Assembly (NCBI GenBank): GCA_016875795.1
Contig: VGOU01000002.1
Location: 1 to 39,894, forward strand
Source of the DNA: Chloroflexota bacterium
GTDB taxonomy: Bacteria; Chloroflexota; Limnocylindria; P2-11E
Length of the DNA stretch: 39,894 nt
Direction of reading: 5' to 3'
Shown: positions 1 to 39,894 of the stretch, piece after piece
Position numbering within the stretch: the first letter of the stretch is position 1
Layout of the letters: every line of letters starts with the position of its first letter
Made by a program: the position numbers and the translations under genes
The notes under the pieces: model-generated
Databases searched by the model: none
Seen by the model: the letters and a program-made list of their open reading frames with translations, nothing else
What the model was told of the DNA's origin: nothing

Positions 1-1026
1 GTGCCGGCCGCCTCGGTCGCGCCCGCGGCCGCCGCGACCCCCCAGCCCTCGCCGCCGCGGACGGCCGCCCCGCCCACACCGAGGCCCACCTTCCCGCGCG
101 GCATCTACGTCGTCCGGCCGGCGCTCGGTCGTCCCGGCGGCGAGCTCGAGGTGCTCGACGGCCTCCTGCCGCGAAAGGTCGACTTCAGGGGCATCGGCTA
201 CGACGTCTCCGACGATCTCGTGATCTCGGCCCCCGGGGAGGGCCTCGTCCTCCATCACGCCGACGGCCGCGACGAGCGGGCCGCCGTCCCCGGCCTGTAC
301 GCGCTCGGCCGGCCGTCGCTGTCGCCGGACGCGAAGCAGGTCGCCGTGCAGGCCACCGAGACGCGGCCCGTGCCGGGCGCGGACTCGCTCTTCACCATCT
401 ACGTGATCGAGATCGCCACCGGGAAGTGGCGCCGCGTCGCGCCCGTGCCACTCACAGCGGACGGGCAGAGCGAGCTGCCGTCCTGGTCCCCGAGCGGCGA
501 TCGCATCGGGCACTGGGGCACGCGCGACCAGTGCCTCGTCATCCGCGTCCGCGACGCCGCGAGCGGGAGCGAGGTGCTGACCATCGGCCGCGGCGGGACG
601 GCCGGCTGCTACCAGCCCGAGCGCGGGATCCTCGACGGGCCGCGCTTCCACGTCTCGATCAGCGGTGACTCCTCCCGGATCCTCATCCCGGGACAGCTCC
701 AGGTCTACGACGCCAAGAGCGGTGCGCTGCTCGCCGACGTGCACCAGCGGGCGCTCGACGCGCTCGCCGCCGCCGGCTACAAGCCGGACGCGCGCTACCC
801 GGGCCAGGCCGGGGCCGGCACGTTCCCGCTCGACGGCGCGCTGTCACCCGACAACAGGCAGATCGTGTTCGACGGTGCGGTCGAGCGGGCCGGGCAGTTC
901 GGTGTGCTGCTCTGCCGCATCGACGTGGACGGGACCGGGTTCACGGTGCTGCGCGGTCCCGTCCAGGTCGAGCCGAGGCACTCGAACTTCCACAACTTCT
1001 CACAGCTGCTGCCGCGCTGGCGCTGA
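1..1026 (+). CDS. TolB/PD40-like beta-propeller repeat protein (5' partial at window edge)
   Basis: The ORF is open from base 1 and stops at TGA 1024-1026. It has a Pro/Ala-rich N-terminal linker. PD40-like repeat motifs recur: SLSPDAKQVAV, SWSPSGDRIGHW, LSPDNRQIVFDG. Confidence 0.6.
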   Translation: MPAASVAPAAAATPQPSPPRTAAPPTPRPTFPRGIYVVRPALGRPGGELEVLDGLLPRKVDFRGIGYDVSDDLVISAPGEGLVLHHADGRDERAAVPGLYALGRPSLSPDAKQVAVQATETRPVPGADSLFTIYVIEIATGKWRRVAPVPLTADGQSELPSWSPSGDRIGHWGTRDQCLVIRVRDAASGSEVLTIGRGGTAGCYQPERGILDGPRFHVSISGDSSRILIPGQLQVYDAKSGALLADVHQRALDALAAAGYKPDARYPGQAGAGTFPLDGALSPDNRQIVFDGAVERAGQFGVLLCRIDVDGTGFTVLRGPVQVEPRHSNFHNFSQLLPRWR

Positions 1027-1029
1027 CGC

Positions 1030-1262
1030 TCAGACCCGCGACTCCTGCGGAGCGTCCTCGTGCTCGCGGACGTCCCCGCCGAGCCGGGACGCGCCGTAGG
1101 CCTCGCCGACGTGCTGGTGGTAGGGCACGCCGCTCCAGAAGTGGTGGCTCTTCGTCGGCAGGTCGGGCTCCGCCCACTTTTCTAGGGCGACACCCACGGG
1201 ATGCCCCGCGAAGAGCTCCTCGAGCCCGGCGATGATGAAGTTGCCGCCGAACGCAGCGGCGT
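1030..1262 (-). pseudogene. Start-less coding remnant of an unrecognised family
   Basis: The minus frame ending at TGA (1030-1032) reads ...[77 protein letters not shown]. Nearly every codon ends in G/C. The only in-frame start is GTG at 1197 (55 codons). Upstream, the frame runs into the dioxygenase 3' end in a different phase. Confidence 0.3.
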
Positions 1263-1285
1263 GCGCAGGCCCATCGGGACGGGGG

Positions 1286-2050
1286 CTAGTCGAACTCCAC
1301 GGAGCGCTTGGAGTTCGCCCGCCAGAAGCCCTCGATCGCCGTCCGCGACGCGGCGCCGCGGTCGAGGCTCGCGCCGACCGAGATGAAGAGCGGGACGAAG
1401 TGGTCGACGGTGGGGTGCGCGTACGCGGCCGCCGGCGACCTCGCCCGGTAGTCGATGAGCGTGTCGATGTCGCGCTTCGCGAGCGTCTCCGCGGCCCAGC
1501 GGTCGAACTCGACGAGCGCCGCGGGCTGCTGCGGGCCCGACATGACGCGGCGGATGGCGTCGAACGAGTGCGTCATGAAGCCGCTGCCCATGATGAGGAT
1601 GCCCTCGTCGCGCAGCGGCGCGAGGCGCTTGCCCATCTCGATGAGCGCGAGGGGGTCCTCGCTCGGCATCGAGACCTGGAGCACGGGGACGTCGGCCTTC
1701 GGGTACATGAAGAGGAGCGGCATGTACGCGCCGTGGTCGAGGCCGCGCTCGGGGTCCTCGTGCACCGGCGTGAGGTCGGCGAGGACCTTCTTCACGCGCT
1801 CGGCGACGTCGGGCGCGCCCGGAGCGGGGTACTGGAGCCGGTAGTAGCGCTCGGGGAACCCGTAGAAGTCGTAGACGAGCGGGACGGTGCGTGTCGCGCC
1901 GACGGTGACCGGCGCCGACTCCCAGTGCGCGGAGACGACGAGGATCGCCTTCGGCCTCGGCAGTCGCGCGGCCCACTCGGCGAGCTCCTTGGGCCAGACG
2001 TCGTCGTCCACGAGCGGCGGGGCGCCGTGCCCGAGGTACACGGCGGGCAT
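1286..2050 (-). CDS. Class III extradiol ring-cleavage dioxygenase (LigB family, 4,5-DOPA dioxygenase/YgiD-like)
   Basis: 254 aa from ATG at 2050. Sequence [13 protein letters not shown]...VVSAHWE...YDFYGFP...GLDHGAY...[10 protein letters not shown]...[11 protein letters not shown]... ends ...SKRSVEFD, typical of YgiD-like proteins. The 98 aa upstream in the tracked ORF are Arg-rich run-on. Confidence 0.8.
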
Positions 2051-2164
2051 GCGCGCAGGGGTCTTCACGCCGGGGGTCACGTCCGGTCCAACGCCGTCGC
2101 CCGCGCGATCATTCCGGCTCACCGGTCCATAGTGTCGCCGATCACATCGAGATGGGGGACGACC

Positions 2165-2602
2165 ATGGCCCAGCGGAAGGTGGCGAGGAAGGCCACGAAG
2201 GCGAGCGGCGGGCTCACGCCGGAGGAGCGCGCCGCTCTGCGGGAGACGGTCCGCGAGCGTAAGGGCCCGAACGACGAGAGCGCGGTGCTCGCGGCGATCG
2301 CGAAGATGCCGCCCGCGGAGCGCGCCGTGGCGAAGCGGGTGCACGATCTCGTCAAGGCCGCCGCTCCGGGCCTGACGCCGAAGACCTGGTACGGGATGCC
2401 GGCGTACGCGAACACGGAGGGCAAGGTCGTCTGCTTCTTCCAGGACGCGAACAAGTTCAAGGCGCGCTACGCGACGCTCGGCTTCAGCGACACCGCGAGC
2501 CTCGACGACGGCGCGATGTGGCCGACGTCCTTCGCGCTCACGAAGCTGACCGCGGCCGAGGAGAAGCGCATCACCGACCTCGTGAGGAGAGCGGCGCGGT
2601 AG
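2165..2602 (+). CDS. DUF1801 (YdhG-like) domain protein
   Basis: 145 aa from ATG 2165. Sequence MAQRKVARK...[35 protein letters not shown]... matches the iron-chaperone-like DUF1801 pattern. The rest of the 456-aa tracked ORF is antisense to the dioxygenase. Confidence 0.7.
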
Positions 2603-2790
2603 CGGCCGCCCCGGGTCACCGCAGGATGACCCCGCGCGGAAGCGCCGTGCGGGTGACGCCGACGGGGCCTGATGCGACCGTCATCTCGGCCGTCCGCCGC
2701 GTGGCCGGATCGAGGACCGTGAACCGGCGGTCACGCCCCTCGCGAGGAGCGGGGCGACGGTGCCGGGCGGGGCGCGCCGGCGAGCTCCTG

Positions 2791-2818
2791 CCGCTCGCGA
2801 GCGCGCTCGCCGGAGCGG
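2791..2818 (-). terminator. GC-rich hairpin abutting the stop codon of the BrxA-like gene
   Basis: The sequence ccgctcgcgagcgcgctcgccggagcgg pairs ccgctc with gagcgg and gcgagc with gctcgc. It contains the perfect 14-bp palindrome gcgagcgcgctcgc. There is no U-tract. It lies between convergent genes. Confidence 0.35.
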
Positions 2819-3736
2819 TCAGTGGCCGTGCCTCCCTGGCACATGCGGACATCCGCCCGAAGAGACGCCGCCAGCGGCGTGCCTGCTCGCAGACACGCAA
2901 GCGCCAGGGTCGAAGAGAGCCGAGGGGACCGCGCTGCGGCTGCTGGCGAGGGAGGATTCGTGTGAGCGTCGTTCGGCGGATGCCTCGAGTTGGCGGAATG
3001 TCACTTCCGTCATGCCCGCCGCGGCGCGGTACGTGATCCACCCGAGGCGAGACGCCGCCCGCGCGAGCTCGCGCGCGTCGGTCTCCGGCACGTCGAGAAG
3101 GCGAGCGGGGAGCGTACGGAACAAGCCTGAGCCCGTCGCGTCGCACAAGTGACCCAGGTAGAGCGCGTATGCAGCCGCGGCCGGGGTCGAACGGGGATGG
3201 GCGCGCGTCTTCTTGCTGCGTCCACGCAGGTGCCCCGATTGTGTCCAGGAGCTCGCGACGTTCCGGCCGATCCGCGCGAGGACGTCCCTGGTGGACCGCC
3301 GCGGGAAGGCCCGACCCACCGCCTCCGAGAGCTCGGTGGCCGACACGGCCGAGCCGACGCCGGCCTCCAGGATGAGCTCAGCTGTCGCGCGCAGCAGCGG
3401 GTCGCGCGCGATGGCGCAGAGCAGCGCGACCAGAGGATGCGCTTCGACGTCGCTCGACCACATCCGTCGCAGGCTGGCGAAGACGGGCACGTCGCTCCGC
3501 AGCGCGTAGAGCTCGCGGAGGTGGCGCAGAGACTTCGCCCTCGTGGCGAGGGTCGATCTGCCGAGGACGTTCTCGGACACGACCGCCGCCGCGTAGTCCT
3601 CATACGTGGCATCGACCGGCGTGGCGCGGAGCAGAGTCTCCAGCTCGGCGAGCATGATCGCCCGGCTCGAGTGGGTGCCGGCGGGCTCATTGCTGAATCC
3701 CGCGGCGAGCGCGGAGGCGGGGACGTCCACGCGCAT
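2819..3736 (-). CDS. BrxA/DUF1819-like all-helical protein (orphan; no other BREX genes nearby)
   Basis: 305 aa. By-eye resemblance to BrxA: AVVSENVLGRSTLATRAKSLRHLRELY (BrxA-type ENxLxxxTxxxxKxxxxxxxxRL), HPLVALLCAIARDPLLRATAELIL, STRDVLARIGRNVASSWTQSGHLRGRSKKTR. The last ~55 aa are low-complexity with lower GC3, so the C-terminus is uncertain. Confidence 0.45.
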   Translation of the reverse strand: MRVDVPASALAAGFSNEPAGTHSSRAIMLAELETLLRATPVDATYEDYAAAVVSENVLGRSTLATRAKSLRHLRELYALRSDVPVFASLRRMWSSDVEAHPLVALLCAIARDPLLRATAELILEAGVGSAVSATELSEAVGRAFPRRSTRDVLARIGRNVASSWTQSGHLRGRSKKTRAHPRSTPAAAAYALYLGHLCDATGSGLFRTLPARLLDVPETDARELARAASRLGWITYRAAAGMTEVTFRQLEASAERRSHESSLASSRSAVPSALFDPGACVSASRHAAGGVSSGGCPHVPGRHGH

Positions 3737-3893
3737 CCGACGCCCGAGCGGCCGGCCCCGCGGCGGCTGACGGATCGCCGTCCGGGCCGGCCGCGAGCGC
3801 TCCGTCCTGACTCGTTCCCTTCCACTTCCCCTACCTGCGCGAGCCGGGTGCTCAGGATGATCGCGCAGCGCGGCGGTCGCGATCAGCCGCTCA

Positions 3894-3922
3894 CGTCCGG
3901 TCCTGTATCCAGGGACCGGACG
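3894..3922 (-). terminator. Perfect 10-bp-stem hairpin directly after the addA stop codon
   Basis: cgtccggtcc (3894-3903), a 9-nt loop, then ggaccggacg (3913-3922). The addA TAG is at 3923-3925. No U-tract follows (I-shaped terminator style). Confidence 0.4.
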
Positions 3923-6900
3923 CTAGGTTCCGGTCACCGCGCTCTTGCCGTCCGCGACGACGGCCGACCGTAGGGCCGCAAGTTCGCCTGCGAGATCCTC
4001 GATGCGATGCGTGACCCCGGCGGAAGCGAATACGAACTCGACCGCTCGCACCGGGATGTGGAGCGTCTCGGCCACCAGCCAGGCATACGCGGCGCCCTGC
4101 AGGCCGTAGGAGGCGGCGCGTTCGGGCACGTCGCTCGCGGTGATCTTGTCGGTCTTGTAGTCGACCACGACCGCGACGCCCGCATCCAGGTAGAGCAGGT
4201 CGATGAAACCCTCGAGGATCGCACCGTCGATCCGCGCTCCGACCGGGACCTCTCGCAGGTAGCGGCCAGAGGCGACCGCCCGCCGCACCGCTTCGCTCTC
4301 GCATGCAGACCGGACGAGGCGCTCGACCTCGTCCGCGCGCTCCGGGACCCCTTCGACCGCGGCCTGCACACGCGCGAGGCGCTCGACACCGTCGAGGCTG
4401 GCGAGATCGACCGCCTGGAGCACAGCGTGGACAGCACGGCCCAATGCAGTCGCGGCACGCCCGCGCGGGTAGCGCGGCTTTGCCTCTTCGTGGTCCCCGG
4501 ATACCTTCCCTCCCTCCTTCAGGCCGGTCGCGGTCAGAAGCCGCAAACCCGCAAGATCGTTGACCCTCTCTAGACGTGCGCGGGCCCATTCCTCTTCGCT
4601 CCGAGAATGAGCGCCAATGTCCTCGTGCGCGGTCCCGGCGATCTCGACCACGGGGGCCGGCAGGGGCTCGATCACCACCTTCCGCGCGAGTGCCAGCTTC
4701 TCGATCGTGGCCGCGAGCGCGACGGCTTGAGCGGTGGTTTCTCGCTCTTTCCGGTAGAGGCTGAGCACGAGATGGTCGCGTGCCCGTGTGGCGGCGACGT
4801 AGGAGAGGCGAAGGGTCTCCGCCTCGGCGAGCTGCCTCTCACGGCGTTCGAGCTCGGCGAAGTTCGCCGTCGTCCAGGTCCGCTCGTCGTCGTACCTGTT
4901 CTTGATGCCGACGGCGAGGGCATCGGCGACGCGGTCCGCCAGGACCATCGGAGGGCTGAACGCGCGGGTGGAACCCCATCCCGTGAGGATCACGACCGGG
5001 AACTCGAGGCCCTTCGAGCCGTGCACCGTCAGGACCCGCACCGCGTCCTCGTCCTCCTCCGCGAGCGCGGACGAGACGTCACGCCGCTGCTCGTTCTGCA
5101 GGCTCTCGATCCAGTCGACGAAGCCGCGCAGCGTCGGACTGCGGGCCACCGAGAACTTGCGGGCCCGATCGAGGACGTAGCGATAGCGCCGCCAGGACTC
5201 GCGCGGCCGGGCCTCGCCGAACGCGCCGGCCACGAGCATCCGCCGATCGAGCACCTTCTGGATGAGACCGGGAAGCGTCATCCGGTGCTTCGCCAAATGC
5301 AGCTCCCGGAGCACCGCGAGGGCACTCTGGATGCGTTCGACGGTCCCGTCTCCAGGGAACTCGAAGCTCCAGCGCCCTCCGCTCTCCACCCACTCGAGCA
5401 GCTCGACGTCGCTGATGCCGAACGCGACCGACCGGAGCGCGGCGATGAGCGCGACCTCGTCGGACGGATCGTCGATGGCGCGGAGACATGAGACGAGGTC
5501 GCGCACCTCCTGCGTTTGTACGATCAGCTCACCGCTCTCGATGCGATAGGGAACGTGCTCGCGATCGAACGCGCGCTCGAGCCGGCGGAGGTTCGTTCGC
5601 GAAGGGATGAGCACGGCGATGTCGCTGAATCGAGCCGGCCGCCGCTGACGCGCCGTCCCCTTGCCATCCGAGACCTCCCAGTCCTCGTCCACCGCGCGAC
5701 GGGCCGTGCGCGCGACGCCGACCGCCTCCGCTTCCCGCACCGCGGGCTGGTCCGCGTCCAGAGCGGCGCCGAACGTCCAGAGGCCCGTTGCGGTGTCGGC
5801 CGCTTCCGCGGCGAGCGGGATGTACGCGGGCTGCACGGCAAGCGCGTGCTGCATGTGCTGCGAGTAATGGGCGTTCACGAACTCGAGGATCCGCGGCACG
5901 GAGCGGAAGTTCTGGGTGAGCTCAAGAGAGCCACCCATCCTCGCCTCCACGGTCTGGTACAGGGCGATGTCCGCGCGGCGGAAGCGGTAGATGGACTGCT
6001 TCGGGTCGCCGACCACGCAGAGCTTCCCGGGCACGAGCGGAAGGGATCGCCAGTCGGTAGCGGTCGCGCCGACCTCGCTCGCGAGGTAGAAGGCGATCTC
6101 CGCCTGGAGCGGATCGGTGTCCTGGCACTCGTCGATGAAGACGCGCATCCAACGCTGCTGGGCGCGCCGGCGCACCTCGAGGTCATCACGGAGCAGGTCG
6201 CGGGCCCAGGTGAGCAGATCGTGGAACGTGGCGACGCCGCGACGCTTGCGATCGTCCGCGCTCTCGAGGACCGCGCGCCGCATCGAGCCGAGAAGCGACG
6301 TCAGGACGGCACGCTTGTGGGCCTCCAAGATGTCCCGCGCCCGCTGCTCGATATCCCGCAGGCCGCCCTTGAGCGTGCGGAGCGTCGCATCCGCTCCTGC
6401 GCCGTAGCGCTCCTTCCACTCCCCCATGTTGCCCGCGCTCTTACCTTCGATCCGCTCGACCAGGCGGGTCGCTTCGAGCGCCGGCTCCTCCGTCGACGCG
6501 GTCGCCAGTCGGTCCGCCACCACGCCGAGGCCGGTGAGAGTGCGTGCGATCGGCTCGGCAGACATCTCGGGAAGCAGCTCGCGTGTGAGTCGCTCGATCA
6601 TCCGCGCGATCGTCGCTGCGCCAGCGACCGCGTCCTCGGCTGCGGGGGCGGCGGGCCACGGCGGCGCCGGCGTCAGCAGGTCGTAGTGGTCGTGGAGACC
6701 GCGCATCAGCGTGGCCAGTTGGTCCGGAGCCAGACCGAGGAGCAGCGCGCGTCGCGCGACGTCGCGGTCCGGGCCCGAGCCGAGCGCATCGAAGTACGCC
6801 CGGAACTGCTCACCGAGCTCGGCGTCCTGCTGGATCTCATCGAGCATCTCGAAGTTGGGGGGCAGCCCGGCCTCGAGGGGGAATGTGCGCAAGAGCGATC

Positions 6901-7234
6901 CAGCGAACGCGTGAATGGTGTCGATGGCCGCTTCGTTGATCTCCCTCGCCGCCGCTGCGCACCGCTCGCGCGCCTCGGCGGACATGGGGCTGTCCACCGC
7001 CTCCTCGAGCCCTTCCCGGATGCGGGCGCGGAGCTCGGCGGCAGCCGCTTCGGTGAACGTGATCGCCACGATCTCGCGGGCGAGCAGCTTCTCCGCGGCG
7101 ACGAGCGCCACGACACGCGAGACGATCTCGCTCGTCTTGCCGGTACCAGCGCCGGCCTGGACGAAGAACGTCGTGTCGAGCTCGCTCCGGAGGCGCTCTC
7201 GCTGAGCTTGGTCGGCAAGCCCGGTGATCTTCAC
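3923..7234 (-). CDS. addA: AddA/RecB-type ATP-dependent helicase-nuclease (UvrD-like motor plus C-terminal PD-(D/E)XK nuclease)
   Basis: 1103 aa. Walker A is AGAGTGKT. Also present: ITFTEAAAAELRARI, DExQ box FIDECQDTDP, and motif VI YVAATRARDHL. The C-terminal nuclease motif is GFIDLLYLD...VVVDYKTD. The GTG start overlaps the addB stop (GTGA at 7231-7234). Confidence 0.85.
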   Translation of the reverse strand: MKITGLADQAQRERLRSELDTTFFVQAGAGTGKTSEIVSRVVALVAAEKLLAREIVAITFTEAAAAELRARIREGLEEAVDSPMSAEARERCAAAAREINEAAIDTIHAFAGSLLRTFPLEAGLPPNFEMLDEIQQDAELGEQFRAYFDALGSGPDRDVARRALLLGLAPDQLATLMRGLHDHYDLLTPAPPWPAAPAAEDAVAGAATIARMIERLTRELLPEMSAEPIARTLTGLGVVADRLATASTEEPALEATRLVERIEGKSAGNMGEWKERYGAGADATLRTLKGGLRDIEQRARDILEAHKRAVLTSLLGSMRRAVLESADDRKRRGVATFHDLLTWARDLLRDDLEVRRRAQQRWMRVFIDECQDTDPLQAEIAFYLASEVGATATDWRSLPLVPGKLCVVGDPKQSIYRFRRADIALYQTVEARMGGSLELTQNFRSVPRILEFVNAHYSQHMQHALAVQPAYIPLAAEAADTATGLWTFGAALDADQPAVREAEAVGVARTARRAVDEDWEVSDGKGTARQRRPARFSDIAVLIPSRTNLRRLERAFDREHVPYRIESGELIVQTQEVRDLVSCLRAIDDPSDEVALIAALRSVAFGISDVELLEWVESGGRWSFEFPGDGTVERIQSALAVLRELHLAKHRMTLPGLIQKVLDRRMLVAGAFGEARPRESWRRYRYVLDRARKFSVARSPTLRGFVDWIESLQNEQRRDVSSALAEEDEDAVRVLTVHGSKGLEFPVVILTGWGSTRAFSPPMVLADRVADALAVGIKNRYDDERTWTTANFAELERRERQLAEAETLRLSYVAATRARDHLVLSLYRKERETTAQAVALAATIEKLALARKVVIEPLPAPVVEIAGTAHEDIGAHSRSEEEWARARLERVNDLAGLRLLTATGLKEGGKVSGDHEEAKPRYPRGRAATALGRAVHAVLQAVDLASLDGVERLARVQAAVEGVPERADEVERLVRSACESEAVRRAVASGRYLREVPVGARIDGAILEGFIDLLYLDAGVAVVVDYKTDKITASDVPERAASYGLQGAAYAWLVAETLHIPVRAVEFVFASAGVTHRIEDLAGELAALRSAVVADGKSAVTGT

Positions 7235-10200
7235 GGCGCGACCTGCAGAGCGCGGTGGAGCCCCCTTGCCGGATCGGACGACTTCCGCGCGGCGAGCTGG
7301 TCTCGCGCCGAGGGGCAGATGCGGTCGTACTCGCAGTACACGCAGTTGTCCCAGCCGAAGACGCCGGGACGCATCGACTCCTCACCCGGCACCTGCGGGA
7401 ACGCCCCCGCGGCGACGCCGCGATGGATGATCTCGACGACCTCCGCCAGCCGCTGCTCGAGCTCGGGAGTGATCGCGACGTCCGTCATTTCGAACTTGTA
7501 GCGCGATACGACCTGCCAGTAGGCCGCCTCGACCAACGGCTCCGCTACGCCGAGAGCACGCAGCTGCTCCTTCACCACCCGCCCGTACACCGCGAGTTGC
7601 AGCTGAGTGCCCGCGACGAGAGGGTCCGCCTCGAGCGCCTTCCGGTCGACCCGCCCGGTCTTGTAGTCGAAGAGCCGGGCGCGCTCAGGGCGTTCCCGGT
7701 CGGGAGCCACGTCGACCCGGTCCAGCCTGCCCCGGAAACGCACCTCCGCTCCGCTTGGGGCGCTGATCGCGCCGGCGGGCCACTCCCCCGCGGGACCGAA
7801 GGCCTGCTCGAATCGCAGCGGGACCCAGCCCCCGCTCGCGCGCATCTCCTGGTCCTTCAGGAGGAGTGTGTGAAGGTCGCGAAGGATCGACGCCCTCTCG
7901 TTCTCCCAGGCGAGCGCGTACCCGGATCGTCCACGCGCTTCGATCAGCGCGAACTCTTCCGCCGCGATGCGGTCCAGCCGCGCGTGATCCTGCGGCGTAT
8001 ACGTCTCGTTCCGACCCGGTCGGCCACTCGTCGCGAGATCCTGGAAGAACCGCTGGAGGATCCGATGGATGAGGCTCCCCTTGACCGCTGGGATGATCGA
8101 CCAAGCTTCGTCATCCTCGGGCTGGGAGGTCTCTTCCACGAAGAGCACCCGGTCGAGGAAGTAGCGGAAAGGACACAGCGCCCACTGCTCGAGGGCCGAA
8201 GGCGAGACGGCCGTGCGCGTCAGACCCCCGCGCAGCCGGGCTGACGACGTGGCCACGGCCTCAACGTTCCCGTCGAACTCGGTCAGGGCGGGCGAGTTCC
8301 GAGCACGCTGAACGTGGATGATCCGACTGAGCGGAAGATCCACGCGACGAGCCACCGCGGCGTGCTCAAGCGAACCGCGCATCGACGCGGTGCGTGCCTC
8401 GGCCACGCGACGCTCCGCGAGCTCCAGGTGCACCGGCCCGTTCGCGAGTCCCTCGTCGGGTGATCGCACGCGGAAGAACGGGCCGTGCGAGGTCATGTTG
8501 CGCAGTTGCGCGGCGCTCACCCGCCGCCCCTCGAGATCGCTCGCGATCTCGAGCAGCCATGGCGCGGCGTACAGCGGTCGTAGCTCCGAGTCCCACGCCG
8601 GAGCACTGAGACGGAGAGTTCCTCCATCCGCCGCGGCCGAGGCCGCGGCAGCGCGGAAGGCGCTCCGCTCTTCGACGAGACGATCCGCTGAGACACCGGG
8701 CGGGTCGCCTTCAGGGAACACGGGATCGGGCGGTGCCTTCGATGGGAAAGCCCCCTCGGCCATGCCGACGATGTGCACGCGGTCGAAGGCCACTCCCCGA
8801 GCTGCGGCCACCTGGCCGATGACGACTCCGACGCCGATCTGCCCATTCGGCCGGCGCTGGCCTTCGAGGGCGGCCTCGAGGGCGCGTCGGAACACCGGAA
8901 GCTCGACCGTTCCATCGATGATCGCCGCGCCGCCGAGGCCGTCGATGACGTCATCGACAAGGTCCGCGGCCTGTCGCTCGTCGTCCTCGGCGTGCGGCGG
9001 GACGAAGCGCCGCCGAAGCGCTTTGGCCCACGCGACATATGCGGACCACGTCTGTTCGGTCGGAGGCCTCACGGCATCGGCGACCCCAGAAAGCTCAGAG
9101 GCGATGGCGGCCGCGGTCGCGGCCTCGCGCTGGCGGAAGCGTTGCTGCCCCTCGCTGATGCCGTCTTCCGAAGCCGCGAGACGGTGCTCCTCAGCGAGGC
9201 GCTCGAGGCGCTCCTTCCACTGCGCGGGTCCGCGTACGACCCGCGCACTTCGCGACAGTCGATTCCATTCGGCGAAGGAGGGCTCCGTGTAGCCAGCCGG
9301 CGGCAGCGTGCTCCGCCACTCAAGCACGGCGAGTCGTGCGAAGTCAGCATCGGCCAGAGCGAGCAGGCGCAGAAGTCCCTGCGCCACGAAGCTCTCGCTC
9401 AGCGGCCGCCCCTCGAGCGCGGCGAAAGGCAGGCCCGCAGACCGCAGGACCTCTGGGACGAGAACGGCATACGGCGCGCGCGAGCGCCAGAGCACTCCGA
9501 TCCGGTTGAGCGGGATGCCAGCATCGAGGTCGGCGAGGATGAGTCGGCACACCGCCCGGATCTCCTCGTCTGCGGTCGGTGCGACGATCACCTGCCGGAG
9601 TGCCGCAGGTACCTCCGAACTCGCGTGAGCCACGTCGCCGAGTCGGAGGTCGGAACAGATCAGCGTTCTCTCCTTGTCGGCGAGCGGGTCACCCGTATCG
9701 GCGATGGCCACCTCCACCGTCGCGAGCTCGCCGATAGCGCGGATGAGCCGCGCTGCGGTGAGCGGCAGCACCGTTGGCAGGTACACGAACACGTCCCCAA
9801 GATCGCGTGTCGAGAGGCCGCCAATGCGTATCTCATCCGTCGCCGCGTCGACGCCCGCGCGGTCGTCGTAGAAGAGGTGGGATCCTAGGAGCTCTTCGTA
9901 CTGCCGGTACGCGGCGAAGGAGGCTCTCGCCATCCGGCCTCGCGCCACCCACGAATCGAGGTCGGCACTGGAAACCTCGCGTTCCCTCAGCCTCCCGAAT
10001 AGCTCACGCAGCGTGTCAACGAGCGCGGGATGCTCGGCGACAGCGCCGAATCCTTCGCCGATCGCCCGGACCGAGCGGCGGATGAGAGCGTCCTCGGCGA
10101 CCGCAGTGAGAGGGCGCAGTCCCGACCGCGCGAGGCGGACCGAGCCGAGGCGCTCCGCCAACCGCGCGAGGATCTCGAAACGCACGTTCGCATAGCCCTC

Positions 10201-10359
10201 CTGGGCGAGCTCGCGCCGAAGCCACAGCCCGACGTAGTGGTTCGGGACGATGACCGTGACGGGGTGGAGAGGATCGTCCTTCTGGGCGCCGCGAATCCGG
10301 CCAAACAGCCACTGCACCGAGGCCTTGCCGGGACGGACGGCGATCCCACGAAGCGTCAT
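7231..10359 (-). CDS. addB: AddB-type helicase-nuclease subunit (degenerate motor, PD-(D/E)XK nuclease with Fe-S cysteine cluster)
   Basis: 1042 aa. No canonical Walker A is visible at the N-terminus (only GIAVRPGKAS). The nuclease motif is RGRLDRVDV...LFDYKTGR. Cysteines are arranged as WALCPFRYF ... NCVYCEYDRIC, i.e. C...CX2CX5C as in AddB iron-sulfur clusters. Confidence 0.8.
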   Translation of the reverse strand: MTLRGIAVRPGKASVQWLFGRIRGAQKDDPLHPVTVIVPNHYVGLWLRRELAQEGYANVRFEILARLAERLGSVRLARSGLRPLTAVAEDALIRRSVRAIGEGFGAVAEHPALVDTLRELFGRLREREVSSADLDSWVARGRMARASFAAYRQYEELLGSHLFYDDRAGVDAATDEIRIGGLSTRDLGDVFVYLPTVLPLTAARLIRAIGELATVEVAIADTGDPLADKERTLICSDLRLGDVAHASSEVPAALRQVIVAPTADEEIRAVCRLILADLDAGIPLNRIGVLWRSRAPYAVLVPEVLRSAGLPFAALEGRPLSESFVAQGLLRLLALADADFARLAVLEWRSTLPPAGYTEPSFAEWNRLSRSARVVRGPAQWKERLERLAEEHRLAASEDGISEGQQRFRQREAATAAAIASELSGVADAVRPPTEQTWSAYVAWAKALRRRFVPPHAEDDERQAADLVDDVIDGLGGAAIIDGTVELPVFRRALEAALEGQRRPNGQIGVGVVIGQVAAARGVAFDRVHIVGMAEGAFPSKAPPDPVFPEGDPPGVSADRLVEERSAFRAAAASAAADGGTLRLSAPAWDSELRPLYAAPWLLEIASDLEGRRVSAAQLRNMTSHGPFFRVRSPDEGLANGPVHLELAERRVAEARTASMRGSLEHAAVARRVDLPLSRIIHVQRARNSPALTEFDGNVEAVATSSARLRGGLTRTAVSPSALEQWALCPFRYFLDRVLFVEETSQPEDDEAWSIIPAVKGSLIHRILQRFFQDLATSGRPGRNETYTPQDHARLDRIAAEEFALIEARGRSGYALAWENERASILRDLHTLLLKDQEMRASGGWVPLRFEQAFGPAGEWPAGAISAPSGAEVRFRGRLDRVDVAPDRERPERARLFDYKTGRVDRKALEADPLVAGTQLQLAVYGRVVKEQLRALGVAEPLVEAAYWQVVSRYKFEMTDVAITPELEQRLAEVVEIIHRGVAAGAFPQVPGEESMRPGVFGWDNCVYCEYDRICPSARDQLAARKSSDPARGLHRALQVAP

Positions 10360-10530
10360 ATCGATGCGAGGCGTGGCGCGAATGTCCCGGTGTCACGCGC
10401 GGAGCCGCTCGCGACCATCGCTTGTAGCCCCGTGCTCCTCAGTTGTGACCTGGAAGGATCGCCGGAAGAGATGCGCCTCGTAAACGCCATTTGCTCCTCC
10501 GCGAGCGCGCGCAGCTGCTCCCGGAGCAGG

Positions 10531-11198
10531 TCAGGCGCCGGCCGGGAGGACCGTCGCAACGAACTTGTGGCAGTAGCCACGGAATGGAGCACCCAGGCTG
10601 ACTACGAGGAAGACCGCGGCGTGCTCGCCAACGCCGCCGAAACTGCGCGGGCGTCGCTGACCAACAGGCACGGAAGCGAACCTCCCATGCCACCGCGGGT
10701 CTGTGACCGGAAGCGAGTGCGTGCTGCCGCAAGTGTGAATGCTGCTCGAACACGCTTCCTTCCTGTGACGGTCGCCTCAATGATCCACTCCACGTTCGTC
10801 GGAGCGACGGCGAGCAACGAAGCTCGCGCTGGGCTCGCGTCGAATCGCACCGCAGCAATGCGCGTCGAAGCGTCGCCAAACAGGTCGGACCCTTCGAAGC
10901 GAAGCCTCCGTAGCAGCCGAGGGGTCTCCAGCCGAGGCAGGCGACCGACTGTGACCACGCGATCGGTCATGAGTTCCCAATTCTCTGGCTGATAGCGGTC
11001 GGGGGTTTGTCCCGTCACTTCCACTCGGACCACGTCGAATGGTCCGAAGCCGCGACATGAGTCTTCACTCAGCGGGCCGTTGCCCCTAGGCACCGGACGC
11101 ACCCACGTCGCCGGATCGTCGGTGCGGACTCCCGCGACGCAGCGTCCACCCTCGCGCCAGGAGTTCGCAAGGCAGACGAACTCAAGCTGCTGTGTCAT
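10531..11198 (-). pseudogene. Dual OB-fold domain family gene interrupted by a 1-nt frameshift
   Basis: ATG at 11198 gives MTQQLEFVCLANSWREGGRCVAGV... through ...RKRVRAAFTL (codon 10731-10733). The family-typical C-terminus CGSTHSLPVTDPRWHG...FLVVSLGAPFRGYCHKFVATVLPAGA* continues in the -1 frame to TGA 10531-10533. One extra T would restore a 222-aa ORF. Confidence 0.6.
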
Positions 11199-11488
11199 AG
11201 GTGGACAACATCGGCGTCGCCCCACAGTCGCGATAGATGCTCCGCGAGGAGGCGTCGATGGCACCGCTCCGGTCCGGCCTCGCTGCACAGAAGCACGGTC
11301 CTCTCTGTGAGGTCGGACGGCTTGACGATGGTCGCGACATCGCGTTCTGCCATGAGCCTCAAGAACCTTTCCGCGTACTCGTCCCATGCGATTCGAACCT
11401 CCAATCGCCTGATCCAGAGGCTGGGGAACGTTCTTTCGTGCATCCGATCCGATCCGAGCACGAAGTACGACGGTGAGCGGTCCCACAT
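11195..11488 (-). pseudogene. DUF488 family protein, 5'-truncated (C-terminal ~97 codons retained)
   Basis: The sequence ...IAWDEYAERFLRLMAERD...RTVLLCSEAGPERCHRRLLAEHLSRLWG matches the DUF488 C-terminal half (LLC-x-E...CHR). The N-terminal half of the domain is absent and replaced by the ISL3 fragment. The stop overlaps the dual-OB start as ATGA (11195-11198). Confidence 0.55.
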
Positions 11489-11504
11489 CGACAGGCGATC
11501 GGAG

Positions 11505-11781
11505 GAACGTGCGCCTCGGTGAAGCTCCTGCCGCAGGCGGGGCACTCGTAGCGTCGCTTGCGCCAGCGCAGCCAGGTCGGCCGGCAGTGGATGGGCAGGT
11601 CGCGCACCAGGACCATGGGCCGCTCCTCGGGCACGAGCGCTGCGGCGCCGCACTCGGGACAGAGCCCGCCCTTCGCCTCGCTCTCGACCTCGACCTCGAG
11701 ACCGGCGAGCTCGCCCGGACCGCAGCCGATGACGCGCCGGCCTGGGATGTTGAGCGGGACCGGGATACAGTCGTCCTTCAT
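11505..11781 (-). pseudogene. ISL3-family transposase N-terminal (zf-ISL3) fragment
   Basis: MKDDCIPVPLNIPGRRVIGC...LEVEVESEAKGGLCPECGAAALVPEERPMVLVRDLPIHCRPTWLRWRKRRYECPACGRSFTEAH carries the CxxC...CxxC zinc-finger N-terminus of ISL3 transposases. No DDE domain follows. Confidence 0.6.
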
Positions 11782-11908
11782 CCGTCGACCCCTTCCTCGC
11801 CACTGAGTGAGATCGCGGCGAGTCTAGGAAGGCCGGCGGACGCTTCTTCTTTCCTCGCTATCCCCGCTCATTCGCGATGAACCCGGTCTTCGAGCGCCGT
11901 TGACGATT

Positions 11909-11935
11909 GGGGCTCCTCGCTAATTCGTGTGGGTA
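11909..11935. repeat. ISL3 left terminal inverted repeat
   Basis: ggggctcctcgctaattcgtgtgggta. Its reverse complement differs from 13243-13269 at two positions. Confidence 0.8.
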
Positions 11936-12001
11936 CGCTGAGCTCCGCAGGGTGGCCGGGGAGCCAGGGGCTGCCGCTGCGGAGGCTCCTGCGCGCGCGA
12001 G

Positions 12002-13300
12002 GTGCAGCAGCTCTTCGAGAAGGCCCTCGGCCTCGTCCCGCCGTGGAAGGTCACCCGCTCTGAGTCCGATCCCAAGGCCCAGCGCCTCGACCTGTTCCTC
12101 GACTTCGAGCGGGGCGCGCGGTTCCGCTGTCCCGCGTGCGGAGCTGAAGGCTGTCCCGTTCACGACACGGAGGACGAGGAGTGGCGGCACCTCAACTTCA
12201 TGCAGTACCCGCTGTACCTCCACGCGCGGGTGCCGCGCGTCCGCTGCGAGAAGGATGGCGTGCGTCAGATCGATCTCCCCTGGGCCCGTCCCGGCTCGGG
12301 CTTCAGCCACCTGTTCGAGGCCTTCGTCATGACCCTCGCGGCGGAGATGCCGGTGAAGGCGATCGCCGACCTGCTCGGCGAGCACGACACGCGCATCTGG
12401 CGCGTCGTCCACTTCCACGTCGAGCGGGCCCGGGCCAGGGAGGACTTCTCCAAGGTCCGCCACGTCGGGGTGGATGAGACCAGCCGCCGGCGGGGCCAGC
12501 GCTACGCGTCGCTCCTCTGCGACCTCGAGCGCGCGAGGCTCCTCTTCGCCACGCCGGGCAAGGACGGCGGCGCGTTCGGCCGCTTCAAGGACGACCTCGT
12601 CGCCCACCGCGGTGAGCCGGCGCAGCTCGTCGAGCTGTGCATGGACATGTCCCCCGCGTACGTCTCGGGGGCGACGGAGCACTTCGCGGGCGTGCCCATC
12701 ACCTTCGACCGCTACCACCTCATGCAGGACCTCAACTTCGCCCTCGACCAGGTCCGCCGCTCCGAGCAGGCCTCCCGGGCGCTCCCCGCGCGGCACCTGT
12801 GGAGCCGCCGCCGCCGAACGCAGCTTCCGACGCTCAAGAAGAGCCGCTACCTCTGGCTGAGGAACCCCGCGAAGCTGAGCGACCGCCAGCGCGCCGAGGT
12901 CGAGCGGCTCTCGGCGGTCCACGACAGGACCGGCAGGTCGTACCGCATCGAGCTCGCCTTCCAGGAGCTGTACACGCAGTGCCCCGAGGAGGCCGAGGCC
13001 TACCCGCGGCGCTGGTACGCCTGGGCCATCCGCTCGCGGCTGATCCCCATCGTCGAGTTCGCCCGCACGGTCAAGCAGCTCTGGGACGGCGTGCTGCGCT
13101 GTTTCACCAGCAAGGTGAGCGACGGCATCCTCGAGGCCATCGGCAGCCTCGTGCAGGCGGCGAAGCGTCGGGCTCGCGGCTACCGGACGACCGAGAACCT
13201 CATCGTCATCGCCTCCCTCGTCGCGGGGAAGCTGGACCTTGCTACCCACACGAGTTGGCGAGGAGCCCCGATTAGCCAAGACCCTACCGGGCGGCTTTAA
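12002..13300 (+). CDS. ISL3 family transposase
   Basis: 432 aa with a GTG start. Contains LGLVPPWKV..., FRCPACG...HDTEDEEWRHLNF...PRVRCEKDGVRQIDLPWARPGSGFSHLFE, a DDE region (VGVDETS...MDMSPAY...) and the C-terminal ARGYRTTENLIVIASLVAGKLDL. The ORF runs 31 nt beyond the right IR. Confidence 0.85.
   Translation: MQQLFEKALGLVPPWKVTRSESDPKAQRLDLFLDFERGARFRCPACGAEGCPVHDTEDEEWRHLNFMQYPLYLHARVPRVRCEKDGVRQIDLPWARPGSGFSHLFEAFVMTLAAEMPVKAIADLLGEHDTRIWRVVHFHVERARAREDFSKVRHVGVDETSRRRGQRYASLLCDLERARLLFATPGKDGGAFGRFKDDLVAHRGEPAQLVELCMDMSPAYVSGATEHFAGVPITFDRYHLMQDLNFALDQVRRSEQASRALPARHLWSRRRRTQLPTLKKSRYLWLRNPAKLSDRQRAEVERLSAVHDRTGRSYRIELAFQELYTQCPEEAEAYPRRWYAWAIRSRLIPIVEFARTVKQLWDGVLRCFTSKVSDGILEAIGSLVQAAKRRARGYRTTENLIVIASLVAGKLDLATHTSWRGAPISQDPTGRL
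13243..13269. repeat. ISL3 right terminal inverted repeat
   Basis: tacccacacgagttggcgaggagcccc. A perfect-IR version would read AAT TAG in the transposase frame where this copy reads AGT TGG. Confidence 0.8.
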
Positions 13301-13336
13301 TCAGTATCCGACCGAGGGTTCGCGGGGGAGATCTGC

Positions 13337-15451
13337 GTGTACAGGGTCTGCATCGATGTAGGCGGGACGTTCACCGACTGTCTCGTGCTCGACGGCCACG
13401 GCCAGGTCCGGCAGTTCAAGTCGCCGACGACGCCCGCGGATGCGTCGGTCGGCTTCCTGAGCGCCGTCGCCAAGGCGGCGCGCGGCTACGGGCAGGACAC
13501 CAAGACCTTCCTCGGCTCGGTCGAGCTCCTCGTGCACGGGACGACGCTGGCGACGAACACCTTGATCAACACCAGCGGCGCGAAGACCGGCATGATCACG
13601 ACGAAGGGCTTCCGCGATGTCGTCGAGACGCGCCGCGGATACAAGAACGTCCGAACGTCGATGTACAACGTCTTCGTCCCACCGTATCGGCCGCTCGTCC
13701 CGCGACGCCTGCGTCTCGAGGCCGAGGAGCGCTCGCTCTACACCGGCGAAGTGGCGACCGCCCTGCGCGAGGACGACGTCCGCGCGGCAGCGCGGAAGCT
13801 GCGCGCCGAGGGCGTTGAGAGCGTCGCGATCTGCTTCCTCCATTCGTACGCGCAGCCCGCGAATGAACGACGCGCGACGGAGCTCGCCAGGGCGGAGATG
13901 CCTGGGACCTACGTGACCTCATCGCATGAGATCCTTCCCGTCTGGCGGGAGTTCGAGCGCTTCTCAACGACCGCGGTGTCCGCGTACACCGGTCCGGTCG
14001 TCGAGCGCTATCTGCGGAGCCTGGAAGCCCGGCTCGCGGCTTCGGGCTTCCGAGGGCAGCTCCTCCTCATGCTGTCGAGCGGCGTCGTCGAGACGGTCGA
14101 CTATTGCGTGCCCCGCGTGGTGTATCTGATCGGTTCGGGGCCTGCGGCCGCACCGGCGGCCGCGCTGCACGCCGGTGCCGCCTCCGGGCGACGTGATCTC
14201 CTCTCCGTCGACATGGGCGGGACCTCGTTCGACGTATGCATGATCCGCGGTGGCGAGATCCCGACCACGACCGAGGGATGGGTGCAGGACGAGCGCGTCG
14301 CCATCAAGATGGTGGACGTCCACTCGGCCGGGGCGGGGGGCGGATCGATCGCGTGGATCGACTCCATCGGCCTCCTCCGGGTCGGACCTCGGTCCGCCGG
14401 GGGCGATCCCGGCCCGGCCTGCTATGGCAAGGGCCTCGACCCCACGGTGACTGACGCCGACCTCCTCCTCGGATACGTACCCGCGGACTTCTTCCTCGGC
14501 GGGGACATCAAGCTCGACGCTACGCGCGCGGAGGCCGCGATGATGCGCGTCGGCACGCCGCTGGGCATGACCGCGCGCGACGCGGCGCAGGCCGTCTTCA
14601 CCGCGGTGAACTCGTTCATGGCCGATCAGATCACGGAGGTCGCGACGATGGGCGGCCACGACGTGAGGGACTTCGCGCTCGTCGGCGGCGGCGGCGCGGG
14701 TCCCGTCCATGTCTCGTTCATCGCGGAGCTGCTGGGGATCCCGACGGTCATCGTCCCCAGTGTCGCTGCTACGTACTCGGCGTTCGGGATGCTCGCGATG
14801 GACATCGGCCGCCACTACTCGCGCTCGTACGTCGTGCGTGCGAAGTCGCTGGACCTCGAGCGGGTCCGCGCTCTGTATCGAGAGATGGAGCAGCAGGCCG
14901 TCGAGGGCCTCGGCGCGATGGGGATCGCGCGCGACGCGGTCGCCTTCACGCGAACGGCCGACCTCAGATACGTCGGTCAATTCCACGAGGTCGAGGTCGA
15001 GGTCCCGAGCGGGGAGCTCAGCGCCGCCGCGATGGAGCGCGCGATCGAGAACTTCCACGCCCGGCACAAGGCGCTCTACACGTTCAACATGCCCTGGCAG
15101 GCCGTCGAGTTCCTGACCTTCCACCAGAAGGCGACCGTGCCGCGACCGCCGTTCAGCCTCAGGCGCGTCGAGCCGGGTGGCAGGGACGCGTCGGCCGCGG
15201 TGAAGCGTCGGCGGACCGCGTGGTTCGGCGGCGTGCCGATCGAGACGACCGTCTTCGACGGCTCGAAGCTCCGTGCCGGCAATGTGATCGCCGGTCCGGC
15301 GCTCATCGAGGAGACGACGACGACGGTCGTCGTGCCCCCGTCCTTCACCGTCGTCGTCGACGAGCAGCGGAGCTACGTGCTCACGCTCGGCGAGCGGGCG
15401 GGGACGCGTGGCCGCACAGAGACGCGGGCGGTCGAAGGGGTCTCCCGATGA
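13337..15451 (+). CDS. hyuA: Hydantoinase/oxoprolinase family A subunit (HyuA-like, ATP-dependent)
   Basis: 704 aa. The GTG start is preceded by GGGGGAG 7 nt upstream. The N-terminus YRVCIDVGGTFTDCLV and later DMGGTSFDV are characteristic. Confidence 0.85.
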   Translation: MYRVCIDVGGTFTDCLVLDGHGQVRQFKSPTTPADASVGFLSAVAKAARGYGQDTKTFLGSVELLVHGTTLATNTLINTSGAKTGMITTKGFRDVVETRRGYKNVRTSMYNVFVPPYRPLVPRRLRLEAEERSLYTGEVATALREDDVRAAARKLRAEGVESVAICFLHSYAQPANERRATELARAEMPGTYVTSSHEILPVWREFERFSTTAVSAYTGPVVERYLRSLEARLAASGFRGQLLLMLSSGVVETVDYCVPRVVYLIGSGPAAAPAAALHAGAASGRRDLLSVDMGGTSFDVCMIRGGEIPTTTEGWVQDERVAIKMVDVHSAGAGGGSIAWIDSIGLLRVGPRSAGGDPGPACYGKGLDPTVTDADLLLGYVPADFFLGGDIKLDATRAEAAMMRVGTPLGMTARDAAQAVFTAVNSFMADQITEVATMGGHDVRDFALVGGGGAGPVHVSFIAELLGIPTVIVPSVAATYSAFGMLAMDIGRHYSRSYVVRAKSLDLERVRALYREMEQQAVEGLGAMGIARDAVAFTRTADLRYVGQFHEVEVEVPSGELSAAAMERAIENFHARHKALYTFNMPWQAVEFLTFHQKATVPRPPFSLRRVEPGGRDASAAVKRRRTAWFGGVPIETTVFDGSKLRAGNVIAGPALIEETTTTVVVPPSFTVVVDEQRSYVLTLGERAGTRGRTETRAVEGVSR

Positions 15452-17199
15452 CGGGAAGGACCGTCGACCCGATCACGCTGTCCACGGTCTGGCACGCCTT
15501 CCAGAGCATGGGCCGCGAGATGCGCCACGTGATCGACCGCACCGCACAGAACTACCTCATCGCCCAGCTGCACGACATGGCCGCCGGGATCTGGGACGTG
15601 AAGGCTCGGACGATCGCGGTGCCCGAGGGTCCCACCTCGATGTTCCTGTCGCAGCACTTCACGGTGGAGTACGTCCTCGAGAAGTTCGGGGCCGACCTAC
15701 GTCCAGGCGACGTGATCCTCACGAACGATCCGTACAAGGGGTACTGCAATCACCTGCCGGACTGGGGGTTCTTCCGGCCGATCTTCTATAAGGGTGAGCT
15801 CCTGTTCATCGCCCTGACGCGAGGGCACCAGCTCGACACAGGCGGCTCGTTCCCTGGCGGGTACTTCCCGAATGGGTACGACATCCACGCCGAGGGGATC
15901 ATGATCCCGCCGATCAAGGTCGTTGACGAGGGTCGCGAGCGCAGCGACGTCCTCGAGCTCATCTGGAACAACGTGCGGTGGCCCGAAGGCGTACGGATCG
16001 ACAACTACGCGCTCATGGCCGCGCTCAAGGTCTGCGACGACCGGATCGTCGCTCTCCTCGACAAGTACGGACGGAGCACCGTCCTCGAGTGCGTGGACGA
16101 GATGCTCGATCGGATGGAGCGGGCCGTTCGCGATCAGATCGCGCGCGTTCCGGAAGGGACCTACTACGGCGAATCGGCCTCCGACGACGACGGCACCGTT
16201 CTCGACGAGCCGGTGTGGGTCCGGTGCGAGGCGACCTTCAAGGGCGACGAGATGGTGCTCGACTTCTCGAAGAGCGACGCGCAGCGGAAGGGATTCGTGA
16301 ACTGCACCTACTCATCGACCTACAGCCGAGCGGTCGCGGGCAGCTTCCTCTTCTTCGACCCGGCCCTCGCGCAGTTCCACAACGGCGGGAGCATGCGGCC
16401 GATCTCGGTGGTCGCGCCCCCCGGCACCGTCGTGCACGCGGTGTATCCCGCCACCGTCGGAGGCTCGCCGGTGAACGTCGGGACCCAGGTCCTCGAGGCG
16501 ACCTGCGCCGCGCTGTCGAAGGCGATGCCCGACCGCGCGGTCGCCGGCTGGGGACGCCGCCGCGGCCATTACATCTTCGGGATCGACCCCCGGAGCGGCG
16601 ACCGGTACGTCCAGACGACCACCGACGCCGACGGCGGCTCAGGTGCGGTCGCGGGGTTCGATGGGTTCGAGGGCGCGCTGGGCATGTCCGGCCTCGGATC
16701 GATCACGCGCGGCAACGTTGAGGAGGTGGAGATCCGCTTCCCGTGGCGCGCCGTGAAGTGGCACTTCGTGCCTGACATGGCCGGCGCCGGCCGCTGGCGC
16801 GGAGGCAGCGGGACGCTGTGGGAGTGGCAGAACGTCGGCGGTGACGTCGGCGTGGCCACCGGGTCCTCGGACGGGGATCTCACGCAGCCCCCCGGCGCGG
16901 CGAGCGGCCATCCCGGACCGCTCTCCCGCATGTACATCCGACGTGGCGATGAGGTCCTCGCGGCCCGCACGCATCGGATGATCCAGGTCAAGACCGGCGA
17001 GGTCCTGGGCAAGGTGAGCGGCGGCGGCGGCGGCGTCGGCGATCCGGCCGAGCGCGATCCACGAGCCGTCCTCGAGGACGTCCTGGACGAGAAGATCACG
17101 GTCGCGCACGCGCGAGAGGTGTACCGGGTCGCGATCGATCCGGCTGACCTCCGGATCGACGAGCCGGGCACCTCGGCGCTGCGCGTGCGCCCCGACTGA
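15448..17199 (+). CDS. hyuB: Hydantoinase/oxoprolinase family B subunit (HyuB-like)
   Basis: 583 aa from ATG 15448, overlapping the hyuA stop as ATGA. MTGRTVDPITLSTVWHAFQSMGREM..., ...TNDPYKG..HLPDW... and ...GGGGVGDPAERDP are typical HyuB motifs. Confidence 0.85.
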   Translation: MTGRTVDPITLSTVWHAFQSMGREMRHVIDRTAQNYLIAQLHDMAAGIWDVKARTIAVPEGPTSMFLSQHFTVEYVLEKFGADLRPGDVILTNDPYKGYCNHLPDWGFFRPIFYKGELLFIALTRGHQLDTGGSFPGGYFPNGYDIHAEGIMIPPIKVVDEGRERSDVLELIWNNVRWPEGVRIDNYALMAALKVCDDRIVALLDKYGRSTVLECVDEMLDRMERAVRDQIARVPEGTYYGESASDDDGTVLDEPVWVRCEATFKGDEMVLDFSKSDAQRKGFVNCTYSSTYSRAVAGSFLFFDPALAQFHNGGSMRPISVVAPPGTVVHAVYPATVGGSPVNVGTQVLEATCAALSKAMPDRAVAGWGRRRGHYIFGIDPRSGDRYVQTTTDADGGSGAVAGFDGFEGALGMSGLGSITRGNVEEVEIRFPWRAVKWHFVPDMAGAGRWRGGSGTLWEWQNVGGDVGVATGSSDGDLTQPPGAASGHPGPLSRMYIRRGDEVLAARTHRMIQVKTGEVLGKVSGGGGGVGDPAERDPRAVLEDVLDEKITVAHAREVYRVAIDPADLRIDEPGTSALRVRPD

Positions 17200-17256
17200 C
17201 GGAGGAAGGCGACGCCCGCCCCGAACGACACAGACCTCCTCGCGCCGCTCGAGCGC

Positions 17257-18189
17257 ATGTGGCTGATCAGGGCCTTCGAGGAGAAGGTGTCCGAGATGTA
17301 CGCGCGCGGGGCCGTGCGGGGGCTCATCCACCTCGGCATCGGCCAGGAGGCGGTCGCCGTCGGCGCCTGCTTCGCGCTCGAGCCTGACGACCTCGTCGTG
17401 GGTGGCCATCGCTCGCACGGGCATGCCCTCGCGAGGGGCGCCGACCCCGAGCGGCTCCTGGCGGAGATCGCCGGCCGCGCGAGCGGCTACTGCGGAGGGA
17501 AAGGCGGCTCGATGCACATCGCCGCGACAGATGTCGGCTTCATCACGGCGACCGGGGTCGTCGGCGGGAACGTCGCCCTGGCGCTCGGCGCGAGCCTCAC
17601 CGCGATGTCGCGCGGAGGCGGCCAGGTCGCGGCGGTGTTCTTCGGGGACGGCGCGGCCCAGACGGGTGTGTTCCACGAGTGCCTGAACCTCGCGAGCCTC
17701 TGGCGTCTCCCGCTCGTCTTCGTCTGCGAGAACAACGGCTACGCCGAGTTCACGCCGCTGTCGGCCCACACCGTGGTCGCGGAGCTCTCGGCGCACGCGC
17801 GGACGTACGCCATGCCGACCAGGGCCGTGGACGGGAACGACGTCCTGGCAGTGCGCGATGGGGTGCGCGCGGCGGCCGCACTCGCGCGTGAGGGAGCGGG
17901 TCCCTCGTTCGTCGAATGCATCACGTACCGGCTACGAGGTCACTACGAAGGCGACCCCGCGAAGTACCGCGAGCTCGCGGAGCTCGCCGAGTGGAAGGAG
18001 AAGGATCCGGTAAGGCGATACGAGGCCGTGCTCGCGGAGCGGGGCGCGCTCGGGGGCGAGGATCGCGCACGCATCGAGCGCCGGGCGCGCGACCGTGTCG
18101 AGACCGCCGCCTCGGCCGCTCTGGCCGCGCCCTTCCCCGGACCAGCCGACCTGATGACCGACGTCCTCTCGAGACCCGCCGGTGCCTGA
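17257..18189 (+). CDS. TPP-dependent 2-oxoacid/acetoin dehydrogenase E1 alpha subunit (copy 1)
   Basis: 310 aa. MWLIRAFEEKV..., GHRSHGHALARG, and TPP motif FGDGAAQTGVFHECLNLASLWRLPLVFVCENNGY. No alternative start lies between the in-frame TGA at 17197 and ATG 17257. Confidence 0.85.
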   Translation: MWLIRAFEEKVSEMYARGAVRGLIHLGIGQEAVAVGACFALEPDDLVVGGHRSHGHALARGADPERLLAEIAGRASGYCGGKGGSMHIAATDVGFITATGVVGGNVALALGASLTAMSRGGGQVAAVFFGDGAAQTGVFHECLNLASLWRLPLVFVCENNGYAEFTPLSAHTVVAELSAHARTYAMPTRAVDGNDVLAVRDGVRAAAALAREGAGPSFVECITYRLRGHYEGDPAKYRELAELAEWKEKDPVRRYEAVLAERGALGGEDRARIERRARDRVETAASAALAAPFPGPADLMTDVLSRPAGA

Positions 18190-19177
18190 GCTGCGATCGA
18201 TCGACGCGATCCGCGACGCGCTCCGGTCCGAGCTGGCGCGCGACCCGCGCGTCGTCCTCCTGGGCGAGGACATCACCGTGGGAGGTCCCTTCGGCGCGAC
18301 GAAGGGGCTCGTCGACGAGTTCGGGGAAGCCAGGGTCCGGAACACGCCGATCAGCGAGGCCGCGGTGATGGGGCTGGCGGTCGGCGCCGCCGCGACGGGC
18401 ATGCGCCCTGTCGTCGAAGTGATGTTCATGGACTTCATCACCCTGGCGATGGACCAGCTCGTGAACCACGCCGCGAAGCTCCGCTACATGACCGGTGGGC
18501 AGCTTCGCGTTCCGCTCACGATCCGTGTCCAGGGCGGGGCGGCCGCGAGCTTCGGCGCGCACCACTCGCAGAGCCTCGAGGCCTGGCTCACGCACGTCCC
18601 GGGCCTCAAGGTCGTCGCCCCGGCTACCCCGGCAGACGCCCGAGGTCTTCTCATCGCCGCAATCCGGGACGACGACCCCGTGATCTTCATCGAGCACCGG
18701 GCGCTGTACTGGACCCGAGGACCCGTCCCGGACGGTCACGATCCCGTGCCGATCGGGCGCGCGAAGATCGTGCGGCGGGGGGCCGACGTGACCGTGATCT
18801 CGTACTCGAGGATGGTCGGGATCGCGCTCGAGGCCGCCACGCGCCTCGCGGACGAGGGACTGGACGTCGAGGTGATCGACCTCCGGTCGCTGGCGCCGCT
18901 CGACATCGACACGCTCATCGACTCGGCCCGACGGACACGACGCGTCGTGGTCGCTCACGAGGCGGTCCAGCACGGCGGCGTCGGCGCGGAGATCGCGGCG
19001 CGCATCCAGGCGGAGGCCTTCGGGGAGCTCGACGCGCCGGTGCTTCGCGTCGGTGCGCCCTTCGTCCCCGTCCCGTTCTCCCCCGAGCTCGAGCGTCGTT
19101 TCGTTCCGGACGCCGACGACATCGCCGGCGCGGTCAGGTCGACCGTGCGACGGCCGTCCGCGGTGCCCGCGGGCTGA
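18182..19177 (+). CDS. E1 beta subunit (transketolase-like pyrimidine-binding plus C-terminal domain, copy 1)
   Basis: 331 aa. The GTG start overlaps the alpha stop by 8 nt. LLGEDITVGGPFGATKGLVDEFG..RVRNTPISEAAVMGLAVGAA..GMRPVVEVMFMDF. Confidence 0.85.
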   Translation: MPELRSIDAIRDALRSELARDPRVVLLGEDITVGGPFGATKGLVDEFGEARVRNTPISEAAVMGLAVGAAATGMRPVVEVMFMDFITLAMDQLVNHAAKLRYMTGGQLRVPLTIRVQGGAAASFGAHHSQSLEAWLTHVPGLKVVAPATPADARGLLIAAIRDDDPVIFIEHRALYWTRGPVPDGHDPVPIGRAKIVRRGADVTVISYSRMVGIALEAATRLADEGLDVEVIDLRSLAPLDIDTLIDSARRTRRVVVAHEAVQHGGVGAEIAARIQAEAFGELDAPVLRVGAPFVPVPFSPELERRFVPDADDIAGAVRSTVRRPSAVPAG

Positions 19178-19190
19178 CGCGCAGGATCTC

Positions 19191-20216
19191 GTGCTCCCGG
19201 ATCTTCCGCGCGAAGACCTGCTCGGACAGCTGCGGACCATGCTCGTCATCCGGCGCTTCGAGGAGGCGCTCATCCTCCTCCAGCGGAGCTACGACGTCGG
19301 TCACTTCCATGTGTACATCGGGCAGGAGACCACCGGCGTCCCGGCGCTGGCGCTCCTCGAGCCGGGGGACGTCGCGTTCTCGACACATCGCAACCACGGC
19401 CATCTCCTGGCACGAGGAGCCGATCCCGGCCGGATGATGGCGGAGATCCTCGGGAGGGAGACCGGATACAACCAGGGGAAGGGCGGGACGCTCCACATCG
19501 CCAGCGCCGAGCACGGATTCCCGGCGACCTCGGCGAGCACCGGCGGGAACCTCCCGCTCGCGACCGGCGCGGCCTTCGCCTTCCGAGAGCTCGGCAGTGG
19601 ACGCGTGAGCGTCGCGCTGTTCGGGGACGGCGCCGTCGAGGAAGGAGCGTGGCATGAGTCCGCGAACATCGCCGCCTTGCGGCGGCTGCCGGTCATCTTC
19701 CTCTGCGAGAACAACAGCCTCGAAGCCCTCGGCCAGAAGGCGAACGAGTACCCCTCGTCCACGCTGGCGACCCCCGATCTCACCGACGCCGCCAAGGTGT
19801 TCGGCATCCCAGCGGTAGCGGTGGACGGGACCGACCCCGGCGCGGTGCACGTGGCGATGACCGAGGCGATCCGGCGCGCCCGCGCCGGCGAGGGGCCCAC
19901 GTTCATCGAGTCTCGGACGGTGCGCTGGCCCGGCAGCCGACCGCTGTGGCCGCAGCTGGCCACCGGGGAGACCGAACTCGCGATGGCCTGGGACCGGGCG
20001 CGGATCCCCGACGCGCATCGAGCGTGGTACGAGGTGAATGACGGGGTCCTCCGGTACGTGCGCGATCTCCTCGCCGCGGGACACGCGTCCGCCGAGGGCG
20101 TCAGCGCGCTCGATCGGGAGGTGCGAGAACGGACGGACACCGCGGTCCGCTTCGGCCTCGACAGCCCGTTCCCGTCCCCCGAGACCGCGATGCGCGACGT
20201 CTTCGCGCACGAGTGA
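19191..20216 (+). CDS. TPP-dependent E1 alpha subunit (copy 2, diverged paralog)
   Basis: The in-frame GTG at 19191, 13 nt after the beta-1 stop, gives MLPDLPREDLLGQLRTMLVIRRFEEA.... Also THRNHGHLLARG and FGDGAVEEGAWHESANIAALRRLPVIFLCENNS. ATG at 19239 is an alternative start. Confidence 0.8.
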   Translation: MLPDLPREDLLGQLRTMLVIRRFEEALILLQRSYDVGHFHVYIGQETTGVPALALLEPGDVAFSTHRNHGHLLARGADPGRMMAEILGRETGYNQGKGGTLHIASAEHGFPATSASTGGNLPLATGAAFAFRELGSGRVSVALFGDGAVEEGAWHESANIAALRRLPVIFLCENNSLEALGQKANEYPSSTLATPDLTDAAKVFGIPAVAVDGTDPGAVHVAMTEAIRRARAGEGPTFIESRTVRWPGSRPLWPQLATGETELAMAWDRARIPDAHRAWYEVNDGVLRYVRDLLAAGHASAEGVSALDREVRERTDTAVRFGLDSPFPSPETAMRDVFAHE

Positions 20217-21193
20217 TCAACGTGCGGGAGGTCGCCTACGCCGAGGCTCTGGTCGACGGACTTCGCGAGATCCTCGCGAAGGACGAGCGGGCGTTCATCA
20301 TGGGCGGCTACTTCCTCGGCCTCACGCCGCGGCGAACGCTCATGGCCAAGCTGCGGGACGACTTCCCGGCGCGCGTCTGGTATCCGCCGATCGCCGAGAC
20401 GGGTTACGTCGGCACGGCGATCGGCGCGGCGATGGCCGGCCTGCGGCCGATCGTCGACATCGCCACGGCCTCGTTCATCTTCCACGCGTTCCCGCAGGTC
20501 GTGAACGAGGCCGCGAACATCCGCTACATGACGGGCGGCCAGACGAAAGTGCCGGTGATCTTCCACTTCAACCAGGGCATCCGCGGTGGCGGCGCGGCGC
20601 AGCACTCCCACAGCCCGCAAGCGATGCTCTGGAACACCCCTGGGCTCCTCATCATGGCGCCGTCGTCGCCGCGAGACGTCCAAGGGCTGCTCCGTACGGC
20701 GGCCACATGCGACGACCCTGTGGTCTTCGTGGATCACGTGAAGCTCTTCGAGGTCACGGGGCCCGTCTCCGAGGACGGGACGGCGATCCCGTTCGGACAG
20801 GCGGACGTGAAACGGAAAGGCACCGACCTCACGATCATCGCTACCTCGTACAGCGTCCAGGTCGCCCTCGCGGCCGCGGAGTCCCTGGCGGCGCGAGGCG
20901 TGAGCGCCGAGGTCGTCGACCCGCGCACGCTCGTTCCTTTCGACGGCGACACCGTCCTGGCGTCGGTCGCGAAGACCGGGCGCGCCGTCGTGGTCGACGA
21001 GTGCCACCGCCGCTGCGGCGTCGGCGCCGAGATCGCGGCCGTCCTCGCCGAGGAGGGATTCGGCTACTTGCGTGCGCCGGTGAGGCGCGTCGCCGCGCTC
21101 GACGTGCCGATCCCGTTCAGCCGTCCCCTCGAGGAGTACGTCGAGCCGACGGCCGAGAAGGTCGTGGCCGCGGCCCTCGAGATCGCGAAGTGA
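20213..21193 (+). CDS. E1 beta subunit (copy 2, diverged paralog)
   Basis: 326 aa. The GTG start overlaps the alpha-2 stop (GTGA). ...PIAETGYVGTAIGAAMAGLRPIVDIATASF..., HSHSPQAML. Confidence 0.85.
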   Translation: MINVREVAYAEALVDGLREILAKDERAFIMGGYFLGLTPRRTLMAKLRDDFPARVWYPPIAETGYVGTAIGAAMAGLRPIVDIATASFIFHAFPQVVNEAANIRYMTGGQTKVPVIFHFNQGIRGGGAAQHSHSPQAMLWNTPGLLIMAPSSPRDVQGLLRTAATCDDPVVFVDHVKLFEVTGPVSEDGTAIPFGQADVKRKGTDLTIIATSYSVQVALAAAESLAARGVSAEVVDPRTLVPFDGDTVLASVAKTGRAVVVDECHRRCGVGAEIAAVLAEEGFGYLRAPVRRVAALDVPIPFSRPLEEYVEPTAEKVVAAALEIAK

Positions 21194-21429
21194 CCGACGT
21201 CCATCTGCCGCGTCTCGGCGCGACCATGGAGGACGCGCAGATCGCGCGGTGGCTGAAGGCGGTGGGCGACCGCGTCACCGAAGGGGAGGCGCTCGTGGAG
21301 ATCGACACGGACAAGGTGAGCGCGACGGTGGACTCGCCCGCGACGGGTCGTCTTACGGAGATCCGGGCTCACGACGGCGACACGGTCGCGGTCGGCGCCG
21401 TCCTCGCGGTCGTGGATGACTCGCCATGA
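21190..21429 (+). CDS. Free-standing lipoyl-attachment domain protein (79 aa, no E2 catalytic domain)
   Basis: The GTG at 21190 overlaps the beta-2 stop (GTGA). VTDVHLPRLGATMEDAQIARWLKAVGDRVTEGEALVEIDTDKVSATVDSPATGRLTEI... carries the lipoyl-lysine context DTDKV. The stop overlaps the next ATG (ATGA). Confidence 0.75.
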   Translation: MTDVHLPRLGATMEDAQIARWLKAVGDRVTEGEALVEIDTDKVSATVDSPATGRLTEIRAHDGDTVAVGAVLAVVDDSP

Positions 21430-22691
21430 GCGTCCTGTCGGCCCCGCTGCTCACGCCGCCCGACCCGCAGGCCGTGCGCGGCCCGGCCGAGCGCGACCTG
21501 CACTGGTCCCGCGTCCGACGGTCGATGGACGAGCACGGCCTTGACGCCCTGCTGGTCTTCGGACACGAGCGGTTCGGCGCCGATCACTACCTGACGAACG
21601 ACCAGCCGGGTATGCACGTCGTCTTTCCCCGCGACGGCGAGCTGGTCGCGACGTCAGCCTTCGGCCACCTTCGCCAAACGGCCCACTTCGTGAGCGCCGC
21701 GCGTGGCGAGCTCTCGTGGGTCGCCGACGTCCGCGCCGGAGGATCCGGTCGGGTCCTGAGCGGCGTCCTGATCGAGAAGGGCCTCGCGCGCGCGAAGATC
21801 GGGGTCGTCGGCCTCGGCGGCCGGGGCGAAGGGTGGGTCCCTCACCGCACCTGGTCAGCGATCGCCGAAGCGCTTCCCGACGCGACGTTCATCGACATGC
21901 AGCACGAGATGACGCTGCTCCTGCTCGAGCGGAGTGACGCGGATCTCGCGTGCCTGCGCTATGCAGCGGCGGTCGGCGAGCGCGTCTGCGAGGCCATGCT
22001 CGACGCGATACGGCCTGGGGCTTCCGAGGCGGACGCCTACGCCGCAGCCATGGCCACGTACTCGCGGCACGGCGTGCGCACCGTCCCGCCGAGCACGCTC
22101 ATGATGCAGAGCGGGAGCGACAACTTCGGTTGGGGACCTCCGGCGTGGCTGGCGAGGCCGCAGCCCGCGCGGCGGCTCGAGGCGGGAGACGTGATCCTCA
22201 CCGAGCTCTTCGGCTATTACGGGATGATCGAGACGCAGCTTCAGCTCGCGGTCGCGGTCGGTCGCATCGACGCCGAGCAGGAGGCCTGCGCGACCGCGGC
22301 GCGCCGCGCCTATGAAGCGGGTCTGCGCGCGATGCGACCGGGCGTGACCTTCCAGGAGGTCTGCGACGGGATGGAGCGACCGATCGTGGAAGCCGGCGGC
22401 TGGCACCTCACGCCGCTCATCCAGACCATGAACCCGTTCGCCATCAACGGTCCCGATCGGCCGCCGCGGCCCGACCAGGCGCCATGGCTCGCGGCTCGCT
22501 ACCGCATCCAGCACGGAGGCGACCGGACCGACCGCACGTGGGAGCTGAGGCCCGGCATGACGTTCGCGTTCGAGCCGAACGCCCACCTCGGCCGTCGGCG
22601 GGTCAACGTCGGTGGGACCGTCGTGGTCACGGCGGGCGGGGCGGAGGAGATGAACGAGATCCCCACCATGATCCGGCGCGTCCCGGCCTGA
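21426..22691 (+). CDS. M24 family creatinase/Xaa-Pro peptidase-like protein (copy 1)
   Basis: 421 aa. It has a creatinase_N-like start (HGLDALLVFGHERFGADHYLTN) and a pita-bread region (GDVILTELFGYYGMIETQLQLAV, MTFAFEPN, GGTVVVT). Confidence 0.75.
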   Translation: MSVLSAPLLTPPDPQAVRGPAERDLHWSRVRRSMDEHGLDALLVFGHERFGADHYLTNDQPGMHVVFPRDGELVATSAFGHLRQTAHFVSAARGELSWVADVRAGGSGRVLSGVLIEKGLARAKIGVVGLGGRGEGWVPHRTWSAIAEALPDATFIDMQHEMTLLLLERSDADLACLRYAAAVGERVCEAMLDAIRPGASEADAYAAAMATYSRHGVRTVPPSTLMMQSGSDNFGWGPPAWLARPQPARRLEAGDVILTELFGYYGMIETQLQLAVAVGRIDAEQEACATAARRAYEAGLRAMRPGVTFQEVCDGMERPIVEAGGWHLTPLIQTMNPFAINGPDRPPRPDQAPWLAARYRIQHGGDRTDRTWELRPGMTFAFEPNAHLGRRRVNVGGTVVVTAGGAEEMNEIPTMIRRVPA

Positions 22692-23963
22692 TCGGGGGCC
22701 CGTCGCGGCCTCCGCGATCGGCGCACGAAGGACGGCAACGCGCACCGCTGCGTACGCGGCCAGCAGGACGAGGAGGCCTCCGCCCAGGAAGAGGGCGGCC
22801 TCGAGGCCGATCGCGCTGCCGGCGCCGCCGATGACGGTCGTCCCGAGCGGGATGAAGCCGACATAGACCATCCCTCGCACGCTCATGACGCTGCCACGGA
22901 GGCCGTCCGGCGTGCGGCCCTGCAGCACGGTGCTCGCCATCACCATGGAGAGCGCGGTCGCGAAGCCGAGGGCAAGGCTGAGAGCGATCGCAGGTGGGAG
23001 TGCGCGCCGCAGCGCGAAGACGCACACGGCAGCGCCGCTGATGACCGCGCTCGCGACGGCGACGGTCGCCCTGGCGCGCACGGCACCGAGGCTCGCCGCG
23101 ACGAGCGAGGCACTGAAGGCGCCGAGCGCGGACGACGCGAGCAGCCACGAGAGCTCGGCGGGGCCGACCGCGAGCATCCCTCCGGCCGCCGCCGGCATGA
23201 GCTGCAGGTACGGACGCGCGAGGAGCGCCGATGAGACCGAGAGGACGAGCAGCCAGAGGACGACGGGATCGCCGCGGATGCATCTCATCCCGTCACGGAT
23301 CGACCGAAGGAGCGCGACGCCGGCTCGCGGCGTCGGGAACGGGGGGAGCGCGCTGAGGGCCGCGGCGTTGACCAGATAGCTGAGGGCGTTCAGGACGAAG
23401 AGACCCCCGAGTCCGATGAACGGGTAGAGGACCGCCCCCGCGAGAGGCCCGACGATCGCCGGACCGTCCCAGGCGACGGAGTGCATGCCCACGGCGCTCG
23501 CGAGGTCGCGTGGCGGGACGAGCCGCGGGACGATCGATCGGCGCGTCGGGCTCGCGAACGCGAAGGTCGTCGCGTCGACCGCGGTGAGCACGAGGATCGG
23601 ACCGAGCGTCGCGAGCCCGAGCAGCGTCAGCCCGCCGAGCGCCGCGGCCGTCACCGCGGCGATGAACTGGGCCGCGATCATGAGCCTGCGGCGGTCGATC
23701 CGATCCGCCACGGCGCCGCCGACGAGGCCGAGCGCGATCCCCGGGACGGCCCGGACGAGCCCGATGAGACCCAGATACGCCGGGGCGAGCTCGGGATGAC
23801 CCTCGCGTACGGCGAGCTGCACCACGAGGTAGCCGACGCCGAACGTCTGCATGCAGGTCCCGACGTTCGAAGCCACGAGTCCGCTCCAGAAGATCCGGTA
23901 ATCGCGATGCGCGAGCGCGCCGAAGGTACCGACCGTCTCGCGCGCGGGCGGCGCGGATGTCAT
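21855..23963 (-). CDS. MFS transporter whose ORF lacks a stop for about 840 nt beyond the membrane core
   Basis: ATG at 23963. The hydrophobic multi-TM core (…FWSGLVASNVGTCMQTFGVGYLV… to …LLVLLAAYAAVRVAV) occupies about 22700-23963. The same frame then stays open, codon-aligned antisense to the M24 gene, until 21855. Only the core is confidently real. Confidence 0.65.
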   Translation of the reverse strand: MTSAPPARETVGTFGALAHRDYRIFWSGLVASNVGTCMQTFGVGYLVVQLAVREGHPELAPAYLGLIGLVRAVPGIALGLVGGAVADRIDRRRLMIAAQFIAAVTAAALGGLTLLGLATLGPILVLTAVDATTFAFASPTRRSIVPRLVPPRDLASAVGMHSVAWDGPAIVGPLAGAVLYPFIGLGGLFVLNALSYLVNAAALSALPPFPTPRAGVALLRSIRDGMRCIRGDPVVLWLLVLSVSSALLARPYLQLMPAAAGGMLAVGPAELSWLLASSALGAFSASLVAASLGAVRARATVAVASAVISGAAVCVFALRRALPPAIALSLALGFATALSMVMASTVLQGRTPDGLRGSVMSVRGMVYVGFIPLGTTVIGGAGSAIGLEAALFLGGGLLVLLAAYAAVRVAVLRAPIAEAATGPRSGRDAPDHGGDLVHLLRPARRDHDGPTDVDPPTAEVGVRLERERHAGPQLPRAVGPVASVLDAVASREPWRLVGPRRPIGTVDGERVHGLDERREVPAAGFHDRSLHPVADLLEGHARSHRAQTRFIGAARRGRAGLLLGVDATDRDRELKLRLDHPVIAEELGEDHVSRLEPPRGLRPRQPRRRSPTEVVAPALHHERARRDGAHAVPRVRGHGCGVGVRLGSPRPYRVEHGLADALADRRCIAQAREIRVTPLEQEQRHLVLHVDERRVGKRFGDR

Positions 23964-23977
23964 GCGGTCATCGCGGG

Positions 23978-24700
23978 TCAGTCCCCATCCGCTCCGAGGA
24001 CCTCGACCAGCTCATCGCACGCGCGGCGCAGGTGCTCGCGGATCGCGCGAGCGCCGCGATCGGCATTGCGCGTCCGGATGCACTCGCGGAGCTCGTCGTG
24101 GTCGTGGCGCGAGGCGTCCGTGTTCTTCGGGACGTGATATCGGTGCACGTCGTCGTGCAGCCGCAGGACGATGCGGCGCATCCGCTCCCGATGCGCGTGA
24201 CGGTACAGCTCGCTGTAGAACGCCCGACGGGCCTCTCCTGCCTCGACGGGACGACGGACGAGCCGATCCACCCGCTCCGACATCTCGATGAGCTTCCTTG
24301 CTCCCGCCTCGTCGAGGTCGCGGATCGCGAGACGGGTGAGGTGCTCCTCGAGGAGGATCCGGAACTCGTAGATCTCGCGGACGTCACCCGCTGTGAGCTC
24401 GGCAACCTGCGCGCCCTTGCGCGCGTCGATGCGGACCAGACCTTCGGACTCGAGCCTTCGGAGCGCGTCCCGGAGGGGGATCCGGCTGACGCCGAGGCGC
24501 TCTGCGAGCCTCTCCTGCTGAAGCCGCTCGCCGGGACGGAGCTCGCCTCGAAGGATGCTCTGACGGAGCGACGCCGTCACCGCCTCTTCGACGCTTGGCA
24601 CCAGCGGTACGGTCAGTCCACTGAGGCCGTGGCCACCCCTCGCTGACGCGCGCGCGGAAGGACGGGAGCAAGCGACGGCGCGCGCGCTTTCACGCGTCAT
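23978..24700 (-). CDS. GntR family transcriptional regulator (FadR/FCD subfamily)
   Basis: The wHTH region is LRQSILRGELRPGERLQQERLAERLGVSRIPLRDALRRLESEGLVRI, followed by a helical FCD-like C-terminal domain. It lies 14 nt upstream of the MFS start on the same strand. The start could be internal. Confidence 0.85.
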   Translation of the reverse strand: MTRESARAVACSRPSARASARGGHGLSGLTVPLVPSVEEAVTASLRQSILRGELRPGERLQQERLAERLGVSRIPLRDALRRLESEGLVRIDARKGAQVAELTAGDVREIYEFRILLEEHLTRLAIRDLDEAGARKLIEMSERVDRLVRRPVEAGEARRAFYSELYRHAHRERMRRIVLRLHDDVHRYHVPKNTDASRHDHDELRECIRTRNADRGARAIREHLRRACDELVEVLGADGD

Positions 24701-24713
24701 GTCACGCCTCTTG

Positions 24714-24728
24714 CGTATCCTGCATACG
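24714..24728. promoter_or_regulatory. Palindromic candidate GntR operator CGTAT-CCTGC-ATACG
   Basis: It has perfect 5-bp arms. It sits in the 55-nt divergent intergenic region between gntR (start 24700) and LLM-1 (start 24756). The 13-bp core recurs as the exact reverse complement at 28206-28218. Confidence 0.45.
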
Positions 24729-24755
24729 GCCTAAGCCCAGCGTCGAGGAGCGCGT

Positions 24756-25793
24756 GTGAAGTTCGCCGTCCTCTTGCCTCAGACGAACCAGGTGGCCTCG
24801 ACCGACGCGATCCTACGCGCGGCAGCCGCGGCCGAGGAGCTTGGCTTCGACGCGGTCTCGGTGCACGACCACATCCAGTTCAACGGCTGGTGGATCGCCT
24901 CGGGCTCGCGCACGTCGGTGCCCGGGGGCGACGACCGCACCCTGTTCGAGGCGGTGACGACGCTCGCGTTCGTCGCGGCGCGGACGGCGCGCGTCCGGCT
25001 CCTCACCTCGATCCTGCTGCTCCCGGTGCGCGACCCGATCGTCCTCGCGAAGCAGATCGCGACCGTCGACGTTCTCTCCGGCGGCCGTTTCACCTGCGGC
25101 GTCGGCGTCGGCCCGCCGCTCGAGGAGGCGAAGACGGAGACGACGAGGCTCGCGCAACACCGGACGAACGCTGAGAAGGAGTACGCGGCATTCGGGCTGC
25201 GTGGGAACCGTGGGCCGCGCATGGACGAGCACCTCCAGGCGATGATCTCCGTCTGGACCCAGGAGAAGGCCACGTTCCGCGGGCGTTACGTCTCGTTCGA
25301 GGACCTGGACGTCTTCCCGAAGCCGCTGCAGCGCCCCCGACCGCCGCTCTGGGTCGGCGGCCGCTCCGAGTTCGCGATGGAGCGCTGCGCCCGCTTCGGC
25401 GACGTCTGGAACCCGAGCCAGACGAGCCCGCGCCAGTACGCCGAGAGCCTGCCGGTCCTCCGTGCGAAGTTCGCGGCGCACGGCCGTCCGGCGCCGAGCG
25501 AGTACGCGACGAACATCTTCACGGCGATCGCCGAGACCGACGAGCTGGCGGAGCGGATCGCGGCCCCGGCCGTCGGGCCGATGTTCTACTCGGACGGCGA
25601 GTTCCGCGCGCGGACGATCGTGGGCGGACCGGCGACGTGGGTGCGCATCCTGCGCGAATGGGAGAAGGTCGGCCTCACGTACTGCGAGATCAAGCCCACC
25701 TATCACACCGTCGACGATCTCGTCGCGCAGCTCCGGCTGATCGCGCGCGAGGTGATGCCCGCCTTCGCCGCGTCCGAGCGCGTCTCCGCGTGA
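24756..25793 (+). CDS. Luciferase-like monooxygenase (LLM) family oxidoreductase, copy 1
   Basis: 345 aa. GAGGAG lies 5 nt before the GTG start. MKFAVLLPQ...LGFDAVSVHDH...LLLPVRDPIVLAKQIATVDVLSGGRF.CGVGVG. Confidence 0.8.
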   Translation: MKFAVLLPQTNQVASTDAILRAAAAAEELGFDAVSVHDHIQFNGWWIASGSRTSVPGGDDRTLFEAVTTLAFVAARTARVRLLTSILLLPVRDPIVLAKQIATVDVLSGGRFTCGVGVGPPLEEAKTETTRLAQHRTNAEKEYAAFGLRGNRGPRMDEHLQAMISVWTQEKATFRGRYVSFEDLDVFPKPLQRPRPPLWVGGRSEFAMERCARFGDVWNPSQTSPRQYAESLPVLRAKFAAHGRPAPSEYATNIFTAIAETDELAERIAAPAVGPMFYSDGEFRARTIVGGPATWVRILREWEKVGLTYCEIKPTYHTVDDLVAQLRLIAREVMPAFAASERVSA

Positions 25794-26965
25794 GCGTCAC
25801 CGCGGGAGCGGAAGGGCCGACGGCGGGGGCCAGGCCCTGGGGCGACGTACGGCGACTCCTCGTCGAGCGCGCGCGGGTCCGCCGGCAGCCTTTCCTCGAC
25901 ACGCGGGCCGACGAGGTGGAGCAGGTCCTCGCGCGTCTCGACTCGGTCGAGCCCGCGCCGTGGGTCGAGGCCTTCGGAGCGCTGGCGGAAGCGCACGAGC
26001 GCGCCGCGCGCGGAGCCGAGGCGGCCGGCGACCGAGAGCGCGCCGCCGCGGAATGGCTGCTCGCCGCCGGCTACTGGCGCGTGGCGCGCTACCCCGCGCC
26101 GACCTCGGCGCCGAAGCGCGCCGCGCACGAGCGGGCGCGCTCGAGCTACCTCGCGGCCGCGCGTTACTTCGACCCTCCGCTCGAGGAGGTGCGGATCCCG
26201 TTCCGCGGGAGGGCCGGCGATGGGGACCACGTGCTTGCGCATCTCCGGCGCCCCCACGGCCTCGAGCGGCCGCCGGTGGCGGTCGTCTGGGGCGGGATCG
26301 ACGCGTTCAAGGAAGAGAGGCGAGGCGACGCGTATCTCGCCGAAGGGCTCGCGACGCTCGCCATGGAGATGCCGGGGATCGGCGGCTCGCCCATCGTCGG
26401 CGCTCCGGACGCCGAGCGGCTCTGGGATCCGGTCTTCGAGTGGCTCGGCGCGCGCGACGACGTGGACGGCACGCGGATCGGGATCGTCGGCGGCAGCACC
26501 GGCGGGTATTGGGCCGTGAAGCTCGCGCACGTGCGGCGCGACCGCATCGCGGCCGCGGCGTGTCACGGTGGATGCGTTCACCACGCCTTCACGCGTGAGT
26601 GGATGGAGCGCGCGCAGGTGGGCGAGTACCCGTTCGAGTTCGGCGAGACGCTCGCCGCGGCATTCGGGCTCCGGACCTACGAGGAGTGGGTCGCGTTCGC
26701 TCCGCGGCTCTCCCTCCTCGACGCGGGCATCCTCGATCGGCCCTGCGCTCCGCTGCTCCTCGTGAATGGCGCGAACGACACGGTCTTCCCGATCGCGGAC
26801 ATGCACCTCCTGCTCGAGCGCGGCGATCCGAAGTCGGCGCGCTTCTACCAGGCGGGTCACATGGGCCCCTACCGCGACGCGGAGAAGCTCATCGCGAGGT
26901 GGCTGGCGACGACGCTGCGGGCGCCGGCGGAACGGCCGACGGTCGCAGCATCCCGGGGAGCGTGA
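25790..26965 (+). CDS. Alpha/beta hydrolase (FrsA/DUF1100-like esterase)
   Basis: The GTG at 25790 overlaps the LLM-1 stop (GTGA). The nucleophile elbow is IVGGSTGGYWA, with later LLLVNGANDTVFP and AGHMG. Confidence 0.7.
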   Translation: MSVTAGAEGPTAGARPWGDVRRLLVERARVRRQPFLDTRADEVEQVLARLDSVEPAPWVEAFGALAEAHERAARGAEAAGDRERAAAEWLLAAGYWRVARYPAPTSAPKRAAHERARSSYLAAARYFDPPLEEVRIPFRGRAGDGDHVLAHLRRPHGLERPPVAVVWGGIDAFKEERRGDAYLAEGLATLAMEMPGIGGSPIVGAPDAERLWDPVFEWLGARDDVDGTRIGIVGGSTGGYWAVKLAHVRRDRIAAAACHGGCVHHAFTREWMERAQVGEYPFEFGETLAAAFGLRTYEEWVAFAPRLSLLDAGILDRPCAPLLLVNGANDTVFPIADMHLLLERGDPKSARFYQAGHMGPYRDAEKLIARWLATTLRAPAERPTVAASRGA

Positions 26966-27416
26966 GGAGGACGCCACCGGCGACGAGCGCCGCGTAGGCC
27001 TGTCCGTCCAGGAGCGTCGCCGGCAGGGCCGCGTCGAGCGCGAGGCGGCCGGGGCCGGCGATCCCGAGGGTGACCAGGCCCACGAGCAGGGTGCCCTGGA
27101 ACTCGAAGCCCCGCCGCTCGTTGAAGAACCCGTTCCGGAAGTGCACCTTCCGGATCGCGACGATCATGAGGACCGACAGGAACGCCGCCGCGACGGGCGT
27201 CGCAAGACCGACCAGGAGGAGCGGCCCGCCGGCGAGCTCCGCGCCGAGCGCGAGCGCGGCGAAGAGGGCCGAGGGTCTGAAGCCGTGTCGCGTCACCCTC
27301 GATGTCCACTCCGCCCAGCCCGGGCCTCCCCACCATCCGAGGAGCTTCTGGAGCGCGTGCGCCGTGAAGAGCGAGCCGAGCCAGAGGCGCAACAGGAGCA
27401 GCGCCCAGTCGGTCAC
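26889..27416 (-). CDS. DoxX family membrane protein
   Basis: The GTG at 27416 overlaps the DLH stop (GTGA). VTDWALLLLRLWLGSLFTAHALQKLLGWWGGPG... has four hydrophobic segments. Its 3' end overlaps the convergent hydrolase gene by 77 nt. Confidence 0.7.
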   Translation of the reverse strand: MTDWALLLLRLWLGSLFTAHALQKLLGWWGGPGWAEWTSRVTRHGFRPSALFAALALGAELAGGPLLLVGLATPVAAAFLSVLMIVAIRKVHFRNGFFNERRGFEFQGTLLVGLVTLGIAGPGRLALDAALPATLLDGQAYAALVAGGVLLTLPGMLRPSAVPPAPAASSPATSR

Positions 27417-28177
27417 GCCAGCCGCTTCCTGTAGAAGTCCAGCGTCCGGGTCCAGGAGGCGCAGGCCTCCACGTATCCCTCGGCCTCGTCGTCCTCGAGG
27501 AACTGCTTGAGGAAACCGTGTCCGAGCCCGGGATAGATGTGGAACTCGTGCTTCACGGCGGCCGCTTGAAGTCCCGAGCGCAGCGCCTGAACGTTCTGGA
27601 TCCCGCACGGCTGATCTTGGTCGCCCCAGAACCCGAGGATGGGGCCGGTCATCTTGTGCGTGATCTCCACTGGCGCCGGCGGCTCCTTCGGGGGATCCCC
27701 GTGCCCGCGCGGGAAGCCGTAGTAGCAGACGCTCGCGAGGTCTTTCCGCTCCGCCGCGAGCTGCAGCACGAAGGTGCCTCCGCCGCAGAACCCGATCGTC
27801 CCGAGCCTCCCCGTCGCCTCGGGAACCGACGCGAGCCACCGCAGGGTCACGAGGAGGTCGCGCAGGGTCCCGCTCCCTTGGAGCGCCGTCCGGCGCGCCA
27901 TCGCGTTGTCGAAGGTCGGCGCGGCGAGTGGACCCTCTCGGAAGTAGTAGTCCGGCTGCAGCGCGACGAAGCCCGCCTGGGCCAACCGGCGCGTGATGAC
28001 GTCATAGAAAGGAGAGCGGCCGTACATGTCGGTCAGGACGATCACGGCCGGGGCGGGCGTGCGATCGGGCAGCGCGAGCATCGCCGGCATCCGTTCCCCG
28101 CTCTCCAGCTCGACCCAGAGCTCCCGCGTCGCGACGTCGGGGACCGGCGTGCCCGCAGGGACCTCCGGATGGCACAT
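27413..28177 (-). CDS. Dienelactone hydrolase family protein
   Basis: 254 aa. The Cys nucleophile motif is IGFCGGGTF, and the C-terminus has YPGLGHGF. Confidence 0.8.
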   Translation of the reverse strand: MCHPEVPAGTPVPDVATRELWVELESGERMPAMLALPDRTPAPAVIVLTDMYGRSPFYDVITRRLAQAGFVALQPDYYFREGPLAAPTFDNAMARRTALQGSGTLRDLLVTLRWLASVPEATGRLGTIGFCGGGTFVLQLAAERKDLASVCYYGFPRGHGDPPKEPPAPVEITHKMTGPILGFWGDQDQPCGIQNVQALRSGLQAAAVKHEFHIYPGLGHGFLKQFLEDDEAEGYVEACASWTRTLDFYRKRLA

Positions 28178-28204
28178 GCGCGATCCTCCCCCGGGAAACG
28201 CCTT

Positions 28205-28218
28205 CGTATGCAGGATAC
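28205..28218. promoter_or_regulatory. Second copy of the candidate GntR operator (CGTATGCAGGATAC)
   Basis: It is centred in the 59-nt divergent intergenic region between DLH (start 28177) and amidohydrolase-2 (start 28237). Positions 28206-28218 are the exact reverse complement of 24715-24727. Confidence 0.45.
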
Positions 28219-28236
28219 AGTCGCGCGAAGCCGAAC

Positions 28237-29235
28237 ATGAGTGAGCGCACGGGCGCGATCGACGTGCACGCGCACTTCATCCCGCCCGCGTACGTCGAGC
28301 TGACGCGTCGCGTCGGCGCCGGGGACGGCGAGACCGCCGCCGAGGCGCGGCTCACGTACGAGCATCCGCTCCGCGTGCGCGACCCGATGTTCGGGGGCGA
28401 GCTCGGCTCACGTGTCGAGCTGATGGACGGCGCCGGGATCGCGACCCAGATCCTGAGCTTCTCGTCGCCGAACGTGTGGCATCGCGATGTCGCGATGCGC
28501 GCCGCGCTGGTCCGCACCTTCAATGAGGGCTGTCTCGAGGCGTGCCGCGCCTTCCCCGGGCGGTTCAAGCTCTTCGCGAACGTGCCCATGCCCTTCGTCG
28601 AGGCGGCGCTCGAGGAAACGTCGCGGGTCGGCGACGACCCGGACGTCGTCGGATTCGGGATCTGCACGCACGCGGGCGACCTGGCGCTGGACGATCGGCG
28701 TTTCGAGCCGGTCTACGCGGAGTGGGACCGCCGCAGAGCTGCGGTCCTCGTACACCCTGATCGCTTCAGTACGCCGAAGGTCCTCGAGCGCTACGGCATG
28801 GAGTGGGGGCTCGGCGCTCCGTTCGACGACACCATCGCGGTCGTCCGCCTCGTGCGCGGAGGGGTCGCGGCGCGGTACCCGCGGATCACCTGGATCGTGC
28901 CGCATCTCGGCGGGACGCTCCCGATCCTGTACGAGCGCCTCGACCTGCTCGGACGGAGAGCGGGCCCGGGCGGGACGCCGCTCCCGCCGCTTCGCGACGG
29001 CCTGGCTGCGTTCCTGTTCGACACGTGCACGCCTTCGCGATCCGGGCTGCGCCTGGCGCGTGAGGTCCTCGGCGCGGACAGGCTCGTCTTCGGCAGCGAC
29101 TTCCCCTACGTTTCCCGCGACGACCTCGGTGCGGGCCTGCGCCTGCTGGAGGAAGCGGGCTTCGGACGCGAGGAGCTCGCGTCCGCTCGCGGTCGCACGA
29201 TGCTCGCCCGCATCCCGACGCTCGCCGGAGCCTGA
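28237..29235 (+). CDS. Amidohydrolase_2 family metal-dependent hydrolase/decarboxylase (ACMSD-like)
   Basis: 332 aa. The N-terminus is IDVHAHFIPP. Later motifs are VLVHP, IVPHLGG and FGSDFPY. Confidence 0.8.
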   Translation: MSERTGAIDVHAHFIPPAYVELTRRVGAGDGETAAEARLTYEHPLRVRDPMFGGELGSRVELMDGAGIATQILSFSSPNVWHRDVAMRAALVRTFNEGCLEACRAFPGRFKLFANVPMPFVEAALEETSRVGDDPDVVGFGICTHAGDLALDDRRFEPVYAEWDRRRAAVLVHPDRFSTPKVLERYGMEWGLGAPFDDTIAVVRLVRGGVAARYPRITWIVPHLGGTLPILYERLDLLGRRAGPGGTPLPPLRDGLAAFLFDTCTPSRSGLRLAREVLGADRLVFGSDFPYVSRDDLGAGLRLLEEAGFGREELASARGRTMLARIPTLAGA

Positions 29236-29238
29236 GGC

Positions 29239-29658
29239 CTACCCGTCCAGTGCGGCGACCGCCTCGATCTCGAAGAGGTAGTCCGGGTTCGCGAAGCCCG
29301 GCACCTGGAGCAGGGTCGTGGCGGGGTGATCCGCCGTGAAGTAGCGGCCACGCACCTCGCGGAGCGCGTCGCGAACGCTCCCGTAGTCCGCGTTCGCGTG
29401 CACGTAGACGTTCGTCTTCACGATGTCGCGCATGCTGCCACCGGCGGCCGCGAGCACCCGCTCGAGGTTCGCGTACGCGAGCTCGGCCTGCCGGACGACA
29501 TCGCCCTTCGGCACGTCGCCGTTCGGAAGCCGGCCGACGATGCCGCTGACGAATAGGAGCGCCCCGCCGGTCACCTTGATGGCCTGATGGAACTGCCACG
29601 GCGCCTGATAGATATCGCGCGGATCCACGAAGTCCTTCTTGAGCGTCGCGGTGGTCAT
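29239..29658 (-). CDS. RidA/YjgF/L-PSP family enamine/imine deaminase
   Basis: 139 aa. ...AIKVTGGALLFVSGIVG... and ...IVKTNVYV...FEIEAVAAL. Confidence 0.85.
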   Translation of the reverse strand: MTTATLKKDFVDPRDIYQAPWQFHQAIKVTGGALLFVSGIVGRLPNGDVPKGDVVRQAELAYANLERVLAAAGGSMRDIVKTNVYVHANADYGSVRDALREVRGRYFTADHPATTLLQVPGFANPDYLFEIEAVAALDG

Positions 29659-29670
29659 CGCATCCTCCCT

Positions 29671-30342
29671 TTACCTGCGGATCAGCCCGACCTTGGCGAA
29701 CTCGTCGCGCCGCTTCGCCGCCGCCCGAGCGAGGTCCTCCGGTACCTCGCGCGGCGAGCCCACGCTCCGCGCGAGCATCGAGGCTTCAGCGTTCTCCTCG
29801 ACGGCGAAGACGATCCTGACGGCTTCGTCGATCGTCGGCGCGAACGCGAGCAGGCCGTGGTTCCTGAGCAGGAGCGCCTTCGCGGCAGGGTCCGCGTCGA
29901 GCGTCCTGCCGATGCTCGCGACCTCCAGGTCCGAGCCGCGCGGCCCGAAGTCGGTCACGGGGATCGGCGTGAAGATGAGACGCGCGAGGGCCATCGTGTA
30001 CACGGGCATCCTCGCGCCGGCGACCGCGTAGCCGGTCGCGTGCGGCGAGTGCGCGTGCACGACCGCCGCGACGTCGGAACGGTGCCTGTATACGACCGTG
30101 TGCAGGTGGACGATCTCCATGGCTTGCGGCTCGATGTACCCCGAGACGACCTCGCCGTCGAGCCGCACTCGCGCGAGCGTCTCGGCTCGGGTGTTGTCAA
30201 GGAGCGCGCCGGTGAGCAGCGCCTCGTCCGTGCCCTCGATCCGGATCGAGATGTTGCCGTGGTTGTTCTTCCAGAGCACCCCCGTGCGTACCAGTCGGTC
30301 CGCGGCTCCGACGATGGCCTGCCTCGCTTCGGCCTCGTTCAC
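29671..30342 (-). CDS. Class II aldolase/adducin family protein
   Basis: 223 aa. GNISIR, AVVHAHSPHATGYA and LLRNHGLLAF. It lies 12 nt upstream of ridA on the same strand. Confidence 0.8.
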   Translation of the reverse strand: MNEAEARQAIVGAADRLVRTGVLWKNNHGNISIRIEGTDEALLTGALLDNTRAETLARVRLDGEVVSGYIEPQAMEIVHLHTVVYRHRSDVAAVVHAHSPHATGYAVAGARMPVYTMALARLIFTPIPVTDFGPRGSDLEVASIGRTLDADPAAKALLLRNHGLLAFAPTIDEAVRIVFAVEENAEASMLARSVGSPREVPEDLARAAAKRRDEFAKVGLIRR

Positions 30343-30353
30343 GCTCCGAGCTC

Positions 30354-31736
30354 CTATCTCGCCGCCGTCGCGACGATTCTTGCGACGTCACGTCGCGCAT
30401 CGCCCGCCCGCTCGAGGACCCGACGCTGCGCCGCCGCGGCCCCCGCGACGATCCCAGCGACGTCGCAGCCCACCATGACCCCGTCACGCTTCGCGAAGCG
30501 GCCGTCGACCAGGACGGTCTCAACGTCGGCGACGCGGGCGGAGTGGACGATCCGCTCGGCTGGATCGCCGGTCCCCACCGTCCCGGGACGATCGAGCCGC
30601 ACGAGCGACAGGTCCGCGCGTTTGCCGGCCCGGATCGACCCGGTCGCGTCGGCGAGGGCGAGGCCGCGCGCACCGCCGATCGTCGCGAGCTCGAGGAGGC
30701 GCCGCGCCGGCACGATGCGGCCCGTCCGAACTCGCTCGTGCCCATACGCGACGCGCATCGACTCGAACGGGTCGGCGGGGACGACGGCCGTGGAGTCGAG
30801 CGAGAAGCTCGCCTCCACTCCGGCGTCGAGCAGCTCGCTGAGCTGCGGGGCGCTGCGCGCATATCGCACCTCGTTGAGCGGGCTCATGCTCACGTGGACG
30901 CCGTGCTCGGCGATCAGCCCACGCTCCTGCGCGGACACGTGATTGCAGTGCGCGAGGAGCAGGTCGGGTCCAAGCAGACCTGCCGACGCGAGGACCTCGA
31001 CCTGACGGATCCGGGCGACCTCCTCCGTCGTTCCGGCGCAGTGCATCGAGATGGGAAGGCCAAGCTCACGTGCTTCCGCGAACTCGCGCTCCCACACCCG
31101 CGGCGAGGAGCGAGCGGGTCCTCGGAGAGCGACACCGAACGTGAGGAGGTCGTCCGCGAAGCGCTCGCGAAGTCGGACGACGTCCGACATGTCCATCGGA
31201 TCCCCGGGCGACCTGCCGGCCTCGCGCATGACGGCCGAGGCCTGATCGGGAGTGAGCGCCGGATGCGTCGACGGCGTCGCGTACGAGAACCGCGCGCGCG
31301 CTCGGACCTCAAGGTGCGGACGTACGTTCGCGTCCGCGTCCGCAGGATCATTGATCTGATGGGCCCAGTCGTGGACGGTGGTGATCCCAGCCGAGAGCGC
31401 CTCGACGAGGGAGAGCCGCACCGCGGCCTCCTGGTCCTCGGGCCGGATGAACGGCCCCAGCCGGGCCTTCTGCGGGAACCAGCTCGTCTCCGGCCGATCG
31501 TCGACCGCCCCGCGGAGCAGAGGGGTCCAGAGATGCCAATGGCTGTCGACGAAGCCGGGAAGCGCGACGCACCCCGCGGCATCCACGATCTCGGCACCCG
31601 GCAGGTCCAAGCGCGGCGCGACGGCGGCGATCGCTCCTCCGCTGATCAGGATGTCCCCGACCGGCAGCTCCGGGACCTCGGGGTCGAGCGTGAGGACGCA
31701 CGCGCCTCGTATGAGCAGGTCGGCCGAACCGGTCAT
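30354..31736 (-). CDS. Amidohydrolase_1 family (cytosine/guanine deaminase or chlorohydrolase-like)
   Basis: 460 aa from ATG 31736. LLIRGACVLTLD...ALPGFVDSHWHLW, ...MHCAG..., ...LLAHCNH... and ...GSIRAGKRADL. The tracked ORF's extra 83 N-terminal aa are run-on. Confidence 0.8.
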   Translation of the reverse strand: MTGSADLLIRGACVLTLDPEVPELPVGDILISGGAIAAVAPRLDLPGAEIVDAAGCVALPGFVDSHWHLWTPLLRGAVDDRPETSWFPQKARLGPFIRPEDQEAAVRLSLVEALSAGITTVHDWAHQINDPADADANVRPHLEVRARARFSYATPSTHPALTPDQASAVMREAGRSPGDPMDMSDVVRLRERFADDLLTFGVALRGPARSSPRVWEREFAEARELGLPISMHCAGTTEEVARIRQVEVLASAGLLGPDLLLAHCNHVSAQERGLIAEHGVHVSMSPLNEVRYARSAPQLSELLDAGVEASFSLDSTAVVPADPFESMRVAYGHERVRTGRIVPARRLLELATIGGARGLALADATGSIRAGKRADLSLVRLDRPGTVGTGDPAERIVHSARVADVETVLVDGRFAKRDGVMVGCDVAGIVAGAAAAQRRVLERAGDARRDVARIVATAAR

Positions 31737-31784
31737 CGCGCTTGGCTCGCTGCGGGTCGTCGCCGCGCGCACAAGGCTGCACAT

Positions 31785-31800
31785 CGTATGACATGATGCG
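31785..31800. promoter_or_regulatory. Degenerate third operator-like site CGTAT-GACATG-ATGCG
   Basis: It sits in the 67-nt divergent intergenic region between amidohydrolase-1 (31736) and LLM-2 (31804). The arms match 4 of 5 as a palindrome, and the spacer is one nt longer than in sites 1 and 2. Confidence 0.3.
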
Positions 31801-31803
31801 CTC

Positions 31804-32853
31804 GTGCGACAGCCCTCGATGACCGGATCCGGTGTGCGTTTCTGCGTCCGGCTCCCCCACTCCTGGTGCGCCGCGGACCCCCGCGCGATCGCCCGTGTCG
31901 CCGCCGAGGCGGAGCGTCTCGGGTTCTGGGGCGTCTCCGTCCAGGACCACTTCATCCAGGACGCGGGAGTGGCGCCGTGCGGCAAGGATGGCGCGCACGG
32001 CGAGGATCGGAACGCGATGGACGCGCTTCAGGTCCTCGCGTACGTCGCCGCCCGGACCGAGCGCGTCCGCCTCGTGACCGGGGTCATCGTCCTCCCGATG
32101 CGGAACCCGTTCTCGCTGGCGAAGGAGGTCGCCACCCTCGACGTGCTCTCGAGCGGTCGCGTGGTCTTCGGCGTCGGCGTCGGCGCGCCGCCGCAGGGCG
32201 GCACGAGCAGCGAAGGGCAGCATCTCGGCGGGCACAGCTCGATCGCCAGCAAGGAGTTCGAGGTCTTCGGGGTCAGTGGGAACCGCGGGAAGCACGCGGA
32301 CGAGGCCATCCGAGTGCTCGACGCTCTATGGACGCAAGAGCGAGCGGCCTACCGCGGCAAGCGCTTCACGTTCGACGAGGTCGAGGTGTATCCCAAGCCG
32401 GTGCAGACGCCGAGGCCGCCGATCTGGATCGGCGGGCGTTCGCCCGAGGCGCAGCGCCGGGCCGCGCTGCTCGCGGAGGGCTGGATCCCGAGTCAGTGCC
32501 CGCTCCCGATCTTCGAGGAGGGGGTGCGGTCGATCCGCCGCCTGGCCGCGGAGCGAGGTCGCCGTCCGCCCGAGGACTTCGGGATCAACGTGTTCATCTC
32601 GGTCGCGACGACCGAGAGGGCGGCGCAGGATGACCTGCGCCGCGCGCTCGGCCGCAGGTTCCAGGGCGACGCCGCGCTCTTCGCCGCCACGATCGCGGCG
32701 ACTCCCGTGCAGGCGATCGCGCACATCGAGCGCTATCGCCGCGCCGGGCTGAACGTGATCGACCTGAAGTTCCTCCCGCTGGCGCTCGAGCCGACGCTCG
32801 AGCAGATGCGGCTGCTCGCGTCGGAGGTCATGCCGGCGCTCGCGGCCGCCTGA
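31804..32853 (+). CDS. Luciferase-like monooxygenase (LLM) family oxidoreductase, copy 2
   Basis: 349 aa (GTG at 31804, or ATG at 31819). It is a paralog of 24756-25793: LAYVAARTERVRLVTGVIVLPMRNPFSLAKEVATLDVLSSGRVVFGVGVG. Confidence 0.8.
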   Translation: MRQPSMTGSGVRFCVRLPHSWCAADPRAIARVAAEAERLGFWGVSVQDHFIQDAGVAPCGKDGAHGEDRNAMDALQVLAYVAARTERVRLVTGVIVLPMRNPFSLAKEVATLDVLSSGRVVFGVGVGAPPQGGTSSEGQHLGGHSSIASKEFEVFGVSGNRGKHADEAIRVLDALWTQERAAYRGKRFTFDEVEVYPKPVQTPRPPIWIGGRSPEAQRRAALLAEGWIPSQCPLPIFEEGVRSIRRLAAERGRRPPEDFGINVFISVATTERAAQDDLRRALGRRFQGDAALFAATIAATPVQAIAHIERYRRAGLNVIDLKFLPLALEPTLEQMRLLASEVMPALAAA

Positions 32854-32917
32854 ACACGAGCGACCCCGGTCCCCTCGCGGAGACCGGGGTCGCCCCGGAG
32901 GCGGGAGTCCCTGATGG

Positions 32918-34003
32918 CTAGAGCTTCGGCGGATCCTTCGGTATGCCCAGGATCTCCTGCGCCTTCCAGAGCGGCGTGGGATCGAAGAACTTGGACACAG
33001 GAACGGCGTTCCCGAAGAGCCGCTTCGTGAACCCGTCCATGTCTTCCACCGGGAAGCCGCCCGTGTGCGGACGGTAGTTCGCGGCGTCGAGCTCCCAGGC
33101 GTTCCGGATGTCGTCGGTCACCGTGATCCCGATCTTCGGCCCGAGCCCCATGACGTACTCCTGGTTGCCGAGGTCCTTCACGATCTGGAGCGCCTTGATG
33201 TATGCCCCGATGAACGCGACGAACAGGTTCGGCGTCTGCGCGAGCGCCGCCGTGCTCGCGGTGAGCACGTCGCTCCCGTAGACCTTCTCGTCGACCACGA
33301 GCTTGTGTCCGGCCGCGAGCACGCCGTTGCGGTGCCGGTTGAAGATCGGCGTCATGAAGAGCTTGTCCTCGCTGAGCAGCTTGACCCACGCGTTCGATCC
33401 GCCCGGGACCGTGACGGGGTTCACCTTGATCGTCGTGATGTCCCAGCCCGCCTTCTTGAGGAACGCCGCACGGTCGTCGAAGTCCTTGGTACCGGGCGTG
33501 CCCCCGAGCAGGATGTCCTTCCCCTCCAGGTCCTTCAGCGTCCTGATCGACTTGTGGACCGCGATCATCATCGACGTGTAGTTGCTGTGCGCCGCGATCA
33601 TCCGCAGCGGCGTGCCGCGGTTCCCGGCGGCATCCACCACGTCGCTCGTCTCCATGTGCGCGACGTCGAGGCTGCCTCCAAGGACGCCCTCTCGTGTCTG
33701 CTCGGTCGTGATGATCTCGACGTTCGTGAAGCCGACTTCGGCGAAGTAGCCCTTGTCCACGGCGATGCGCATGGGAGCCTGCTGGTTCAGGCTCGGTAGG
33801 CGCAGCCCGACCTTGATGGCGGTCTTCTCGGGTTTCGGCAGCGTCTTCGGCGTAGCAGCCGCGGTCGCCGCGACCGTCGCCGCTACCGTGGGCGCCGCCG
33901 TCGCCGAAGGACTCAGCCCGCCGCACGCGGCGGCGAGGCTGCCCAGGCCGGCGAGCTCGATGAGCCGGCGGCGCGAGATACCGCGAGCGACTTCTTCCTG
34001 CAT
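32918..34003 (-). CDS. ABC transporter substrate-binding lipoprotein (NMT1/THI5-like, NitT/TauT class)
   Basis: 361 aa. The twin-arginine/lipobox leader is SRRRLIELAGLGSLAAACGG, followed by a Thr/Ala linker and a periplasmic-binding fold. Confidence 0.8.
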   Translation of the reverse strand: MQEEVARGISRRRLIELAGLGSLAAACGGLSPSATAAPTVAATVAATAAATPKTLPKPEKTAIKVGLRLPSLNQQAPMRIAVDKGYFAEVGFTNVEIITTEQTREGVLGGSLDVAHMETSDVVDAAGNRGTPLRMIAAHSNYTSMMIAVHKSIRTLKDLEGKDILLGGTPGTKDFDDRAAFLKKAGWDITTIKVNPVTVPGGSNAWVKLLSEDKLFMTPIFNRHRNGVLAAGHKLVVDEKVYGSDVLTASTAALAQTPNLFVAFIGAYIKALQIVKDLGNQEYVMGLGPKIGITVTDDIRNAWELDAANYRPHTGGFPVEDMDGFTKRLFGNAVPVSKFFDPTPLWKAQEILGIPKDPPKL

Positions 34004-34073
34004 CTGATCCCTCCCCGCGTTTCTGCATGCGGTATATTGCCGGACCGCGCGTTGTCAACAGCCTGGCCGCGGA

Positions 34074-35264
34074 TCAGGGTCGCACGAAGAGCCGGAGCGG
34101 CACGCGATGGAGGGGCTCGGCTCCCGTCAGCGTGACGAGGACGAGCTGGCCGGGCTGAACACCGTGACGCCCATCGCGGCTCACGACGTTCGGCTGCACT
34201 ACCAGCATCATTCCTGGCTCGAGCCTGAGATCACCCAGCGGAGCGTGCTGCGTCGCCGGCGTCCGAATGATCGGCGGCAGATAGCCACCCTGGTAGCCGT
34301 GGACGACGTCGTCGCAAACGGTGAAGCCAGCTTCGTCGATCAGCGCCGCCGCTTCGAGCAGCTCATTCGCGGTCGCGCCAGGTCGAATGGCGGCCACGAT
34401 CGCCGTGTAGGCGGCTTCCGCCACGTCGTGCAGCCGCTGTATGAGCGGCGTCGGCTGCGCGCCGACGGCGATCGTGCGCAGCACCTGGCCGGTGTACCCG
34501 CCGTAGCCGGCGCTCAGCTCGATGAAGACGATGTCGCCGGCACGCACCAGCCGGTCAGCCCAGTTCTGAGCCGGACTGACGCGCCCGCCGTCCGCCATCG
34601 AGGCGCTCCCGAGAAAGCAGATCGTGTGGTGCCCGCCGGCCCGCGAGTACGCCGCCTCGACGAGGGCGCCGAGCTCTTGATCCGTCGTTCCCGGCCGGAC
34701 CGCTGCGAGAAGCGCTTCGAGGGCGAGGTCGCAGAGCGCCGCGCCGCGCCTCGTCCATTCGATCTCTTCCGGGCTCTTCACGAGGCGATGCCGTCGAAAG
34801 GCCGGCGTCAGGTCGGTGAATGCGGCACCCGGCAGTAGCGTGTCGAGGCGATCCCGCTGCTGGTAGGGGATCTGCCCGACGAGCCCGATCCGCTCGCGCT
34901 CGAGGGCGAGCGCGGCGAGATGGCGCGCCAGGGTCGCGCCGGTATCGATGCCTCCCCAGCGGACGTCGCTCCACGCCGACATCTCGCGGGCGTTCGCGAC
35001 GTGGTTGAAGAGCTGGACGAAAAGAGCGTCGCCGCGCTCCGTCAGACATGCATATGTGTCGTGTCTCGGTGGGAAGCCGCATACGTACTGGACGTCCTGC
35101 CGCGCCGCGACGTTCCCGTGCACAAGGAGGGCACCCACCCCCGCCTGCGCCATGAGCTCGGCCATCGCGGCGCGTCGCCTGCTGCGCTCCCCCTCCGTGA
35201 AGCGCGGGTACCAGTCGGCCGGGCTGGGGGGGTCCGCGGCTAGAACGTCGTCTCTCGGTACCAC
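34074..35264 (-). CDS. M24 family creatinase/Xaa-Pro peptidase-like protein (copy 2)
   Basis: The GTG at 35264 gives VVPRDDVLAADPPSPADWYPRFTEGERSRRRAAMAELMAQAGVGALLVHG.... The pita-bread region contains GDIVFIELSAGYGGYTGQVLRT, VVHGYQGGY and MMLVVQPN. The tracked 717-aa ORF is run-on through the permease gene. Confidence 0.7.
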   Translation of the reverse strand: MVPRDDVLAADPPSPADWYPRFTEGERSRRRAAMAELMAQAGVGALLVHGNVAARQDVQYVCGFPPRHDTYACLTERGDALFVQLFNHVANAREMSAWSDVRWGGIDTGATLARHLAALALERERIGLVGQIPYQQRDRLDTLLPGAAFTDLTPAFRRHRLVKSPEEIEWTRRGAALCDLALEALLAAVRPGTTDQELGALVEAAYSRAGGHHTICFLGSASMADGGRVSPAQNWADRLVRAGDIVFIELSAGYGGYTGQVLRTIAVGAQPTPLIQRLHDVAEAAYTAIVAAIRPGATANELLEAAALIDEAGFTVCDDVVHGYQGGYLPPIIRTPATQHAPLGDLRLEPGMMLVVQPNVVSRDGRHGVQPGQLVLVTLTGAEPLHRVPLRLFVRP

Positions 35265-36067
35265 GGAGCGATGCGCGCCCGCGCCGCGTCCAGGAGGACC
35301 ATCGAAGCGTTCGCCATCACGAGCAGGACCAGAAGCACGGCGAACGTCGTGGCCAGGTCGAACTGCGACGCGGCGCGCAGGATCATGAGGCCGAGACCGG
35401 CGGAGCTGCCGATGAACTCGCCGATCACGATCCCGATAAGTCCGCGCCCGATGCCGAGCCGCAGCCCAGTGATCGTGTACGGCAGCGTGAAGGGCAGCAC
35501 GACCTTCCGGTACAGGTCGAGCCGCGAGGCGCCGAAGACGCGGCCGGCGCGGAGCAGTGTCTGATCGACGTTCTGCCCTCCGACCATGACGTTGACGAGG
35601 ATCGGGAAGACGGCCATGAGGGCGACCATCGCGATCTTCGACTCGGCGCCGAAGCCGAGCCAGAGCACGAGCAGCGGCGCGATCGCGACGCGGGGCGTCG
35701 AGTAGAAGGTCCAAACGAAGGGCGACAAGGCGAGCGACAGCCGCGGGCTGGTGCCCATGGTCAGGCCGATCGCGATGCCGACGACCGCGGCGATCGCGTA
35801 TCCGATGACGAAGTTCCGGACGCTGAACGCGATGTTCTCCCCAAGAACGCCGGAAGAGGTGATGGCCTTGAACGCGCTCCCGATGGCGCTCGGCGGAGGG
35901 AAGAACTCCGGATTGGTGAGGCGCAGGACCCCGACGAGGAGCTCCCACAGGACGACGACCGCGACCACCTCGACCGCGAGCGCGAGGTTCCAGCCGAGCT
36001 TCAGCCAGACGCGTCGCGGCCAGGGCGGCGTCGGAAGCGGCCTGAGGTACGGGACCGCCGCGCTCAT
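35240..36067 (-). CDS. ABC transporter permease (NitT/TauT-type)
   Basis: 275 aa from ATG 36067, which overlaps the upstream permease stop as ATGA. It has multiple TM segments. The EAA-loop-like sequence is LLRAGRVFGASRLDLYRKVVLPFTLP. Confidence 0.85.
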   Translation of the reverse strand: MSAAVPYLRPLPTPPWPRRVWLKLGWNLALAVEVVAVVVLWELLVGVLRLTNPEFFPPPSAIGSAFKAITSSGVLGENIAFSVRNFVIGYAIAAVVGIAIGLTMGTSPRLSLALSPFVWTFYSTPRVAIAPLLVLWLGFGAESKIAMVALMAVFPILVNVMVGGQNVDQTLLRAGRVFGASRLDLYRKVVLPFTLPYTITGLRLGIGRGLIGIVIGEFIGSSAGLGLMILRAASQFDLATTFAVLLVLLVMANASMVLLDAARARIAPWYRETTF

Positions 36068-36909
36068 GCGGAACTCGACCGCGTCCGCCAGACGGAGACA
36101 TGGCGCTCCAGCAGGCCGACCGCGCGTACGCCCGTGACCGAGATCGCCACGAGGAGCGCGATCGTCGCGAACGCTTCCTCCACCCGGAAGCGACTGCTCG
36201 CGATCGCGACGAGCGCTCCGAAGCCACGCGAGGAGCCGACGAGCTCGGCGACGAGCAGCCCGATGAATCCCGAGATGACCGCCAGCCGCAGGCCGGTGAG
36301 GACGAACGGCACCGCAGATGGAAGCACGACCTTCCACCAGAGCTGCACGCGGCCGCCGCCGAACACGCGTCCGGCCCGCAGCAGCGCGGGGTCGACGGTC
36401 CGGACGCCGCTCATCGTGTTCAGCAGGACCGGCAGGAGCGAGGCGAGGAAGACGAGGAAGATGATCGGCTCGGCCCCGAAGCCGAACCAGATGGTCGTCG
36501 CGGGCCGGATCGAGATCCACGGCATCGCGTAGAGGGACCAGGCGACCGGCCCGAGGAGCCGGCCGAGGGCATATGACGAGCCGATCGCGAGCCCGGCGGT
36601 GATGCCGACCACCGCAGCGAGCACGTAGCCGGTGGCGAAGTTCCGCAAGCTATACGGGATGTGATCGGCGAACACCCCCCTCGAGAGGAGATCCGCAAAG
36701 GCCGCCCCGATGGCGCTCGGCGGCGGGAAGAAGATCGGCTCGACGAGCCGGAGGCTCCCGACGGCGATCTCCCAGACGAGCAGCGCGAGGACGACCTCGC
36801 CGATGACGACGCCGACCTGCGTGAGCGTGCGCCGCCGACGAGCCCGGAGCGTCGAGGCCCGCGCGGGCAGCCGCGCCGGCGGCGCGAGGATCTCTTCGCC
36901 GACCGCCAC
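36064..36909 (-). CDS. ABC transporter permease (NitT/TauT-type), paralog
   Basis: The GTG at 36909 shares 1 nt with the ATPase stop. ...LLRAGRVFGGGRVQLWWKVVLPSAVP... The exact start is uncertain. Confidence 0.8.
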   Translation of the reverse strand: MAVGEEILAPPARLPARASTLRARRRRTLTQVGVVIGEVVLALLVWEIAVGSLRLVEPIFFPPPSAIGAAFADLLSRGVFADHIPYSLRNFATGYVLAAVVGITAGLAIGSSYALGRLLGPVAWSLYAMPWISIRPATTIWFGFGAEPIIFLVFLASLLPVLLNTMSGVRTVDPALLRAGRVFGGGRVQLWWKVVLPSAVPFVLTGLRLAVISGFIGLLVAELVGSSRGFGALVAIASSRFRVEEAFATIALLVAISVTGVRAVGLLERHVSVWRTRSSSA

Positions 36910-37712
36910 TAGGCCGCCCCGTCGGCGTGCGCCTGGTGCGCGTGCACGACCGCTTCGTCCCGCAGCAGCGTCCACACCCGCTCGCGGAGGCGTGCGAAGC
37001 CGGGATGCGATTTCACGTCGTACTCGCGTCGCGGACGCGGAAGGTCGACCTCGATGATCTCCTTGATCCGGCCGGGTCGCGCCGTCGCCACGACGATGCG
37101 GTCCCCGAGTGCGATCGCCTCGTCGATGCTGTGCGTGATGAAGAAGACCGTGCGCCTGGTCGCGGCGATGATGCCCTCCAGCTCACCTTGCATGACCTCG
37201 CGGGTCATCGCGTCGAGCGCGGCGAACGGCTCATCCATGAGCAGGACCTTCGGGCGGGCGATCAGCGCGCGGGCGAGTCCGACGCGCTGCCGCATCCCTC
37301 CGCTCAGCTCGTGCGGGTACGAGCGCTCGAACCCTCGGAGCCCGACGAGATCGATGACCTGCTGGATCTCGTCGTCGCTGACGGTGAGGTCGCGCTGCAT
37401 CTCGACGCCGAAGCGGATGTTCCCCCAGGTCGTGCGCCAGGGCAGGAGCGCGTACTCCTGGAACACGAGGGCGCGGTCGGGGCCGGGCGCACCGACCGGC
37501 CGGTCATCGACGAGGATCCGCCCTTCCGCCGGCGCCACGAGGCCGGCGATGGCGTTGATCAGCGTCGTCTTCCCGCACCCGCTCGGACCGACCATCACGA
37601 CGAACTCGCCGTCCGCGATCCTCAGATCGATGTTCCAGAGCGCGACGAGCCGCTGACGGCGCTCGGCCAGCTCGTATTCGACGGTGAGCCGTTCGATATC
37701 GATCCGCGCCAT
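36909..37712 (-). CDS. ABC transporter ATP-binding protein
   Basis: 267 aa from ATG 37712. Walker A is GPSGCGKTT, the signature is LSGGMRQRV, and Walker B is LLMDEPF. Confidence 0.9.
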   Translation of the reverse strand: MARIDIERLTVEYELAERRQRLVALWNIDLRIADGEFVVMVGPSGCGKTTLINAIAGLVAPAEGRILVDDRPVGAPGPDRALVFQEYALLPWRTTWGNIRFGVEMQRDLTVSDDEIQQVIDLVGLRGFERSYPHELSGGMRQRVGLARALIARPKVLLMDEPFAALDAMTREVMQGELEGIIAATRRTVFFITHSIDEAIALGDRIVVATARPGRIKEIIEVDLPRPRREYDVKSHPGFARLRERVWTLLRDEAVVHAHQAHADGAA

Positions 37713-37840
37713 CCTCGCCCCTCTCGAGTGATCCAGCGTGCGTTCCGTAAACAGTATCCCGGCGCGCGCTAGCTGGTGCGGCCCACGTTCCTGTTGAACA
37801 GCGCGCGCTTGGAGTCGGACTTCATCGGGGCCCCATCCTT

Positions 37841-38611
37841 TCACCGTGAGCAGGCTCGGTCGATGCGCGTAGAAGAGCGAGCCGGGGTGCGTCCCCGGGT
37901 GCGGTAGCCGCGGTGCGGCCGTTCGAGGTTGTAGTGGCGCAGCCAGGCCGCTAGGTCCGCGTCGATGTCGGCGGCCGAGAGGTAGTAGCGGAAGCGGAAC
38001 GCGGTGCGGTAGTGCAGGTGCAGGCACGACCCCTGGAAGCGCTCCACGAAGGCGTTGAGGTCGGGCGATCTGGGCGGGAGCTTGCGGTGCTCGATGCCGA
38101 GCTCGCGGCACTTGGCGCTGAAGGCCTTCCCGAACTCGGGGCCGCCGTCGGTGTTGACCCGGACCAGGCGGATCCTCGCCTCGCGGTAGGCCGACAGGAC
38201 GTCCTCCTCGAGGAAGCGGGCCATGCTCTTGGCGCTCCTGCGCCCGCCGCGGACCCGGGCGAAGCCGAAGCTGCAGGCCCCGTCGACCATCGTGTACTGC
38301 CAGATCGTGCCGACGCCTTTGAGTTCGCCGACGTACATGGTGTCGGCGAACGGCTCCGCGCCCACGGTGTCCGAGCCGATGTGCATGACCCGGGGCCGCT
38401 CGATCGCCCGGACCTCGGCGAGAGTCCGCGCGGTGAGCGGCCTGGGCCGCAGCCCGGCCTCGCCGGGCGCGAGGTAGCGGCGGCGGAGCTGGTAGTAGCG
38501 GGAGCACGAGATGCCCGCCTCGCGGCAGGCCCGCAGGACCGTGACCTCGCCCGAGGAGACGCGGTCGAGCACCCGCTTGCGCAGACGTGCGAGGCTGTCA
38601 CCTGGAGCCAC
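37841..38611 (-). CDS. IS481-like DDE (rve) transposase, apparently internally shortened
   Basis: AAGGAG lies 6 nt before the GTG at 38611. The HTH region is ARLRKRVLDRVSSGEVTVLRACREAGISCSRYYQLRRRYLAPGEAGLRPRP. The DDE candidates are ADTMYVG, NTDGGPEF and NAFVERF. About 70-90 aa usually found between the HTH and the first D seem to be missing. Confidence 0.65.
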   Translation of the reverse strand: MAPGDSLARLRKRVLDRVSSGEVTVLRACREAGISCSRYYQLRRRYLAPGEAGLRPRPLTARTLAEVRAIERPRVMHIGSDTVGAEPFADTMYVGELKGVGTIWQYTMVDGACSFGFARVRGGRRSAKSMARFLEEDVLSAYREARIRLVRVNTDGGPEFGKAFSAKCRELGIEHRKLPPRSPDLNAFVERFQGSCLHLHYRTAFRFRYYLSAADIDADLAAWLRHYNLERPHRGYRTRGRTPARSSTRIDRACSR

Positions 38612-38718
38612 GACGTACTCCTTCCCATCCTCTTGTCGGAAGATGGGGTCAGGATGCGCGTGGCTTCGCTTCTGTGCAGGGAGGGCGGAGCGTCTGCCTC
38701 GAAGGTGGGCTCCACGCG

Positions 38719-38895
38719 AAATCGCGCCTCCTCTTCGAGCGGATGATCGGGCGCGGCACCCGCAAGGGTCTGCGCCACCCGGACAAGTCTCACTTCGTCG
38801 TCTTCGACCGCTTCGACGGAACGCTTCTTGAGTACTTCCGCTCAACGACCGGTGTGACAGCCGAGCCGCCGGAGTCGGACGGCAAGACGATCGTC
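38719..38895 (+). pseudogene. C-terminal fragment of a type I restriction HsdR-like (SF2 helicase) subunit
   Basis: KSRLLFERMIGRGTRKGLRHPDKSHFVVFDRFDGTLLEYFRS contains helicase motif VI (QxxGRGxR-like). It is followed by the K-x-x-F-x-(I/V)-x-D-(F/Y) segment characteristic of HsdR. Everything upstream is replaced by the transposase. Confidence 0.45.
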
Positions 38896-38932
38896 GGACA
38901 CCCCCCTCAGCGAACTGATCGAGGGCTTCCTC

Positions 38933-39823
38933 ATGGCAAAGGAAGCCGAGGGGCGCTCGCCCCGCACCCTGAGTGACTACGGCAAGTACCTGCACGCCTT
39001 CGACCGTTGGCTGGGTGGCTCCGCCGTCGCGGAGCTCACGCCGGTAGCGGTCAGCAGGTACGTCGCCGAGCGACAGCGCGGATCCCGGTATGCCGCTCGC
39101 TACATCTCGGCGGTCCTGAAATCGTTCGCGTCGTGGCTCGCCCTTATGGGGTACGTCGCGACACCGCTCGGCACGTCGGTCCTGGCAGGCGTGCGAACGC
39201 CGCGCGTCGACCGCCGGCGCGAGCCATGCACCGACGACGAGGTCAGGATGATGATCCGGACGCTCAACGCGACCTCGGACCGGACACGGGCCCGCGACAA
39301 GGCCGTCGTGCTGACGCTCCTGGCGACGGGGCTTCGGCTCAACGAGCTACGCGAGCTGCAGGTCGCGGACACGCACATCGAGCGGCCGATCGAACAGAGC
39401 TACGTCTTCGTTCGCGCGGAGACCAGCAAGAGCCGCGAGGCACGGAAGGTCCGCCTCGATCGGCTCGCGGCCCAGGCCGTCCACGAGTACGTCCGCGGCC
39501 TCCGCCCGTTCACGGGCACCGGGGGAGCCCTCTTCCTCACCGAGGGAGGCAAGCCATTCAGCCTCTGCGGCTTCAAGAACTACATGGCCCGCCTGAGGGG
39601 CGCGTTCGAGGCTGCGGGCATCAAGGACTGGATGGCGCACCGCGCCAGGCACTACTGGGCGACCAGCGCCCACCGCACCGGGATGACGGTCTTCGACATC
39701 GCCGCGGAGGGCGGCTGGCGCGATCTCAAGATGGTCCAGCGCTACACGCACGAGCGACCGTTCGAGGAACTGCAGCGACTCCCGACGCCGCTCAGCGCCG
39801 CCCTCGGGCAGAGGGCGGTGTAG
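38933..39823 (+). CDS. Tyrosine-type site-specific recombinase/integrase (XerC/D-like)
   Basis: 296 aa. The catalytic pattern is ATGLRLNEL (R), HRARHYWAT (HxxR) and MVQRYTH (Y). The conserved N-terminal sequence SELIEGFL lies in frame upstream of the ATG with no canonical start, so the 5' end may be damaged. Confidence 0.85.
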   Translation: MAKEAEGRSPRTLSDYGKYLHAFDRWLGGSAVAELTPVAVSRYVAERQRGSRYAARYISAVLKSFASWLALMGYVATPLGTSVLAGVRTPRVDRRREPCTDDEVRMMIRTLNATSDRTRARDKAVVLTLLATGLRLNELRELQVADTHIERPIEQSYVFVRAETSKSREARKVRLDRLAAQAVHEYVRGLRPFTGTGGALFLTEGGKPFSLCGFKNYMARLRGAFEAAGIKDWMAHRARHYWATSAHRTGMTVFDIAAEGGWRDLKMVQRYTHERPFEELQRLPTPLSAALGQRAV

Positions 39824-39842
39824 CAGTCAGCGAACAGTCGAG

Positions 39843-39873
39843 TCAGGTGAGGTCTCCGGGGATCAGGTGAGGT
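39843..39873 (+). repeat. Two perfect 11-bp direct repeats TCAGGTGAGGT spaced exactly 20 bp start to start
   Basis: The copies are at 39843-39853 and 39863-39873, 20 nt after the recombinase stop. GTCAG-like motifs also occur at about 39826-39842. Confidence 0.3.
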
Positions 39874-39894
39874 AGGTCGGACCGGCGGAAGCCC

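Follow-up and report, generated by a model that had tools for sequence, protein, structure and literature searches.

A probable decayed defence island around an AddAB-type helicase-nuclease gene pair in a Chloroflexota contig

The locus described here is probably what remains of a defence island decayed around a conserved pair of repair genes, with three modules on one strand that are unrelated and do not make up a composite system (Table 1). The window, by which we mean the whole stretch of 39,894 nt that was analysed, carries an addB-addA pair with a truncated brxA gene on one side and a broken DUF488/dual-OB pair on the other. Gene identities, breakpoints, the frameshift and the contexts in relatives were read from the DNA and its homologues, while the order of the decay events is one that we infer. 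A preliminary description had placed these five genes in one minus-strand block and had proposed that AddAB, BrxA, DUF488 and the dual-OB protein act as an undescribed composite system. All five reading frames were found where it had placed them, its gene identities agree with Pfam, PADLOC, NCBIfam and fold comparisons, and we concur that the region has an accessory or conflict character. The composite system itself found no support, as the flanks are a BREX remnant and a broken copy of the candidate defence cassette PDC-M45. Both of these defence modules are non-functional relics, and since addB-addA is intact while both of its neighbours are dead, the pair is independent of them.

Five genes that lie close together on one strand with two start/stop overlaps, and that all belong to families annotated as nucleic-acid-related or defence-related, might be taken for a single five-gene DNA-surveillance system (DUF488, dual-OB, AddB, AddA and BrxA). 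We regard this as extremely improbable. The two overlaps reported earlier are present (ATGA at 11198-11195, joining the DUF488 stop to the dual-OB start, and GTGA at 7234-7231, joining the addB stop to the addA start), but both fall within cassettes and none between them; a 171-nt gap, a 186-nt gap and a hairpin part the three modules. Three of the five genes are broken or truncated, and the one frameshift and one truncation listed in the preliminary description are both real, the former lying in dual-OB and the latter in DUF488. The five-gene combination occurred in none of 97 other addB-addA loci that we surveyed (in 47 of these, 5 kb or more of sequence lies upstream of addB), and in other loci BrxA is part of one well-defined cassette and the DUF488/DuOB pair of another. 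Read as three modules, the locus is an example of defence-island decay, in which a single truncated gene is left of BREX, and an insertion sequence (IS) and a frameshift have wrecked a candidate cassette, while the repair pair stays intact. It also cautions that co-directional neighbours need not be one system.

Table 1. Coordinates of the features discussed, in window positions
Feature	Position	Strand	Description
Unrelated read-through tail	2819-2983	minus	codons ~252-305, 54 codons, probably made by deletion
brxA remnant	2819-3736	minus	305-aa ORF; PADLOC, fold, homologue synteny
BrxA-homologous part	2984-3736	minus	codons 1 to ~251, long-form (tripartite-type) BrxA
addA-brxA intergenic region	3737-3922	minus	186 nt; hairpin and motif GAAGTGGAAGG
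addA	3923-7234	minus	UvrD-type SF1 helicase and C-terminal RecB-family nuclease, full length, 1103 aa
addB	7231-10359	minus	inactive helicase-like N-terminal region and C-terminal PD-(D/E)XK nuclease, full length, 1042 aa
dual-OB (DuOB / PDC-M45A) pseudogene	10531-11198	minus	Pfam PF22557 DuOB 5.5e-22; PADLOC PDC-M45A 1.6e-16
DUF488-N3a / PDC-M45C 3' remnant	11195-11401	minus	PADLOC PDC-M45C 2.2e-19; Pfam DUF488-N3a 5e-7
ISL3-family transposase N-terminal fragment	11497-11781	minus	Pfam Zn_ribbon_ISL3 1.6e-12; zinc-ribbon part only
Intact ISL3-family IS	11906-13300	plus	transposase 12002-13300; DDE_Tnp_ISL3 1.2e-55, HTH, Zn-ribbon (Pfam)

The 305-aa ORF beside addA is, to judge from PADLOC, its predicted fold and the gene order around its homologues, a genuine long-form BrxA. 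Comparison with DUF1819/BrxA profiles gave a divided answer. The PADLOC BrxA model PDLC02450 matched with an E-value of 3.7e-81, its positions 10-256 (of 259) covering residues 11-257, but the Pfam BrxA/DUF1819 family PF08849 did not match the product even at E <= 10. A family profile of the window BrxA gave E 0.18 against the PDB BrxA sequence, and hhalign of this family against a PF08849-positive BrxA gave a probability of 0.3%. Since these two comparisons gave no sequence link to canonical BrxA, a structure model was needed to make it. The AlphaFold model of the product has a pLDDT of 95.1, and its top Foldseek match in the PDB was BrxA (7zge_A; E 9e-4, probability 1.00, TM 0.66 over 194 columns), with 3bhw as a further match. 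A long 'tripartite' BrxA variant has been described (PMC12839542), and the 305-aa product matches it.

Homologues of this BrxA with 50-78% identity head ordinary type-1 BREX operons in seven loci on five different contigs (L001, L002/3, L004-6, L039 and L040). The gene order in these loci is brxA-brxB-brxC-pglX-pglZ-brxL, and brxA thus stands at the head of the operon directly before brxB, which it does not do in the window. A tblastn search with BrxB, BrxC, PglX, PglZ and BrxL found none of the five proteins in the whole window (best E 0.11), in agreement with the earlier remark that the first four are absent. With type-1 BREX the window therefore shares a 3'-truncated brxA alone; the other five core genes are absent and there is no BREX system. 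The nearest relative, L039, keeps more of the arrangement: addA is followed by a gap and then by brxA, brxB and brxC. Its DNA is 75% identical to that of the window along 2.5 kb that begin within addA, span the spacer and reach into brxA. This identity ends about 12-13 codons before the brxA stop, at window position 2984, where L039 runs on into brxB and brxC, so that brxA keeps about 251 of its ~263 codons. With homology to L039 breaking off in the 3'-terminal part of brxA, the 'orphan' gene is a deletion remnant; on this alignment it appears to be the 3'-truncated leftover first gene of a deleted BREX locus. A type-1 BREX operon would once have stood downstream of addA, and a deletion with one end near 2984 would have removed the last ~12-13 brxA codons together with everything from brxB to brxL. 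The same event would have joined brxA to unrelated sequence and so given it its foreign tail of 54 codons. On the far side of this presumed deletion the window has DUF1801/LigB.

Some residual function of brxA is possible, given that most of its codons are kept and that the ORF is identical in four assemblies. That the truncated gene was retained as a stand-alone DNA-binding regulator after the loss of BREX is nevertheless very unlikely in our opinion. Most of the predicted HTH modules lie within the retained codons and the model is a confident one, but the last BrxA helix is partly replaced by the unrelated tail. The identity of the ORF across the four assemblies, which would fit such retention, may mean just that the deletion is recent. 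A regulatory role of BrxA is left open in PMC12839542; among the sampled homologue contexts, however, no solitary brxA was seen.

The spacer between addA and brxA contains the hairpin and has the 186-nt length attributed to it before. The hairpin lies directly after the addA stop (3922-3894), with a 10-bp stem and a folding energy of -25.2 kcal/mol (z = -3.98; no shuffled sequence folded as well). No T-run is present at this hairpin. Alignment of the window and L039 spacers showed that they have in common a short motif, GAAGTGGAAGG, at 3828-3818; the hairpin itself is not conserved there. A consensus scan of positions 2500-12000 returned no promoter-like or terminator-like sites, as expected at 70% GC.

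On the other side of the gene pair, the DUF488 and dual-OB genes had been presented as uncharacterised members of a new locus. The pair is in fact already catalogued: PDC-M45 is a three-family cassette (DUF488, DUF488-N3a and DuOB) in Payne et al. (bioRxiv 10.1101/2024.01.29.577857), a candidate defence system predicted because it is found embedded in loci for BREX, DISARM or type I RM. By sequence comparison, the window pair appears to be the wreck of this self-contained candidate, corresponding to M45C plus M45A in the same order and with the same ATGA-type overlap as in another locus, L038, where the full B-C-A cassette is recognised by PADLOC (2.5e-53, 3.7e-58 and 2.6e-32). In a further locus (L037) the cassette adjoins an intact BREX. 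The window copy differs from L038 in that M45B is missing, M45C is cut down and M45A is frameshifted. No significant PDC-M45B match was found in the window (E 0.008 over 19 residues, within the DUF488 remnant). The M45C remnant covers model positions 80-144 of 145, meaning that about the last 65 codons are left and about the first 79 are missing; residues 80-139 of the DUF488-N3a homologue in L038 align to 11395-11216. The dual-OB gene carries one frameshift near 10722-10727, seen with homologues P0170-P0174 as an alignment in two frames; with P0170, one frame (11189-10719) covers residues 3-159 and a second (10728-10546) covers residues 157-217. Read literally, the ORF stops at 10602; once the frame is repaired, it ends with a TGA at 10533-10531. 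The reported gap of 171 nt between dual-OB and addB accordingly holds after frameshift repair, but the literal stop leaves 242 nt. Three further assemblies (L034-L036), which come from different samples, have the same sequence with its decay, frameshift included, so an assembly error is an unlikely cause and was rejected. GC3 of the DUF488/dual-OB copy is 0.68-0.72, which is atypical for the window; that of addA (0.86), addB (0.81) and brxA (0.88) is within the range of the other window genes. A look at the literature on DuOB and DUF488 yielded nothing useful, and a ParB-CTPase preprint mentions a DUF488 fusion only.

Next to this wreck lies ISL3-family material. The ORF containing the transposase fragment runs from 11781 to 11359, of which the ISL3-like part extends to ~11497 as estimated by eye from the translation. 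The fragment abuts the DUF488 remnant and is not a second copy of the intact ISL3 element beside it. The latter has inverted repeats of 30 nt (11906-11935 and 13243-13272, 90% complementary), which were not found elsewhere in the window. The block had been called bordered by IS debris: this is true of the DUF488 side, but the brxA border showed no IS-like sequence. We suggest that a DUF488 / DUF488-N3a / DuOB cassette would once have stood upstream of addB, that ISL3 activity would have taken away its 5' half, and that a 1-nt-type frameshift would have broken the DuOB gene.

The addB-addA pair between these relics is intact and belongs to a divergent lineage of AddAB-type helicase-nucleases. 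AddA has an SF1A helicase core (Pfam UvrD-helicase 7.1e-48, UvrD_C 9.7e-23) with the ATPase/helicase motifs GAGTGKT, DECQD, VGDPKQSIY, HGSKGLEF and YVAATRA in its translation, and its C-terminal RecB-family PD-(D/E)XK nuclease (PDDEXK_1 2.1e-11, residues 926-1069) shows the motifs IDLLY...VVDYKTD...QGAAY. The AddB nuclease domain (PDDEXK_1 1.2e-34, residues 718-1016) has the catalytic residues D883, D898-Y899-K900, Q921 and Y925 (D...D-x-K, Q-x3-Y), all invariant in 20 homologues. A predicted Fe-S signature places one cysteine before the nuclease domain (C729) and three after it (C1006, C1009 and C1015); the first three of these cysteines are invariant in the 20 homologues, and C1015 is invariant in the closest 10 and reaches at least 90% conservation across the full set. 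The N-terminal region of AddB gave weak Exonuc_V_gamma and UvrD_C traces in Pfam, and a conserved Walker A motif is absent from it, the homologue consensus being VRPGPxA. Among PDB sequences AddB had no match, while the best match of AddA was B. subtilis AddA (3u44_A, 1.2e-41), followed by RecB (4e-29) and AdnB (3e-12); as the AdnB match is far weaker than the other two, we rejected an AdnAB label. The NCBIfam equivalog cut-offs were not reached by AddA (259.9 vs 707.65 bits for TIGR02785 and 227.2 vs 860.75 for TIGR02784) or by AddB (49.7 vs 903.7 bits), which sets this AddAB apart as a divergent lineage outside the curated equivalog families.

The pair most resembles AddAB of the B. subtilis type (PDB 3U44/3U4Q). 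There too addB precedes addA as one of two genes, AddA has the same make-up of a UvrD-like motor and a C-terminal RecB-family nuclease, and AddB is alike in its inactive helicase-like N-terminal region, PD-(D/E)XK nuclease and four-cysteine Fe-S signature, but the sequence similarity is remote and the equivalog cut-offs are far off. With mycobacterial AdnAB and with RecBCD the pair shares the general job of a motor plus nuclease at double-strand ends; unlike AdnA, however, the AddB-like subunit has no active UvrD-type motor, and unlike RecBCD the locus has no RecD. From motifs only, and by analogy with B. subtilis AddAB, we infer that the enzyme would bind double-strand DNA ends, that the AddA motor would unwind them and that the AddA and AddB nucleases would cut the two strands. 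Its role would probably be recombinational repair, with linear foreign DNA degraded incidentally. The lineage has been seen in metagenomes and metagenome-assembled genomes (MAGs) only, including Acidimicrobiia and Ca. Limnocylindria, and the named relatives nearest to AddB come from Ca. Limnocylindria (a MAG; 46%), Conexibacter (a fragment of a MAG) and Acidimicrobiia (~31%). At E <= 1e-30 the AddB family comprises about 1,100 cluster representatives. For the genome scan with AddB we aligned the 10 closest homologues, the 20-sequence alignment being too divergent for that use. A plasmid search with AddB matched its nuclease domain alone, on haloarchaeal plasmids at 27%, and found no close plasmid-borne copy.

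In every other surveyed locus long enough to show the order (74 of the 97) addA follows addB, and the flanks vary. No DuOB or DUF488 gene was found near addB-addA in any of the 97. Of the two adjacencies in the window, that of addA with brxA recurs in one close relative (L039), whereas that of the DUF488/dual-OB pair with addB recurs nowhere. For the close lineages (AddB at least 41% identical) we scored defence genes within 10 kb of addBA. Defence systems of varied types adjoin AddAB in seven of the nine closest lineages. BREX stands beside addBA in the window and L039; a second BREX, with a different BrxA type, divergent orientation and a WYL/WCX BrxR-like gene, is found in L041/42/46. Other neighbours are DUF1156 plus DUF499 (L007), a 'BREX-related' system by the definition of PMC12839542, PsyrT/PsyrA with a UvrD helicase (L008), Tiamat TmtA (L045; PADLOC E = 0) and Mrr (L044). 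No clear defence neighbours were seen in L010 and L111. The more distant L009 and L083 also have defence-type genes flanking addBA. In deeper clades more than 30 loci lie in stable metabolic neighbourhoods: in Acidimicrobiia addBA comes after 2OG oxygenases and before MarR, PLP enzymes and acyl-CoA ligase, and in a second deeper group it stands between NiFe hydrogenase and EamA on one side and beta-eliminating lyase on the other.

The recurrence of defence genes beside this poorly sampled AddAB lineage (Acidimicrobiia, Chloroflexota-like and other high-GC bacteria), next to BREX as well as other systems, may reflect more than neighbourhood. We consider it unlikely that the clade is a defence-island module or a partner of neighbours such as BREX, in which case AddAB would processively degrade DNA marked or nicked by the neighbour, the addA-brxA adjacency would be functional and the window copy alone would have lost its partner. 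The seven close lineages with defence genes are compatible with such a role, but neighbour type, orientation and distance are all variable among them, which is easier to reconcile with an island or hotspot than with a fixed partnership. L009 and L083 extend the pattern outwards, but L010 and L111 break it and the metabolic contexts of the deeper clades run against it. Likewise, the window and L039 share conserved DNA in the addA-brxA spacer, yet a strong hairpin separates the two genes in the window, where addBA is intact though BREX is gone. In addition, no PADLOC system model covers addB-addA, close plasmid-borne copies were not found, and the words AddA, AddB, RecB and UvrD are absent from a BREX survey of about 21,500 assemblies. 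It is likewise quite improbable that the clade goes beyond repair either as a recurrent degradative component of defence islands, serving nuclease-poor systems (BREX and its DUF499/DUF1156 relatives), or by offering, in its flanks, a dedicated hotspot where defence cargo integrates, with the window as a decayed addBA-BREX partnership that is intact in L039-like relatives. Should the recurrence reflect function, it would bear on the question of what degrades phage DNA during BREX-type immunity; should it mark a hotspot, it would provide a handle for finding defence islands in these uncultured groups. Finally, SbcD/SbcC-like genes adjoin addBA in L009 and L044, a layout that resembles addB-addA-sbcD-sbcC of B. 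subtilis.

At this locus an intact, divergent AddAB helicase-nuclease pair lies between what is left of a type-1 BREX operon and of a PDC-M45 cassette, and every component of the locus belongs to a known kind. The minus-strand reading frames listed in the preliminary description are found between 2819 and 11803. Both start/stop overlaps (ATGA and GTGA) are present, as are the gap of 186 nt separating addA from brxA and the hairpin 3' of addA; the description of the sequence features holds with three small corrections. The G+C content of the window is ~70%, and outside the block its content is ordinary chromosomal, the remaining genes encoding hydantoinase, 2-oxoacid dehydrogenase E1 subunits, transporters, amidohydrolases and a tyrosine recombinase.

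Features of the block and its surroundings in the window
Feature	Position	Strand	Matches and remarks
Spacer motif GAAGTGGAAGG	3818-3828	-	between addA and brxA
Hairpin	3922-3894		-25.2 kcal/mol, z = -4
AddA-like, UvrD helicase + nuclease	3923-7234, 1103 aa	-	UvrD-helicase 7e-48; UvrD_C 1e-22; PDDEXK_1 2e-11
AddB-like, C-terminal nuclease	7231-10359, 1042 aa	-	PDDEXK_1 1.2e-34
dual-OB	ORF 10602-11486, 294 aa	-	PF22557 DuOB 5.5e-22; PADLOC PDC-M45A 1.6e-16; domain from ATG at 11198
DUF488	ORF 11195-11803, 202 aa	-	PF04343, PF22751; only last ~65 codons DUF488
ISL3 transposase N-terminal fragment	ORF 11781-11359	-	upstream of DUF488 remnant
Intact ISL3	transposase 12002-13300	+	30-nt inverted repeats 11906-11935, 13243-13272
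Hydantoinase A/B pair, then two tandem 2-oxoacid dehydrogenase E1 alpha/beta pairs	13337-21193	+	directly adjoins intact ISL3
Tyrosine recombinase	38933-39823	+	Phage_integrase + SAM-like N-terminal domain; far contig end, distant from block

All helicase motifs and the nuclease motif are present in the AddA translation, whose closest solved structure is B. subtilis AddA (1.2e-41), followed by RecB (4e-29), whereas AdnB is far from it (3e-12). AddB carries the invariant nuclease residues D883, DYK898-900, Q921 and Y925 together with the AddB-type cysteine quartet (C729, C1006, C1009, C1015), and alignment of its homologues gave no conserved Walker A. Both proteins score below the NCBIfam equivalog cut-offs, and the pair is therefore a divergent lineage of AddAB. 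Exhaustive searching for the AddB family gave 1163 cluster representatives (E <= 1e-30), including many full-length ones of 31-47% identity; where the source is named, it is a MAG of Acidimicrobiia, Ca. Limnocylindria or Conexibacter. As a pair, addB and addA are intact and stand on their own.

The gene beyond addA had been described as a BrxA-like orphan. Its 305-aa ORF found no match with the Pfam BrxA/DUF1819 model even at E <= 10, nor in an NCBIfam search, but in PADLOC the BrxA model PDLC02450 covers its residues 11-257 with E 3.7e-81. A structure model of the product (pLDDT 95.1, built on 23 homologues) has BrxA 7ZGE as its best solved-structure match (E 9e-4, TM 0.66) and the DUF1819 structure 3BHW as the next, and an additional winged helix at its C-terminus agrees with the 'tripartite' BrxA variants of PMC12839542. 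By profile, fold and fit to these variants the protein is BrxA, a family with 1842 relatives at E <= 1e-5, mostly of 249-262 aa.

Homologues of brxA head ordinary type-1 BREX operons in every context fetched (L001, where the operon spans brxA through brxL, L002/L003, L004-L006, L040 and L039). The decisive case is L039, the closest brxA relative (77-78% identity), where the order is addA, a 178-nt gap, brxA, brxB and the start of brxC; its addA product shares 76% identity with residues 582-1094 of window AddA, and L039 positions 1-2513 match window 5492-2984 with 75% DNA identity, intergenic spacer included. This homology ends ~13 codons ahead of the L039 brxA stop. Past the break, the final 54 codons of the window ORF are unrelated sequence; next come a DUF1801 gene, in convergent orientation, and a gene for a LigB-type dioxygenase. 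As first described, BrxB, BrxC, PglX and PglZ are undetectable across the whole window, and so is BrxL. Together, the L039 gene order, the homology break and the lack of other BREX genes mark the 'orphan' as the deletion leftover of a BREX operon once directly downstream of addA. The spacer motif, common to the window and L039, is possibly a BREX promoter or operator element. In the BREX locus L040, a gene encoding 245 aa or more, without Pfam match (2-739), overlaps the brxA start and may be an upstream BREX accessory gene, so far unrecognised.

On the other flank, the DUF488 and dual-OB pair is a broken PDC-M45 cassette, all three parts damaged or missing. Payne et al. catalogued this three-family cassette among PDC systems, untested candidates whose prediction rests on the position of their genes inside BREX, DISARM or type I RM loci (bioRxiv 10.1101/2024.01.29.577857). 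A full cassette, in L038, comprises wHTH, DUF488 (193 aa), DUF488-N3a (145 aa) and DuOB (221 aa), the last three being PADLOC PDC-M45B, M45C and M45A (2.5e-53, 3.7e-58 and 2.6e-32); in L037 the cassette lies next to an intact BREX, on the brxL side. M45B is absent from the window. The decay noted earlier is evident in the other two: M45C (PADLOC 2.2e-19, model positions 80-144 of 145) is without its first ~79 codons and abuts the ISL3 fragment, and M45A, whose homologues are ~220 aa long, is frameshifted near 10722-10727, homologues aligning down to 10719 in one frame and over 10728-10546 in another. The frame-repaired stop is at 10533-10531, and the reported 171-nt gap exists in the repaired frame, though not as a literal reading. 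Cassette GC3 (0.68-0.72) is atypical for the contig. IS debris, which in the preliminary description borders the block, was found on this side, as the ISL3 fragment and the intact ISL3, but not on the other. Only the zinc-ribbon motif aligns between the two; the fragment is not a copy, and therefore two different ISL3 elements hit the site.

Our addBA sample comprised 97 other loci with an addB homologue, plus L111. Wherever a locus among the 97 was long enough to show order, addA follows addB (74/74). A DuOB or DUF488 gene occurs in none of the 97; in 47 of them the sequence upstream of addB extends for 5 kb or more. With brxA read as a BREX remnant, DUF488/DuOB as a PDC-M45 relic, and addBA elsewhere lacking DuOB and DUF488, we reject the proposal that the five genes form one composite system. 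Two deeper clades keep addBA in conserved metabolic synteny, which looks like a housekeeping location. SbcD-like (Metallophos) and SbcC-like (AAA_23) genes directly adjoin addBA in two unrelated lineages (L009:17074-20585; L044:2146-5015, where the SbcC-like gene overlaps the addB start), an adjacency that resembles the B. subtilis add-sbc region.

The chief interest of the locus is a recurrent adjacency of AddAB and defence. Among close lineages (AddB >= 41% identity, n=9) the flanks are variable, and defence-type in 7/9: BREX in the window and L039; in L041/L042/L046 a second BREX with another BrxA type (PF08849-positive), in divergent orientation beside a WYL/WCX regulator, an HNH protein and a ResIII helicase; DUF1156 and DUF499 in L007; PsyrTA and a UvrD helicase in L008; Tiamat TmtA in L045; and Mrr in L044. 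No clear defence genes were found near addBA in L010 or L111. This pattern fits either a defence-island hotspot beside a conserved addBA pair or a real functional association with the neighbouring systems. Dependence of addBA on its neighbours is argued against by the window pair, intact after both neighbours died, by the varying type and orientation of the neighbours, and by the hairpin between addA and brxA. A survey of BREX across about 21,500 assemblies reported auxiliary nucleases near BREX; the words AddA, AddB, RecB and UvrD are absent from it. Type III Res and TerB/BrxC_BrxD ATPases also occur among the flanks in a set including L083 and L009. Finally, two lineages have a VWA-domain gene upstream of addB, within a few kb (L041:8074-9447, L111:1182-2447), that of L041 adjoining a TY-Chap3 chaperone-like gene and a WYL/WCX regulator.
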